Shown here: piece after piece, positions 1-64,000 of the stretch
Numbering within the stretch: position 1 is the stretch's first letter
How the letters are laid out: every line of letters begins with the position of its first letter
Source: Candidatus Onthovivens sp.
GTDB lineage: Bacteria; Bacillota_I; Bacilli_A; RFN20; CAG-826
Reading direction: 5' to 3'
DNA: 64,000 bases
NCBI GenBank assembly: GCA_048405595.1
Contig: DBFJOT010000010.1
Location: 71,578-135,577 of the forward strand
Notes under the pieces: generated by a model
Seen by the model: the letters and a program-made list of their open reading frames with translations, nothing else
What the model was told of the DNA's origin: nothing
Databases searched by the model: none
Made by a program: the position numbers and the translations under genes

Positions 1-671
1 AATCCTAAATAAATGGAGTTACCAAATAAAACGATTTTACCTTCACTTAAAGTTTCAGGAATAACATAACTTGACATTGTTGGCATGAAAACCATTTGTG
101 CTGCTGCTACAACTCCAGGTACTGTTTGTGGAAAAATACTTTTTGTGAAAATTTGTACTCTGTTACAACCTAAATCTAACGCCGCTTCAATTTGAGATTT
201 ATCAAGCTTAAGCATAGTTGTATATAAAGGTAAGATAACAAAAGGTAAATAGTTATAAACTAAACCAATCATTGTAGCTAAATATGGGTGACTTCCACCA
301 TTCATACCTAACCAAGTTAAAACGTCACGAGTTGCACCTGTTCTTAAAACGAAGTTAATCCACATTGGCATAACAAACAATAAAACTAAAACATAACTTT
401 TATTGAATTTATTATTTGAAAGCAAAAAAGCAATTGGATAACCGATAAACAAACAAATAATTGTATTCATTGTTGAGAATAAAAGAGACTCAACTAGAAC
501 ATTTATTTTATTTGTAGTTGTGAAAAAAGTTACAAGTGCTTCAAAGGAGAAAAATCCGTTTGCATCTGTAAACGCATAAAATACAATAAAGAAAATTGGA
601 AAAATAACAAATAAGATTAAGAATATGAAATAAGGTATACCAAGATACTTTCTTTGGAATCTAAATTTCAT
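1..671 (-). CDS. potB: Spermidine/putrescine ABC transporter permease (PotB-like). The C-terminal part runs off the left window edge.
   Basis: An open minus-strand frame reaches position 1. My translation from the ATG at 671-669 reads MKFRFQRKYLGIPYFIFLILFVIFPIFFIVFYAF... It is multi-TM and has an EAA-type loop (QIEAALDLGCNRVQIF). The start overlaps the potA stop by 11 nt. It is missing from the ORF track because it is truncated. Confidence 0.8.
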   Translation of the reverse strand, partial: MKFRFQRKYLGIPYFIFLILFVIFPIFFIVFYAFTDANGFFSFEALVTFFTTTNKINVLVESLLFSTMNTIICLFIGYPIAFLLSNNKFNKSYVLVLLFVMPMWINFVLRTGATRDVLTWLGMNGGSHPYLATMIGLVYNYLPFVILPLYTTMLKLDKSQIEAALDLGCNRVQIFTKSIFPQTVPGVVAAAQMVFMPTMSSYVIPETLSEGKIVLFGNSIYLG

Positions 672-2331
672 AGTTGCTTACCTCTTTTTTAAGACGTAGC
701 TTAATATCTGTTGGTTTTACTTTTAATCCGATAGTATCGTTTAAGTTATATGAATAAGTCGAAACAAAGACAAAATCTTCTTCATTTTCAGTTCTAACAA
801 TGTAACGGTAATGGTCACCGACATAAATTGAGTCGACAACTTCGCCGATAATTTGAGCTTCTTCGCTTTCGATATCATCGACAACATCAATTTTATCAAG
901 AGCAATTTCAGCAACGACGTCAGCATCGTTTAAATCATATTTATGTTGTCCATCTTTACTAATTAAATAGCCATCCTCATCTAATTTTGAACCTGGTAAT
1001 AATTGAGTAACATCACAATCAAATGGTGCATCATCAATCATGACTTGATTGTTTTTATTAATCCATGAATCAGTATAAGTATTCATTGTGTAATCTTTTT
1101 TCATGATATGAATTCCATCTGGGTTAATATTTAATTCAACAGTTGATCCAACTTCGAAATTATCAATTGATTTAACAAGTAATTCGTTTTTACCAATCAT
1201 AATTGTATATTGGTAATTCATACCTTTGAAAATTTTTGTATCGATGTAGCCTTTAAGCATTCCGTTTTCAGTAACAATGTGGACATCTTCTGGTCTAACA
1301 ACGACATCAATCTTTTCATTTGTAGGGAATTCGTCCATACAATCAAAGTTATGGTCAAGGAATCTAACTTTATTACGACCAACAATTGTTCCATTATAAA
1401 TATTTGATTCACCGATAAAGTCTGCTACGAAAGCGTTTTTAGGTTCATCATAAATTGCTTTTGGTGAGCCGATTTGTTGAATGACACCATCTTTCATAAC
1501 AACAATTGTGTCTGACATTGTTAAAGCTTCTTCTTGGTCGTGAGTAACATAAATAAAAGTAATGCCTAATTTTTGATGCATTTCTTTTAATTCGATTTGC
1601 ATATCTTTACGCATCTTTAAATCGAGAGCGCCTAAAGGTTCGTCTAATAAAAGAATTTCAGGTTCATTGACGATAGCTCTAGCAATCGCAACTCTTTGTT
1701 GTTGTCCACCACTAAGCGTACTAATATTTCTATCTTCGAGTGCTTCTAAATCAACAATTTTTAAAGCTCTTGCAACTTTAATGTCGATTTCTTTAGCAGA
1801 TAGCTTTGCATAAGAATAGCTATTTACTGGGGTTGATTTGTAATAATCAATTTGTTCTTGAAGCTTGTGTAACTTTTGTTCTTTTTCTTCGTCACTAATG
1901 TGCTTTTTTCTAGAAACAAGTCGATACTCGCTTTTAAGTTCCCTAATCTTCTTTTTATTAATTTTTAAGATTGGGTTTCCGTTTTCATCCTTCTTTAATT
2001 GAGGGATACGCTTAAGTCTTAGTCCGAATGCGATATTGTCATATACATCTAAATGAGGAAATAAAGCATAACGTTGAAATACCATGTTAATAGGTCTTTT
2101 GTTTGGTGGAACATTGGAAATGTCCTTACCGTTCAATAAAATAGATCCTGCTGATGGGAATTCAAAACCAGCAATCATTCTTAATGTAGTTGATTTGCCG
2201 CATCCTGATGGTCCAAGAAATGTGATAAATTCACCTTTGCGAACATAAAGATTAAAGTTGTCTACAGCAACCATGTCATCGTCATAGACTTTACTTACAT
2301 TTTTAAGTTCGATAATGTAGTTATCTTGCAT
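661..2331 (-). CDS. potA: Spermidine/putrescine ABC transporter ATP-binding protein, oversized (556 aa)
   Basis: Motifs present: Walker A GPSGCGKST, Q-loop VFQRYALFPHL, signature LSGGQQQRVAIARA, Walker B ILLLDEP, H-loop FIYVTHD. A TOBE-like C-terminal region follows. The permease gene lies directly downstream. Confidence 0.85.
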   Translation of the reverse strand: MQDNYIIELKNVSKVYDDDMVAVDNFNLYVRKGEFITFLGPSGCGKSTTLRMIAGFEFPSAGSILLNGKDISNVPPNKRPINMVFQRYALFPHLDVYDNIAFGLRLKRIPQLKKDENGNPILKINKKKIRELKSEYRLVSRKKHISDEEKEQKLHKLQEQIDYYKSTPVNSYSYAKLSAKEIDIKVARALKIVDLEALEDRNISTLSGGQQQRVAIARAIVNEPEILLLDEPLGALDLKMRKDMQIELKEMHQKLGITFIYVTHDQEEALTMSDTIVVMKDGVIQQIGSPKAIYDEPKNAFVADFIGESNIYNGTIVGRNKVRFLDHNFDCMDEFPTNEKIDVVVRPEDVHIVTENGMLKGYIDTKIFKGMNYQYTIMIGKNELLVKSIDNFEVGSTVELNINPDGIHIMKKDYTMNTYTDSWINKNNQVMIDDAPFDCDVTQLLPGSKLDEDGYLISKDGQHKYDLNDADVVAEIALDKIDVVDDIESEEAQIIGEVVDSIYVGDHYRYIVRTENEEDFVFVSTYSYNLNDTIGLKVKPTDIKLRLKKEVSNYEI

Positions 2332-2542
2332 TTAAAAAACTCCTATTTTTTGAAAGTAAATTTCTTTCAACTAACGTGCATAAAAACACAAGCAAAATAT
2401 AAAGAATTTTTATCCAAAATACAACATATTTTTTTCGTCAAAAAATGATTTTAATTTTTTGTTAATTTTTATTTAACAAAAAAATAGGAATTACATCGAT
2501 AACATCGATACTTTTCCTATATTCATTTTTTCAAAAATTGGT

Positions 2543-2570
2543 GAAAAAAAACCGAGAAATTTTCCCGGTT
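2543..2570 (-). terminator. Rho-independent terminator after argS
   Basis: On the minus strand the hairpin is ACCGGG-AAAATTT-CTCGGT (2551-2570), followed by a T-run (plus-strand A-run 2544-2550). It starts 5 nt after the argS stop. Confidence 0.6.
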
Positions 2571-2574
2571 TTTC

Positions 2575-4218
2575 TTACATAGATTCTTTAGCTTCAACAC
2601 CAAGTAAATTTAGCACATTTTTTAAGCAAATTTGGCACGCTTTAACAAGTGCTAATCTTTCACGTGTTACTTCCTTATTTTCAGGATCAATTACTTTAAC
2701 ATCGTTATAGTAAGAATGGAATAATTGAGCTAATTTATGAGCATAGTTTGTCATAATATTAACTTCTCTAATTTTACAAACATCAATAACAGTATCTTTA
2801 AATGAAGCAACGTGTTTTAATAAAGAAATTTCTTTCTCGTTTGTAAGTAATGGATATGAATCTTTAATTTCAAAATCATTTTGTTTTGAAAGAATTGAAT
2901 TCATTCTCGCATATGCATATTGAATATAATATACAGGGTTTTCACTAGATTGTTTTCTAGCTAATGTTAAATCGAAATCTAAATGTGAAATAATTGGCTT
3001 TGAAATGAAGAAATATCTTGCTACATCTACGCCAACATCTTCGCAAAGTTCACGAATTGTAACAGCGTTGCCAGTACGTTTTGACATTTTAACTTCTTGG
3101 CCATTTTCCATTAATCTAACGATTTGAATAATTCTAAATTCAAGCTCGTTATCATTGTAGCCAAGGATTTTTAATCCAGCTCTTAATCTAGCCATATAAC
3201 CATGGTGGTCAGCACCAAAAATATTGACTAAATGTGTGTAACCTCTATCGAATTTATCTTTATGATAAGCGATGTCAGGTGTAAAATATGTTAACGAACC
3301 ATCACTTTTAACTAAGACTCTATCCTTATCATCTCCAAAATCTGTAGTTCTTAACCATAATGCGCCATCTTGTTCAAAAGTATAAGGAGTTTTCTTAAGT
3401 TCGTTTAATGCATTTTGAACTTTTCCACTTCTATAAAGATCTAATTCTGATTGATAATGATCAAAGCCAACACGATATAAGTCTAAATCAACCTTAATTT
3501 TATCTAATTCTAATTTTGTTCCAACTTTTTTAAAGAAATCTTTTCTTTCTTCGCTATCATCATCAACCCATTTTGTGCCAATTTCTTTAGCGATATCTGT
3601 TGCTAATTTGATGACGTCTTTTCCTTGATAGCCAATTTTATTTAAATCAAAATTAAGTCCAAGAGCTTCTCTATATCTTTCATATAAAGAATTTCCTAAA
3701 GTTTCAATTTGATTACCAGCATCATTAACATAATATTCTCTTAAAACATCATATCCTGAGAAATTTAAAATTCTTGTTAATGTATCTCCATAAGCTGCTC
3801 CACGAGCATGTCCTAAATGAAGATCACCAGTTGGATTAGCACTTACATATTCAACCATTACTTTTTGATGATTTCCGAATTCATTTCTTCCATAATCGTC
3901 GCCTTTTGTAATTGCTGCTTTAATAATAGCCGTAATTGAATCTTTTTTAAGATAAAAATTAATAAAACCAGGACCTGCAATTTCAATCTTTTCGACGAAC
4001 TCACCTTTTTCAAGGAAAGTTTTTAAAGTTGTTGCGATGTCTCTTGGTGCTTTATGTAAATCTCTAGCTAAACGCATTGCAACGTTAGTAGAATAATCTC
4101 CGTGTGATAAATCTTTTGGAATTTCGATGATGATATTTCCTTCATTAATATCTAAGTCGAAAGCTTCTTTTAAACTTGTTTGAATTAAGCTAACCAATTC
4201 TTTACTAATTTCACTCAT
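2575..4218 (-). CDS. argS: Arginine--tRNA ligase
   Basis: 547 aa. Class I HIGH-type motif ANPTGDLHLGHARG and a KMSK-type motif (VKMSKRTG). Typical ArgS N-terminal domain and length. Confidence 0.92.
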   Translation of the reverse strand: MSEISKELVSLIQTSLKEAFDLDINEGNIIIEIPKDLSHGDYSTNVAMRLARDLHKAPRDIATTLKTFLEKGEFVEKIEIAGPGFINFYLKKDSITAIIKAAITKGDDYGRNEFGNHQKVMVEYVSANPTGDLHLGHARGAAYGDTLTRILNFSGYDVLREYYVNDAGNQIETLGNSLYERYREALGLNFDLNKIGYQGKDVIKLATDIAKEIGTKWVDDDSEERKDFFKKVGTKLELDKIKVDLDLYRVGFDHYQSELDLYRSGKVQNALNELKKTPYTFEQDGALWLRTTDFGDDKDRVLVKSDGSLTYFTPDIAYHKDKFDRGYTHLVNIFGADHHGYMARLRAGLKILGYNDNELEFRIIQIVRLMENGQEVKMSKRTGNAVTIRELCEDVGVDVARYFFISKPIISHLDFDLTLARKQSSENPVYYIQYAYARMNSILSKQNDFEIKDSYPLLTNEKEISLLKHVASFKDTVIDVCKIREVNIMTNYAHKLAQLFHSYYNDVKVIDPENKEVTRERLALVKACQICLKNVLNLLGVEAKESM

Positions 4219-4344
4219 ATAACTACCTCAAGTTTTTCTAAATCGTGTCTATTAGGATATCATAATTACTACTTTTTTTCTATTATTAATAATAGAAAGG
4301 CTTTTGCTCTTTTAAAGAGACAAACTTTCAAATAAAATTAAATT

Positions 4345-5115
4345 ATGACTATCGCAAAAAATTGGTTCACCATAGTAAAAATCGACAATCAAACTTTCGC
4401 TTTATGTGAAGCAAATCACGACGAAGAAACAAATTCATTTTTGCTTATCGGAGAGAAAAAAGCTTTATTAATTGACACCGGAATGGGGATTAAAAATATT
4501 TTTGATACCGTAAAATCTCTTACAGACAAAGAAATTGTAGTTGCAATCACTCATGCTCATTGGGATCACATTGGAGATATCGATAAAATTAAAACAGTCA
4601 TGATAAATAAAAATGAGGCTCCACGGCTTAAAAAATTTCCAATTAGTCAAAAACAAGTTCGTGACGAATTAGCAAAAACATCTCTTCCGTTTCCAAAAGA
4701 CTTTAATTTAAATGCATACAAAGTCCCTCTCGCTAATAACATAATTTATATTAATGACAACGATACTATCGATCTTGGTAATCGTAAAATTAAATGTATT
4801 TTCACACCTGGCCATTCTCCTGGACACACGTGTTTTTATGATCTTAATAATAATTATCTATTTTCAGGTGATTTAGTTTATAAAGGAGAACTTGATTGCT
4901 ATTATGAATCAACAGTTCCAACTGAATATAGAGATTCAGTTCATAAACTTGATTTATATAATATTTCTTATATTTTTGGCGGTCATCATGATTTATTTTT
5001 ATCGCGTTCAATTCTTGATGAAACAATAAAAGCATTCGATTATCTTTATTCAACTAAAAATTTAAGACACCAAAACAAGATTTTTAAATTCAATAATATT
5101 AGTATCCGTTTATAA
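4345..5115 (+). CDS. MBL-fold metallo-hydrolase
   Basis: Metallo-beta-lactamase signature THAHWDHIGD plus downstream His/Asp ligands (GHSPGH, GGHHD). 256 aa. Confidence 0.8.
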   Translation: MTIAKNWFTIVKIDNQTFALCEANHDEETNSFLLIGEKKALLIDTGMGIKNIFDTVKSLTDKEIVVAITHAHWDHIGDIDKIKTVMINKNEAPRLKKFPISQKQVRDELAKTSLPFPKDFNLNAYKVPLANNIIYINDNDTIDLGNRKIKCIFTPGHSPGHTCFYDLNNNYLFSGDLVYKGELDCYYESTVPTEYRDSVHKLDLYNISYIFGGHHDLFLSRSILDETIKAFDYLYSTKNLRHQNKIFKFNNISIRL

Positions 5116-5262
5116 AATTAAGCTATATTTTAAAAATCGACTAAGGTATATATTTAAACCATTACATTAATAAAATACAAATCCATTACTTCGTAGGCTT
5201 TAAGTGAAATCGACTTGTTGGAACCGTCGATTGCTAAATTTAAATAATTTTAAAAAAACATC

Positions 5263-5291
5263 TTGCATCACTGGTATTGATATGGTATATT
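5263..5291 (+). promoter_or_regulatory. Sigma-70-type promoter for tRNA-Arg
   Basis: TTGCAT (5263-5268), 17-nt spacer, TGgTATATT extended -10 (TATATT at 5286-5291). The -10 box ends 10 nt upstream of the mature tRNA 5' end. Confidence 0.55.
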
Positions 5292-5301
5292 AATTTGCGC
5301 T

Positions 5302-5378
5302 GGCCTTGTAGCTCAGTAGGATAGAGCAACAGCCTTCTAAGCTGTGGGTCAGAGGTTCGAATCCCCTCAAGGTCACCA
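5302..5378 (+). tRNA. tRNA-Arg (anticodon TCT)
   Basis: Cloverleaf read by hand: acceptor GGCCTTG/CAAGGTC, anticodon loop CT-TCT-AA, T-loop TTCGAAT, encoded CCA. Confidence 0.9.
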
Positions 5379-5425
5379 GTATAAAAATAGCGGGTTAAAT
5401 TATATTTAACTCATCTAATAAAAAA

Positions 5426-5458
5426 GCCGTCTTGTATTAATAAGGCGGCATTTTTTTA
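5426..5458 (+). terminator. Rho-independent terminator, probably bidirectional
   Basis: GCCGTCTT / AAGGCGGC stem (8 bp, one G:U) followed by TTTTTTT. An A-run precedes it, so it can also terminate the convergent minus-strand gene ending at 5534. Confidence 0.7.
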
Positions 5459-5533
5459 TGTCGTAAAGTCTCGATTGTATTGATACTTTTAGTCTTTTGC
5501 TCTTAAAAGATTATTTCTTTTAAGAGCTAAAAC

Positions 5534-6337
5534 TTATTCTATAATTTTATTTCTATTTTCCTTTTTAATTTCTTTAGCACTAAAGTGATTAAGAAATATT
5601 GTTACAGAAATTAAAACAAATGGCACAATCAAAATTAAATTAGGTAATATGCTAAATACTTTTTGATTAGAAAAAATTTTTAACAAATAAAACTCATGAA
5701 ATAAACCATAAACAACTACACCAAGCAAGAAACAAAGAATGATTAAGACGTAGTCTATGGCTTTTATTCTTTCTTCTTTGTTCTTTTTCACTACTCCTTG
5801 ATAGAAAGAGTGAGAGAATCTTGATAAGTTTGCAGTCATCATTGCTGAAGAGAAACTAGTTGCATCAAATTTAAAGAATGTTCGATACATAATCGCTCCA
5901 ATCACAGCAAACAAACAATTAGAGATAATGTTATTATAATCAAATTTATGATGGTCAATTTTATTAGAAGCAATTTCAAACGAAGACGGAATAAAAATAA
6001 TAATTAAAAGTATTACAAGAGCCATTATCGAAAAAATAAATGGGGAATGTTTTTCTTTTTTGTTAGCAATATCTTCAATCACATCACAAACAAATAAACC
6101 AATCATAAATGAAATTATTACCGGTACATAAATCATTAAATATTCAAATTGTCCTAAGATTAAATACATCGCTGCACTAACTAAATTACCTGTTTGGAGC
6201 ATTCCAAAGAAACCTTTAAACATCAATGTGTAGCCATCTAAAATTCCACACGCAAAACAAGCTATAAGGCAAATAGCCAATCTTAAATAATGGTTCTTTT
6301 TGCCTTGAAAATTCGGACTATTTTCCATACTTATCAA
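5534..6337 (-). CDS. YoaK/DUF1275-like multi-pass membrane protein
   Basis: 267 aa with about 6-7 hydrophobic segments. The N-terminal pattern GILDGYTLMF...MLQTGNL resembles the DUF1275 signature as I recall it. Confidence 0.45.
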   Translation of the reverse strand: MISMENSPNFQGKKNHYLRLAICLIACFACGILDGYTLMFKGFFGMLQTGNLVSAAMYLILGQFEYLMIYVPVIISFMIGLFVCDVIEDIANKKEKHSPFIFSIMALVILLIIIFIPSSFEIASNKIDHHKFDYNNIISNCLFAVIGAIMYRTFFKFDATSFSSAMMTANLSRFSHSFYQGVVKKNKEERIKAIDYVLIILCFLLGVVVYGLFHEFYLLKIFSNQKVFSILPNLILIVPFVLISVTIFLNHFSAKEIKKENRNKIIE

Positions 6338-6971
6338 TTAAATACTCCAATTTTGCAACGTTTTCGGCGACCATTCCAGGATTTAAAGTATCTAATTCAT
6401 CACTACTTTCAAAATTATCATACTTAACTGAAATAATTTTTACGCCAACTTTTTGGCATTGAATAACATCTTTTAACGAATCGCCAACATACAATAAATC
6501 TTCAGGTTTTAAGTTATGATCATCACATAATTCAAGAAGTCTTTTGTCTTTAATAGCTCCTAATAAATCCCCACAATAAAAATCTTCAAAATATTTAAAA
6601 GCGTGAAGTTTACTGAAAGAAATTAATGTTGACTCAACACTTCTACCCGTTAAAACGTATATTGTATAACCTTCTTCTTTTAACTTTTCTAGTAATTCTT
6701 CAATTCCTGGAAAGAATCCAGTTAATAATTGATCATGATTTTCTTCATATGATTTTAAGTATTCATAAAAAGCATCACGATGCTTTTCTTTTCCAACAAG
6801 CTTTAATAAAATTCCACTTTCATTTGGCCCAAAGCAAGCTTTAATTTGCTCAGCAGTTAAATGTTTTGGCCCATGTTTAATAATCGCGTCTTTAAACGCC
6901 TTATCAATAAGAGGCATTGAATGGCAAAGTGTTCCATCAAAATCAAATACTAAAGTTTTCATCTTGAGCAC
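6318..6971 (-). CDS. HAD-superfamily hydrolase (phosphoglycolate phosphatase-like)
   Basis: HAD motif I FDFDGTL, motif II LTGRS and motif IV GDSLKD. 217 aa. Confidence 0.8.
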   Translation of the reverse strand: MLKMKTLVFDFDGTLCHSMPLIDKAFKDAIIKHGPKHLTAEQIKACFGPNESGILLKLVGKEKHRDAFYEYLKSYEENHDQLLTGFFPGIEELLEKLKEEGYTIYVLTGRSVESTLISFSKLHAFKYFEDFYCGDLLGAIKDKRLLELCDDHNLKPEDLLYVGDSLKDVIQCQKVGVKIISVKYDNFESSDELDTLNPGMVAENVAKLEYLIDKYGK

Positions 6972-7157
6972 CTCCAGAAAAATATTTTATATTAAATGGA
7001 TATCCTATTTAAATAAATATTTTACTTTGAACCTCAAAAATTAATATCAATATAGTCCTTATTAAATTGTTATTTTTTAGATCAGGATTCTAATAAAAAA
7101 CCTTAAAAAATTAGAAAACATCGAACCCATATATAAAGATAATAAATGAAATTTCTT

Positions 7158-7186
7158 CTTGCATTTATAACTCTATTTTAGTATCA
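7158..7186 (+). promoter_or_regulatory. Promoter of the infC-rpmI-rplT operon
   Basis: TTGCAT (7158-7163), 17-nt spacer, TATCAT (7181-7186). Confidence 0.5.
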
Positions 7187-7189
7187 TAT

Positions 7190-7316
7190 TACAGCACGTA
7201 GAAAGAAAAGCGTCCGCTTCTCACCAGATTGAGTAGTATCGATTGGTTTTAAAGCTACAAAGAGTGATTACTATTGTATTTTTAACGGACGCATAACTTA
7301 ATGCGTCCGTTTTATT
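7190..7316 (+). promoter_or_regulatory. L20-type ribosomal-protein leader (transcription attenuator) upstream of infC
   Basis: Terminator AACGGACGCAT-loop-ATGCGTCCGTT (7284-7311) plus a T-run. A second copy of GCGTCCG at 7210-7216 can pair with CGGACGC (7286-7292) as an antiterminator. The position matches the Firmicutes infC/L20 leader. Confidence 0.6.
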
Positions 7317-7335
7317 TTATTTTAGGAGGACATTA

Positions 7336-7902
7336 ATTATAGCAACCGGATTTAACCCACAAATGGATAAAAACGCTAGAAAAGATCGTTACAATGGCGA
7401 CATCGTTAACGAAAAAATTCGTTTCCCAGAAGTTTTAGTAATTGGACCTAATGGTGAAAGCTTTGGAAAAATGAAAAGATATGAAGCTTTCAAAAAGGCA
7501 GAAGAATATGATTTAGATCTTCTTTGTGTCGCACCACAAGCAAACCCACCAGTATGTAAAATTATTAACTATGGTAAGTATCGTTTTGAATCACAAAAGA
7601 AAGCCAAAGAGGCAAAGAAGAACCAAAAGATTATTGAACTTAAGGAAATTCAACTCACTCCTCAAATTGGACAACACGATATCGATACTAAAGTCAAAGC
7701 AGCTATAAAATTCTTAGAAGAAGGCAACAAAGTTAAAGTTGGTGTCAGATTCAAAGGAAGACAAATGTCTCATCCTGAAGTTGGTGAAGACGCACTTAAT
7801 AGATTTCTAGAAAGTGTTAAAGATTACTGCAATATCGAAAAGAAACCTGTTCTTGATGGAAGATGGTTAACTTGTGTATTAGCAAGTAAAACAAAGAAGT
7901 AG
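7336..7902 (+). CDS. infC: Translation initiation factor IF-3, probably starting at ATT
   Basis: IF-3 signature sequence ([18 protein letters not shown]..., [15 protein letters not shown]...). A strong SD AGGAGG (7324-7329) sits 6 nt before the in-frame ATT at 7336. The first ATG (7363) has no SD. The frame is open from 7336 to 7363. Confidence 0.8.
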
Positions 7903-7921
7903 AAAGAGAGGATACATTTTT

Positions 7922-8116
7922 ATGCCAAAAATGAAAAGTAAAAAGGCTTTAACAAAGAGAATTAAAGTTACAGGTAGCGGCAAAGTTAGAAGACATCACG
8001 CATATGTCAGCCACTTAGCACCACACAAAACACACAAACAAAAGAGACACTTAAGAAAAGCAGCTCTCGTTTCAAAGAGCGATATGAAGAGAATTAAGTA
8101 TCTCATTCAACAATAG
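7922..8116 (+). CDS. rpmI: 50S ribosomal protein L35
   Basis: 64 aa and basic ([24 protein letters not shown]...). Lies between infC and rplT. Confidence 0.95.
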
Positions 8117-8131
8117 TAGGAGGTAACTAGC

Positions 8132-8482
8132 ATGAGAGTAAAAGGTGGAAAAGTAACACATTTAAGAAGAAAAAAAGTTTTAAAACAAGCTAAAGGTTAC
8201 TTCGGAAGTAAACATATCTTATTCAAAACAGCTAAAGAACAAGTAATGCGTTCAAAAAGATATGCTTATATCGATAGAAGAAGAATCAAGAGAGATTTCA
8301 GAAAACTTTGGATCAAGAGAATCAATGCTGCTTGCAGATTAAACGACATCTCCTATTCAAAATTTATGCACGGATTAAAGGTTGCTAAAATTGACTTAAA
8401 CAGAAAAATGTTAAGTGAAATCGCAATCCACGATGCAAGTGCATTTGCTGAATTAGTTAAATTAGCTAAAGAAGCTCAATAA
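8132..8482 (+). CDS. rplT: 50S ribosomal protein L20
   Basis: 116 aa ([25 protein letters not shown]...). Canonical operon position. Confidence 0.95.
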
Positions 8483-8492
8483 TTAACAAACT

Positions 8493-8517
8493 AACTACTC
8501 GAAAGAGTAGTTTTTTA
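8493..8517 (+). terminator. Rho-independent terminator after rplT
   Basis: AACTACTC-GAAA-GAGTAGTT hairpin followed by TTTTTT. Confidence 0.8.
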
Positions 8518-8626
8518 TTGCCTATATAAAGAAGATAAATTCTTTGAAATGTTACTTTTTAACTATACAAAAAGCGCCCTTCATCCTTTCTTATCTAGGG
8601 AGATTTATTTAGGCGCTTTTAATGTT

Positions 8627-9784
8627 TTATTTAATATATTTAACTTCCAAGTTATCTAAAGCTTCTTGAATTAATGGTTCAAAGTCAAATTTAGCTTCGA
8701 TACGTTGACATTCGTCTAAATGAGGAGCCGTTTTTGGCTTTACAGGAGCAAAAATCGTGCAGCAATCTTCAAATGGTCTAATTGAAATGTCATATGTTCC
8801 AATTTTTTCGCTAATTTTTATAATATCAACTTTATCATATGTACATAATGGTCTAAGTACAGCAATATTCGTGACTTCATTAATAACATTTAATGATTCG
8901 AGTGTTTGACTTGCGACTTGCCCGACACTTTCACCTGTCGCTAAACAAGGTAAATGTAATTTATTAGCAAGTCTAGTTGCAATTCTATACATCATTCTTC
9001 TCATGATGGTGATTGGATAGCCTTCACTAGAAATTTCATAGATTTTTTCTTGGATTTTAGTGAAAGGAACAATAAATAATCTAATCTTTGGTTGATATTT
9101 ATTTAATTGATGCAATAAATCCTCTAATTTATCGATGACACCACTATTTGTATATGGAGGTGATGCATAATGAATACAAGTAATTTCAATGCCTCTTCTC
9201 ATTAATAAATAAGTTGCAACAGGAGAATCAATGCCACCACTAATCATCATTAACGCTCTTCCAGTCGAACCACTTGGATAGCCACCTAAACCTTTAATAG
9301 TTTCAGTGAATAAATAAGCGCCATCTTCTCTAATTTCAATATCAAGTAAAGTATCTGGGTTATGAACATCAACTTTTTTATTTGTTGTTTTTAAAATTTC
9401 AGTTGCGATGGCTCTATTAATTTCATCACTAATAAAAGGATACGATTTATCAATTCTTCTAGTGCGAATCTTAAAAGTTTTTCCTTCACTTTCTTTAACA
9501 ATTCTAGTAGCTTCTGATAAAAGATTGTCATAATCTTGATCAATTTTTAATGATAAAGAGAATGAATACATTCCGCTAATATCTTTTAATATATCTACTA
9601 AGTTATAAATTTGATTTTTAATATTTAAATAAATATGATCATGTCTGATAATCATTTCATAGTCATCTTCATAATCACGAAGAGCTAATCTAATTGAATG
9701 AGCTAATTTAAAAACGAAATCTCTTTTATTTTTTCCTTTAGTCGACATTTCGCCAAATCTAACAATTACAACGTTGTATTCCAT
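8627..9784 (-). CDS. thiI: tRNA 4-thiouridine synthase ThiI (no rhodanese domain)
   Basis: 385 aa. N-terminal ferredoxin-like/THUMP-type region (VRFGEMSTKGKNKRDF) and PP-loop SGGIDSPVA. Immediately downstream of a cysteine desulfurase gene, as in Bacillus. Confidence 0.88.
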   Translation of the reverse strand: MEYNVVIVRFGEMSTKGKNKRDFVFKLAHSIRLALRDYEDDYEMIIRHDHIYLNIKNQIYNLVDILKDISGMYSFSLSLKIDQDYDNLLSEATRIVKESEGKTFKIRTRRIDKSYPFISDEINRAIATEILKTTNKKVDVHNPDTLLDIEIREDGAYLFTETIKGLGGYPSGSTGRALMMISGGIDSPVATYLLMRRGIEITCIHYASPPYTNSGVIDKLEDLLHQLNKYQPKIRLFIVPFTKIQEKIYEISSEGYPITIMRRMMYRIATRLANKLHLPCLATGESVGQVASQTLESLNVINEVTNIAVLRPLCTYDKVDIIKISEKIGTYDISIRPFEDCCTIFAPVKPKTAPHLDECQRIEAKFDFEPLIQEALDNLEVKYIK

Positions 9785-9786
9785 GG

Positions 9787-10917
9787 TTACTTTCCTCTCA
9801 CTTTTAATAAAATTTCTTTAAATTTAGTAATAAATTCTTGGCATTCTTCTAATGTATTTTCATTTCCTAACGATAATCTTATCGCATTACTGGATTCTGA
9901 ATTTGTTTTATTTAAAGCTAGTAAAACATAAGATATCGCTTCACGCTTAGAGTTACAAGCACTGACACTACTTAATAAAACATCTTCATTAGATAACGCT
10001 TCAACAATGACGCTACCTTTTTTAGTTTTTAATGAAAAATTTAGTATATAAGGTGATGCATCCTTAAAATCATGAATGATTACTTCATCAATTTGACTAA
10101 GTTCACCTATTAAATATTCCTTAAGTTTTTTAACTTTTTCATAATCAGTTTTAAAATTACGTTTTGAAATATTTATAGCTTCATTGAATGCTTCAATTCC
10201 AGGATAATCTAATGTTCCAGAACGAAGTCCATTCTCTTGTCCACCACCAAAAACTACTGGTGACAAATTGATTTTTTTCTTCTTAATCAAAGCACCTACG
10301 CCTTTTAAACCGTGAATTTTATGTCCACTTATCGTAATTAAGTCTGCAAAAGCATAATTAAATTGAGTTTTAAAGAGAGTTTGTGCTGCATCAATATGTA
10401 AAACACATTTTGGATTTGTGTGAATAATTTTACTTATATCTTCAACGTTAATCTTAAAACCAACCTCGTTGTTAATGACCATTGTCGAAACTAATATTGT
10501 GTCATTTGAAAATACTTTTTTAAATTCATCAGTATCAATTTTTCCGTTTTCATCAACGTCTAAATATGTAACTTGAAATCCTTCTTCTTCAAGTTCATGA
10601 AAGACATTTAAAACAGATTCGTGTTCAACTTTTGTTGTTATAACTTTATTTCCGCGGTTTTTATTTTTTCTACAATAACCCAAAATGCCTAAGTTATTGC
10701 TTTCAGTTGCTCCGCTTGTAAAAATTACTTCATAATCACTTGGAAGAGAGATTTGTTTAAGAATATTTTGTCTTATTCTATTGATCTCATTAAAATATTT
10801 CATTCCGTTCTTATGAATAGAATTTGGATTCTCGTAATTTAATAAAGCGCAACTTGTATACTTTTCAACTACCTCTTTATAAGGCTTTGTGCTTGCTGCG
10901 TTATCAAAATATATCAT
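9787..10917 (-). CDS. Cysteine desulfurase (NifS/IscS class, NifZ-like partner of ThiI)
   Basis: PLP lysine motif ISGHKIHG, active-site Cys loop SSVSACNSK. 376 aa. Only a 2-nt gap separates it from thiI. Confidence 0.85.
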   Translation of the reverse strand: MIYFDNAASTKPYKEVVEKYTSCALLNYENPNSIHKNGMKYFNEINRIRQNILKQISLPSDYEVIFTSGATESNNLGILGYCRKNKNRGNKVITTKVEHESVLNVFHELEEEGFQVTYLDVDENGKIDTDEFKKVFSNDTILVSTMVINNEVGFKINVEDISKIIHTNPKCVLHIDAAQTLFKTQFNYAFADLITISGHKIHGLKGVGALIKKKKINLSPVVFGGGQENGLRSGTLDYPGIEAFNEAINISKRNFKTDYEKVKKLKEYLIGELSQIDEVIIHDFKDASPYILNFSLKTKKGSVIVEALSNEDVLLSSVSACNSKREAISYVLLALNKTNSESSNAIRLSLGNENTLEECQEFITKFKEILLKVRGK

Positions 10918-12693
10918 CTATTTACCATCTCTATTGTTTAATTTTTTTAAAATACTATCACTTGATTGATAAGCGGTTTTAAAATCACCTGAAAAATATA
11001 AAGTTTCACATTGTTGTAATAAATTATTAACTTCACTAAATTTCATTCTATCTCTATTAGCTAATAAAATTTGTTCGCTTGCTCTTTCTTTATAAGTATC
11101 AAGTTCTTGTATTTCTTTAACTAAGTTATTAGTTGCTTCATTTAATTCAGTAACAATTACATTGACTTCATTAACATTAATTGGAACGTTTTTAAGAAGT
11201 CCATAACATTGATCAATTAAGTTATAACATTCATCAAATCTTGGTTTGTAGTTTTCAACAAATCCTTCAATTTTCCAGTCTCTAACTATTCTTTCAGTAT
11301 TTTTTAATTGCTCATATTTAATTTTTAAATTTGTAGCAGCACTTTCGCTATCATTTTTTAAGCTAGTCAAATAACTTCTAAATGCATCAACTTGTGCTCC
11401 AAATTCATTAGTACCCTTTTCCAATACATTAACTTTTTCAATTAAAACAGTATAAGGTGATTCTGACATTGAGAAAATATAAACATCAAGTCTTCTTTTA
11501 TCTCTACTAACTATATCGAGTTGTTTTCTTAAATCTTTTAAGTTTTGTTCATGAACATCGTCTACGACATAGACTTTTCTAAATTTGTCGATGCTATGAG
11601 TTATTTTAATATATTCTTGCTCATAAGAACCAAAAGTTTTGAGGACATTTCCTTTTTTTCTTTCAAACTCTTCACTTGCGCTGACTTCTTTTTCGAAAGA
11701 TTCAAATATTTTATCGATTTCACTATTAATACTTTCGGCTTGAGATTTTAATGTGCCAACACTTAACTTTTTGATTAAATCAATTCCTTTTTCGACACAT
11801 TCATTAATGTAAGCAACTTTATTTTCAACTTCTAAATGAGCTAAAGGCTTATTTTCATCTAAAAGTTCTTTATAACGAGTATTAAGTTCTTCTATTCTAT
11901 GAGGAATTTTTATTGTATATTCATCGACTAAACTTGGAATTTCATCGATCAATTTATCAAGTTGATTTACAACTTGTTGAATCTTTGGAAGCAATTTATT
12001 TGCATCATCATAATTTGCAGTTTCGATAAGTTCATCAAATTGCAAGAAATTACGATCGATAGCATCAAAAACTCTTTCGAATGATAATGAGACAAATTGT
12101 AAATGGTCTTCGTTTAAATTGTATTTTGATTTTAATGTTCTTAAATTTTCTTTCAATGCAACGCTTGCATCTCTAGCTTCTTCTTCAGGTTTAATAATTT
12201 GCATCAAATCATTATTTAATTGATTAACTGAATTTTCGTATTGTCTAATGTAAGCTGAGTGTTCTTTATAGTATTTTTTAAATTCTTTGATTTTATTTTC
12301 TTCAAGTAGGGCACCTAAATCACTTAAAATGTCTTGGAGATTTAAATCGGTTGTATCGCGAATTTCTTTACTTCTTTTAAAATAAGAAGAGTGGATATCA
12401 ACATAAAGAAGATTAGTTCTAGAAATAAATTCAAGTCTTTGGATATATTGCATGTCTTGTCCAGTTAAAAGTGCATGTAAGTATTCATATTTTTTATGAA
12501 GTTCTTTTAAAGTTTTCTTGCATCTTCTTTTCGCAAAGTAGAATTTATTTAAAACAAAAACTAATACAGCACAAATAGCGATACCAGCAAAGATGCTTAC
12601 AATAATAATCGCTACAAGAGCTCCTTCATTCTTTGGTGTTTCTTGTTGAGTAACATCTTCAGCTAATGTTAAAAAATCTAAAAATTTGAACAT
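10918..12693 (-). CDS. ezrA: Septation ring formation regulator EzrA-like protein
   Basis: One N-terminal TM segment (LVAIIIVSIFAGIAICAVLVFVL) followed by about 530 aa of coiled-coil-type sequence. Synteny with the desulfurase gene, thiI and rpsD as in Bacillus/Staphylococcus. I prefer the ATG at 12693 (GAGG 8 nt upstream) over the ORF-track start at 12735. Confidence 0.7.
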   Translation of the reverse strand: MFKFLDFLTLAEDVTQQETPKNEGALVAIIIVSIFAGIAICAVLVFVLNKFYFAKRRCKKTLKELHKKYEYLHALLTGQDMQYIQRLEFISRTNLLYVDIHSSYFKRSKEIRDTTDLNLQDILSDLGALLEENKIKEFKKYYKEHSAYIRQYENSVNQLNNDLMQIIKPEEEARDASVALKENLRTLKSKYNLNEDHLQFVSLSFERVFDAIDRNFLQFDELIETANYDDANKLLPKIQQVVNQLDKLIDEIPSLVDEYTIKIPHRIEELNTRYKELLDENKPLAHLEVENKVAYINECVEKGIDLIKKLSVGTLKSQAESINSEIDKIFESFEKEVSASEEFERKKGNVLKTFGSYEQEYIKITHSIDKFRKVYVVDDVHEQNLKDLRKQLDIVSRDKRRLDVYIFSMSESPYTVLIEKVNVLEKGTNEFGAQVDAFRSYLTSLKNDSESAATNLKIKYEQLKNTERIVRDWKIEGFVENYKPRFDECYNLIDQCYGLLKNVPINVNEVNVIVTELNEATNNLVKEIQELDTYKERASEQILLANRDRMKFSEVNNLLQQCETLYFSGDFKTAYQSSDSILKKLNNRDGK

Positions 12694-13019
12694 ATTAAAA
12701 ACCTCGTGATAATAGTATTTTATACTATTATCCAAAAATTATAAATTATTACATAAAATAAAATCATAAATATAAATATATATTCAAACATAATTTTTAA
12801 TAAAAAGTAAAATTATATCGATGCCATCGACATTTTAACAACAATGCTTTTTGTAATATTTGATGTTTTTAATTATAAGTTAAGTCCATTAATTTATTCT
12901 TTTATCACCTCATTTTTATACTTATTATTAGTACTAAGAAGTTGACAATTCCTAATAACTTTTATCTATTAAAAAAATTTAAATTAAACTTTACTTTTTG
13001 AAAAGAAAGTAGTATTTTA

Positions 13020-13187
13020 TATAGGCATGTAACGAAGCAGATAAGTACTTCTCGTCTAGTGAATTAAGGAAATTATTTCTTAAAGCAGTAACCTTAGCTA
13101 CAAAGGTGAACCTGGCAGTTAATTCACCGTAGGAGAATGGAATTTATCCCTTGCTTTATACGCATTTGTTAAAGAAAGGAGTTCTAT
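13020..13187 (+). promoter_or_regulatory. Candidate structured rpsD (S4) autoregulatory leader
   Basis: A long 5' region ahead of rpsD carries locally GC-enriched pairing segments, e.g. GGTGAA (13105-13110) with TTCACC (13123-13128). SD AAAGGAG lies just before the ATG. S4 leaders are known in Firmicutes. I could not verify the fold. Confidence 0.35.
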
Positions 13188-13814
13188 ATGAGATATACAG
13201 GACCAAAATGGAAGAGAGCTAGAAGATTAGGCTACTCATTATTAGGAACTGGTGAAGAATTCACTGGTCACACATTAAAGAAGGGTGATAAAAGAGAATA
13301 CGCACCTGGACAACACGGAGCTGCTAAAAAGAAACAATCAGAATACGGAAAACAATTAGCAGAAAAACAAAAATTAAGAGATACATACGGTGTTAGCGAA
13401 AGACAATTCCGTAGATTATTCTTAATTGCAGTTAACTCAAAAGAAGTTAAAGGTACAAAATTCATGCAAATTCTCGAATCAAGATTAGACAACTTAGTCT
13501 ACAGATTAGGATTTGCTGCTACACGTAGACAAGCTAGACAATTAGTCAACCACAAACACATCCAAGTTAATGGTAAGACAATTGATATCCCAAGTTATCT
13601 TTGTAATGTTGGCGATGAAATCGCTTTAAGAGAAAACAGTAAAGATTTAGTCATTGTTAAAGCTGCTTTAGAAGCTCAAACAATCACTGTTCCTTACATT
13701 GAAGTTGACAAAGAAAAGAAGAGTGGAAAATTCGTCAGACTTCCTGAAAGAAGTGAAATGGCAAAAGACATCGACGAATCACTCATTGTCGAATACTACA
13801 ACAGATTACTATAG
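13188..13814 (+). CDS. rpsD: 30S ribosomal protein S4
   Basis: 208 aa ([24 protein letters not shown]...) with an S4 RNA-binding domain ([31 protein letters not shown]). Confidence 0.95.
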
Positions 13815-13838
13815 TATTCAATTTTGTAGCAAATTATG

Positions 13839-13870
13839 CCTAGTTCAAATCGTTGAACTAGGTTTTTTTA
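13839..13870 (+). terminator. Rho-independent terminator after rpsD
   Basis: CCTAGTTCAA-ATCG-TTGAACTAGG perfect 10-bp stem followed by TTTTTTT. Confidence 0.85.
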
Positions 13871-13893
13871 TTCTTTTTATATAAAATATACAC

Positions 13894-14997
13894 ATGAAAA
13901 AATTTATATTAGATCCAAAAAACACATTAACAAACGTAGGAAATTCAATTTTAGGTTTTTTTGATGTTCCTAAATTCCACGATTCCTTCGAAGCATTAGA
14001 TAAAATTTTAAAAGAGACCAACAAACAAAAAGTAGCATTAATTTTATTAGATGGTATGGGAAAAATTATTTTCGAAACTTACAAAGACGACATCCCTTAT
14101 CTTTATTCTCACATTTTAACAGAATATAAAAGCGTTTTTCCTCCTACCACTGTTGCTGCTACAACAACTTTAACAACAGGAAAATACCCAATTGAAACTT
14201 GTTATTTAGGTTGGACACAATATTTCGCTTCAAGAAAAGCTTTTATTAATGTCTTCCCTTCAAATAATCCTTTTAATCATAAAGAATTTTTCACACCTAA
14301 TGTTACTTCAACTGAATTAGCTACTACTTATATTTGGGATTTAATTAACAAAACGTTAAAGCATAACGCAGCTAATATTAGTAGTTTCTTCAAAAAAACT
14401 CCTGAAAAAGAAGATGACTTCGAAGCTTTCTTTAAAGATGCTGATAAATTAATAAAAGAACATGATTTCGTATATGTTTATTCAACAAATCCAGATCATC
14501 TTTTACATGTAAACGGAATTAAAAACGAAACCGTTAGAGAGAATGTTATTTATTTAGAAAAGAAAGTTAAAGAATTAGTAGAAAACAATAAAGACACTTT
14601 ATTTATTCTTACAGCTGATCATGGTTTTGCTGATATCGAAGAAATTAATTTTAAATTACATCAAGACTTTTTAGATACATTAAATGAAGATGTATTTTCA
14701 ATTGAACCTAGATTTGCGACTGTTTCTGTCAAAGACGAAGCGAAATTTTTAGAATTAGCCAACAAATATTATGGTGATTATTTCTATATCAAGACAAAAA
14801 AAGAGCTCCTTGAGGAGCATACTTTTGGATATGGAGTTCCAAACGAACTTTTTGATTCAACAACTAAAGATTACTTCTTAATTGCTAAAGATAAATATTG
14901 TTTTTATCAAAGCGATGAGCCAATTGGTTTTAAAGGAACTCACGCTGGTTGTTTAGATTCCGAAACTGAAATTTATTTATTAGTTTTTAACGCTTAA
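13894..14997 (+). CDS. Alkaline-phosphatase-superfamily phosphodiesterase / nucleotide pyrophosphatase-like protein
   Basis: Metal/nucleophile motifs LLDGMG, FPPTTVAATTTLTTGKYP, TADHGF and GTHAG. 367 aa. Confidence 0.65.
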   Translation: MKKFILDPKNTLTNVGNSILGFFDVPKFHDSFEALDKILKETNKQKVALILLDGMGKIIFETYKDDIPYLYSHILTEYKSVFPPTTVAATTTLTTGKYPIETCYLGWTQYFASRKAFINVFPSNNPFNHKEFFTPNVTSTELATTYIWDLINKTLKHNAANISSFFKKTPEKEDDFEAFFKDADKLIKEHDFVYVYSTNPDHLLHVNGIKNETVRENVIYLEKKVKELVENNKDTLFILTADHGFADIEEINFKLHQDFLDTLNEDVFSIEPRFATVSVKDEAKFLELANKYYGDYFYIKTKKELLEEHTFGYGVPNELFDSTTKDYFLIAKDKYCFYQSDEPIGFKGTHAGCLDSETEIYLLVFNA

Positions 14998-15986
14998 GCC
15001 TCTTTAGAAGTTTGAGCGTTTTTCTTTCTTTGATAATACACTAAACCAAATGCAATCGCTGTAAAGATAAAGAATAAAGGTATTCCTAATCCTAAATCTA
15101 AAGCCATATTGCCTTCACCAAGCGCCCATGCATCATAAACAGCTTTAACATCACTATTATAGAAAACACTAACGATTGAACCAAAAGTTAATCCAGTAAC
15201 CATAAAATAAGTTGATGTTTTGTGCTTAGTAAAGAAATGTGACATAACTTTACTTAAAGCAAAGAAACCAACAAGGAAACCTAATACAAGTAAAAGGATA
15301 AAAGCGATCCATCTAGGTTCTTCTTTTAATACACTAAAATGTAAAGCTTCCATAATAGGCTTAAAGAAACCTAATGACATTAATAAGACTGTTGCACTTA
15401 ATCCAGGAACGATTTGAGTTAATGAAACAGCAACACCTAATAAGAAAGCTATTATATAAACATAGAACGGGAATTCCTTTAGCATAGTTGTGTTATCCAT
15501 TGCAGGTACATTAGCAAAAGCAGCAGCTAAAGTAATTGGGAAAGCAAATCCTAAAATGAGCAATAATACTCGATACCATCTAGGTTTTTTAATATCATCT
15601 TTAATTTCTAAGAATATTTCAGGTGATGCACCTAACATCAATCCACCAAATACACAAACAACTAAAAATGTATAAGCTTCAATTACGTTTTGAACAACGA
15701 AAAATCCTAAAATAAATCCAACTAAAGCACCAAGTAAAATTGGTAATAAGTATAAAAAGCTTTGTGTAAATTTCTTAAAAATTTTGCTAACAGAATAAAG
15801 CATTTTATCATAAATTTTGAATAAAATTGCGATTGTTGATCCGCTAATTCCTGGTAAAATGACACCTAGACCTATTAAGAAACCGCTAATAGCACTATTA
15901 AACCAACTTTTAGTATTGTATTTTTCAATAATTATTTCATCATTAGTTTCAACTACTTCGTTATTCTTCTTTTCATTTTCTTTCAT
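14994..15986 (-). CDS. DUF368-family membrane protein (PopT-like putative polyprenyl-phosphate transporter)
   Basis: 330 aa with about 9-10 TM segments. Duplicated PG(I/L)SGS/SAT signature (ILPGISGSTIA and IVPGLSATVLL), characteristic of DUF368 as I recall it. Confidence 0.65.
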   Translation of the reverse strand: MKENEKKNNEVVETNDEIIIEKYNTKSWFNSAISGFLIGLGVILPGISGSTIAILFKIYDKMLYSVSKIFKKFTQSFLYLLPILLGALVGFILGFFVVQNVIEAYTFLVVCVFGGLMLGASPEIFLEIKDDIKKPRWYRVLLLILGFAFPITLAAAFANVPAMDNTTMLKEFPFYVYIIAFLLGVAVSLTQIVPGLSATVLLMSLGFFKPIMEALHFSVLKEEPRWIAFILLLVLGFLVGFFALSKVMSHFFTKHKTSTYFMVTGLTFGSIVSVFYNSDVKAVYDAWALGEGNMALDLGLGIPLFFIFTAIAFGLVYYQRKKNAQTSKEA

Positions 15987-16059
15987 AACTAACCCCTTTC
16001 CCCTTTAACATTAAAATTATAATGTATTATTGGTTAAAATAAAGTATAATTTTAGCACT

Positions 16060-16135
16060 GCCGAATTAGCTTAGTTGGTAGAGCAACTCATTCGTAATGA
16101 GTAGGTCGTTGGTTCGAGTCTGACATTCGGCACCA
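16060..16135 (+). tRNA. tRNA-Thr (anticodon CGT)
   Basis: Acceptor GCCGAAT/ATTCGGC, anticodon loop TT-CGT-AA, T-loop TTCGAGT, encoded CCA. A TATAAT box at 16045-16050 lies just upstream. Confidence 0.9.
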
Positions 16136-16279
16136 CTTAATAAGTAACAAGTTTGGTTCTATTGAATCAGACTTTTTTATTTGCTTTTGTGTTTTATAGA
16201 CACCTACAAATATAAAAATGTATCTCTAATAAATTAATTGATAAAATCTCACTAATTTATTTTAGATACATTCGTTGTA

Positions 16280-17056
16280 TTATTCTAAGAAACGATGTTT
16301 TTTAATATAGCGTCTTGCTTTTTTAATAACATCACGATCTTGTTCATGAGTAATTTTAAATAATGCTTCGCTATATTCGCACCATTCAAATTCATCAACT
16401 TCTTCATCATGAGTGTCCGAAGGAACTTGACTATCATCAACAGGTTGGGCTAAGAAAAAGATAACGTCCTTCATAGCATTTTCACTTGGTTTATAACGAA
16501 TTGTTTTAACAAAATCAGTATTGAGTTTAACATCTAAACTTGTTTCTTCTTTGATTTCTCTAATTGCAGTTTCTTCGTCGGTTTCGTTCTTTTCTTGGTG
16601 ACCTTTGCATAAAGATGTATGTCCGTAGCCCATTTTTAAGAGTAAAAATTCAATTTTATTGTTATTAATACGATAAATAACTGCTCCACAGCTTTTTTCT
16701 TTGACTAACAATTTGAAATAGAATCTATTAGCAATATAGAAAACATTGAGAATGACGAACGATAAAAACATTAAAATCATCATAATAATAAAGAAGTTAT
16801 ATATAAGATAATAGAATGTATTATCTTCAGCACTGCTTAAAAAACAATAAAATGAATTAAATAAGTCAGAAATTTCATCACAAACATCTTGAGGCAATAA
16901 TCCAGTGATATCTATATTAGCGATATAAGCAAATCCAATAGCACTAAATATAAAAAGAAATAATATGAAAAAACTTAGCATTATATAAAGTGCTAAATGG
17001 CTAAAAAATGCAGGATCTAATGTATACTTTGATTTAGTTTTTTGTCTCATTATCAT
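16280..17056 (-). CDS. Membrane-anchored NUDIX hydrolase
   Basis: Nudix box GHQEKNETDEETAIREIKEETSL in the C-terminal half. The N-terminal ~110 aa contain three hydrophobic segments. The start overlaps the upstream acyltransferase gene by 23 nt. Confidence 0.7.
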   Translation of the reverse strand: MIMRQKTKSKYTLDPAFFSHLALYIMLSFFILFLFIFSAIGFAYIANIDITGLLPQDVCDEISDLFNSFYCFLSSAEDNTFYYLIYNFFIIMMILMFLSFVILNVFYIANRFYFKLLVKEKSCGAVIYRINNNKIEFLLLKMGYGHTSLCKGHQEKNETDEETAIREIKEETSLDVKLNTDFVKTIRYKPSENAMKDVIFFLAQPVDDSQVPSDTHDEEVDEFEWCEYSEALFKITHEQDRDVIKKARRYIKKHRFLE

Positions 17057-17861
17057 TTCCTTCTTTTTTCACATAGTTAACGTATTTATAAGTTGAGTAC
17101 TTGCTCGAAACACGTTTCATTTCTTTGTAGCATTCATCTCTTAAATATTCTTTATTTTCATTAACAGATAAATATTCTTGAGGATAAATTGGTTCACTTA
17201 CATATAAAGTAATTTTTGCTTTTTTAGAAAACTTACTTTTCCTATAACAAGCTGTAATTGGAACAATTGGTCTATTTAATTTAGCTGGATATTTAAAAGA
17301 TGTTGAGATAAATGGTCGAATATCGGTATAGTAAGGCCAAATATGGGCTTCTGGATAAATTAAAATGTTGTGATTTAATTTAGTAACACGTTCTTCAAGT
17401 GCTTTTTGGAATTTTCTAAACGTTTTAGGCGAATCAGGAATTGGCATATATCCTAAAACTTTCGTAATCCATCCAAGAAATTTATTCGATAAAGAATCTG
17501 AATAACCTAAAATATCTGTTCTTTGGAACGGAGTTACTCTAACCTGAACATCAAATACATCTAAAAATGAAGTATGGTTTGAATAGAAAAAACAAGATTC
17601 CTTATTTAACTTCTTTAAGTTTTTCTTTCCTTTAACTTTTATTCCATAAAACAAAGTAACAAGCCAAAGAATCGGTACTGCAACAGCAAAATAAAATAAA
17701 CTTGAGAAAAATCTATAAACTTTTCCTTGGTTATAAACAAAGTCATCAGGAATTTCAATTCGAGTTAAATTTGTTTTTTCAAAATCATCATTTAACTCAT
17801 CTTCGTAATAGATAGTAGTTCCAAATTTAAATTTCTTATCTTTTTTCAACATTGTTGCCAC
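17034..17861 (-). CDS. Lysophospholipid (1-acyl-glycerol-3-phosphate type) acyltransferase, PlsC family
   Basis: HX4D acyltransferase motif NHTSFLDV and a later YPEA motif (IYPEAHIW). One N-proximal TM. 275 aa. Confidence 0.7.
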   Translation of the reverse strand: MATMLKKDKKFKFGTTIYYEDELNDDFEKTNLTRIEIPDDFVYNQGKVYRFFSSLFYFAVAVPILWLVTLFYGIKVKGKKNLKKLNKESCFFYSNHTSFLDVFDVQVRVTPFQRTDILGYSDSLSNKFLGWITKVLGYMPIPDSPKTFRKFQKALEERVTKLNHNILIYPEAHIWPYYTDIRPFISTSFKYPAKLNRPIVPITACYRKSKFSKKAKITLYVSEPIYPQEYLSVNENKEYLRDECYKEMKRVSSKYSTYKYVNYVKKEGNDNETKN

Positions 17862-19152
17862 TCCCCAACGCTTCTTTATCTACAATGACACCTTTATGCT
17901 CGATTTCTTTCCATAGAGTTCTCTTTTCTTTATGGAATAATCCGTCCAAAAACGCAAATAAGAAATCGCCAAAGAAAGTCATGTAAGTTAAAACAATAAC
18001 CACCGATTGACCAAAACTAAATTTTAAATTCTTATTATCAACAGCTATTGTAAAGCTCGCAACAAAAATAAAAGTTATATAAATTAATGAAAATTGATAA
18101 ATAGAATGAGCGAAAATATATGCTGCATTTTCTGGTTCAAATACACCAGCAACAATTGATAAAATCATTGTTGTTAAAGCGCTAAGTAATAAAGTAATTA
18201 CCATAATTAAAAATGGAAAAATACTTGTACAATATTCAATAATTGATAGTCTTCTTTTAAATCTTGATTTTACTGGATAAAATTTTCCACCTGTTTTAAA
18301 TCTAGATTTGTCAGCCATAAATCCCCAAACCCATCTAATGTGTTGCTTGTGGAGTGTCTTTTTATCTTCAGGTTGTTCATCAAAATATTTTGCGTAAGGA
18401 TAATAAATCATTCTGACATTGTGATAATAACAATAATTTGTTAATTCGACATCTTCTGTCATACCGTTCCAAATCCATCCACCAACCGAATCAACGATTT
18501 CTTTATCGATATAATAACCAGTTCCAGTTAAAGTAGCTTTTTCAAACAAATAAGATCTACCTTTTGAAGTGAATTGGTTCATAAAAGAGAAAAGCGTAGC
18601 ACTTGTTGAACACACCCAGTTTTTGGTTGCGTTAGTAAAACTACGATAACCAACACCAACTTGATATCCTTGATGTCTTACGTTGTTCATGAGTTTTAAG
18701 TAATCTCTACTAACTACATTATCAGCATCAAATATCATATAAGCGTCATGTTCAACTTTATTTGCTTTAAGATATTGATAAGCATCATCAAGAGCAAAGC
18801 CTTTTGTTTTACGGTTAGTTAAATCGCCCCTGACAATATAATTAAATCCGAATTCCTCAACGATTTTACAAGTCGGATCGTCAAGAGATTCTACAATAAC
18901 ATAAACATCAAATTTATCACGAGGATAATCAATACGTTTAAACGATTCTAAGATATTTTTAATAACTTTTGATTCATTTCTTGCTGGAATCAAAATACCG
19001 AATTTATAATAATCTTTAGCATCTTCAAATTTCTTAGGTGTCTTAACTGCAATAAAGAAATAGAAAATGTAGTACCACAAAAAGAACAAGAAGAAAAGTG
19101 TTGCCAATGTAACAGCAACATCGATCCAAGCACTAATTTCTAATAAAGTCAT
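17836..19152 (-). CDS. Family-2 glycosyltransferase, membrane-integrated and processive type (candidate glycolipid or polysaccharide synthase)
   Basis: GT2 D,D,D motifs (VIVESLDD, FDADN), TED (GMTEDVEL) and a QxxRW motif (KQHIRWVWG). An N-terminal TM and several C-terminal TM segments. 438 aa. Confidence 0.75.
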   Translation of the reverse strand: MTLLEISAWIDVAVTLATLFFLFFLWYYIFYFFIAVKTPKKFEDAKDYYKFGILIPARNESKVIKNILESFKRIDYPRDKFDVYVIVESLDDPTCKIVEEFGFNYIVRGDLTNRKTKGFALDDAYQYLKANKVEHDAYMIFDADNVVSRDYLKLMNNVRHQGYQVGVGYRSFTNATKNWVCSTSATLFSFMNQFTSKGRSYLFEKATLTGTGYYIDKEIVDSVGGWIWNGMTEDVELTNYCYYHNVRMIYYPYAKYFDEQPEDKKTLHKQHIRWVWGFMADKSRFKTGGKFYPVKSRFKRRLSIIEYCTSIFPFLIMVITLLLSALTTMILSIVAGVFEPENAAYIFAHSIYQFSLIYITFIFVASFTIAVDNKNLKFSFGQSVVIVLTYMTFFGDFLFAFLDGLFHKEKRTLWKEIEHKGVIVDKEALGSGNNVEKR

Positions 19153-19201
19153 ATTAAAATTATATTATGAAATAATATAATATGCAATTTACATTGATTT
19201 G

Positions 19202-19250
19202 AAAAAACCTTGCTAAAAACCAAAATATTCAGTTTTTGCAAGGTTTTTGT
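19202..19250 (-). terminator. Bidirectional rho-independent terminator after the MATE gene
   Basis: AACCTTGC (19206-19213) pairs with GCAAGGTT (19238-19245). The stem is flanked by an A-run on the left and a T-run on the right. Confidence 0.65.
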
Positions 19251-19295
19251 TTTGCGAAATTATTTTTTAGTTATATTTAAGTACTTTTTTAGTAA

Positions 19296-20726
19296 TTATT
19301 GAGCAGTTTCAGTAGCTCTCACTTCGCGTCCTTCACCTAGGTCTGTTCCATTTTTAAGATCCATAAGTTTAAATTCTTTCTTAGAAATGATAATAACAAA
19401 CGGAACATAAATTAAATTAACTAACGCCCATGAAATAGGGAAAGTTGCATATAGCCAAGGCAATGTGTGAATCTCAGGAATCATCTTAAACATCGTAAAG
19501 ATAAAGACAAGTCTTAAAACACAAGCGCCAAATAATGTAATAACAGTTGGAGTAACTGGATGTTCTAATCCTCTTAAATATGAGCTTAAAACGTCCATCG
19601 TACCACACAAGAAATAAGTCATTGCAATAACAATAAGTCGACTTCTTCCGATTTCAATAGATTCAGGATTATCAATAAAAACGCCTAATAATTGAGTTGA
19701 GAATAGCGAAGTGAAGATACCCATAACAATTCCTAAAACTGTAACTGTCGAGAGAGCATAAATTAAAATCTTCTTGATGTTTTCTTTCTTTTTAGCTCCG
19801 TAGTTTTGAGCAACCATTGCAACTACAGCTACGCTAAAAGCAAATAATATGTTATAAAGATACCCCTCTATATTGTTACTTGCAGTATTTCCAGCCATCG
19901 CAATACTGCCAAACGTGTTCGCTTCTCTTTGAATAAAGACATTAGCAAAAGAGAAAATAAATGATTCTAAACCAGCAAAAACACCAATCTTTAATATAGA
20001 AATTAACTCCAACTTATAAACTTTTAGAGTTGAAAATGATAATTTAGCAAAGCCATTTTTATTCATGAACAAGAACGTTAAAACAGCAACAGCACTAACC
20101 GCTTCACTAATTACTGTAGAAATTGCAACTCCTTTAACATCTAATTTGAAATTGATGACAAGTAAGAAATTACAAGCAATATTGAAGATTCCGCTAAAAA
20201 CTAAAGTCCAAAATGGTTTTCTCGAATCCCCTAAAGCTCTTAAACAAGCACTTCCATAGTTATAAATCATTAAACATGGGATACCATAAAAATAAATTGT
20301 TAAATACTCAGTTGCCTTATATAAAACATCCTCTGGAGTATTCATTAAAACAAGAAGATCTTTGGCAAATATAGATCCAAAAAGCATGACTATAATTCCA
20401 ACCACAAAGCTAAGAATAATAGCTGTTCCAACGCCTTTTGTAGCGGCTTCTTTATCGTTTCTCCCTTTAGCGTTAGCGATGTAAACATTTGCTCCGACAC
20501 TTAGTCCGGTAAATAAAGCTACAATAAGATTAATTAAAGAACCATTAGCTCCAACGGCATTAAGTGAAGATTCTCCACCACCAAATTTTCCAACAGTAAA
20601 TAAGTCTGCGCTAGAATAAAATAATTGTAACAAAGTAGATAAAATTAACGGTACCGTATAAAGTATCATTTTCTTAAATAGATTACCTGAAGTAAAATCA
20701 ATTTCTTTCGTCTTAATTTTCGCCAT
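19296..20726 (-). CDS. MATE-family efflux transporter
   Basis: 476 aa with 12 predicted hydrophobic helices. N-terminal pattern KKMILYTVPLILSTLLQLFYSSADLFTVGKFGG is typical of MATE/NorM. Confidence 0.8.
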   Translation of the reverse strand: MAKIKTKEIDFTSGNLFKKMILYTVPLILSTLLQLFYSSADLFTVGKFGGGESSLNAVGANGSLINLIVALFTGLSVGANVYIANAKGRNDKEAATKGVGTAIILSFVVGIIVMLFGSIFAKDLLVLMNTPEDVLYKATEYLTIYFYGIPCLMIYNYGSACLRALGDSRKPFWTLVFSGIFNIACNFLLVINFKLDVKGVAISTVISEAVSAVAVLTFLFMNKNGFAKLSFSTLKVYKLELISILKIGVFAGLESFIFSFANVFIQREANTFGSIAMAGNTASNNIEGYLYNILFAFSVAVVAMVAQNYGAKKKENIKKILIYALSTVTVLGIVMGIFTSLFSTQLLGVFIDNPESIEIGRSRLIVIAMTYFLCGTMDVLSSYLRGLEHPVTPTVITLFGACVLRLVFIFTMFKMIPEIHTLPWLYATFPISWALVNLIYVPFVIIISKKEFKLMDLKNGTDLGEGREVRATETAQ

Positions 20727-20935
20727 AAGTTGATATTATACTCTTATTTTTTTAAGTTTTAAATACAATGAATATGAATAAAATTATAAGCGCTTTTTTT
20801 AATAATAAACACGACAAAATAACCATTTTATCGGTCTTTTTTTGTGAACTTCCGATCATAAATAAATTATCAAACGCTCAATCATTTTTAAAATATGCAA
20901 AATATACTTTCAAGCAATTTAAAATTTAAGCCTTA

Positions 20936-20962
20936 AAAATAAAAAAAGAACACTACTGTGTT
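20936..20962 (-). terminator. Rho-independent terminator ending the tRNA cluster
   Basis: On the minus strand GAACAC-AGTA-GTGTTC is followed by TTTTTTATTTTT, immediately 3' of tRNA-fMet. Confidence 0.75.
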
Positions 20963-20978
20963 CGATAATTTCTTTAGA

Positions 20979-21056
<78 letters not shown>

Positions 21057-21073
21057 ATGTCGCTTTTGAGTTA

Positions 21074-21164
21074 TTGGCGGAGAAAGAGGGATTCGAACCC
21101 TCGCAGGACTTGCATCCTCTATCGGTTTTCAAGACCGACCCCTTCAGCCACTTGGGTATTTCTC
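21074..21164 (-). tRNA. tRNA-Ser (anticodon TGA)
   Basis: 91 nt with a long variable arm. Anticodon loop CT-TGA-AA, T-loop TTCGAAT, encoded CCA. Confidence 0.9.
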
Positions 21165-21168
21165 CATA

Positions 21169-21244
21169 TTGGTGGACTCTACAGGACTCGAACCTGTAAC
21201 CGATCGGTTATGGGCCGATAGCTCTAACCATTGCGCTAAGAGTC
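21169..21244 (-). tRNA. tRNA with CAT anticodon, probably tRNA-Ile2 (lysidine type) rather than elongator Met
   Basis: GGACTCT.../...AGAGTCC-A-CCA, anticodon loop CC-CAT-AA. It resembles Bacillus tRNA-Ile(CAU). Its position matches the conserved Ala-Met-Ile-Ser-fMet cluster order. Confidence 0.75.
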
Positions 21245-21280
21245 CACGTTTCGATTCTTTTAATTAACTCAATAATTTAA

Positions 21281-21357
21281 TTGGTAGCAGCGGGGGGACT
21301 CGAACCCTCGACGCACCGGGTATGAGCCGATTGCTCTAACCAACTGAGCTACGCTGC
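21281..21357 (-). tRNA. Elongator tRNA-Met (anticodon CAT)
   Basis: GGCAGCG acceptor, anticodon loop CT-CAT-AC, T-loop TTCGAGT, encoded CCA. Confidence 0.8.
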
Positions 21358-21372
21358 CGAATAATTTAATAA

Positions 21373-21446
21373 ATGGTGGACCCTAGGAGAATCGAACTCC
21401 TAATCCAAGCTTGCAAAGCTAGTGTTATCCCATTTAACTAAGGGCC
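21373..21446 (-). tRNA. tRNA-Ala (anticodon TGC)
   Basis: Acceptor GGGCCCT with the G3:U70 identity pair, anticodon loop TT-TGC-AA, T-loop TTCGATT, encoded CCA. Confidence 0.88.
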
Positions 21447-21478
21447 CATCTGTTGTGCACTCTTAAAAGCGCTCATTA

Positions 21479-21507
21479 AATATAACACACAAATTAAAAC
21501 TTTGGCA
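21479..21507 (-). promoter_or_regulatory. Promoter of the tRNA cluster
   Basis: On the minus strand TTGCCA (21507-21502), 17-nt spacer, TTATAT (21484-21479), with TGT just upstream (extended -10-like). The -10 box ends about 30 nt upstream of tRNA-Ala. Confidence 0.5.
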
Positions 21508-21609
21508 ACACTTTTTTTAAAATTTTTTATTTTTTTTGATGCGAACTCGTTTTTTGTGAATTTCGGCTTCAAAAGCAGTAAAAATCCCAGGTTTTCCCTA
21601 GGATTTTAC

Positions 21610-22527
21610 TTATGGTAATAAATTTCCACTTTTACGATAAAGTGTGTACCATTCTGCTTTTGTTAATTTAACTTTAGTACCATCAATGCTTTCTTGAATA
21701 TGTTTAGTATTAGTTGAACCAGTAATAACTTGAATCCCATTTCCTAGCGTTAATAAAAACGCAGTTGCGATTGCACATTTAGAAACATTATATTTGGCAG
21801 CTAAAACATCAAGATATTCATTAAGTTCTTTCATACTAGGGTCAGTAAAAATACTTCCACCAAAGAAACCTACTTGATAAGGTGACCAACATTGAAGAGC
21901 GATGTTATATCTTTTCATATAAAAGAATAATTCACCAGTGTGCTCAGTTCCTTCTTCGTTATTCATATTTAAATTAAGTACTTCTCTTACTAAGTCTAAA
22001 TGACCTAATCCCAGTTGTAATTGATTTGTTGTAATTGGAATATTTGTATGATCCTTTAAATACTTAAGTGCTTCGTGAGGAAAATTAGATACACCAAAAG
22101 AAAGAACTTTTCCTTGTTGTGATAAAGTTGCAAATGCTCTTGCAACTTGTTCAGCGTCAAAGAATATATCTGGTCTATGTAATAATAATGAATCAATATA
22201 TTTAAGATTCATTCTTTTAAGTGAAGCATCGACTGATTCGATAATATGATTATAACTTAAATCAAAATATGTAATGTCGTTTTCTCTATCTTTTACTATT
22301 CCACATTTTGTTTGAATAAACATTTTTTCTCTTAATTCAGGGTGCTCGCTTAAAACTGCACCAAGGAGTCTTTCAGATTCTCCATCATTATAAACATCAC
22401 TTATGTCAAAAAAATTAATTCCATGATCCAAATCGTATTTAATAAGATTATAAAGCTCATCAACGCTTAACCCTTTTAAGCGCATTAATCCTTGAATGAT
22501 TGGGCTTGAATTATAATAGTTAGCCAT
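21610..22527 (-). CDS. Aldo/keto reductase
   Basis: 305 aa. AKR motifs FDISDVYNDGESERLLG, LLHRPD and GVSNF. Confidence 0.85.
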   Translation of the reverse strand: MANYYNSSPIIQGLMRLKGLSVDELYNLIKYDLDHGINFFDISDVYNDGESERLLGAVLSEHPELREKMFIQTKCGIVKDRENDITYFDLSYNHIIESVDASLKRMNLKYIDSLLLHRPDIFFDAEQVARAFATLSQQGKVLSFGVSNFPHEALKYLKDHTNIPITTNQLQLGLGHLDLVREVLNLNMNNEEGTEHTGELFFYMKRYNIALQCWSPYQVGFFGGSIFTDPSMKELNEYLDVLAAKYNVSKCAIATAFLLTLGNGIQVITGSTNTKHIQESIDGTKVKLTKAEWYTLYRKSGNLLP

Positions 22528-22579
22528 AACATCAGCTCCTTATATGATATAATTGTACAATAAGGAGTTCAAAAAATAT

Positions 22580-23125
22580 ATGAAAGTTCTCACAATTATT
22601 ACTAATGGTTTTGAAGAAATCGAGGCAATCGGTACAATCGCTATTTTACGTAGAGGAAACGTTGATTTAGATATTTATAGTCTTCATAATGAAGAAGCTA
22701 CTGGAAGATATGGAGTTACAGTTAAAAATCTAAAGAATTTATCAACTTTGAGTTTAGATGATTACGACTTACTTTTAATTCCAGGTGGTCCAGAATATCA
22801 AGAATTAGAAAGTAATCAATTCTTTTTAAATGTTATAAAAGATTTCCATCTTAAAAATAAATACATTGCTGCAATTTGTGCTGGCCCAACAATTTTAGGT
22901 CACCTTGGCTTGCTACAAAACAAAAATTACACCTGTTTCAAATCAATGAATGAAGATTTTGGTGGAAATTATATTTATGATTATGTTGTTCAAGATGAGA
23001 AAATCATTACTGCAATTAGCGCAAGCGCAACAATCGATTTTGGATTTAAAATTTTAGAAGTAATTAAAGGAAAAGAAGTCGCTGAAAAAGTTAAAGAACA
23101 AATTTATTACTATTCAAAAAAGTAA
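22580..23125 (+). CDS. DJ-1/PfpI-family protein
   Basis: MKVLTIITNGFEEIEAI... with nucleophile-elbow Cys (AAICAGP). I prefer the ATG at 22580 (AAGGAG upstream) over the TTG at 22553 in the ORF track. Confidence 0.8.
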   Translation: MKVLTIITNGFEEIEAIGTIAILRRGNVDLDIYSLHNEEATGRYGVTVKNLKNLSTLSLDDYDLLLIPGGPEYQELESNQFFLNVIKDFHLKNKYIAAICAGPTILGHLGLLQNKNYTCFKSMNEDFGGNYIYDYVVQDEKIITAISASATIDFGFKILEVIKGKEVAEKVKEQIYYYSKK

Positions 23126-23808
23126 GAATTAATAGATAAAATTACTTGGCTAGGTAAATAAAATAACCGCATCATAAAATAAACCACAAACTGAAAAGTT
23201 TCGCTTTCAATTGGTAAATTATTTAGCGCCACATTGATATCGCAAAGTATAAATAAGAATAGCGCTAATGCTAAAATCAAATTACGTTTATCTTTTTTAG
23301 AATGAACTAAAGTCATTATAAAATTTGATAATAATTGAATAAAATAAATTAAAGCGCACGTTGTTAAGGCATCAAGTTTTATTGATATCCCTACAATTAA
23401 AAGAATCACTGTTAAGCTAACTCTTAAAGTCAAATCAAGGGTTAGCTTTTTTGATTCGCTTCTTTTATTTAGAATAAAAGCATAAAATATTTGAGCAATA
23501 AAAAATGTAAAAATTCCTATATAAAATAAGTTTATATCATGACTTAAGAGCAAGAAATAATCGCTAATACATGTAAAAAGTAACGCTAATGCAGTAAAAA
23601 CGCTGCAAATCGAACGTTTTTTCCGCGTAGCATAAAGTGATGCTAATAAGCAAGTTAAAATTGCTGAGTACTTAATATACTCACTTACTCTTCTGTCAAC
23701 AAAATCAAAATATAAAAAAGAGGCATACAAAACTGCCTCTATAAAAACAAAGATAATTATTACTAAATTTCTTTTAATAAAATCGATATGTTTTTTGTTA
23801 GTACTCAT
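23110..23808 (-). CDS. YhhN-like (lysoplasmalogenase-family) membrane protein
   Basis: 232 aa with about 8 hydrophobic helices. Pattern LFTCISDYFLL in the third helix resembles YhhN family members. Weak call from memory. Confidence 0.4.
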   Translation of the reverse strand: MSTNKKHIDFIKRNLVIIIFVFIEAVLYASFLYFDFVDRRVSEYIKYSAILTCLLASLYATRKKRSICSVFTALALLFTCISDYFLLLSHDINLFYIGIFTFFIAQIFYAFILNKRSESKKLTLDLTLRVSLTVILLIVGISIKLDALTTCALIYFIQLLSNFIMTLVHSKKDKRNLILALALFLFILCDINVALNNLPIESETFQFVVYFMMRLFYLPSQVILSINSYFFE

Positions 23809-23812
23809 TTTA

Positions 23813-25066
23813 TTATTTTAGAACTACTAAATGGTAATTTTTCTTTCCACGTCTCACAATAATAAATTTATTATAAAGAGTAAATGAGCTATCAATTAAA
23901 GTAGTGCCTTCAGTTACTTTTTGACCGTTTAAACTAACTGCACCATTTTTAATAAATTCACGAGATTCTCTTTTTGATTTAGCGGCACCAATTGTAATTA
24001 ATAAATCTTCTAAAATTTGTGGTTCACTAATTTCAGTTTTGATTGATCCAAATAATTCTTCAATTGATTCTTCTTTTAATGAAGCAAAATCATTTGAGAA
24101 TAAAGCTTCACTCATCTTTTTAGCTTCAATTGCACTTTCTTCGCCATGAATAATTTTTGTAACTTCATAAGCTAAGTGTTTTTGAGCAATTCTAGCACCT
24201 AAATTTGCTAAGTGTTCTTTTTCAATATTTGTAATTTCTTCTCTTGATAAGAATGTGAAAACTTTAAGATATTTGACACTATCTTCATCACTTTGGTTAA
24301 TAAAGAATTGATAAAGTTTATATGGTGAAGTTAAATTCTTGTCTAAGAATAAAGCTCCATCTTCACTTTTACCGAATTTTTTACCATCACTTCTTGTGAT
24401 TAAATGAGCTGTCATGCATTCGACATTAGCTTCATCGCCATCAGTTCTTCTAATAAAATCTAATCCGGCAGTTAAATTTCCCCATTGGTCATTTCCACCG
24501 ATTTGGACATTTACACCATAATTATTATGTAAATATCTAAAGTCATAAGATTGTAAAGTCATGTAGCAGAATTCAGTTAATGAAATTCCAGCTTCTAAAC
24601 GTGATTTGACAATATCCTTATTTAACATGTAATTAATTGGGAAAAATTTAGCTGTGTCACGAAGATAATCTAAAAGTGAAATTTTGCTGATCCAATCGTA
24701 GTTATTTAAGATAATTCCTTTTTCAGGATCGGACAAATCTAAGAATCTTTCAAGTTGTTTTTTGATTGATTCAGTATTTTCTTTAACTTTGTCAGGAGTC
24801 AATAAATTTCTTTCTTTGCTTTTTCCACTTGGGTCGCCGATCATACCAGTTGCTCCACCAACTAAAGCAACAATTTTATGACCTGCTCTTTGGAGTCTCA
24901 TTAAGATAGAAATCATAACAAAGTTTCCAACGTGCATACTTGAAGCACTAGGATCGAAGCCACAATAAATTGTAGTTTTCTTTTCAAACATTTTCTTTAA
25001 ATTTTCTTCGTTTGAGTACTCTTTAATAAGTCCTCTCCAATTTAATTCATCAATAATATTTTCCAT
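23813..25066 (-). CDS. tyrS: Tyrosine--tRNA ligase
   Basis: HIGH-type motif SSMHVGN, KMSKS-type KFGKS, and a C-terminal S4-like domain. The ATG at 25066 (MENIIDELNWRGL) is preferred, with AAAGGAAG upstream. Confidence 0.92.
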   Translation of the reverse strand: MENIIDELNWRGLIKEYSNEENLKKMFEKKTTIYCGFDPSASSMHVGNFVMISILMRLQRAGHKIVALVGGATGMIGDPSGKSKERNLLTPDKVKENTESIKKQLERFLDLSDPEKGIILNNYDWISKISLLDYLRDTAKFFPINYMLNKDIVKSRLEAGISLTEFCYMTLQSYDFRYLHNNYGVNVQIGGNDQWGNLTAGLDFIRRTDGDEANVECMTAHLITRSDGKKFGKSEDGALFLDKNLTSPYKLYQFFINQSDEDSVKYLKVFTFLSREEITNIEKEHLANLGARIAQKHLAYEVTKIIHGEESAIEAKKMSEALFSNDFASLKEESIEELFGSIKTEISEPQILEDLLITIGAAKSKRESREFIKNGAVSLNGQKVTEGTTLIDSSFTLYNKFIIVRRGKKNYHLVVLK

Positions 25067-25085
25067 AATACTTCCTTTATATAAA

Positions 25086-25796
25086 TTAATCACGGTATTT
25101 AATGTAAGTTAATCTACCGTTTTTTTCTATTTGAACAATAGAAATAATTTTATTTTTATTAATTATTTCCTTAACTCCGTTTTCGAATTCAATTTCAACA
25201 TCGTCTTCATCGATTTTATTTACAAATTTAGCCATTGAGCCATTTTTAGATTCGACTTGGAGTAAATCATTTTTATGTAATCCATAGTTAACAATACTGA
25301 TAACTGGGATTCCTAAATTTTTATAACCTTGTAAACTACGTAATTCGATTAAGAATAATCCCATAATTGGAATTCCACCAGCTTGTCTAACTAAGTTAAC
25401 CATAGCTTTAGCACTTCCACCTGTAGCAATTAAATCATCCATGATGATAACTCTATCACCAGGTTTGATGCTATCCTTTGGAATTTCTATTGTAGCTTCG
25501 CCATATTCTAATTTATAAGTTTCACGATAACCAACTAAAGGTAATTTTCCAGCTTTTCTAGCGAGAACTAATCCTTTGCTATTGATACTAGCTAAAGGTC
25601 CAGCAAAAATAAATCCTCTACTTTCAGCTGCAATAATTTTATCCCAATTATCATAACTAGGAAGCTCCTTGTTAAGATCCATAATAACTTGGTGGAATGC
25701 ATCTCCATCAGCAAGTAATGGTGTAATGTCTCTAAATTTGATTCCTGGAATTGGGAAATCATTAATAGTTCTAATAAACTTTTCGTATAAATCCAT
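25086..25796 (-). CDS. apt: Adenine phosphoribosyltransferase with a ~65-aa C-terminal extension
   Basis: Apt N-terminus FPIPGIKFRDITPLL and PRPP motif VIIMDDLIATGGSAKA. 236 aa against roughly 170-180 aa for typical Apt. SD GAGGAG upstream. Confidence 0.85.
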   Translation of the reverse strand: MDLYEKFIRTINDFPIPGIKFRDITPLLADGDAFHQVIMDLNKELPSYDNWDKIIAAESRGFIFAGPLASINSKGLVLARKAGKLPLVGYRETYKLEYGEATIEIPKDSIKPGDRVIIMDDLIATGGSAKAMVNLVRQAGGIPIMGLFLIELRSLQGYKNLGIPVISIVNYGLHKNDLLQVESKNGSMAKFVNKIDEDDVEIEFENGVKEIINKNKIISIVQIEKNGRLTYIKYRD

Positions 25797-25813
25797 TGCA
25801 AAACTCCTCTAAA

Positions 25814-26812
25814 TTAGAATCTAGTTGATCCTTTTTTAATATATGTACTTTCAAATTTATATTCTTTTTCAACAAGATTATCATTGATAAGATCAATTAA
25901 CATATACATTGCTCTTTTACCAACATCTTGGAAATCGATATGTAAATTTGAAATTGTAGGTCTAATAATTGAAGAATATTTAGTTCCAATAATAGCGAGA
26001 ACTTCAATATCTTCTGGGACACTAAGTCCACTATCAGTAGCAGCATTTAATACAGCTGCAGCAATTGAATCACGATAAGCGATGACATATTCTTTTCTTG
26101 TATATTTAAATCTTTCTAAGAAATCTTGATATGTTCTTTGATAGCTATCATCGCAATTCATAATGTTATATTCTCTATCATTTTGGAGGTGAACTTTAAT
26201 AAATTGATTTTCAACTCTACTTAATAATCTACCTGCATTATGAACGTGTAAGAATGTCATCTTTTTATCGCCTTTAGTAAAGTTATCTTCAATGATTCTT
26301 CTAATCAAATGTTCATATCCAAATGAAATACATCCAATTTTACTAGCGACGATGTTGTTATTAACATCGATTACTGGAACAGCATAATTGTTGAATACTT
26401 CTAAATCTTCACCATTAAGTTCATCATCGAAAACGATAACTCCATCAACTCTAGATTTAATAACTTTCTCTAAACAATTTAATGCATCTTCTCTACTATG
26501 AGATGTTGTATATAAACTAACTGTGAATCCTTTATCTTTACAGACATCGGTGATTCCATTTAGCATATTGCTAATATAAACATAATTAGCACTAGGGATA
26601 ATGACACCAATATTTGTTGTTTTACTAGTAGCTAACGCTTGAGCGAGGCCACTAGGTTTATAGCCTAACTTTTTAATAGTTGAAAGTACTTTATTTTTAG
26701 TATCTTCTTTAACTGTTCCTGAATTATTAATAACACGAGAAACAGTTGCTAACGACACGCCACAAGATTTTGCGACTTCATAAATTGTAACACGATCTTT
26801 TAAGTTGTCCAT
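25814..26812 (-). CDS. LacI-family transcriptional regulator, CcpA-like
   Basis: N-terminal HTH VTIYEVAKSCGVSLATVSRVINNSG and a periplasmic-binding-protein-like core (TTNIGVIIPS, VDGVIVFDD). The neighbourhood resembles the Bacillus tyrS...ccpA...ytpR region. Confidence 0.8.
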   Translation of the reverse strand: MDNLKDRVTIYEVAKSCGVSLATVSRVINNSGTVKEDTKNKVLSTIKKLGYKPSGLAQALATSKTTNIGVIIPSANYVYISNMLNGITDVCKDKGFTVSLYTTSHSREDALNCLEKVIKSRVDGVIVFDDELNGEDLEVFNNYAVPVIDVNNNIVASKIGCISFGYEHLIRRIIEDNFTKGDKKMTFLHVHNAGRLLSRVENQFIKVHLQNDREYNIMNCDDSYQRTYQDFLERFKYTRKEYVIAYRDSIAAAVLNAATDSGLSVPEDIEVLAIIGTKYSSIIRPTISNLHIDFQDVGKRAMYMLIDLINDNLVEKEYKFESTYIKKGSTRF

Positions 26813-26870
26813 TAAGTGCCCTCCTTAACATGATACATTTTACCACTTTAAAATTTTTTTAAAACAGTTT

Positions 26871-26884
26871 TGAAAATTTTTTCA
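26871..26884. promoter_or_regulatory. Near-palindromic candidate operator TGAAAATTTTTTCA (copy 1), upstream of the LacI-family gene
   Basis: Inverted repeat TGAAAA-N2-TTTTCA about 60 nt upstream of the regulator start codon. An identical 17-nt copy lies at 26967-26983. Confidence 0.35.
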
Positions 26885-26925
26885 TACTAAATTCATAGAA
26901 TGAAAAAATGTTCACATTGGACAAT

Positions 26926-26956
26926 AAAAAAATACGATTACAATCGTATTTTTTTG
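26926..26956 (-). terminator. Rho-independent terminator after the ytpR-like operon (bidirectional in form)
   Basis: ATACGA...TCGTAT stem flanked by A7 and T7 runs. Confidence 0.7.
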
Positions 26957-26969
26957 ATTTATCATCTTT

Positions 26970-26983
26970 TGAAAATTTTTTCA
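26970..26983. promoter_or_regulatory. Near-palindromic motif TGAAAATTTTTTCA (copy 2)
   Basis: Exact repeat of the 26871-26884 element, within the shared 17-mer TTTTGAAAATTTTTTCA. It lies 8 nt downstream of the ytpR-like stop. Confidence 0.3.
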
Positions 26984-26990
26984 AAAATAA

Positions 26991-27599
26991 TTAATATGTC
27001 CAGAAATCTGAACCAACTTTATATTCATTATTTAGCTCTAAAAGTCCACGTTTTCCTTCATAGCCTTCAAGATTTAATTCTCTACCTGAACAAAGCATAC
27101 CTGAACTTGCTACACCTAATAATTTATCTGGGACAATTTGATGTCCATTAGGCATAAATGTATAAGGCAATGCGCATACACAAATCAAATCTTCTCTAGC
27201 ATTAAATGCGCCACAAACAATTTGAAGTGGTTCTTTATCACCAACATCAACTTTACAAATATGGAGATGGTCGCTATCTGGATGTTCTTCTATTTCAACA
27301 ATTTTAGCAACTCTAAATCCACTTTCTTTTTGTAATTCAAGTTTTGGAAGTCCTGCATTTTCTAAAACGTGATTTATAACATCTAAAATTTGTTCATTAA
27401 CAAGAGGAATAAATCCTTTAGCTTTAATTTTGATAATTTTTGAAATATCAAAAATATTAACTCCAACTAATGTATCGTTTTTATATAAAATTGCGACATT
27501 GTCTTTTTTATCACATCTATCTGGAGTTGCTTGACTATCAATGACAATCATTAAAACATCACCAATAGTTTCATAATCATAATATAAAGCGTATTTCAT
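26991..27599 (-). CDS. tRNA-binding-domain protein (YtpR/CsaA-like)
   Basis: The C-terminal OB-fold tRNA-binding motif RVAKIVEIEEHPDSDHLHICKVDVG resembles the PheT/EMAP-type domain. 202 aa. Confidence 0.7.
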   Translation of the reverse strand: MKYALYYDYETIGDVLMIVIDSQATPDRCDKKDNVAILYKNDTLVGVNIFDISKIIKIKAKGFIPLVNEQILDVINHVLENAGLPKLELQKESGFRVAKIVEIEEHPDSDHLHICKVDVGDKEPLQIVCGAFNAREDLICVCALPYTFMPNGHQIVPDKLLGVASSGMLCSGRELNLEGYEGKRGLLELNNEYKVGSDFWTY

Positions 27600-28267
27600 T
27601 ATTCTTCCTCCACGACTTCTTTAATTGTATCCTTAGTTTTCTTTAATACCAATCTTTTAATATTGATACCTTGAGTTTTATAACGAGTTTCATATTCAGT
27701 TAAAGCATCAAAAGAATCATAAGTTGTATAGTTTGTGTTATTCTCTAAAATTTCCCATTTATATCTTTCAAATTGTTCTAATGAATATTCATAAAGTTCT
27801 TGATTATCACTTTTGAAGCGAATAATTCCGTTTTCTTTAATAATTTTTGCATATTCAACTAAGAACAAATCATGAGTCAATCTTCTTTTAGTGTGACGTT
27901 TTTTAGGCCATGGGTCGCTAAAATTCAAGAACAAACCTTCGAAAGCATCGCTTTGAAGGATATCGCGTAATTTATAAAAATTTCCATAAAATAATTTTAC
28001 GTTTGTTAGTTCACTTTCATCGATTTTTTTAAGTGCAATTCCACAAATTGTAGGATTAAGTTCACAAACTAAAAAGTTATATTCAGGATGCTCTCTTGCG
28101 ATTTGAAGAATAAATTGTCCTTTTCCAGGCCCAATTTCTAAATACGTTGGTCTTGATTTAACATAATCAAGCATCGCTTTTTTAGATTCTTCTTTATCAA
28201 TGACAAATTGATTTTTAAATTCGCTATTTAAATAAGCAACTGCTTTAGCATTATATTTAGTTCTCAT
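27599..28267 (-). CDS. trmB: tRNA (guanine46-N7)-methyltransferase
   Basis: 222 aa. SAM motif LEIGPGKGQF and TrmB motif FSDPWPKKRHTKRRL. Confidence 0.88.
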   Translation of the reverse strand: MRTKYNAKAVAYLNSEFKNQFVIDKEESKKAMLDYVKSRPTYLEIGPGKGQFILQIAREHPEYNFLVCELNPTICGIALKKIDESELTNVKLFYGNFYKLRDILQSDAFEGLFLNFSDPWPKKRHTKRRLTHDLFLVEYAKIIKENGIIRFKSDNQELYEYSLEQFERYKWEILENNTNYTTYDSFDALTEYETRYKTQGINIKRLVLKKTKDTIKEVVEEE

Positions 28268-29624
28268 CTTTTAATGTTCCTAAAGCATAGATTGCATGGG
28301 CATAAATTGGCATTGAGTTATAAAAATCATCTAAATCAATCTTTTCATTTGCTTCATGAATGTGATCAACTTTTTCAGGGAAGCAGCTACCAAAAGCTAC
28401 AGTATTTCTAGCTTCTTTAGCGTAAGTTCCTCCTCCAATTGCCATTGGTTTATGGGTTGTATCACCTGTTTCTTCAACATAAACTTCATAAAGTTTTTTA
28501 ATGAAAGGAGTTGTTTCAGGATTGAAATAAAGATATGGAGTTTTTGATAAAACAGTTACAGGTAATGGTGAACATGCCTTAACTTTTTCAATAACTTCGT
28601 CTGGATTACAATTTTCAGGATGTCTAAAGTTAACTGTCATTGAGAAAATTCCATCTTTATAAGAGATTAAACCAACATTGTAAGTTGTTTTACCCATGTC
28701 TTTACTTTCATATTTAACATGCATATTTTGACCATTATAATCGCCATATTCATTAGCTAAAAGTGTTAACATTGGGTTATTATAAACTTCACCTAAGACA
28801 TCAAGAGCGATAATTCCACTATTAATTCCTAATTCTGGAAGTGAACCATGAGCTGATTTACCAATAAAATTGAAAGTATTTTCATCAATTCTTTCATAAT
28901 TTACTTTATCAGCTGTCTTTAAATATTCTTCTAATTTTTCTGGTTCAGTAACTTTAACAATTGCTTTATCAATAACACTATTTGATACAACACCCGCTTC
29001 GATTGAGATAACGTTATTTAATTCTAATTTTCCTTCATGTTTATAGTTGCAAATACCTTTTTCACCATAAATTAATGGAAATTCAGCATCTGGAGTAAAT
29101 CCATAAGTTGGATATTCTTTCTTTAAATGTTCAAAATAATAACTTAAACATGATGAACCTCTTTCTTCGTCACCGCCTAAAACAAGCTTGACTCTAAAAT
29201 TATTGATGAGCCCATTATCTTTCAATGCCTTTAAAGCATAATAAGCACTGATTCCTGGACCTTTATCGTCACTTGTTCCTCTACCATACATTCTATTTTC
29301 TTCTTTATCGATGTAAGCACTAAATGGATCGTGTTTCCATTCTCCACTAATTGGGACAACATCTTGGTGAGCAAAAATTCCAATTAATCTTTCACCTTCT
29401 CCACAACTAATTTCGATACATCTTCCATCACACATATCAACTTCAAAACCATCTTTTAAAGCTAATTCTCTTAAAAATTTAAAACATTCGCTGACGCCTT
29501 TTCCATAAGGTGCTTCTATAGAGACAGTTGTAGGATCATAAACACTATTAATTTTGATATCTTCACTTAACGTTTTTAAAGCTTCTTCTTTATAACTTTC
29601 ACAAATCTTTTTAAAATCTATCAT
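28257..29624 (-). CDS. M20-family dipeptidase (PepV / Sapep-like)
   Basis: Metal-ligand motifs AHQDVVP, GRGTSDDKGP and GGDEERG. 455 aa. Confidence 0.82.
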   Translation of the reverse strand: MIDFKKICESYKEEALKTLSEDIKINSVYDPTTVSIEAPYGKGVSECFKFLRELALKDGFEVDMCDGRCIEISCGEGERLIGIFAHQDVVPISGEWKHDPFSAYIDKEENRMYGRGTSDDKGPGISAYYALKALKDNGLINNFRVKLVLGGDEERGSSCLSYYFEHLKKEYPTYGFTPDAEFPLIYGEKGICNYKHEGKLELNNVISIEAGVVSNSVIDKAIVKVTEPEKLEEYLKTADKVNYERIDENTFNFIGKSAHGSLPELGINSGIIALDVLGEVYNNPMLTLLANEYGDYNGQNMHVKYESKDMGKTTYNVGLISYKDGIFSMTVNFRHPENCNPDEVIEKVKACSPLPVTVLSKTPYLYFNPETTPFIKKLYEVYVEETGDTTHKPMAIGGGTYAKEARNTVAFGSCFPEKVDHIHEANEKIDLDDFYNSMPIYAHAIYALGTLKDEN

Positions 29625-29774
29625 GTTAACTTTTCTCCTCTAAATCTTTTATATTATAAACTATGTTTATAATTTTATTCATTAAAAATAATAACGATTA
29701 AATGTATTGTTTTAACAAAAATTAGATAAGAAAAATCCAAGTTTGTTTCACCTTGGATTTTTTCGTTTTATAAA

Positions 29775-30545
29775 TTATTTCAAATAAAACAATGTTAGGA
29801 TTGTAACTGATAAAGCAATTACTAAGATAATGCTAGCACCAATCATTAGATAAACATTGGATTTCTTTAGTTTTATATCTCCACTTCCTACATACTCAAC
29901 AACATTTAACTTATAGAAATTCATTGGCATTTTTTCATATGCATATAAACTTGAAACAGTTGGTACAAGAACGATTGAAGCAGCAGCTTCACATACAGTT
30001 CCAGGAGCAATAAAAGCTAAAATAAAGTTTCCAAACGAACCAAAAGCAGCTTCATTAGCTTCAATAATATCCATCATTCCTAAAGCTTGACTTATTTTAA
30101 ATATATCTAAATATCCAAATATATATAAGCAACTAAGTGTTAAAAAAGTATGGAAGATGGTCAAAATCCCTGCAATTGGGGCGCAAATTGTTAAGAAAAG
30201 ATTTTTATCAAGTCTTTTTCTAAAATAATCAAAGACACATCCACTAATAAACCCAAAGAGAACTCTAGGCAAAACACTAACGAAAGGATTAACAAAAAGA
30301 TAGTTGATAGTTGATGGATAACTTAAAGAAACAAGTAAACTAAAAATACCAAAGAACAATCCAAAAAGTGCTCCTTTCCATTTACCAAAAATCATTGCGC
30401 CAATTAAAACAATGACATGGATTGTAGTAAAGCTAATTGGTCCAATAGTGATATATCCTAAATTTGGGATATATGAAAACCCAATAATTAAAGCTAAAAA
30501 TAAAGCACTGACACTTATATTCAATAATGTTTTTCTATTTTGCAT
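29775..30545 (-). CDS. ECF-transporter substrate-specific (S) component, possibly pantothenate (PanT-like)
   Basis: 256 aa with about 6-7 TM helices. Typical S-component N-terminus (ISVSALFLALIIGFSYIPNLGYITIGP...TTIHVIVLIGAMIFG). Immediately downstream of coaX (3-nt gap). Confidence 0.55.
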   Translation of the reverse strand: MQNRKTLLNISVSALFLALIIGFSYIPNLGYITIGPISFTTIHVIVLIGAMIFGKWKGALFGLFFGIFSLLVSLSYPSTINYLFVNPFVSVLPRVLFGFISGCVFDYFRKRLDKNLFLTICAPIAGILTIFHTFLTLSCLYIFGYLDIFKISQALGMMDIIEANEAAFGSFGNFILAFIAPGTVCEAAASIVLVPTVSSLYAYEKMPMNFYKLNVVEYVGSGDIKLKKSNVYLMIGASIILVIALSVTILTLFYLK

Positions 30546-30548
30546 ATC

Positions 30549-31298
30549 TTAAATTCCTCTATTTAAATCATAAATTTTATAAAGACCTTTTAAGACAAGA
30601 TTTTCATCATATTCAAAGCAAACAATCTCATCTTTAATTTCTTCAGCAAAGCCACCTGTTAGAACTCTTTTCAATTCATATCCAAGTTCTTTTTCAATAC
30701 GTCTCGCGAATTCACTAACCATATAAGCTTGACCAAAAACAATTCCAGATTGTATGCAATCTTTAGTATTTGTTCCTAATATTTTGCTTGGAGCAATAAT
30801 TGGAGTTTCTAAAAGTTGAGCAGTATTTCCAACTAATGCTTTTAAAGAAATTTGCATACCTGCTGTAATAACTCCTCCAATAAATGCACCATTTTTATCA
30901 ACTACATAAAGTTTTGTTGCTGTACCTAAATCAGCAACAACAAAAGGATAAGAAACAATGTCTTTTGCTCCAATAGCTCCAGCCAACATATCGCTTCCTA
31001 ATTCATTTGGATTATCTATTTTAATAGGCATTTTAGTTTTTAATTTCTTTGATAAAATTAAAGCCTCAATTCCAAAAGAAAGTTTTATTGCTTTTTTTAA
31101 TAATGGTGTAATTAAAGGGACAACACTACTTATAATTGCTCCTTCAACTTCACATTTAACAAGGCTAGAAATAGATAAAGCATATTCATCACTAGACTTG
31201 TTACGATCAGTTTTTAATTTGAAGACTTTAATAAGTTCTCCATTCTCAAAAAGACCGATTTTAATAGATGTGTTTCCACAATCAAAACATAAAATCAT
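30549..31298 (-). CDS. coaX: Type III pantothenate kinase
   Basis: MILCFDCGNTSIKIGLF (DxGNT motif) and ADLGTATK. I prefer the ATG at 31298 with AAGGAG 5 nt upstream. The ORF-track N-terminal 27 aa look spurious. Confidence 0.85.
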   Translation of the reverse strand: MILCFDCGNTSIKIGLFENGELIKVFKLKTDRNKSSDEYALSISSLVKCEVEGAIISSVVPLITPLLKKAIKLSFGIEALILSKKLKTKMPIKIDNPNELGSDMLAGAIGAKDIVSYPFVVADLGTATKLYVVDKNGAFIGGVITAGMQISLKALVGNTAQLLETPIIAPSKILGTNTKDCIQSGIVFGQAYMVSEFARRIEKELGYELKRVLTGGFAEEIKDEIVCFEYDENLVLKGLYKIYDLNRGI

Positions 31299-31390
31299 AA
31301 ATTCTCCTTCTACAGCCTTAAAAAGTGCCGTGAATATAACGTAGATATTAAAACATATTAAAAAGATAATGAAAACCAAAAATCTAATAA

Positions 31391-31415
31391 GGTGCCACCT
31401 AAAAAGGTTGGCACC
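31391..31415 (-). terminator. Strong GC-rich hairpin (terminator or attenuator-like) upstream of coaX
   Basis: On the minus strand GGTGCCAACC-TTTTT-AGGTGGCACC is followed by TTATTAGATTTTT. Its function is uncertain. It closes the long ORF-free spacer downstream of leuS. Confidence 0.45.
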
Positions 31416-32041
31416 AAAATATCCACATTAACGAAATTAGATATAAAATTTGTTTGATTCGTATTTATTCAAGTTTTAAAAAAATACATCGTTAAAAAGA
31501 ATACCTACTTTTGTGTTTACACAGAGTTACGCGCGGATTCTGTTACTTTAACGCTATGAACTTTTAATCTAACTAATTTATAAATCTTTAAATTTTTGCA
31601 GGTAGCAATACATAACTTTAATCACCTAATGGATAGACTGTATCTATTTTTGCAATAATAACTTTTGCTCCTACTATGAATTCAGTTTTATTTAATTGTT
31701 TAAAGTTTTTAATAGCTCTAAGATTAAAGTTATTGGCTATTATTAATTTCTTTCAGCAAACAATCGTGACAGTTTATTTTTTTAAAAATTAGTTGTATAG
31801 ACATTAATATAAATCAATTTCCCGTCCGATCATTAGCTGCCATCCTTGCCTCGAATACACACTTTATAACACTTTAATTTAATTAGTGATTATCATATAT
31901 ATTAGAAGGTGTAGAAACTATACATAAAAAGAAGGCAAAAGAAAAACGCCAATTCTTAATTCTTTAACGTCCAGATAACGGTGTCGTTAAAGCATCGATT
32001 GAATCGAATGAATTAGCGTTTTAATAAAATTATATGTTCAA

Positions 32042-34447
32042 TTAGTTTGCAACAATAGAAACAATTTTATTTTTAACAACAATAATTTTTCTAATTGTTT
32101 TACCTTCTAAATTACGTTTAATATTTTCACTAGATAAAGCAATTTCTTTTACTTTTTCATCATCTTCATCTTTTGAAACTTCAATAGTATCTCTTACTTT
32201 TCCATTAATTTGGACAGCCATTTTAACATTAGAAAGAACAGTTTTACTTTCATCATATGTTGGCCATGGTGCAAAAGTAATTAATTCTTCATGATGTAAG
32301 AATGTGTGATAAATCTCTTCTCCAACAAATGGACATAAGCAAGCAAACATCTTAATGAAGTTTTCTAAATAAGGAACATAAATCTTCTTAGCCTTATAAA
32401 CCTCATTGATGAAAATCATCATTTGAGCGATTGCTGTATTAAATTGTAAGTTTTCAAAATCTTGAGAGACTTTTTTAACTGTAACGTTATAAATATAGTC
32501 TAACGAACCATCATTAGTTGTTACAAATTTACTTGTCATTTCTTGATTTTCAAAAATTCTATAAACACGGTCAATGAATTTTCTAGAACCTTCTAATCCA
32601 GTTGTTGACCAAGGTAAACTTGCTTCAAGTGGCCCCATAAACATTTCGTAAAGTCTTAATGTATCAGCACCATATTGTTCAATAATATCATCTGGATTAA
32701 TAACGTTTCCTCTAGACTTTGACATTTTTTCGCCATTAGGACCTAAAATCATACCTTGGTGGAATAATTTTTTGAATGGTTCAGTTGATGAAACTACGCC
32801 ATTATCATATAAGAATTTATGCCAGAAACGAGCATAAAGTAAGTGTAAAACAGCGTGCTCTTGTCCACCAATATATAAATCTACTGGTAACCAGTGGTCT
32901 AATAACTTTTTATCACCTATCGCATTATCGTTATGTGGATCAATATAACGGATATAATACCAACAACTTCCTGCCCATTGAGGCATTGTATTTGTTTCTA
33001 AAGTAACTTTTTTACCATCAAGAGTTGTATGCAACCAATTTGTAGCATTAGCTAAAGGCGATTCACCAGTTCCACTTGGCTTATATTCATCAAGTTCAGG
33101 TAAAGTTAATGGAAGCATGTCGTCTGGTATTCTAACCAATTCATTTGTTTCATCAACTGTAGCAATTGGGATTGGTTCACCCCAATATCTTTGACGTGAG
33201 AATAACCAGTCTCTTAATTTATAGTTAATTTTGTAATTTCCACTATTAAGTTCGATAAGTTTATCTGTAACAGCACGTTTCGCTTCTTTAATGTTCATGC
33301 CATTAATGAAATCGCTATTTATATGTTTACTATCTCCAGTAAACGCAGCTTTACTAATATCTCCTTCTAAAACTTGTTTGATAGGTAAATTATATTTTGT
33401 AGCAAAAGCATAATCTCTTTCATCGTGAGCTGGAACCGCCATAACTGCGCCACTTCCATAACTTGCTAAAACATAGTCAGCAATAAAAATAGGGACTTCT
33501 GCACCATTTATTGGGTTAATTGCGTATCTTCCAATAAAAACACCTGTCTTATCTTTGTTGAGTTCTGTTCTATCGAGATCACTTTTATGCGAAACTTCAT
33601 CGATATATTTTAATACTTCAGCTTCTTGTTCTTTAGTTACTAATTCTTTAACAAGTGGATGTTCAGGTGCTAAGCAACAATATGAGCATCCAAATAAAGT
33701 ATCAGCTCTTGTGGTGAAGACTTTAAATGTTTTGTCACTATCTTTGATTTTAAAGATGACTTCGGTTCCTTCACTTTTACCAATCCAGTTTCTTTGAAGT
33801 TCAATAGTTGAATTTGGCCAATCGAGACCTTCTAAATCGTTAGCTAATCTATCGGCATATTCAGTGATTTTTAACATCCATTGTCTCATAGGTTTTCTAA
33901 TGACAGGATATCCACCTCTTTCACTTTTACCATCGATTACTTCTTCATTAGCCAAAACTGTTCCAAGTTCCGGACACCAGTTAACTGGCTTATAGTCAAC
34001 ATAAGCTAAACCTTTATCAAACATTTTAGCGAAAATCCATTGTGTCCATTTATAATATTTTGGATCACAGGTCATAATTTCGCGATCATAATCATAACTA
34101 AATCCTAAAGCTTGGATTTGTCTTCTAAAATTGGCAATGTTTTTTAATGTAAATCCTTCTGGATGTTCATTCATTTTCATTGCATATTGTTCAGCAGGTA
34201 AACCAAAAGCATCCCATCCGATTGGATGAAGGACATTAAATCCTTGCATTCTTTTCATACGGCAAACAACATCAGTTGCTGTATATCCTTCTGGATGACC
34301 AACATGAAGTCCTTGTCCACTTGGATAAGGGAACATATCTAAGGCATAGTATTTTGGTTTTGAAAAATCATAAGTATCGCAACGATATTCTTTTCTATCT
34401 AACCAAACTTTCAACCATTTTTGTTCAGTAACTTTATGATCGTACAT
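32042..34447 (-). CDS. leuS: Leucine--tRNA ligase
   Basis: 801 aa. HIGH motif ([14 protein letters not shown]), KMSKS motif present exactly ([10 protein letters not shown]), and a CP1 editing domain. Confidence 0.95.
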
Positions 34448-34656
34448 GTTTATTCCTCCTTTGAATTAAAAAACGTCCTTAAAACAAATTGTCTAAGGAC
34501 GCAATATTTACGCGGTACCACCTTAGTTCATTCAAATGAATGCACTTAATTTAGTATTTTATTAAATTCGATGTGAGACTTTAAGAACGATGTACTAGTT
34601 TTCACCAACCACTAGCTCTCTAAAACATGAATCTTAAATTATTCATCTACAATATT
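34448..34656 (-). promoter_or_regulatory. T-box riboswitch leader (Leu) controlling leuS
   Basis: On the minus strand: Stem I AG-bay AGAGAG with distal loop GGTTGGTGAAA, T-box sequence GGTGGTACCGCG (34522-34511), and terminator CGTCCTTA...TAAGGACG (34501-34474) followed by TTTTTT. A candidate CUU specifier followed by A lies at 34585-34583. Confidence 0.8.
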
Positions 34657-36090
34657 CTACAAGCAACTTTTATAAAGTTCAACGTATTCTAATGCTGAAG
34701 TTCTCCAGCTATGATCGCAAGTAATTGCATTAAGAACTAAACGATCAAATTCACGTTGTTTGTAGTTATAAAGAATTAAGGATTGAGCAGCAACTGTAAT
34801 TGCATCAACTACAGAATAGTTATCAAATCCAAAACCATCAGCAACATCACTGTTATCACGAGCGAAGTTATATGGTTTAACACTATCTTTTAATCCACCA
34901 GTTCTTCTAACGATTGGTAAAGTACCATAACGTTGAGCAATCATTTGACCTAATCCACATGGTTCAAATGCACTAGGCATAATAAAGAAATCACTAGCAA
35001 CATAATATTTATGAGCTAATTCATTGTTATATCCGATATAAATTTTGCATGTGTCAGGATATCTTTGATAAAGATTGTTGAACCAATCTTCAGCCCATTT
35101 ATCACCACTTCCTAAAAGACAGAAAATTCCACCGCTAGAAAGGATAAATTCAGCCATTGCCATGATTAAATCTAAACCTTTTTGGTCTGTTAATCTTGAG
35201 ACAACACTATAAATTGGTTTTTCTGGATCGAGTTTGAATTCTTTACAGAAAGCAACTTTATTAGCTCTTTTGCCTTGTTTTCTGTTTCTGTTATTAAATT
35301 TTACGTAAATGTAAGGATCTTTACAGTGGTTGAATTCTTTATAATCCATACCATTAATGATTCCTTTGAAGTCGTTTCTTCTTAAAGTTAAATCATACCA
35401 AAGACCTTTACTCCCTTCTGGAGTTAAAAGTTCTTCAGCGTGAGTTGGAGAAACTGTTGTAATTCTATTAGCGTAACGAATTCCAGCTTTTAATGTTGAA
35501 ACAGCGTTATCGAGTCTAACATATCCCTTTTCATATAAGCTATAATCTAATTCATATAAGTCATATAAACTTTCTGGATTAAAGTAGCCTTTAAATAATG
35601 GATTATGAATTGTTAAAATAGTTTTAACGTTTCCAAGTTTTTCATCCCATTCATATTTAGTTCTTAATAAGCAAGGTAACATTGCTGTTTGCCAATCATG
35701 AACATGTAAAATATCGATTTTTGATGAGTAGCGTTTCATAAATTCGATGACTGCTAAATTGAAGAAAGCAAATCTTTCTCCGTCATCAAAATAACCATAT
35801 AATCCACCATTTCTTCTAAAATAATAATCATTACCAACAAAGTAATAATCAATATTATCGTGAACTAAGTGTAAAATATCAGCCTTTATATGTCTCCAGT
35901 TCATTTTGACATCAATGCTATAAAGATATTTTACTTTATATTTTCTATCGAGTTCGTTATAGAAAGGGACAATTACTGAAACGTGATTGTCCATTTTTGC
36001 TAACTCACTACTTAAAGCGTAGCTAACATCTCCTAATCCACCTGTCTTAGAAAATGGTAAGCATTCGCTAGTTGCCATTAAAATTTCCAT
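34657..36090 (-). CDS. glgA: Glycogen synthase (ADP-glucose type)
   Basis: N-terminal ECLPFSKTGGLGDV motif and a GT5 C-terminal domain. I prefer the ATG at 36090, one nt after the glgD stop. The ORF-track extension overlaps glgD. Confidence 0.9.
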   Translation of the reverse strand: MEILMATSECLPFSKTGGLGDVSYALSSELAKMDNHVSVIVPFYNELDRKYKVKYLYSIDVKMNWRHIKADILHLVHDNIDYYFVGNDYYFRRNGGLYGYFDDGERFAFFNLAVIEFMKRYSSKIDILHVHDWQTAMLPCLLRTKYEWDEKLGNVKTILTIHNPLFKGYFNPESLYDLYELDYSLYEKGYVRLDNAVSTLKAGIRYANRITTVSPTHAEELLTPEGSKGLWYDLTLRRNDFKGIINGMDYKEFNHCKDPYIYVKFNNRNRKQGKRANKVAFCKEFKLDPEKPIYSVVSRLTDQKGLDLIMAMAEFILSSGGIFCLLGSGDKWAEDWFNNLYQRYPDTCKIYIGYNNELAHKYYVASDFFIMPSAFEPCGLGQMIAQRYGTLPIVRRTGGLKDSVKPYNFARDNSDVADGFGFDNYSVVDAITVAAQSLILYNYKQREFDRLVLNAITCDHSWRTSALEYVELYKSCL

Positions 36091-36091
36091 G

Positions 36092-37207
36092 TTATACATT
36101 AACTCCACGTGGGAAGTATAAAGGTGTTTCTTCAGTACCTTCCACATCTTTCTTTGATTTAAATACGACACGTTTGTCACAAACTACATTCTTTAAATGT
36201 ACACCAGTTTTTACAACTGAGTGAGTGAAAAGAATGCAATTTTCAACAACAGCACCTTCTTCAATAGTAACATCACGTGAGATGATTGAATTTTTAACAA
36301 TTCCATCAATTTTAGCTCCATTAGCTACGATTGAAGATGTAACTTTTGAATTTGGACCATATAAGACTGGTCTTGAGTTATGTGTCGTTGTGTAGAATGT
36401 CCATTCTGGATCATTTAAAAATTCCATTAATAATTCAGGACGACGGACAAATTCTAAGCTATTTTTAAAATATGATTCTAGAGAATTAACTAAAACGACT
36501 TCTCCTTCATATTTAATTGCGTGAATTTTACTAACATATTTAATGCAATATGTAAGTAATTCAGCAATTGAATAGCCTACTGAAATACTATCACTTAAAG
36601 AAAGTAATTCTTTAAGGAAAGCTTTATCAATAACTAAAACATTAATAGAAACTTCACATTCTCTATCATCGTTTGAAGTATATATTTTTTGAATATCACC
36701 TAAACTATCGATAGTGAATTTTTGAGCTAATGGATAATCATTTCCATTTTCAACGTGCATATAAAGTAATGATGCAAGTCTACCGCTCTCTTTATGTTCT
36801 TTCAAGATTTTTCTATAATCTACTTTTTTAACAAATGAAGGGTCACAAATTACAACATATTTAATTTTGTCATCATATAAGAAATAGTCATTTCCTTTGA
36901 TGTTATTTAAATCAGTGTTGTAAATTGGATTTAAAATGCCTTTTTCATTAATAAATAATGATAAAAAGCCTGTTTTAGGATTTGATAAATAAGCATTTGG
37001 GTTTGAAATATGCTTATTAATGCTATTTGGATGGTCTTTGACTAATACGCCAATATTATCAATTCCACTATTTGAGAAGTTTGATAAAGCGAAATCGATA
37101 AAAGCATATCTAGCTAAGAAAGTTGTTGATGCTAAAGGACGATCTTTCGTAAGTAAACCTAAAGTATTTGGTGAATATAAATCAATTAAAGCGACTACAT
37201 CGTTCAT
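36092..37207 (-). CDS. glgD: Glucose-1-phosphate adenylyltransferase, regulatory GlgD subunit
   Basis: 371 aa and GlgC-like, but it lacks the GGxGxRL motif. A left-handed beta-helix C-terminus is present. It lies between glgC and glgA, as in Firmicutes. Confidence 0.8.
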   Translation of the reverse strand: MNDVVALIDLYSPNTLGLLTKDRPLASTTFLARYAFIDFALSNFSNSGIDNIGVLVKDHPNSINKHISNPNAYLSNPKTGFLSLFINEKGILNPIYNTDLNNIKGNDYFLYDDKIKYVVICDPSFVKKVDYRKILKEHKESGRLASLLYMHVENGNDYPLAQKFTIDSLGDIQKIYTSNDDRECEVSINVLVIDKAFLKELLSLSDSISVGYSIAELLTYCIKYVSKIHAIKYEGEVVLVNSLESYFKNSLEFVRRPELLMEFLNDPEWTFYTTTHNSRPVLYGPNSKVTSSIVANGAKIDGIVKNSIISRDVTIEEGAVVENCILFTHSVVKTGVHLKNVVCDKRVVFKSKKDVEGTEETPLYFPRGVNV

Positions 37208-38340
37208 TTTTGAAGGCTCCTTTCATAATCGATTAAGACAACTGTGTCTTTATCTTTGTTAATTTCTTCACCGTCCTTAATTTGTGTTTTAGGACCGATA
37301 ATCGCATTATTAACGATAGCTTTTTTGCCAATTCTCACGCCTGGCATGATAACTGAACGATTAACTTGAGCGCCTTCTTCAATAATTACTTCATTTGAAA
37401 TAACTGATTGAGTGACTTTGCCTTTAATGATTGCACCTTGATTGATTAATGAGTCAGTAACAACTGCTTTTGGACCAATAAATTGAGGACTTGAATGGGT
37501 ATCTTCGCTATAAACTGTAGGATATTCATCAAAATTAATTGTTTCTTCAGTTCTATTTGAAGGTAATAATTCCATATTTGCCATATGTAAACTATCTAAA
37601 GTACCAACATCTCTCCAATATCCATGGAATCTATAAGCAAATAATTTTTTCTTATCACCAAGCATCATTGGGATAATATTTTTACCAAAGTCGTGTTCAC
37701 TCTTTGGATCTTTTCTATCTGCAATTAATGCTTTTCTTAAATCTTTATATGTAAATACATAAACACCCATTGAAGCTAAGTTGCTCTTTGGTTCTTTTGG
37801 TTTTTCAACGAATTTAGTAATTTGATCATTTTCATCGACTTCTAAAATACCAAATCTTGAAGCTTCTGCCCAATCAACTTCTAAAACGCTGATTGTACAT
37901 GTAGCTTTGTTTTTAATATGTAAATCGACCATTTCGTTGTAACTTGTTTTATAAATGTGATCGCCACTTAAAATTAAAACATATTCTGGATCTTCTTCAT
38001 CGAGAAAATCTAAGTTTTGATAAATAGCATCGGCGGTACCTTCATACCAGTTAGCACCTTCTTCTGTTTGTCTTGGTGGAAGAGTCGAACATTTTCCATT
38101 TACTCCATCGAATCCCCAAGTACTTCCATTACCAATATAATTATTTAAAGCGACAGATTCATATTGTGTTAAAACACCACAACATTCAATGTCACTATTG
38201 GCAACATTTGATAGTGAAAAGTCTATAATACGATACTTTCCGCCAAAATAAACTGCTGGTTTAGCAATCTTCTTTGTCAAAGCGTGAAGACGTGTGCCTT
38301 TACCTCCGGCAAGAATCATTGCAATAACTTTCCTAGCCAT
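37204..38340 (-). CDS. glgC: Glucose-1-phosphate adenylyltransferase
   Basis: ILAGGKGTRL motif, PAVYFGGKYRIIDF and an LbH C-terminus. 378 aa. SD GGAGGG upstream. Confidence 0.93.
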   Translation of the reverse strand: MARKVIAMILAGGKGTRLHALTKKIAKPAVYFGGKYRIIDFSLSNVANSDIECCGVLTQYESVALNNYIGNGSTWGFDGVNGKCSTLPPRQTEEGANWYEGTADAIYQNLDFLDEEDPEYVLILSGDHIYKTSYNEMVDLHIKNKATCTISVLEVDWAEASRFGILEVDENDQITKFVEKPKEPKSNLASMGVYVFTYKDLRKALIADRKDPKSEHDFGKNIIPMMLGDKKKLFAYRFHGYWRDVGTLDSLHMANMELLPSNRTEETINFDEYPTVYSEDTHSSPQFIGPKAVVTDSLINQGAIIKGKVTQSVISNEVIIEEGAQVNRSVIMPGVRIGKKAIVNNAIIGPKTQIKDGEEINKDKDTVVLIDYERSLQK

Positions 38341-38379
38341 AATTCCCTCCTAATTTATATTTAATTTATTTTGAGTAAG

Positions 38380-41300
38380 TTAATTTGTTTCAGTTGCTTT
38401 TGTGTCTTTTTCAAATAAGCCAACGCAGCTTCTGTTCTTATCTCTTAAAACAATTAAAGTTTCGTCTACTAAAGGAGAAATATCTGGGACTTTATCGCTT
38501 GGAGCACTAAGAATGACTTGTAAGTTGAATTTCTTAAGAAGTCTGATAGCTTCTGTCATTCTGTTTTTGTCCATCTTTGAGAAAGCTTCATCAAAGATAA
38601 TTAAACGAACTGTGTTTCCGAGTTCCCCTTCGTTATTAATGTGATATAGTTGAGCAAATGATGCGAGGACTGAAATGTAGAAAGGAGTTTGAGTTTCGCC
38701 TCCACTCTTTTTCTTAATCATCTTCGATAATCTTTGTTCATCACCAGTATCTTTATTGTAAACAATTAAGTCAAAATCTAAATAGCTACGATAGTCAGTG
38801 AATTTTCTAACATTTTCTTCTAATAAGCTGTGCTTATTGCCATCACCAACATCAACGATTTGTCTAAAGAGTTCTTCCATGACATCTTTATATTTTTCAA
38901 TAAATGCAGAATCATCTTTTCCAGTTTCAAGAATGGAATCATCTTTTAACATATCATAATATCTACGATAAAGTTGAGATGGTCTAACTGTGAAACGGTA
39001 TAAATCTTTTCCGAAACTTGATTGTTTAAGAGCTAAATTAAGATTATCAATTTGATCTTCAACATCCCCGATAGCTTCTCTTAAACTAAAGATGAAGTCA
39101 TCCTTGAATTGTTTAGTAGCTTTTTCGTAAGAGTCTTGAATTTTTTCACGATATTCAGGGAGTTTAACATCTCTAAATTCAACGAGTTCATCATAGAATC
39201 TCTTATTATCGTCAGTTTCAGCATCATAACTTAGATGGTAATCTTGTAAATATTCTCTTCTAAGTTTGATAAGTTGATTTTTCATGTTGTTTACTAAGTA
39301 TTGTAAACGTGAGAATTCAACATTTGCTTCTTGGAAAATTTCAAATACACGTTTTCCTTCGTCGAGTTTTTGATTAAATAAAGGTAATGCAATTTCGTTA
39401 ACGATTTTTGGATCGTAGCTTGTGTTAATTGAATCTTCTTTTGATTTGGCAATTTTTTGTTCATCAACGATTTTTTCATTAACAATTGCTTCGTTATCTT
39501 TAATAAGGTTACCCTTTTCTAAGATTAAACGATCTTTTAATTCGTGAATGTTTGCGATATCGCTTTCAACATCTTTTAATCTATTATCTAATGATTCACC
39601 TAAAGCAGTTCCAGAATTTGCGAGTTCATGCTCGATATAGTCATAATTATTTCTTAATCCTGGTAAATCACTAATACCACTTAATAATCTAAATATATTC
39701 TCGATTTCAGTTAATGTAAATACTTCAAGACGATTTACTTCGTCAATCGAGTGTTTTACTCTACGAATGTATTCAATATTACTTGAAAGTTGATTAAGTT
39801 GTTTTGTTTTTTGATCAATAAATCTATTATCAACATTTCTTCCAATGAAACTATCTTGGAATAAACGTGGATTAATTCTTGATGTAGCAAAGTTTCTATA
39901 AACATCGCATTCTTTTGTGATACCATTTCCGCTTCTTCTAGCTTCATCTGGATCGCTTGATTTATGTAAACGACCAATTAAGAAATTGGTGTAAGCTCTT
40001 GCTCCTTCATGATCTGTAACGATTTCTTCAGCGAGTGAGCCACTATCACATTTAAAGTCTCTTTCGATGATTTTTTCTTGGTCGACAAGGGCTGTTCCAT
40101 AATAATTAAAATCATTTAAGAGTTTTCTTAAAATTTTATATGCTGCACTATAATATTTTGGTGCAACGAATAAATTGAATTTTTGTGAGAATAAGAATCC
40201 TTCAATTGCATTTGACCAACTTAAGTCATTAATATCGATTAAATCAGCATAAATTGAAACTTCAATTTTCTTATCAAATTGTCTTGCAAGTTCGTCTTCT
40301 AAACGCTTTTTAATAATAACAAGTCGAGGTTCATAAGGTTTAGTTCCTTTTTTCATCTCAACTTCTTGAGTTCTTAAGTCTCTAACATTCTTTTCTAAAT
40401 TTTGAATGCTTTTACCTAAAGTTGCTGATAAATTAGAGGCGGAATTTTTAAAAATTAATAATGCATCTCTGAATTCATTTAAGTTATCTTTATCTAATTT
40501 AGAAATATCACTTAAATATTTTTCTCTAAATGAAATTGTTGTGTGTTTGATATCTTTTGCGTTTTCAACAAGTTCTTGAATATCATTAAAGTTATCTTCA
40601 CCTAAAATTTCTTCATTTAAAGAAGAGAAATTTGTACAAATAAGTTCACTTGCTTCATAGAAAGCGTTGATATATCTATTTAAAGAATTTCTTACAGAGT
40701 CAATATTTGAATTAATCAAGTTAATTTTATTGACGATATCTTTTTTATCTTTCTTTAAGTCTTCGGTCATTCTAAATGTATCATTACTTGCTTTGTCCAT
40801 AATGATATTATTTTTCTTTCTTTCGAAGTCTTCTAAGTTAGATTGGAATTCCTTAAGTTCGTTATCGATTTCAGAAATACGTTTATTATTTCTTTCGATT
40901 TGTTTATTTAAATTTCTAAGCTTGTCATAACTTTGTTCAAGTTGACATCTTTCTAAAATATATCTTGTGACAGTTAAATTTGTCTTTTGAGTTGAATAAT
41001 GTGAATAAGCTTCTTCGATTTCTTCAAGACGTTTAACTCTCTTTTCGATATTTAATGCTTCGATTTCAAGTCTCTTATATTGAGAAATGTTATCTTGTAA
41101 CGTAGCAATGTTGATATTTTTTTGAGGATCACAAACATAATCTGTAATAAATTCTGTGATGTTTGAAATTGGTGAGAATGAAGTTGCACGTTTGAATAAA
41201 TCAAAATAACGTTGTTTTAATCCACCAAATTTACGTTTTAAGAATTCTTGATAAAGTTTATTTGTATCAAAGAATTGATAACTTCCTTTTTCATAATTTG

Positions 41301-41769
41301 CAGCAAAGTATTTTGTGAGTGTTTTATATTCCATTGGAATATTATTTTCTACAAATTCATTTTGAGGAATTTTTGATTCTAAATAGAAGAAATGGTGATC
41401 ATTACTTCCATCATCAAATGTATCAAATACTACACCCATTACGAAATCGTTGTTATTTAAATCGTCATGATATTCTAAAGCGATATAGCTTGTGAATCTT
41501 CCATTACGTAAATATTTAAATCCACCATCTGCTGTATCACCAAGTTCTCCACGTAAATATCCTGATAAAGTACGAGCACTTTTTTCACTAGCAGCTTTAT
41601 TGAAGAAATTTCCTGAAGTATTTCCTAAAAGTACAACTTGGAGAGCGTCAATTAAAGTAGATTTACCACTACCATTAAGACCTGTTAAAAAGACAATAGG
41701 TTTAATATCGAAAGTTTCATTCCAAAAATAATGCCAGTTAATAATTTTAACCTTAGTTAAGAGTTTCAT
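38380..41769 (-). CDS. SMC-like ATPase of the JetC/MksB type
   Basis: 1129 aa. N-terminal head IINWHYF...FLTGLNGSGKSTLIDALQVVLLG (Walker A). About 800 aa of coiled-coil-type sequence with a central globular hinge-like segment (ADLIDINDLSWSNAIEGFLF...). C-terminal signature SGGETQ, Walker B LIIFDEAFSKMD and D-loop. The start overlaps the upstream gene by 17 nt. Confidence 0.8.
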   Translation of the reverse strand: MKLLTKVKIINWHYFWNETFDIKPIVFLTGLNGSGKSTLIDALQVVLLGNTSGNFFNKAASEKSARTLSGYLRGELGDTADGGFKYLRNGRFTSYIALEYHDDLNNNDFVMGVVFDTFDDGSNDHHFFYLESKIPQNEFVENNIPMEYKTLTKYFAANYEKGSYQFFDTNKLYQEFLKRKFGGLKQRYFDLFKRATSFSPISNITEFITDYVCDPQKNINIATLQDNISQYKRLEIEALNIEKRVKRLEEIEEAYSHYSTQKTNLTVTRYILERCQLEQSYDKLRNLNKQIERNNKRISEIDNELKEFQSNLEDFERKKNNIIMDKASNDTFRMTEDLKKDKKDIVNKINLINSNIDSVRNSLNRYINAFYEASELICTNFSSLNEEILGEDNFNDIQELVENAKDIKHTTISFREKYLSDISKLDKDNLNEFRDALLIFKNSASNLSATLGKSIQNLEKNVRDLRTQEVEMKKGTKPYEPRLVIIKKRLEDELARQFDKKIEVSIYADLIDINDLSWSNAIEGFLFSQKFNLFVAPKYYSAAYKILRKLLNDFNYYGTALVDQEKIIERDFKCDSGSLAEEIVTDHEGARAYTNFLIGRLHKSSDPDEARRSGNGITKECDVYRNFATSRINPRLFQDSFIGRNVDNRFIDQKTKQLNQLSSNIEYIRRVKHSIDEVNRLEVFTLTEIENIFRLLSGISDLPGLRNNYDYIEHELANSGTALGESLDNRLKDVESDIANIHELKDRLILEKGNLIKDNEAIVNEKIVDEQKIAKSKEDSINTSYDPKIVNEIALPLFNQKLDEGKRVFEIFQEANVEFSRLQYLVNNMKNQLIKLRREYLQDYHLSYDAETDDNKRFYDELVEFRDVKLPEYREKIQDSYEKATKQFKDDFIFSLREAIGDVEDQIDNLNLALKQSSFGKDLYRFTVRPSQLYRRYYDMLKDDSILETGKDDSAFIEKYKDVMEELFRQIVDVGDGNKHSLLEENVRKFTDYRSYLDFDLIVYNKDTGDEQRLSKMIKKKSGGETQTPFYISVLASFAQLYHINNEGELGNTVRLIIFDEAFSKMDKNRMTEAIRLLKKFNLQVILSAPSDKVPDISPLVDETLIVLRDKNRSCVGLFEKDTKATETN

Positions 41770-42403
41770 TGAATAGATCCTCCTTATTTGCTTCTTGAGC
41801 TTTTAATTGATCAAGTGCGTTTGACATTGCGACTATCTTGTCATTATCAACTGCATAAACGATCGAAGGTAAAATATAAAACGAAACATTTCCTTCATCG
41901 TAACTACCACTAACTTTAGAGATGATGTTGTGGTTTGCTAAAAATCTTAATGAGCGAGCAAGCCCTCTGCCTGTGAAGTTTTTATTTTGAAGACGAATTC
42001 CGTCATCTTTCATTAATTTTAAAAGCCCAGGAGTTGTTAAATAAATTGCTTGAGTTGTTGTATTTGATTCGTTTTTTTCGTTTTCATAAATCAGTCTTAA
42101 GGTAAATAAAACTAAACTTGTTTCTCTATCTAATCTAATTCTATTTTCGCAATTGATATTTGTTAAAGCGACAACACCTAAAACATAATCTTTTTCTACT
42201 AACCAACCTGAATATTTTAAATATTCGTTGATAATATCAAAATATCTTTCAATATATCGATAATCAGGATTTATACGAATGATTTTTTCTTTTGTATCAA
42301 AGACATCACGAACAATAAATCCTTTGAGTAATAATTTATTAATAACTGTTGAGAATTCTGATTGATCGCTAGCTGGCATTTTTAAAAATTCTTCACTAAA
42401 CAT
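41753..42403 (-). CDS. JetB/MksE-like (DUF4194-type) small subunit
   Basis: 216 aa, in the middle position of the trio. Patterns VINKLLLKGFIVRD, YLKYSGWLVEKDYVLGVVALTN and RETSLVLFTLRLIYE resemble the DUF4194/MukE-like family as I recall it. Confidence 0.6.
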   Translation of the reverse strand: MFSEEFLKMPASDQSEFSTVINKLLLKGFIVRDVFDTKEKIIRINPDYRYIERYFDIINEYLKYSGWLVEKDYVLGVVALTNINCENRIRLDRETSLVLFTLRLIYENEKNESNTTTQAIYLTTPGLLKLMKDDGIRLQNKNFTGRGLARSLRFLANHNIISKVSGSYDEGNVSFYILPSIVYAVDNDKIVAMSNALDQLKAQEANKEDLFNETLN

Positions 42404-42406
42404 ACT

Positions 42407-43888
42407 CTACTCCTTTCTGATAAATCTAAAATTAGGAACAATATATCCGTAAGTATGGATTCTAGATTTATCAACTTGTTCTACATAATAGAAACAATTT
42501 TCTTCGTCTTTTTTGATGACTGCTAAAATAAGGCAAATTAAGGCATCAAAATTAACAAGTGGTATTTCTTCTACACCAATTTCATCAGCTCCACCGAAAG
42601 CTTCTTCCATAAATTCATAAACTTTTTCATCAGTGAAAATTGTATTTGTTTGATCAAGGAAGTTACTCATTAAGAAGTCGGTCGCATCTTCAAATGATAC
42701 AAGTTCCATAGGAACGCCATCTTCTTTAATTTTTCTAAGAATTGGTAATGTGATTGAGTCACTATTAATATAACCTTGTTCATAGAAATATAAGGAGTCT
42801 TGCATTTTAGATAAAACTGTTTTGACATCTTTTAAATTTCCACTATTCATGTTCTTAGCATAGAACTTCATAATGTTTTCAAGATACCCCTTGATTGTCT
42901 TATCGTTGTTATTAAGATAAAGAATTTTGTTAGCACTACTCTTTGTGTAAGAGTTGTTTTCTTTATCAATGTTAGCGATTGTTGTGTTAAGTTTTTCGTA
43001 AGTATCCGTAATGAAATTAATTTTTTCAATAACGTCTTGCTCAAGAGTTTTTCTATCTGTTGTTGGGAACATAAGCATAGCTTGAGCAATAAGCTTTGTT
43101 CTAATTTCATTAGTGTTAAGCCAATTATCTAAAATTTTAATAATTGGGCGTTTAAATTTCGTGACACTATCGAAAGTTTTAAGTGGGTGATAATATCTAT
43201 CACTGATTTTGTTTTTATAAACATCAAAGTAGTCATGTAAGACTTTATTAGTATCAAAAAGTTTTGATAATCTGTTTTGGAAGATTCTAATTGAGTGACT
43301 AATAGTAATAAGTTCGACTTTGAGTTTTTTCGTTGTTTCATAACAACGTGATAAAGTTCCATACATTAAGTCATCTTGTTCTTCATCTTCGAGTTTAAGT
43401 TCGCTATAAGTTGAATGAACATAGCCAATATAAGGACTTTCTTCATCTGAGATGATATCTTTAAAAGCTTTTAGTATTAGGATTGAATATTGAGGTAAGA
43501 TGATGCCCTCCTCGAAAGTCTCAGGGTCCATCATAATATCAATCCAACCAGTTTCTTCTAATCTTTTAACGATAAAAGAACTTTTTCCACTTGGAGTATT
43601 AGAAAGTAAAGCATCTTCTTGAGTTGCATCAACTTCTTCATCCTCGTAAGTAAATTGTTCTAATTCTTTAGATCTCTCCTTTAAGGTCTTAACAAAATCA
43701 TTCTTTTTGATAAAAGATTCTTCACTTTCAAGTAGGTTAAATAACACTAATAAACTATCAAGATATATTGCACGATTCTTTCCTTGAAATAGTGCAAAAT
43801 AATTTTCTGGAATGATATTAAATAAGTTCATAATTATACTTAAAAAGTATATCATTTTTTTGCGCATTCTTAAATAAATAAATGGCAA
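42407..43888 (-). CDS. JetA/MksF-like (kleisin-type) subunit candidate
   Basis: 493 aa, first gene of the trio, 3 nt upstream of the DUF4194-like gene. Size and position match DUF3375/JetA. The start is ambiguous: TTG at 43888 (AAGGA 5-6 nt upstream) or ATG at 43831 (MNLFNIIPENYF...). Confidence 0.5.
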   Translation of the reverse strand: MPFIYLRMRKKMIYFLSIIMNLFNIIPENYFALFQGKNRAIYLDSLLVLFNLLESEESFIKKNDFVKTLKERSKELEQFTYEDEEVDATQEDALLSNTPSGKSSFIVKRLEETGWIDIMMDPETFEEGIILPQYSILILKAFKDIISDEESPYIGYVHSTYSELKLEDEEQDDLMYGTLSRCYETTKKLKVELITISHSIRIFQNRLSKLFDTNKVLHDYFDVYKNKISDRYYHPLKTFDSVTKFKRPIIKILDNWLNTNEIRTKLIAQAMLMFPTTDRKTLEQDVIEKINFITDTYEKLNTTIANIDKENNSYTKSSANKILYLNNNDKTIKGYLENIMKFYAKNMNSGNLKDVKTVLSKMQDSLYFYEQGYINSDSITLPILRKIKEDGVPMELVSFEDATDFLMSNFLDQTNTIFTDEKVYEFMEEAFGGADEIGVEEIPLVNFDALICLILAVIKKDEENCFYYVEQVDKSRIHTYGYIVPNFRFIRKE

Positions 43889-44041
43889 TTTTTTCCTTAA
43901 AAATCATCAAATTTAAGCACTTTTTTTCACCTACATTAAAATTATAATTTTAATATGTCATTTTTATGCGTTTTGATCACCTTAAAGCACTCAAGGAAAC
44001 AAAATTTGCAATCTTAAAGTTACTCAATTATAATTTTGCTT

Positions 44042-44524
44042 ATGAACGAAAAACGTATTTATCCATCAAAAAAATCAATTATAAAAACATCAATAATTTT
44101 TTCTTTAATTTTGCTTGTTGTCATGTATGGAATTTTCTCTTCAAGATTTTCATGGGCATACATCACAGATAAAGATATAGCTCCTTACATAATTCAAGAT
44201 GTTGTTGTTATTATTGCTTGGTTAGCTGTTTCACTTATTTCAACATTTGTACTTTTAAATAAAAATTATTATACAGTTACTAAATCATGTTTCATCCATC
44301 ATAAATTAGGTAAGGAAGTTAGTTACTCATTTGATAACATTCTTTACATCGATGATTATTATTCATCAAAGCATGATACAATTTTATTCTACATGAACAC
44401 TGGTAAATCAGTTTTCATTGTTCAAGATAAAGAAAAAACACTTTTGCCACTATTTCAAAAAGAAGCTAAAAATGTTATTTCTCGTGAAGCTTTTCATGCA
44501 AAATTCCCAAACATTAAACTTTAA
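44042..44524 (+). CDS. Small membrane protein with two TM helices and a possible bacterial PH-like (bPH/YdbS-like) domain
   Basis: MNEKRIYPSKK..., two hydrophobic helices, then NYYTVTKSCFIHHKLGKEVSYSFDNILYID. The architecture resembles bPH_2 proteins. Weak call. Confidence 0.35.
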   Translation: MNEKRIYPSKKSIIKTSIIFSLILLVVMYGIFSSRFSWAYITDKDIAPYIIQDVVVIIAWLAVSLISTFVLLNKNYYTVTKSCFIHHKLGKEVSYSFDNILYIDDYYSSKHDTILFYMNTGKSVFIVQDKEKTLLPLFQKEAKNVISREAFHAKFPNIKL

Positions 44525-44760
44525 TTTCATTTATTAAAAAATAAATTTCACTACTTTATTTCGACTAGAAAACTACTAATTATTTACTTTTCACCAAAAA
44601 AACTATTAAATTGCATACTTTTTATAGGTGAAAATGCTCTAATTCTATAAATCACAAATTTATGAGACACCGTGTTAACTTAAATAAAACAAATTAAACT
44701 TTACATTACAACTTTATTTATGTTATTATTAAACACGCGATTTGAAAGGAGGCAACGAAT

Positions 44761-44955
44761 ATGTCAAGATTTTGTCCTGTTACTGGTAAAGGTCCTTTAA
44801 GCGGAAACAACCGTTCACACAGTTTAAGAGCTACAAGAAGAAGATGGAATGTTAACTTACATACATATAGAGTCGAAATCGACGGAAAAATTTGTAAAGT
44901 AAGAATGAGTGCTCGTGCTTATCGTACTCTCAACAAATCACTTAAATCAAATTAA
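44761..44955 (+). CDS. rpmB: 50S ribosomal protein L28
   Basis: MSRFCPVTGKGPLSGNNRSHSLRATRRRWNVNL... 64 aa. SD AAAGGAGG upstream. Confidence 0.95.
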   Translation: MSRFCPVTGKGPLSGNNRSHSLRATRRRWNVNLHTYRVEIDGKICKVRMSARAYRTLNKSLKSN

Positions 44956-44957
44956 TG

Positions 44958-44988
44958 AAAAGCTTCCGACAATGCGGAAGCTTTTTTC
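44958..44988 (+). terminator. Bidirectional rho-independent terminator after rpmB
   Basis: AAAGCTTCCG-ACAATG-CGGAAGCTTT followed by TTTT. It also lies directly 3' of the convergent gene ending at 44995. Confidence 0.85.
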
Positions 44989-44994
44989 TTGTAT

Positions 44995-45729
44995 TTATAA
45001 ATAAATTATGATGAGTACTGGAATGAAAGCTAAGAATAAATTTAATAATGTGCCCCACTCCAATATAGCTAAATAACAGAATTTAGGTCTATTATATGTT
45101 TCAGCATCAACTTTTACCATCTTGAACCGATTTTTATAATTTTTATTTAGCATTAATCCAAATTCGAAGATGAGTAAGATTAAAGATATTACAAAGTTAG
45201 TGATTTGAACTTCTTTATTTATGATACCGTTTCCAAAATTGTAATGATCATTTGTAAAGAAGAATATATATAAAGATAATAGTAATAAAGTTGAAGCAAC
45301 AAATAATGTTGTAAATAACATATGTGAAGAATAATAAGATAGTTTAAGATGAGTCAATACAACAAAGAAGAAACTAGCTAAAGTGAAAACTGTAAATAAA
45401 ATATAAGCAGCCGTTATATCTCCTCCGTTAAATTGAACATATAAAGCAAAGCATAACATGCTGAGTACTAACATAAAGTTAGGGATGCCTATTATTATCC
45501 AAGATATTATCTTCCTTAAAACAGCAATAAAGTAACTCTCGTATTCTTTATTCGATAACACACTAGACAATGTTGGCACACGAAAACTTAGTTCAAAAGG
45601 AATATATGTATAAAACTTAAATTTCTTAGCGCCAGTTGAATTAAAACTTGTGATGTGGAACACTAAAACAATTGCTTCTAATAGAATTGCAACACCTAAA
45701 AATACTACAACTAAAATTCTAAAATCCAT
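44995..45729 (-). CDS. Multi-pass membrane protein of unknown function
   Basis: 244 aa with about 7 hydrophobic segments and no recognisable motif. A 3-nt gap separates it from rpe, suggesting co-transcription. Confidence 0.5.
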   Translation of the reverse strand: MDFRILVVVFLGVAILLEAIVLVFHITSFNSTGAKKFKFYTYIPFELSFRVPTLSSVLSNKEYESYFIAVLRKIISWIIIGIPNFMLVLSMLCFALYVQFNGGDITAAYILFTVFTLASFFFVVLTHLKLSYYSSHMLFTTLFVASTLLLLSLYIFFFTNDHYNFGNGIINKEVQITNFVISLILLIFEFGLMLNKNYKNRFKMVKVDAETYNRPKFCYLAILEWGTLLNLFLAFIPVLIIIYL

Positions 45730-45732
45730 AAA

Positions 45733-46392
45733 TTAACCTATTAAACTTTCAATAGCCATTTTTCTATTATCTTTATTATATATATAAGAACCAGCGACTA
45801 AAATATCGACACCTGCTTCTTTACATAATAAAGATGTTTCTTGATTTATTCCCCCATCAACTTCAATTAAATATAGGAAGTTATTTTCTTTTCTTAATTT
45901 ATCAAGTTCTTTAATTTTGTTTAATGAATCTTCAATAAATTTTTGTCCACCAAAACCTGGTTCAACACTCATTACGAGAACTAAATCTACAAGTGGTAAA
46001 AATTTTATAATCTTTTTAACTTCTGTTTTTGGTTTAATTGATATACCTACTTTAACATGATTTGACTTAATTTTATCTATTAGTTGATAAATTTTAGTTT
46101 CATCGTCATACGCTTCATAATGAAAAGTGATAATGTCAGCTCCACTTTTAATGAATTCATCAGCGTATTTTAAAGGATCACTAATCATCAAATGAACATC
46201 ATTGATTAAATAATGTTTCTTTGAAATTTGAGATAAAATATATGGACCAAATGAAATATTAGGAACAAAATGTCCATCCATGACATCAAAATGGAGATAT
46301 TTTGCTCCGCCTAAATAAACATCTAAAATGTCTTTCTCTAATTCTAAAAAATTTGCAGATAAAATAGATGGTGAGACTTCGACTTTTTTCAT
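45733..46392 (-). CDS. rpe: Ribulose-phosphate 3-epimerase
   Basis: SILSANF, HFDVMDGHFVPNISFG and VMSVEPGFGGQKF motifs. 219 aa. Confidence 0.92.
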   Translation of the reverse strand: MKKVEVSPSILSANFLELEKDILDVYLGGAKYLHFDVMDGHFVPNISFGPYILSQISKKHYLINDVHLMISDPLKYADEFIKSGADIITFHYEAYDDETKIYQLIDKIKSNHVKVGISIKPKTEVKKIIKFLPLVDLVLVMSVEPGFGGQKFIEDSLNKIKELDKLRKENNFLYLIEVDGGINQETSLLCKEAGVDILVAGSYIYNKDNRKMAIESLIG

Positions 46393-46394
46393 AT

Positions 46395-47282
46395 TTAATT
46401 CCTACTTAATCCAAATAACTTAACAAAGAAATTTGTTTTCTTTTTAACTAACTTTCTATTTTTATATAAAGATAAAATATCTCTTCTTAAATCGCTTACA
46501 GTTTTATAGCGATCATAAAGTTCTTTTGCAGTAGCTTTTTGGATGATTTTATCTACTTCTTTTGGCAATGTTGGTATGACTGAAAGTACACTAGGCATAT
46601 CATCATTGACTTGCATATAGGCAACATCACTCGCTTTTTTGCCATCAAAAGGAACTTGACCGGTTAAAAGTTCATAAAAAGTTATTCCAGCAGCATAAAT
46701 GTCACTTTGAAATGAGCACTTTTTTCCATAAACGAGTTCAGGAGCTAAATATTGAACTGTGCCCATAACTTTTTTGTTTTCGTTTACGTTTAAAGGTGAA
46801 TTAAGTAAAACACTGATTCCAAAATCACTTAATTTAATTGTTCCATCGCTTCCATAATAAATATTTTGAGGTTTAATATCTCTATGAATGATATTTTTTG
46901 AATGAACCTCAATCATTGCATCACATAATTGAAGCATGATTTGACAAGCTTCATTAAGTGTTAAATTCTTTTTATAGTTTAAAGTATCTCTTAAAGTTTG
47001 AGATTTCATATATTCGTTTACGATATAAGGTAAATTATTATGTTCGCCATAATCATAAATTTTGACAATATTATGATGAGAAAAAGCAGCTGAAAATCTC
47101 GCTTCATTTTGGAAGCGAATTAAATTTTCAATTTTATTAGCTTGATCAAACTTAATGATTTTTATAGCCACAGTTCTTTTAAAAATAATGTCTCTGGCTT
47201 CAAAAACATCACTCATTCCGCCATGACCTAATTCGCTAATAATTTTATATCTATCTCCAACGAAATCATTAATTCTAATCAT
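46395..47282 (-). CDS. prkC: Hanks-type Ser/Thr protein kinase (PrkC-like), kinase domain only
   Basis: GHGGMSDVFEA glycine loop, VAIK lysine, HRDIKPQN catalytic loop, DFG, APE. I prefer the ATG at 47282, which overlaps the prpC stop by 8 nt. No TM segment or PASTA repeats follow the kinase domain. Confidence 0.85.
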   Translation of the reverse strand: MIRINDFVGDRYKIISELGHGGMSDVFEARDIIFKRTVAIKIIKFDQANKIENLIRFQNEARFSAAFSHHNIVKIYDYGEHNNLPYIVNEYMKSQTLRDTLNYKKNLTLNEACQIMLQLCDAMIEVHSKNIIHRDIKPQNIYYGSDGTIKLSDFGISVLLNSPLNVNENKKVMGTVQYLAPELVYGKKCSFQSDIYAAGITFYELLTGQVPFDGKKASDVAYMQVNDDMPSVLSVIPTLPKEVDKIIQKATAKELYDRYKTVSDLRRDILSLYKNRKLVKKKTNFFVKLFGLSRN

Positions 47283-48030
47283 TGAAAGACTCCCATAAGG
47301 CGATTGACATATTGTCAGTACCACCATTGTAGTTGCCTAAATTAATAATTGACTCAACTTTTTCTTCGGTGTTAAGTTTTGTTTTTAATACATTTAGAAT
47401 ATCTTTTTCACTAACGTTATTATAAATTCCATCACTACAAAGCAAAACAGTTTCTCCACTATATTTATAAATTTTTACATCTAAACTAAGTGAAGGGAAA
47501 AGACCAATTGCGTTAGTTAAAACGTGTCTTTCTGGATGAACAATCGCTTGTTCTTCATTAATTTGTCCACTTTTAAGTAAAAAATTAACATAAGTTTGGT
47601 CTTCACTTAATTGAACCAATTCATTATTTTTAACCCAATAAGTGCGACTATCGCCACAATTTATAACAACTAATTTATTTTTATAAATAAAAGCAAGTGC
47701 AAGAGTTGTTCCCATGCCTTTATACATAGGATCCTCATCTTGAACACGATAAATTTTACTATTTGCAACTTTTAAAATTCTTTTAAGGAAACCAACAGCA
47801 TTAAATAGACCAAAAAAGCCTTTTTTATCTTTAAAAGCTTGTGAAATGATATTGATAGTTTCTTTAGAGGCATAATCACCTTTATTGTGACCTCCCATTC
47901 CATCAGCAACTAAAAGGAGTACGTTTCCGCTACTATCGACGAGAGCTTTTGTTTCGTCTTCGTTAGCAATACGTACTTTACCAATATCCTTCTTGGCGCT
48001 AAATCTACCATTAAATTTCTTTGTGCTCAT
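47275..48030 (-). CDS. prpC: PP2C-family Ser/Thr phosphatase (PrpC/Stp-like)
   Basis: NEDE, ADGMGGH and CSDG motifs. 251 aa. Paired with the kinase gene. Confidence 0.88.
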   Translation of the reverse strand: MSTKKFNGRFSAKKDIGKVRIANEDETKALVDSSGNVLLLVADGMGGHNKGDYASKETINIISQAFKDKKGFFGLFNAVGFLKRILKVANSKIYRVQDEDPMYKGMGTTLALAFIYKNKLVVINCGDSRTYWVKNNELVQLSEDQTYVNFLLKSGQINEEQAIVHPERHVLTNAIGLFPSLSLDVKIYKYSGETVLLCSDGIYNNVSEKDILNVLKTKLNTEEKVESIINLGNYNGGTDNMSIALWESFND

Positions 48031-49057
48031 TTTTTGCCCTTAATTGCCCGCAAGCAGCATCAATGTCGGTGCCAAATTCTTTTCTGATAGTTGCGGTAAC
48101 CCCATTTTTCATTAAGACATCTAAGAAAGCATGAACATTTTTATCATCACTTCTTTGATATTTCATTTCATTTACTGGATTATACGGAATTAAATTAACA
48201 TAAGCTAATGTTCCTTTAATGAGTTTAGCGAGTTCAAGTGCATTTTCTTTAGAATCATTAACTCCTTTTAATAAAATGTACTCGAAAGTGACTCTTCTAT
48301 TTGCTGTTTTTTCATAATATCTAACAGCTTCCATAACTTCTTCAATAGGATATGTGTGATTAATTCTCATAATCTTATTTCTAATTTCATTATTTGGAGC
48401 GTGAAGAGAAATTGCTAAGTTAATTTGAATGCCTTCTTTAGCATAATCATAAATTTTTGGAACAATACCACAAGTAGAAACTGTGATATGACGTGCACCA
48501 ATTGCAAATCCATAAGGGTGATTTAAAACTTTAATAAAGTCCATTACATTGTCGTAGTTATCAAAAGGTTCACCTGTTCCCATAACAACAACGTGAGTAA
48601 TGCGTTCACCATTTCCTTCAGCTTTTAATAAATCATCAAGAACTAAAATTTGTCCAACTAATTCTTTAACTTCTAAACTTCTTTTCTTTTTGAGTAATCC
48701 ACTAGCACAAAATGAGCAACCCATATTGCATCCAACTTGACTTGTAACACAGGCAACATTTCCATAGTTATAACGCATTAAAACAGTTTCAATTTTGTTA
48801 CCATCTTCAAGTTCTACAAGAAGTTTTATTGTGCCATCTTTTGATTGTTGTTTTAAAAAGATGGATGGTTTTTTAATTTCATATTCAGCGTTTAAAACAT
48901 CTCTAAATTTCTTAGAAACATCACTCATATCGTCGAAGTTATCGACTCTTTTTTCATAAATCCACTTAAAAAGTTGTGTGGCGCGATATTTCTTTTCACC
49001 ACGTTCAATTAAATGTGCTTCAAGCTTTGGTAACGTAAAATTATAGAGACTGATCAT
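48011..49057 (-). CDS. rlmN: 23S rRNA/tRNA adenine-C2 methyltransferase RlmN (radical SAM)
   Basis: CNMGCSFCASG radical-SAM cluster motif and C-terminal DIDAACGQL. 348 aa. Confidence 0.9.
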   Translation of the reverse strand: MISLYNFTLPKLEAHLIERGEKKYRATQLFKWIYEKRVDNFDDMSDVSKKFRDVLNAEYEIKKPSIFLKQQSKDGTIKLLVELEDGNKIETVLMRYNYGNVACVTSQVGCNMGCSFCASGLLKKKRSLEVKELVGQILVLDDLLKAEGNGERITHVVVMGTGEPFDNYDNVMDFIKVLNHPYGFAIGARHITVSTCGIVPKIYDYAKEGIQINLAISLHAPNNEIRNKIMRINHTYPIEEVMEAVRYYEKTANRRVTFEYILLKGVNDSKENALELAKLIKGTLAYVNLIPYNPVNEMKYQRSDDKNVHAFLDVLMKNGVTATIRKEFGTDIDAACGQLRAKNEHKEI

Positions 49058-49060
49058 AAA

Positions 49061-50323
49061 CTACTTTCTTTGCATTATTGCATAATAATAGACACTGTTT
49101 TCTGCTTCATATGGGAAGAAAACTTTGTCACTAATTAAATTGAATTTTCCATTCTTACGAAGGAAATTTTGTACTAAAACAATTGTTTCTTTAATATTGA
49201 AAGTTGGGACAGCATAAACTAAATATCCGTGTTCTTTTACATATTGAGAAACATCATCTAAACCTTCGAATTCATTTTTAATGATTTCATCGAGGTTATT
49301 TGTATCGAATAATAAGCCATATTCAGGAATTCTTCTTAATTGTTCTAAATTGCTTGAATTAGGCATAAATAATACTAAATCTTGAGGATTACTTAAGTGA
49401 GTAATAATTTCTCCACGTGTACTTAAATAAATGTCGAGATTATTAGGGCGTTGTCCTTTTACACGTCCATAAAGTTCTGGGTTATCTTTTTGAACTGGTG
49501 AAAGGATAGAAACTCTATTTGATTCGAGATATTTACTTACAAATGAAGAATAAATTCCATTTCTACCTTCAAAGTATAAAGCAACATCGCCTTTTTGAAT
49601 TTCAGGTAAACTTTTAATCAATTTATATTCAGCTTGTTGAACTGGAAGAATATTTCCGTTTCTAACATTTTGATGTTTTCTAATACTTGAAGTTGAATTG
49701 AATTCTAAGAATGGTCCTTCGATAACACTAAATCCTTCAATAAATTTTGAATCATAATCTTTAGCTGTTAAAGTGTTGATTAAGCCGTATTGTTTTGGCA
49801 TTTTTGTCATTGCGTTTAAAGTTTTGATAGCGCAATCTTTATCATATTGTTTAACTAAAGTTGTAACAACCCATTCAGGTAAGTTATTTCTAGCTGATAA
49901 ATATTTGAATCCGTTTGATCTACTTTTTCCGGAGAAAAGATTTTTTAAATATGCTCTTTTATCCTTAATTGCACTTTCAAATTTCTTACTTCTTTCAGCA
50001 TCTAATTTATATTGATAAAGACTTAATTTATTTTTTGTGTAATTTAATGTTTCTTCAGGGTTGAGAATTTTTTTGATCGCGTTATTGACGTAAGCCAATC
50101 CAAGATAAATTTTAGCTTCAACATCATCTGTTTTAAGAATGTCGATAGAAAGAGCAGTAATGAAATAATAATTTCTTAAGAATAATCCAGATAAAGAAGA
50201 GACATTTTGGAAATCTTCTCTTTTTATTCCGTTGCTGAACTTCTTAAGGGAGACACTAAACATCTCCTTCTCTTTTAAAACATTTTTTAAGACCTTAAAA
50301 CATGAGTCGTAAACGCTATTCAT
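49061..50323 (-). CDS. RsmB/Sun-like protein with degenerate methyltransferase motifs (likely non-catalytic)
   Basis: It occupies the rsmB position upstream of rlmN. By eye the C-terminal half aligns with E. coli RsmB, but VALYFEGRNGIYS replaces LDLCAAPGGKT, LFMPNSSNLEQLRR replaces LLDAPCSATGVIRR, and LVYAVPTF replaces LVYATCSV. I prefer the ATG at 50323 (MNSVYDS...). Confidence 0.6.
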   Translation of the reverse strand: MNSVYDSCFKVLKNVLKEKEMFSVSLKKFSNGIKREDFQNVSSLSGLFLRNYYFITALSIDILKTDDVEAKIYLGLAYVNNAIKKILNPEETLNYTKNKLSLYQYKLDAERSKKFESAIKDKRAYLKNLFSGKSRSNGFKYLSARNNLPEWVVTTLVKQYDKDCAIKTLNAMTKMPKQYGLINTLTAKDYDSKFIEGFSVIEGPFLEFNSTSSIRKHQNVRNGNILPVQQAEYKLIKSLPEIQKGDVALYFEGRNGIYSSFVSKYLESNRVSILSPVQKDNPELYGRVKGQRPNNLDIYLSTRGEIITHLSNPQDLVLFMPNSSNLEQLRRIPEYGLLFDTNNLDEIIKNEFEGLDDVSQYVKEHGYLVYAVPTFNIKETIVLVQNFLRKNGKFNLISDKVFFPYEAENSVYYYAIMQRK

Positions 50324-50327
50324 AAAA

Positions 50328-50807
50328 TTAATCCTCTCCGTTAACTTGTTTATTGAAATCAGCGAAAATATCACCTAAGTAAGGTTCTTCCTCTTCGGAA
50401 GTTTCTTCGCACTCTTCTTCATCGTCATATTCTTCTTCATCAACCATTTCAAACGAATTTTCTTCAGTCATAAATCTAGGTTGTGAATTATCGATAAATT
50501 CATAGCGATTGTCTTGTGAATAATAATAAAATTCAACTGCTAAATTGATGCATGCATCTTTCATGAATTCACGAATTAATTTTACTGCATCGCTTTCAAG
50601 AACTTTAACTTTTAAAGGAGCGTTAACTTTAACTAAAACGTTCCATGTATTTTGTTCTACACCATCATGAATATAAAGACATTCAGGTGCATAAAAATTA
50701 ATCTCATCTTTTGAGACTTCGTATAATGAAGCAATTTTGCTTGTCATTACTTTTGAAATTTGTCTGACTAAATATGGGTCGACACCAATTATTGAGATAG
50801 TTATCAT
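50328..50807 (-). CDS. Hypothetical protein with a strongly acidic C-terminal tail
   Basis: 159 aa. A ~105-aa globular N-terminal part is followed by EEEYDDEEECEETSEEEEPYLGD. I recognised no motif. It lies between priA and the rsmB-like gene. Confidence 0.5.
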   Translation of the reverse strand: MITISIIGVDPYLVRQISKVMTSKIASLYEVSKDEINFYAPECLYIHDGVEQNTWNVLVKVNAPLKVKVLESDAVKLIREFMKDACINLAVEFYYYSQDNRYEFIDNSQPRFMTEENSFEMVDEEEYDDEEECEETSEEEEPYLGDIFADFNKQVNGED

Positions 50808-50915
50808 ATAAATCCTCGTACTTAATAATCATAGATTATTAGAGGGCAAAATTCAATTTTTATTGTGCTAAAATAGCGTTTTTGCGTAGAAAGTTAATAT
50901 GATATTAATCACTTT

Positions 50916-53105
50916 TTAAAAACTATATGGGTTGAAATTTATTTTAATTGAAACATTATAATTCGTTCCATATACATTTAATAACGATTCTATCGTATCT
51001 TTGACAACACTAAGCTTTTTATATTTTATAAAAACTTGCGTGAAATATTGTTTGTTTTTAAATTGGATATATGATGGTCCTTGAATTATAGTATTTTCTA
51101 ATTTTTGAGAATTTAAAAACGCGATTATTTGTTTAGCAAACGCACCTAAAGAAGAGCAATTTTTACAGGTAATATCTAAAGCACAGACACTTGTAAATGG
51201 TGGATTTTGTAATTTTTTTCTCGATAAAATTTCTTTCTCATAAAAAGAATCATAATCTTGTTTTATAGCGCTTTGAATTGCATAATCATCAACAAAAGAA
51301 GTTTGAATAATCGCTTCTCCTCTTTTGTTTTTTCTACCAGCTCTACCAATAGTTTGAGCCAATAAATTAAAAGTCATTTCTTTATTTCTATAATTAGGAT
51401 AATTCAAAATTAAATCAGCATTTATAACGCCAACAAAAGATACATCTTTAAAATCATGACCTTTAGATACAATTTGAGTTCCAATTAATACGTGAGCTTT
51501 CTTTTGGTTAAATTCATTAAGAGCTTTTTCTATTTGTTTACCAGTTTTTACTCTATCACTATCCATTACAATATAAGGAACATTGAAAATTTTCTTAAAT
51601 TCTTCTTCAACTTTTTCAATACCAAAAGAACCAAGTTTAAATTCTTGGCTTGAGCAATCAGGACATATTTTAGGTTTTGTCATTTTATAATCGCAATGAT
51701 GACAAAATAAAACGTTGTTATTTTTATGATAATAAAGAGACAAACCACAATTTGGACATTTGAAAACATATCCACAATGAGTGCAAACTAGATTTTTGCT
51801 ATAGCCTCTGCTATTCATCAAAAGTATGATTTGATCGTTGTTTTTTAACTTTTCACGAATTTTATCGATCATTAAATCACTAAAAGCTTCATAACCTTTT
51901 TGGTAGTTATTTTTATCGCTTTTATTAACGACAAAAACTTCTGGAAGTTCTATATTGTTATATCTATTTTTAAGTTCAACTAATTTAATTTGCCCATTTT
52001 GGGTTTTAGCCATCATCTCAATTGACGGTGTAGCTGATCCGAAAAGAACTTTGACATCTTTATCTTTAGCTCTAATTAAAGCTACTTCTTTAGCGTTATA
52101 TAAAAGAGATTGATCGTCTTGCTTATAAGATTCATCGTGTTCTTCATCAATTATAATGAGACCTAAATTTACATTTGGAGCAAATATCGCACTGCGTGTT
52201 CCAATAACAATTTGAGCTTCTCCGTTTGCAATTTTACGATACTCATCGTATTTTTGAGCACTTGTAAGTGAGGAATTTAAAACAGCAACTCCACAAGTGA
52301 AATAACTTAATACTCTAGAAACCATTAATGGAGTTAAAGCAATTTCAGGAACTAATAAAATTACACTTTTGCCTTTATTAATAGTGTTTTCGATAAGTTT
52401 GAAATAAACTTCAGTTTTACCACTACCCGTAACGCCTTTTAATAAATAAGTCTTATTTACTCCATTAACAATTTCATTAAAAGCGATTTGTTGTTCTTCG
52501 TTTAAAGTGATTTCGTTTTCGTATTCAAAAGTTTTATGAAGGTCATAACGGGTAACTTCATAACTTTTTTTAACAATTACTCCTTCTTCAATTAATGTAT
52601 CAAGTGACTTACTTTTATTAAATTCGGATGTCTTAATTAATGGCCTACCATCGAACTTTTTTAAGATTTTTTGAAAAATCTTGTTGTATAAATTTATATC
52701 AATATTTCCGTTTAATTCATAATAATCTTGGTATTTGATTTTTGGTGCGTTGTATGTTGTATCTTTTGGTGTTAATGATGGTGGAAGCATTGTTTGTAAA
52801 ACACCAATTAATGGATATAAATAATAAGAACTTAAAGTTGTTGCTAACTTCAATAATTCATCATTTAAAATCGGATCTGTATCGATGATTTCATCAATTT
52901 CTTTAATTGTAAAACCATATTCTTTAGAATATTGTTCTTTACTTCCATCATAAAAAGTAACTTCATCAACGAAGCCAACTATTTCTTGATTGCGAAAGTT
53001 AATCGCAACTCTACAGCCTCTTGAAATTTTTACATTAGAAAAATAAACAAATGGTTTGTTTAGGCTATAAATTTTATGTTGTACTAAAATTTTTAGAATA
53101 TACAT
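50916..53105 (-). CDS. priA: Primosomal protein N' (replication restart helicase PriA)
   Basis: Walker A GVTGSGKTEVY, DEEH box and Cys-rich zinc region CTHCGYVFKCPNCGLSLYYH...CHHCDY...CPDC. 729 aa. Confidence 0.92.
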   Translation of the reverse strand: MYILKILVQHKIYSLNKPFVYFSNVKISRGCRVAINFRNQEIVGFVDEVTFYDGSKEQYSKEYGFTIKEIDEIIDTDPILNDELLKLATTLSSYYLYPLIGVLQTMLPPSLTPKDTTYNAPKIKYQDYYELNGNIDINLYNKIFQKILKKFDGRPLIKTSEFNKSKSLDTLIEEGVIVKKSYEVTRYDLHKTFEYENEITLNEEQQIAFNEIVNGVNKTYLLKGVTGSGKTEVYFKLIENTINKGKSVILLVPEIALTPLMVSRVLSYFTCGVAVLNSSLTSAQKYDEYRKIANGEAQIVIGTRSAIFAPNVNLGLIIIDEEHDESYKQDDQSLLYNAKEVALIRAKDKDVKVLFGSATPSIEMMAKTQNGQIKLVELKNRYNNIELPEVFVVNKSDKNNYQKGYEAFSDLMIDKIREKLKNNDQIILLMNSRGYSKNLVCTHCGYVFKCPNCGLSLYYHKNNNVLFCHHCDYKMTKPKICPDCSSQEFKLGSFGIEKVEEEFKKIFNVPYIVMDSDRVKTGKQIEKALNEFNQKKAHVLIGTQIVSKGHDFKDVSFVGVINADLILNYPNYRNKEMTFNLLAQTIGRAGRKNKRGEAIIQTSFVDDYAIQSAIKQDYDSFYEKEILSRKKLQNPPFTSVCALDITCKNCSSLGAFAKQIIAFLNSQKLENTIIQGPSYIQFKNKQYFTQVFIKYKKLSVVKDTIESLLNVYGTNYNVSIKINFNPYSF

Positions 53106-53675
53106 CTACTTAGATGATTTGATGATATTACTGATTTCTTCAGCAGCTTGTTCAGGTGTAACGTTTGTTACTTGATACATATATAAGTTTTGTAAAGCAA
53201 GTTCTTTATTAGCTTTATTAAGTCTCTCTTGAATAACTTCTTCTGATTCGCTTTGTCTACCTCTAATGCGATCTTCTAATTCTTTGAAGTTTGGAGGTAA
53301 AAGAAAAATACTAACGAATCTATCGTCATTTTTTACTTGTTCCATAACTTGGCGAGCGCCGTTTGTCTCGATTTCAAGTAAGACATTTTTGCCTTCGTTT
53401 CTTAATTTTTCGACATAAAATTTAGGGGTTCCATAATAATTGTTTACAAATTTTGCGTATTCTAAAAGTTCTCCGTTTTGAATATTATTTTCAAACTTTT
53501 CTAAAGTAACGAAAAAATAATCTTCTCCGTCTACTTCGCCATTTCTTGGCTTTCTAGTTGTCATAGAAACACTATAAGCGAGATTGAGTGATTCATCTTT
53601 CATTAAAACTTTTCTAACTGTACCTTTGCCGACACCGCTTGGTCCGCTTAAAACTATTAGTAAACCCTTTTTCAT
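53106..53675 (-). CDS. gmk: Guanylate kinase
   Basis: LSGPSGVGKGT P-loop, TTRKPRNGEVDGEDYFF. The ATG at 53675 is preferred over the GTG at 53702. Confidence 0.9.
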   Translation of the reverse strand: MKKGLLIVLSGPSGVGKGTVRKVLMKDESLNLAYSVSMTTRKPRNGEVDGEDYFFVTLEKFENNIQNGELLEYAKFVNNYYGTPKFYVEKLRNEGKNVLLEIETNGARQVMEQVKNDDRFVSIFLLPPNFKELEDRIRGRQSESEEVIQERLNKANKELALQNLYMYQVTNVTPEQAAEEISNIIKSSK

Positions 53676-53907
53676 AATGTGTAAATTATAAATTTTTAAC
53701 ACTTTAGATTCAACACAAAAGACATCATTTTGCCTTAATGTTGCAAAAAATGGCTTTTTATCGATGTTTTTAGCCTTAATATAGCTTTTTATGTGTAAAA
53801 ACTAATACTAATTTTATGCATTGATTTGCGAATATTCTAGGTGAATATTCATTTATATTTCACAGGCTTTTAATGATTTATTACTCGTTTTAATATAAAA
53901 TTATCTC

Positions 53908-55287
53908 ATGCTTATTATCGAACACTTAGAAAATATTGTAAAAGAAATTAACGAAACTTTAAAAGGTAGTTACTTAAATCGCATTGAATCATTTAATGAT
54001 TATGATTATGTATTTAGATTTTCAAGATCTAAAGCTCCTGCTATTTTTATAACTTTAAACGTTAAGAATCCTTTTGTTTCTTTAATTAAGACAAAATTTA
54101 ATTTTGGAACAATCAACCCTTTTTATACCCGTTTAAAGACAAAATTATTAAACTCATGTTTAATTGGAGCATCTACTTTTAATGGTGATAATATTTTAAA
54201 ATTAGATTTTATTAAAACTACTGATACATACGATAAAATTCATTACTCTTTAATATTCGAAATCTTTAAATCAAACGGAAATTTAATCTTATTAAACGAT
54301 AATAAAATCGAAGACGCTTTTCGTTTTAAAGGAATCGATACGCATCATCCAATTTTAAGAAATATGATTTATGAAGCACCAAATAAAGTTGCTTCATCAA
54401 AAGAACTTTTAGAAAAAGATTTAATTATTCAACAAAATTATATCGATTCCATCGAACAAAATTATCTTTCTAACAAATATAAAATGGTTAAAGTTGAACT
54501 AAAACGTAAGCTTAAATCCCTAAATAAAAAGTTAGAGAAAATTAAATGCGACAAAGAAGAAGCTACAAAAAAACTTGAATATAGAAATTACGCTGATTAT
54601 TTTTTAACAATCATGAACGAAATCAATCGAGGTGATGAAACTTTCGATTATTTTGGAACACCAGTAAAAATCAATGTCACTTTTTCTCCAAGTGAAAATT
54701 TAAATCAGTTATATAAAATTTATAAAAAGGCAAAACTTACAATTCAATCAACCGAAGAATATATTCTAAAAAGCGAAGATGAAATTTCTTACATCGAAAG
54801 CGTTTTAGCTACTTTAGATTATTTAAACGAAAATGATTACGAAGAATTGATTAGTGAATTATTAGATAAAAAATTAATAAAAGCTAAAGGACCACGTAAA
54901 ATTAAAAATTTAAAGAATGCTCAAATGCCTTATTTTGTTGTTCATGAAAATGTTCGTATTGGATTTGGAAAAAACAGTAAACAAAATTCTACTTTAACTT
55001 TTAGTTACGCTAATAAAGATGATTACTTTTTGCACGTTAAAAATAATCATGGTAATCACGTAATAATTTTTAATTCAAATCCAAGCGATGAAGTTATAAA
55101 ATTTGCACTTCAATTTTGTGTCTATTTGTCAAAAAAGACCGATGCAGAGGTCATTTTTGCGAAAGTTAGAACAATAAAAAAAGGTAAAGACGAGGGCTTA
55201 GTTAAATTAAGCCAATACGAGTCTTATACCATTAAAAACTTTGATTATAACTTTGATGAAATTATTAAATCAGCTACTCGCTTTTAG
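53908..55287 (+). CDS. NFACT-family protein (RqcH/FbpA-like ribosome quality-control factor), short form
   Basis: NFACT-N-like N-terminus, a central K/E-rich coiled coil, and a C-terminal NFACT-R/DUF814-like motif DDYFLHVKNNHGNHVIIF. It is adjacent to and divergent from gmk. In my recollection the Bacillus yloA region also holds rqcH and gmk. 459 aa. Confidence 0.6.
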   Translation: MLIIEHLENIVKEINETLKGSYLNRIESFNDYDYVFRFSRSKAPAIFITLNVKNPFVSLIKTKFNFGTINPFYTRLKTKLLNSCLIGASTFNGDNILKLDFIKTTDTYDKIHYSLIFEIFKSNGNLILLNDNKIEDAFRFKGIDTHHPILRNMIYEAPNKVASSKELLEKDLIIQQNYIDSIEQNYLSNKYKMVKVELKRKLKSLNKKLEKIKCDKEEATKKLEYRNYADYFLTIMNEINRGDETFDYFGTPVKINVTFSPSENLNQLYKIYKKAKLTIQSTEEYILKSEDEISYIESVLATLDYLNENDYEELISELLDKKLIKAKGPRKIKNLKNAQMPYFVVHENVRIGFGKNSKQNSTLTFSYANKDDYFLHVKNNHGNHVIIFNSNPSDEVIKFALQFCVYLSKKTDAEVIFAKVRTIKKGKDEGLVKLSQYESYTIKNFDYNFDEIIKSATRF

Positions 55288-55801
55288 TAAGTTCTTCGAT
55301 TAAAAAATCTTCACCTTTAATAACTTCGTGAGTTGCTAAACCATAAAAATTTTGTTGTCTTAATGCCTCAAACAAAACAATAGCAACGCAATTTGATAAA
55401 TTTAAACTTCTTGCGCTTGGAACCATTGGTAAACGAACTGTTTTATCTAAGTTATCTCTTAAAACTTCGTGTGGAATTCCAGTTGATTCACGACCGAACA
55501 TAAAATAAATATCTTTAGTCACATCTTTATAATTCATTGATGAATATACATTTTTTGAATATCTAGTGACATAATAAATTTCTTTATTTTTAAAATCTTT
55601 TAAGAATGCTTCATAGTTTTCATAAACTACAAAATCAGATTCATTAATGTAATCCATTCCAGCTCTTTTTAAGTCTTTATTAGTTAAAGAAAAAGTTAAC
55701 GGACCAATAATATAAAGTTTTGCTTCGATCGCCATTGCAGTTCTCATAATGTTACCAACGTTGCTTGGTTTCTCAGGGCGATATAAAATTATTCCTAACA
55801 T
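55274..55801 (-). CDS. trmL: SpoU-family tRNA 2'-O-methyltransferase (TrmL-like)
   Basis: MLGIILYRPEKPSNVGNIMRT..., FGRESTGIP and SLNLSNCVAIVLFE motifs of SPOUT methyltransferases. Confidence 0.8.
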   Translation of the reverse strand: MLGIILYRPEKPSNVGNIMRTAMAIEAKLYIIGPLTFSLTNKDLKRAGMDYINESDFVVYENYEAFLKDFKNKEIYYVTRYSKNVYSSMNYKDVTKDIYFMFGRESTGIPHEVLRDNLDKTVRLPMVPSARSLNLSNCVAIVLFEALRQQNFYGLATHEVIKGEDFLIEELTKSE

Positions 55802-55847
55802 GCTAATTATCATAACACAATTTGAATATATTATTTATAATTAAATT

Positions 55848-56690
55848 ATGCGATATTCAATCAAGAAAACTTTTGAAGAATGTATGAATAAAGAGGTGAG
55901 ATCATGTGTTGAACTCACTGACGGTTTTAGTAATGAAAACTTTTTAATTAACGATGCTTATGTTCTTCGCTTGCCTTTACCAAACGGAGACACTACTATT
56001 TCTAGAAAAAATGAGAAAAAAGTATACGAAACCATTTCCTCAATTAATATCAGTGAAAAATTATGTTACTTCGATGTAAAAACAGGTATCAAAGTTACTA
56101 AATTTGTCCATAATCCGATAATTTATAAAACTACACCAACAAACGAACAAATTTTACTTGTTGCTAAAAGTTTAAAAAAGCTTCATCGAGCAAAACTTAT
56201 CGTCCCTTTTGATTATGATGCTTTAAAAAGACTAAAAACATATAAAAAAACATTATCAAAAGATCTTTACATAAATGAAGAATTTGAAAAACGCATTATA
56301 GAAGAATTTAATAAATTTTATCTTCTTGAAGATGTCACTCTTTGTCATAACGATTTAGTTCAAGGCAATTTATTATTCAAATTTAACGGTCTTACAATTA
56401 TCGATTGGGAATATAGTTCGATGAACTCATTCTATTTTGATTTAGCTAGTTTTATTAGTGAAAATAATCTAAGCGAAGAACAAAAAGAATTCTTTTTATC
56501 GAAATATTTTGGATGCAAATATTCTAATAGAAAGAAGAAAATAGTCGATGTATTCATTAATTTTCAGGATATTCTATTTTATTATCGGGCACTTTATCTC
56601 TATAAAAAAAGGGGCAAATCGATTTATCAAACGATTGCCCATGTTAAGTTAGATAGAATTAATAAAACTATAGAATCCAATAAGAATTAA
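55848..56690 (+). CDS. Choline/ethanolamine-kinase-like phosphotransferase (APH/ChoK family)
   Basis: Brenner-type motif [13 protein letters not shown] and [17 protein letters not shown]. 280 aa. Confidence 0.7.
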
Positions 56691-57235
56691 TCTTTATTAG
56701 CTTCTTTATATAAATTGATACAATGTCTAATGACTTTTTTAGCGGAAACACTATTTTCAACATCGCCTGTTGCAATAGATTTTCCTTCTAAATTTTTATA
56801 AACATTAAAGAAGTGTTTAATTTCTTCTCCGATATGTGGAGCGATATCTTTTGTATCATAATATCCGTTATAATAAGGATCTTGTAAAGGAACAGCGATA
56901 ATCTTTGAGTCGCGTTTTCCTCCGTCTAACATTTCTAAAACACCAATTGCTCTGCATTCAACGATTGTAAATGGAGCTAATGCTTCACTACATAAAACTA
57001 AAACGTCAAGTGGGTCACCATCTTCACACAATGTTAATGGAATAAAACCATAGTTATGTGGATAGTGAGTTGATGTATATAAAATACGATCCATTTTCAT
57101 AAGACCTGTATCTTTGTCTAATTCATATTTAATTTTACTTCCCTTAGGAATTTCAACAATAGTTAAAAACTTATCTTCTGTAATGCTATTTGGGTCAAAT
57201 CTATCAAATAATTTCTTTTCACCAATGTGATTCAT
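56687..57235 (-). CDS. ppa: Inorganic pyrophosphatase, family I
   Basis: [37 protein letters not shown] at 57235 with AGGGAG upstream. Confidence 0.9.
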
Positions 57236-57332
57236 ATCTTTTCTCCCTTCGTTACAAATGAGTATAAAGTTATGAAGAGCAAGTTTCAATTATTATCTGA
57301 TTAAATGAAATAATAGCGCTTACATTTTTTAT

Positions 57333-58535
57333 TTATTTACGTAAACGTACGTATTCATCGAACTTAAATAACTCTTCTAACGTTTTAAATTTAGCAAATA
57401 CAAATGAATCTCCCATGTCATCTCTTAACACTTCTGGATAAATTCCGTAGTAACAAACATTGTTTTTATAAATCTTTAAAATTTCTTCTAATGAATGAAC
57501 ATAATCTAACGCATCTCTTCTAGCTGAAGCACATGCATAATATGTTTCATAAACTGTTTCATCTCTTCTTTTATTAAAAGCCATACTATCCGCATAGATG
57601 TTATAACAATTTAATGAGTTAGCGAAATTGATTAAATCAGGAGTATATCCTCCAGCTGGTCTCATATTTGCTTCTAAAGGAACGATTGTGCCTGCTTTTC
57701 CTAAATAAGGATGATCTTTTCTTAATCTAAAAAATTCTAGATGGAAAAATCTATTTTTAACTTCAAAAGCTTTTAATGATTTAAGTCCAGCTTCAACTAA
57801 ATCTTGAGGAACTTTTTCCATTGGAACGCAATAATACATGTCATCCATTAAACCATTAACTAATTCAGCATTATCTACCATGAAAACATTGCTTGTATAA
57901 AAAAATGGCTCACTTTTACTATTAGTAACCCCATCAAAAGAAACAATTTGCCCATCTACAAATTCTTCCATGATGTATGGTTTATTTGGATCTTTTTTAT
58001 TAAAGAAATTATTTAAATCTTCTAAATTATCGATTTTAAATGTATCTTGAGCACCTACACCATTATCTGGTTTTATAAAAACTGGATACCCAACCAAATT
58101 TATGAACTCAATAGCTTTTTCTTTATTACTAGTTAATTCATAACGAGCAAATTTCAAACCTGCTTTTTTATAATACTCTTTTTGAATTGATTTGAATTTA
58201 TATCTTTTAATAAATTCTTTGTTTGGACCTGTATTTACGCCGAATAGCGAACGTAGTTCAGCGTCTTTCTCAAGCCAATATTCATTATTACTTTCAATAA
58301 AATCAATTCTTCCATATTTATCTTTAAAATAAGTAACTGCCTTCTTTTCGTTCTCGAAATTATCCATATCTTGACAACAATAATATTCAGTTAATGCATA
58401 TTTGCATTCGTCTGAAAGCTCATTATATGGAGCATCACCGATTCCAAGCACGTTAAAGCCGTTATTTTTTAAAGCTAAACAAAATCGCCAATATGATTGT
58501 GGAAAATGTGGCGAGATAAAAATAAAGTTTTTCAT
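57333..58535 (-). CDS. ATP-grasp domain protein of unknown specificity
   Basis: About 400 aa. The central region shows an ATP-grasp-like pattern (YPVFIKPDNGVGAQDTFKI..., IMEEFVDG, ...LEANMRPAGG). ATG at 58535 with GAGGGGGA upstream. Confidence 0.55.
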   Translation of the reverse strand: MKNFIFISPHFPQSYWRFCLALKNNGFNVLGIGDAPYNELSDECKYALTEYYCCQDMDNFENEKKAVTYFKDKYGRIDFIESNNEYWLEKDAELRSLFGVNTGPNKEFIKRYKFKSIQKEYYKKAGLKFARYELTSNKEKAIEFINLVGYPVFIKPDNGVGAQDTFKIDNLEDLNNFFNKKDPNKPYIMEEFVDGQIVSFDGVTNSKSEPFFYTSNVFMVDNAELVNGLMDDMYYCVPMEKVPQDLVEAGLKSLKAFEVKNRFFHLEFFRLRKDHPYLGKAGTIVPLEANMRPAGGYTPDLINFANSLNCYNIYADSMAFNKRRDETVYETYYACASARRDALDYVHSLEEILKIYKNNVCYYGIYPEVLRDDMGDSFVFAKFKTLEELFKFDEYVRLRK

Positions 58536-58711
58536 ACTTCCCCCTCGAATGTACATATAAATACTACATTATTTACTTTCGAAAATTAATAGTGAAAGTA
58601 AAAAATAAAACATTTTATATACAAATTTAATATTATTCATAGCACTAAACTAACATATAGAAGTACAACATTTATATATCAATTTAATCAAACATCTTTT
58701 TTTCATATTAA

Positions 58712-58756
58712 TAAAAAAATGTCGATTATATCGTTACTTTAACGACAATCGACATT
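58712..58756 (-). terminator. Rho-independent terminator after the atp operon
   Basis: On the minus strand ATGTCGATT...AATCGACAT (58755-58719) is followed by TTTTTTT. Confidence 0.75.
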
Positions 58757-58760
58757 TGTT

Positions 58761-59167
58761 TTATTGCTTAATTTTTAATCTATTAATTGCTTTTTTCAAA
58801 GCAAAATCTGCATCGTCATATTCAACTGTATCAGTTGATTCAATTTGTTTGATTTTTTCTTCAGCTCTAGTTTTTGCTTCTAAAACTCTTTTAACATCAA
58901 TCTCATCTTCGCTTTCAAAAGTGTCACATAATACCTTCGCAACAGAGTTTTTATAATTCAATACTCCACCACTGAATGCGTAATATTTTTTATATCCGTC
59001 TTTAACTGTATATAAAGTTCCGATATGAAGCAAAGAGATTAAAGGGATTCTATTTGGTAAAATTCCCATAACTCCACTATCTGGAATATCTACATAAAGA
59101 GCATCAATAAAATCATGGTAAATTTTACCATCAATTGAAGTTAAAATAATTTCTAATTTATTAGCCA

Positions 59168-59168
<1 letters not shown>
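58761..59168 (-). CDS. atpC: F0F1 ATP synthase subunit epsilon
   Basis: 135 aa, last gene of the atp operon. The start overlaps the atpD stop (TAATG). Confidence 0.88.
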
Positions 59169-60595
<1,427 letters not shown>

Positions 60596-60600
60596 TCACC

Positions 60601-61452
60601 TCACTTATTTGCACTTCCACTAACAACTTCAGTAATTTCTTGAGTAATTGCTGCTTGTCTAGCTTTGTTATATTCAATTTTTAATTTATCTACAATTTCT
60701 TCTGCATTCTTATCTGCATTATCCATTGCATTTCTTCTACATGATTGTTCACTTAGAACACATTCAGTTAATTTAATAAAGATAGTGTTCATCAAATATT
60801 TTTTAGTAAGTTTATCTAAAAGATTAGCGCTATCACCTTCAATATCAGGTCCTTTAATTTGTCTACTTCTATTGGGTTTATATTGAAGAGGCAATAAAGT
60901 AAGTTCTTCAACTTTTGTAGCAATTTGATTAACATATTTTGTATAAACAAGAACTACTTTTTTATACTCATCAGTATTATATTTATCTAAAAGTAAGTGC
61001 GCTAATACTCTACAATTAGACATTGTTAAGTTATTTAAAATGTGTTGAGCATCATCATAAACGGTAAAATTAGGTGATTTTTCCATCTCTTTTGCAATTT
61101 TATCTCCAATCACAATCACCTCATCACCTTTTTTGATTATGTTATTAAAATATCGAATTACATTATAGTTATAAGATCCACAAAGTCCTAAAGACGAAGA
61201 AACAACAACATATAAAATTTTGTCTTTTTTAGATTTCGATTTTAATAATCTGGATTCGCTTGTCGTCGATAAATAGTTAGCGATTGTATCAACAGTATCA
61301 TTTAAATCATCATAAAAAGACATACGTTTGTCGTATCCATTTTGAACTTGTCTTAATTTAACACTAGAAATTAATTTCATTGCGTTTGTGATTTTTCTAG
61401 TGTTTTCAACAATTGCAATTCTTCTTTTTACTTTGTTTAAACCTTGTGACAT
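60601..61452 (-). CDS. atpG: F0F1 ATP synthase subunit gamma
   Basis: 283 aa. KITNAMKLISSVKLR N-terminus and ITQEITEVVSG C-terminus. Confidence 0.93.
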   Translation of the reverse strand: MSQGLNKVKRRIAIVENTRKITNAMKLISSVKLRQVQNGYDKRMSFYDDLNDTVDTIANYLSTTSESRLLKSKSKKDKILYVVVSSSLGLCGSYNYNVIRYFNNIIKKGDEVIVIGDKIAKEMEKSPNFTVYDDAQHILNNLTMSNCRVLAHLLLDKYNTDEYKKVVLVYTKYVNQIATKVEELTLLPLQYKPNRSRQIKGPDIEGDSANLLDKLTKKYLMNTIFIKLTECVLSEQSCRRNAMDNADKNAEEIVDKLKIEYNKARQAAITQEITEVVSGSANK

Positions 61453-61455
61453 TTT

Positions 61456-62967
61456 CTATAAATTTCTTTCTGCTTTAAAAGTAGTAATAACTTGAGTTAG
61501 TTTTTCGATAAGAATATCGCTTAATACTTTTGTTGTATTAATTTCTTCAATAATTTCTTTATCGAAGCGTGTAATGTAATCATAAAGTTCATTTAAGAAT
61601 CTTTTAACTTCTTCAACTTTAATGTCATCTAAATGGCCTCTAGTTGCTGCAAAAATTTCAATTACTTCGCGATCTAAAGTTAAAGTATTATATTGATCTT
61701 GTTTTAACAATTCCATAACAATAGAACCATGGTTAATAATTGACTTTGTATTAGCATCTAAGTCACTTCCAAATTGTGAGAAACTTAATAATTCATGGTA
61801 GTTTGCTAAATCCATTTTAATAGATTTAGATACTTGTTTCATAATTTTATATTGAGCAGCACTTCCAACACGAGAGACACTTAATCCAGTGTCAATTGCT
61901 GGACGTTGACCTGCGTTAAATAAGTCAGTTTGTAAGAAAATTTGACCATCAGTAATTGATATGACGTTAGTAGGAATATAAGCACTGATGTCGCCAGCTA
62001 AAGTTTCGACAATTGGTAAAGCAGTAATTGAACCACCACCATTTTTAACATTTAACTTAGCACTTCTTTCTAATAATCTCGAATGTAAGTAGAAAATATC
62101 ACCTGGATAAGCTTCTCTTCCTGGGCTACGTTTTAATAAAAGCGATAATGCTCTATAACTAACAGCGTGTTTACTTAAATCATCAAATACAATTAAGACA
62201 TCTTTTCCTTCATACATCCAGTGTTCAGCCATTGCCATTCCACTATATGGGGCGATATATAAAAGAGGAGCAATTTCACTAGCAGAAGCATTGACAACAA
62301 GAGTGTAATCCATTGCGCCATTACTTCTTAAGCGATCAACAATTGCTGCGACACTACTATTTTTTTGTCCGATAGCTACATAAATACAAATAACGTTTTT
62401 GCCTTTTTGATTTAAAATTGTATCGATTGCAATCGCTGTTTTTCCTGTTTGACGATCGCCAATAATTAACTCTCTTTGTCCTTTTCCGATTGGAATTACA
62501 CTATCAATACATTTAATTCCAGTTTCAATAGGAGAATTAACACTTTCTCTACTCATAATTGAAGGAGCATTAAATTCAATTGGTCTAGTTGAGGTAAATT
62601 TAATATCACCTTCTCCATCGATTGCTCTTCCTAAAGAATCAACAACTCTTCCTAAAAGGCCATCACCTACTGGTACTTCAACAACTTTGCCAGTACGTTT
62701 TACTTTTTCACCTTCTTTGATATCATTTTTATTACTTAATAAGACAGCACTAACACTATCTTCCTCGAGGTTCATAACCATACCATAACTATTTGATGAA
62801 AATTCTAAAAGTTCACCAAGAATAGCTTTTCTTAATCCAAAAATCTCTGCAATACCATCTCCAACAGTAATTACAGTACCAACATCAGTAGTATATTCAG
62901 TGCTAGTTTTGAAATTTTTAATTTGCTCTTTGATAAGTGCACTAATTTCATTTGGTTTAATTTCCAT
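61456..62967 (-). CDS. atpA: F0F1 ATP synthase subunit alpha
   Basis: [10 protein letters not shown]-loop and the alpha-subunit signature ITDGQIFL. 503 aa. Confidence 0.97.
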
Positions 62968-62980
62968 TATTTTACCTCGC

Positions 62981-63511
62981 TTACTTCAATTCTTCTTTAA
63001 GCATACTTACACGTTTTTTCAAACTTGCATCATAAACGTTATCTTTAATTTTTATCTTAAATCCACCAAGTAAGGATTCATCTATAACTTTAGTAATTTC
63101 AAGAATTTTATTAGTCTTCTTTTCGATTGCTTTTATTGCTTTTTCAATATCCTCATCAGCTAAATCTTTAGTACAATAAATAACACCTTCTTCAATATTC
63201 AAGTAGTCATCAAATCGGTAAAGAGTCTCTTTGAAAATTTCATATAAATAAAAAGCTCTACCATTTCTAATAATGATTTTTATAAATATTTTAATGTCTT
63301 CTTTTACACTTTTAAAAACACTATCGATGATAGAATATTTTTCCTCAAGAGATAAGTTAACATCATTGATTACCATCATGAAATCTTTATTTTCTTTAAG
63401 GATCTCTTTGATGCATTTAACTTCTTTTCTATATTCTTCAGGTTGACCTTTTTCGATAGAAAGTTGTAGCAAAGCAATAGCATAACGATTATAGACTAAT
63501 TCTTCTTTCAT
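62981..63511 (-). CDS. atpH: F0F1 ATP synthase subunit delta
   Basis: 176 aa, OSCP/delta-like, positioned between atpF and atpA. Confidence 0.85.
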
Positions 63512-64000
63512 ACTATTTACCCTTATTTAAATCGTTAATAAAGTCCTCAACAATTTTAGAGTTATCTTCTTTTGTAACTTCACGAGACAAAATTTTTGTT
63601 GAAGCATCTAAAGCAACATCAACAATTTCATTTTTCAGCGATTTTGTTGCTTCTTCTTTAGCTCTTTCGATATCTTTATTAGCTTTATCTCTAATTCTAA
63701 TTATTTCTTCGTGCGTTAAATCGAGAATTTCTTGACTTGTCTTATTAGCTTCTTTTGTTGCTTCTTCAATAATCTTACTTGCTTCTTTTCTAGTATCAGC
63801 AAGGCGCTTTTGAGATTCAGCATAATTAGCTTGTGACTTGAGATTGTTCTCTTTAGTTTCTTTAACTTCGTTAGTTAAAAGCTCCTTACGTTTTTCAATT
63901 AAACGTTTACAAGGCTTATATCCAAAGAAAAAAACGATACATAAAAGAATAATTAAAGCTATAAATTGGACTAAGAAAGCCCAAATATTAGGAATTAATT
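63512..64000 (-). CDS. atpF: F0F1 ATP synthase subunit b. The N-terminus runs off the right window edge.
   Basis: My translation of the open minus-strand frame ends ...VEDFINDLNKGK with a TAG at 63514-63512, adjacent to the atpH ATG. It is a charged coiled coil preceded by a hydrophobic segment near the window edge. Confidence 0.8.

Follow-up and report, generated by a model that had tools for sequence, protein, structure and literature searches.

A jetD-less type I Wadjet operon at a fixed housekeeping position in a lineage of small-genome Bacilli

The window that was analyzed, a stretch of 64,000 nucleotides from a Candidatus Onthovivens genome, contains an operon that, judged by its profile matches, is a type I Wadjet system encoding JetA, JetB and JetC and lacking jetD. 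The operon is shared by a lineage of uncultured, AT-rich Bacilli with small genomes (~1.1-1.5 Mb), whose named relatives include 'Coprobacillus sp. CAG:826', 'Candidatus Onthovivens' and MAGs that carry the label 'Mollicutes' or 'Tenericutes'. Within this lineage jetABC is a vertically inherited fixture at a fixed housekeeping position, and its genes are under strong purifying selection, like leuS. On balance, we consider it probable that the operon encodes a functional complex, which lost JetD before the radiation of the lineage and now serves as a nuclease-free extruder of chromosomal loops.

Gene organization and family identity

The genes jetA, jetB and jetC constitute a translationally coupled trio on the minus strand, with a gap of 3 nt between the first two and an overlap of 17 nt between the last two (Table 1), as had been described in an earlier note on this DNA. 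The protein lengths given in that note were 493, 216 and 1129 aa, of which the latter two were confirmed. The mechanical call for jetA (ORF 42407-43888, minus strand) indeed yields 493 aa from a TTG, but it is over-extended by 19 codons. Alignment of 74 homologues showed that the JetA N-terminus reads MNLF, MKLF or MSLF in all relatives, which places the conserved start at the ATG of position 43831 and yields a protein of 474 aa. The gene that follows is glgC, which starts 39 nt past the jetC stop, as the note had said. The first terminator-like site on the minus strand downstream of jetC is found only after glgA (34502-34473), and glgCDA are probably co-transcribed with jetABC from a promoter upstream of jetA. 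In the putative promoter region, either strand carries hexamers that resemble promoter elements, but only as matches to the consensus. Divergent from jetA lies a conserved gene for a 162-aa membrane protein, located upstream of rpmB and on the same strand. This protein had no family match in PADLOC or Pfam and was judged a syntenic neighbor and not a partner or effector of JetABC. The GC content is even over the window (~29%) and no flanking repeats above chance expectation were detected at jetABC, in agreement with what had been noted before. On the basis of these two observations and the conserved synteny described below, a mobile-element insertion was rejected.

Table 1. Features of the jetABC locus (positions within the window)
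Feature	Position	Strand	Basis
jetA, kleisin, 474 aa (conserved ATG start)	42407..43831	-	PF18982, PADLOC JetA1, homologue alignment
jetB, KITE subunit, MukE-like, 216 aa	41753..42403	-	Pfam DUF4194, PADLOC JetB1
jetC, SMC-family ATPase, 1129 aa	38380..41769	-	PADLOC JetC1 PDLC00519, Pfam AAA_29, SbcC_Walker_B
JetC Walker A, GLNGSGKST, residues 30-38	41656..41682	-	translation
JetC head loop, ETGKDDSAF, residues 948-956, candidate 'larynx' region	38902..38928	-	loop comparison, lineage versus outgroup
JetC ABC signature motif, SGGETQ, residues 1022-1027	38689..38706	-	translation
JetC Walker B, LIIFDE, residues 1056-1061	38587..38604	-	translation
Spacer between jetC and glgC, containing only a ribosome-binding site (AGGAGGG), terminator absent	38341..38379	-	sequence and terminator scan
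glgC, glgD, glgA	34657..38340	-	Pfam NTP_transferase, Glyco_transf_5; jetC adjacency kept throughout the lineage
Terminator-like hairpin following glgA, where the transcription unit probably ends	34473..34502	-	terminator scan
Intergenic region between jetA and the divergent gene for the 162-aa membrane protein, probably with the jetABC promoter	43832..44035	.	promoter-like hexamers

All three proteins matched type I Wadjet profiles far beyond chance, which corroborates the JetABC/MksFEB-type identity proposed earlier. JetA proved to be a member of PF18982/DUF5716 (Pfam 1.3e-86) and not of DUF3375, as had been supposed; it covered positions 1-461 of the 464 in PADLOC JetA1 (2.3e-113). The assignment of JetB to DUF4194 was correct (Pfam 9.6e-16; PADLOC JetB1 3.3e-63). 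JetC scored 1096 bits against PADLOC JetC1 (PDLC00519), with residues 1-1126 on profile positions 1-1092 of 1097, and matched Pfam AAA_29 (1.5e-17) and SbcC_Walker_B (8.8e-26). Its significant sequence matches in the PDB were solved JetC structures only, and the match to Pfam MukB was restricted to a short N-terminal part (residues 7-59, 2.3e-05). A Smc-ScpAB identity of the trio was rejected: JetC reached only 19 bits against SMC_N, under the 40-bit cut-off, it showed no Pfam match to SMC_hinge, and its partners are JetA and JetB instead of ScpA and ScpB. No extra domains were found fused to any of the three proteins, the lengths of which fit the profiles.

Absence of jetD

To search for JetD, the JetD1 protein of the nearest complete system was used as query in tblastn. 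No match was obtained in the window, in the flanks on the source contig (~94 kb of contig in all) or in 78 related species-level loci with flanks of up to 10 kb around jetC. The same query recovered JetD in outgroup loci with 38-44% identity (E 1e-77 to 1e-121). In addition, PADLOC matched the other window ORFs of 100 aa or more (n = 52) to 49 families, and JetD did not occur among the 25 of these that were listed; ORFs without a known function, in the window as well as in the contig flanks, lacked JetD matches in both PADLOC and Pfam. The earlier statement that no ORF in the window looks like JetD therefore stands. A hidden or divergent JetD close by was rejected on the basis of these negative searches and the lack of fused domains in JetA, JetB and JetC. 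The jetABC-glgC arrangement was present on 4 contigs from 3 samples and is thus not a misassembly that hides an adjacent jetD, an option that the earlier note had raised.

The nearest JetD-bearing relatives are Clostridia JetABCD operons (L080, L089-L091), which sit among defence-type genes. The JetC of the window shares 39% identity with its counterpart in the closest JetD-bearing system that was found. In all relatives examined that carry jetD, this gene follows immediately after jetC, as it also does in a published operon table (PMC7617805 Data S1).

Conservation within the lineage

The gene order rlmN-PP2C-pknB-rpe-(rpmB)-jetABC-glgCDA-leuS is kept in most of 78 species-level genomes, and jetC and glgC are adjacent in around 70. 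Syntenic and co-diverging jetABC genes were recovered from at least 76 species-level genomes. The identity between JetC sequences correlates with that between LeuS (r = 0.90), PknB (0.93) and GlgD (0.93) sequences, and the median identities of the Jet proteins (57-63%) are those of GlgA and Rpe. In a neighbor-joining tree the JetC sequences of the lineage (n = 76) are monophyletic. The dN/dS values were 0.024 for JetA, 0.018 for JetB and 0.049 for JetC, as compared to 0.036 for leuS and 0.052 for rlmN. The sporadic distribution and defence-island context that are typical of Wadjet were not observed for jetABC here, and the synteny, co-divergence and purifying selection support the earlier view of a resident core locus. 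Given these three observations, the loss of the nuclease appears to be old and fixed, and neither an artefact nor the mark of a decaying remnant.

JetC motifs and candidate JetD-contact surfaces

The Walker A, signature and Walker B motifs of JetC were found as stated before, and are conserved in 13 diverse homologues (56-81% identity). Within this set G30, N32 and S34-T38 of Walker A, the entire SGGETQ signature, and L1056, I1057, F1059, D1060 and E1061 of Walker B are invariant.

In E. coli JetC the so-called 'larynx' region is the docking site of JetD, with F919 as docking residue. The candidate counterpart is a head loop with an acidic consensus, G-[EK]-D-[DE]-S, in the 76 JetC sequences of the lineage, where JetC of the outgroups has G-[YFH]-x-[ILV]-x-S. 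The nearby F956 is kept in 73 of the 76 sequences as well as in outgroup JetC. The position of F919 itself depends on the method: phmmer placed it at K951/D952 and hhalign at F956 (probability 6-18%), and these answers conflict. Neither a C-terminal JetC fragment nor a family profile could be usefully aligned with solved structures across the F919 region. F956 might be the equivalent of F919, an assignment in which we have low confidence. In JetB, the lineage and JetD-bearing L080 both retain an N-terminal helix, MFxE[ED]F; the literature predicts binding of this helix to the aCAP domain of JetD. Two features that are tied to JetD contact elsewhere, the JetB helix and the putative F919 equivalent, therefore persist in the lineage.

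Possible function of JetABC

Our analysis points to a nuclease-free, MksBEF/MukBEF-like loop extruder on the chromosome as the most likely function. After the loss of JetD, which would have preceded the radiation of the lineage, JetABC would no longer be able to cleave DNA. It would still be an ATP-driven loop extruder, which may load on and fold the host's own chromosome and thereby fulfil a condensin-like role in nucleoid organization or segregation. That the complex probably acts on the chromosome of its host follows from the fact that the nuclease-less trio is strongly conserved and vertically inherited lineage-wide. Purified JetABC without JetD hydrolyzes ATP and extrudes DNA loops (PMC10889018), and the nuclease is also missing from MukBEF (PMC7617805). 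An origin from JetABCD-like ancestors by nuclease loss has been proposed for MukBEF as well as for Pseudomonas MksBEF (for the latter in PMC10586767). The earlier note had offered three options: a nuclease-less Mks-type condensin, a Wadjet derivative with an unlinked or novel effector, and a DNA-sensing module repurposed for something else. The first is best supported, the other two less so.

An alternative is that restriction of plasmids or small circular DNA persists by means of a nuclease encoded elsewhere. This could be a JetD from an unlinked gene, or an effector without homology to JetD that uses the same docking surfaces. The retention of the JetB N-terminal helix in a lineage without JetD fits such a scenario, as does that of F956, and the search for JetD covered ~94 kb of the source contig and 10 kb on either side in relatives. 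However, F956 may be merely structural and the loop next to it, hydrophobic in the outgroups, has become acidic in the lineage. Moreover, jetD lies directly after jetC wherever the two were seen together, both in the relatives and in the published table, and fixed synteny, co-divergence and dN/dS values of 0.02-0.05 in at least 76 species would be unusual for a defence system. We therefore regard a nuclease encoded elsewhere as unlikely. It is also conceivable that JetABC acts on extrachromosomal DNA without cleavage: complete loop extrusion would sense small circles, which are then compacted, silenced or mis-segregated, comparable to the way in which Smc5/6 silences viral episomes. This would account for all Wadjet-type features being kept; without JetD, JetABC still extrudes circular DNA in vitro and stalls on it (PMC10889018), and SMC-based restriction without cleavage is known in eukaryotes (reviewed in PMC10586767). 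Nevertheless, the literature consulted offered no precedent in bacteria, Wadjet plasmid restriction requires JetD wherever tested (PMC10586767; PMC10889018), and the core-gene behavior of jetABC better suits a housekeeping role, which makes a cleavage-free restriction distinctly improbable. Finally, the bare absence of jetD could by itself indicate that a defence remnant is decaying since jetD was recently deleted, or that jetD was split off artificially during assembly or binning. This reading is refuted, and has hardly any probability left, considering that the jetC-glgC junction, with 31-42 nt in between, recurs in independent assemblies, the adjacency is conserved, the ATPase motifs are intact and purifying selection is strong.

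Relation to known systems

The JetABC loop extruder proposed here shares its protein families (JetA PF18982/DUF5716, JetB DUF4194 and JetC), gene order and translational coupling with type I Wadjet of E. coli GF4-3 and Bacillus cereus Q1. These systems include JetD and typically reside in defence islands, whereas the operon of the lineage has no jetD gene, is fixed and vertically inherited in a housekeeping context, and encodes an acidic instead of a hydrophobic loop beside the putative JetD-docking Phe. The absence of a flanking MksG/JetD gene, the stable vertical inheritance and the purifying selection are what characterizes the nuclease-less, MksBEF/MukBEF-like members of the Wadjet group. 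MksBEF of Pseudomonas aeruginosa and mycobacterial MksB likewise combine a kleisin, a KITE protein and an SMC without MksG/JetD. For P. aeruginosa MksBEF, descent from JetABCD by nuclease loss and action on the chromosome have been proposed (PMC10586767), but its host belongs to another phylum, has a genome of ~6 Mb in comparison to the ~1.1-1.5 Mb here, and also possesses Smc-ScpAB. MukBEF, found in Enterobacteria and their relatives, is described as a nuclease-less member of the Wadjet/Mks group, encoded by a core, vertically inherited operon, that folds the chromosome (PMC7617805). It is highly diverged from JetABC, has replaced Smc-ScpAB and has MatP and topoisomerase IV as partners. As the best matches of the trio are all type I Wadjet profiles, the nuclease was probably lost independently of MksBEF and MukBEF, from an ancestor that is still clearly type I Wadjet.

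Nuclease-less operons of the Wadjet group are already known, and the novelty of the arrangement had been overstated before. Buermann et al. 2025 (Cell; PMC7617805) map the loss of JetD across the group, several other members of which also lack the nuclease according to that paper, and the loss of JetD/MksG is documented in its Fig. S1A and Data S1 and in PMC10586767. Data S1 lists JAFLUZ010000005.1 ('Erysipelotrichales bacterium') as an 'FEB' operon, which is our locus L041 and falls in the same clade as the jetABC described here; Anaeroplasma bactoclasticum and several 'Tenericutes bacterium' MAGs are among its other 'FEB' entries. As it stands in Data S1 this is a catalogue entry, to which the present analysis adds the lineage-wide synteny, co-divergence, selection and contrast with defence islands. 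The arrangement is thus common in close relatives, as had been considered in the earlier note; a study that characterizes it in the lineage was not found in the literature.

Smc-ScpAB in the lineage

A motif scan of all retrieved loci for smc, rnc, ftsY and parB gave no matches. When metagenomes were scanned with an AT-codon pattern for the SMC Walker A, at least 120 loci were obtained, and the matches listed included a family of short SMC proteins of 977-979 aa (L136, L213 and L214) on AT-rich gut contigs. TrpS and GlyA encoded beside these smc genes are 64-66% identical to those of the lineage, and for that reason the lineage may well keep Smc. No contig or accession common to this SMC family and a jetABC genome was found. 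GlyA and TrpS genes also occur near jetA in L047 and L023, but this coincidence can be expected by chance and the positions differ from those beside smc. Papers on the RFN20 order and on the genomics of Tenericutes yielded nothing on SMC. It seems doubtful that a JetABC of type I Wadjet descent has replaced Smc-ScpAB as the sole SMC complex in this lineage of wall-less gut Bacilli. If it has, a 'MukBEF-like' takeover would have happened for the second time, independently of the first and much later, with its origin in plasmid defence still legible in the sequences. If Smc-ScpAB is present, the occurrence of a second condensin in a genome of ~1.1 Mb needs explaining.

Implications

It has been proposed among SMC researchers that MukBEF and MksBEF descend from Wadjet-like plasmid defence via loss of the nuclease, but the known examples are too diverged for the transition to be traced. 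Here it is recent enough to be read: the proteins score as canonical type I JetA, JetB and JetC and have close JetD-bearing relatives in defence islands, yet jetABC already behaves as a housekeeping cluster throughout the lineage. Comparison of JetD-less and JetD-bearing proteins shows which surfaces were altered on nuclease loss, like the head loop by the putative docking Phe. The small genomes of the lineage would provide a clean setting for a nuclease-free Wadjet motor in vivo, and if Smc-ScpAB is absent from the lineage, the case would become considerably more important.

Identity and organization of the jetABC operon

The three coupled minus-strand genes that the earlier note had read from the sequence were all recovered as open reading frames with the spacing it gave (see the table). 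JetA matched the Pfam family PF18982 (1.3e-86) and the PADLOC profile JetA1 (2.3e-113), JetB matched DUF4194 (9.6e-16) and JetB1 (3.3e-63), and JetC matched AAA_29 and SbcC_Walker_B in Pfam and JetC1 in PADLOC (1096 bits). Since the three proteins span their profiles end to end, the system belongs to Wadjet type I. The identification as JetA, JetB and JetC made earlier therefore stands, except that JetA had been placed in DUF3375, the family of other Wadjet types. The length of JetA, taken to be 493 aa, also needs correction, as an alignment of 74 JetA homologues points to a conserved start (MNLF...). JetC indeed carries the claimed Walker A (GLNGSGKST, residues 30-38), signature (SGGETQ, 1022-1027) and Walker B (LIIFDE, 1056-1061) motifs, and all three are unchanged across 13 homologues of 56-81% identity. 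Among solved structures, the sole significant sequence matches were distant JetC chains of E. coli and P. aeruginosa (E 1e-16 to 1e-10). The identical arrangement was present on 4 contigs from 3 samples, and the GC content is even over the whole window (~29%), in line with the earlier remark that the base composition resembles that of the neighbours.

Features of the window (by our own arithmetic, window position w corresponds to w + 33380 on the matching 103-kb ENA metagenome contig)
Feature	Position	Strand	Remark
Metallo-beta-lactamase-fold protein	4345-5115	+	
PglZ-like protein	13894-14997	+	
tRNA cluster	20980-21447	-	Met x3, Ser, Ala
Terminator-like hairpin	34502-34473		after glgA
glgA	34657-36180	-	mechanical ORF; GTG start, 89-nt overlap with glgD
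jetC	38380-41769	-	1129 aa; overlaps jetB by 17 nt
JetC head loop	38902-38928		residues 948-956; acidic in the lineage, hydrophobic in the outgroup
jetB	41753-42403	-	3-nt gap after jetA
jetA	42407-43888	-	mechanical ORF; conserved start at ATG 43831, giving 474 aa
Probable promoter region	43832-44035		
162-aa protein	44036-44524	+	
Terminator-like hairpin	44957-44986		upstream, beyond rpmB
PknB-type Ser/Thr kinase	46395-47327	-	

The next gene is glgC, as noted before, and the 39-nt spacer that follows the jetC stop holds a ribosome-binding site alone. No terminator-like sites were detected from jetA through glgA and hairpins lie outside this stretch, which suggests that jetABC and glgCDA are probably transcribed as one operon, with the promoter just upstream of jetA. 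The true start of glgA should lie near 36090, because glgA was called as a 477-aa gene on the source contig. In most genomes of the lineage, jetA has a divergent neighbour that encodes a 162-aa protein (24-57% identity), for which two membrane helices are predicted near the N-terminus and no family was matched; this gene precedes rpmB and shares its strand.

Absence of JetD

The nearest complete system recovered was that of an Acetivibrionales MAG (L080; JetC 39% identical), in which a 414-aa JetD1 is encoded immediately 3' of jetC (PADLOC 1.5e-123). Used as a tblastn query, this JetD gave no match at E < 2 in the window or in 78 related loci. The same query detected JetD in three outgroup loci (38-44% identity, E 1e-77 to 1e-121), and the search was therefore sensitive enough. 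Among the unannotated ORFs, neither PADLOC nor Pfam identified a JetD, which bears out the earlier statement that no ORF of the window resembles JetD. When the source contig was extended, by 10 kb on its left side and with a 146-kb contig that carries the same genes on its right, no JetD, SMC or ScpAB came to light. The rest of the window is of a housekeeping nature, including ATP synthase, aminoacyl-tRNA synthetases, EzrA, L20/L35/IF3, PriA, RlmN, a PP2C/PknB pair, Rpe and glgCDA.

A search with the L080 JetC recovered Clostridia-type homologues. In three of those checked (Geosporobacter, Thermovenabulum and one 4.3-Mb genome), a JetD_C gene (PF09983) lies directly 3' of jetC, and the neighbours include MNT/HEPN pairs, a STAND-like ATPase and PLD/helicase genes. 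The JetD of one of the nearest relatives, L089, is encoded at 8410-9651. In contrast to these JetD-bearing operons with defence-type neighbours, the jetABC operon of the window lacks jetD and sits among housekeeping genes. The fourth one checked, L092 (5001-8360; ENA ERZ24773415, BRZ_KQ NODE_694, 74 kb), is a separate, unrelated JetD-less jetABC operon, with a JetC 44% identical to that of L080, a convergent next gene and trkA/trkH, truA and ecf genes in its context. As its JetC retains the hydrophobic G-Y-S-V in the head loop, it may represent a more recent loss of the nuclease.

Conservation across the lineage

Scanning a JetC alignment against the GTDB representatives, one genome per species, resulted in 79 loci, in 78 of which JetC is 48-82% identical to that of the window. 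These are MAGs labelled 'Bacilli bacterium', 'Mollicutes', 'Tenericutes', 'Candidatus Onthovivens', 'Coprobacillus sp. CAG:826' or 'Erysipelotrichales', although several bin names are evidently wrong. CAG-826 is a family in the uncultured order RFN20, for which peptidoglycan is predicted to be absent (PMC10868615). The window presumably comes from this order or from a group near it. Some relatives are assembled as single contigs of 1.07-1.48 Mb, and the genomes are thus small. Single contigs that represent near-complete genomes of the lineage include ENA ERZ2606006 NODE_12 (1,082,334 bp), JGI 3300017643 Ga0183097_10006 (1,072,845 bp) and GenBank JAKVOO010000001.1 (1,481,977 bp).

Most of the 78 loci keep the order rlmN-PP2C-pknB-rpe-(membrane protein)-(rpmB, 162-aa membrane protein)-jetA-jetB-jetC-glgC-glgD-glgA-leuS, in which the jetC-glgC junction is nearly universal. 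LeuS (r = 0.90), PknB (0.93), GlgD (0.93) and RlmN (0.85) all correlate with JetC in their identity to the window, and the median identities of JetA (59%), JetB (63%) and JetC (57%) compare with 57% for GlgA, 56% for Rpe, 49% for PknB and 76% for LeuS. Relative to the close relative L085 (JetC 94% identical), dN/dS was 0.024 for jetA, 0.018 for jetB and 0.049 for jetC, and 0.036, 0.015 and 0.052 for leuS, glgC and rlmN, respectively. Judged from these sequence comparisons, jetABC is constrained as much as housekeeping genes. Moreover, 76 full-length JetC sequences of the lineage form a single clade in a neighbour-joining tree. Synteny, co-divergence, dN/dS and the single clade together imply vertical inheritance of a jetD-less jetABC that predates the diversification of the lineage, and the view of a resident core locus was well founded.

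Candidate JetD-docking surface

In E. coli, the aCAP domain of JetD binds the 'larynx' of the JetC head via F919, the F919E change abolishes restriction, and the N-terminal helix of JetB is predicted to bind aCAP (bioRxiv 10.1101/2023.11.03.565488). Residue F919 aligns to K951/D952 of the window JetC by phmmer and, with low probability, to F956 by hhalign. F956 is a Phe in 73 of the 76 lineage sequences and in every outgroup JetC. As the five residues preceding it, all JetD-less members of the lineage carry an acidic G-[EK]-D-[DE]-S; the corresponding loop of the outgroup is the hydrophobic G-[YFH]-x-[ILV]-x-S, also in the four JetC proteins with a verified jetD. The loop is possibly the docking region of the JetD aCAP domain, and the MFxE[ED]F helix at the JetB N-terminus is kept in both lineage and outgroup. 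With the region remodelled and the Phe nevertheless kept, the picture is ambiguous.

Other features of the window and its relatives

The lone PglZ-like protein belongs to the alkaline phosphatase superfamily (Pfam Phosphodiest 8.4e-17; PglZ weakly, 9.8e-06) and has no BREX or other partner genes close by. The metallo-beta-lactamase-fold protein, in chromosomal housekeeping surroundings, has precomputed Pfam matches that include anti-Pycsar Apyc1 (PF23023). The PknB-type kinase (~295-310 aa) has a PP2C phosphatase as its partner; it shows Pfam matches to kinase domains only and is too short for PASTA repeats, which is consistent with a wall-less lineage. Stop codon usage in the genes of the window (TAA 39, TAG 14, TGA 2) indicates the standard code, although the genome is Mollicute-like. 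In the relative L087 (1.08-Mb contig), a Methylase_S - phage-type integrase - Methylase_S array (50-1922) lies ~6-8 kb upstream of jetA and resembles a specificity shufflon of a type I restriction system.

A family of unusually short SMC proteins (977-979 aa) was found on AT-rich gut metagenome contigs (L136 368-3301, L213 10001-12940, L214 10001-12934), in the orders glyA-x-trpS-smc or frr-smc...ftsY-ylxM-ffh. TrpS and GlyA of these loci are 64-66% identical to genes of members of the jetABC lineage (L023, L047), and the family may represent the Smc of this lineage itself or of a sister group.

Proposed function of a JetABC complex without nuclease

Purified JetABC shows ATP hydrolysis and DNA loop extrusion in the absence of JetD, and cleavage requires JetD (PMC10889018), and for MukBEF and MksBEF a past as defence systems has been proposed (PMC10586767). 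At the window locus, the kleisin, KITE and SMC subunits are all encoded, the ATPase motifs are intact and no nuclease gene is present in cis. From this combination we infer, with slightly better than even confidence, that jetABC encodes a nuclease-free loop extruder that would work on the cell's own chromosome, and a nuclease-less Mks-type condensin is the favoured reading among those offered earlier. An unlinked or novel nuclease, outside the reach of the JetD searches around jetABC, might serve the complex instead; this we consider unlikely. A cleavage-free action on small circular DNA, by an operon that has housekeeping neighbours, appears more doubtful still, and that genes so constrained would be a remnant or artefact is highly improbable. 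Whether the chromosomal loop extruder would be a MukBEF-like takeover or an ordinary second SMC complex hinges on the coexistence of Smc-ScpAB, and the takeover seems unlikely.

Operons of this kind are already known. The operon table of Buermann et al. lists many 'FEB' operons, including those of Anaeroplasma bactoclasticum and 'Tenericutes bacterium' MAGs, as well as JAFLUZ010000005.1, a member of the window's clade (our locus L041; PMC7617805). The arrangement is therefore catalogued, and common among the relatives, but a paper on its lineage-wide conservation or on the role of the complex there was not found in the literature. The novelty is accordingly modest, and lies in the evidence for jetABC as a fixed core locus across a whole small-genome lineage, in which its type I origin can still be recognised.
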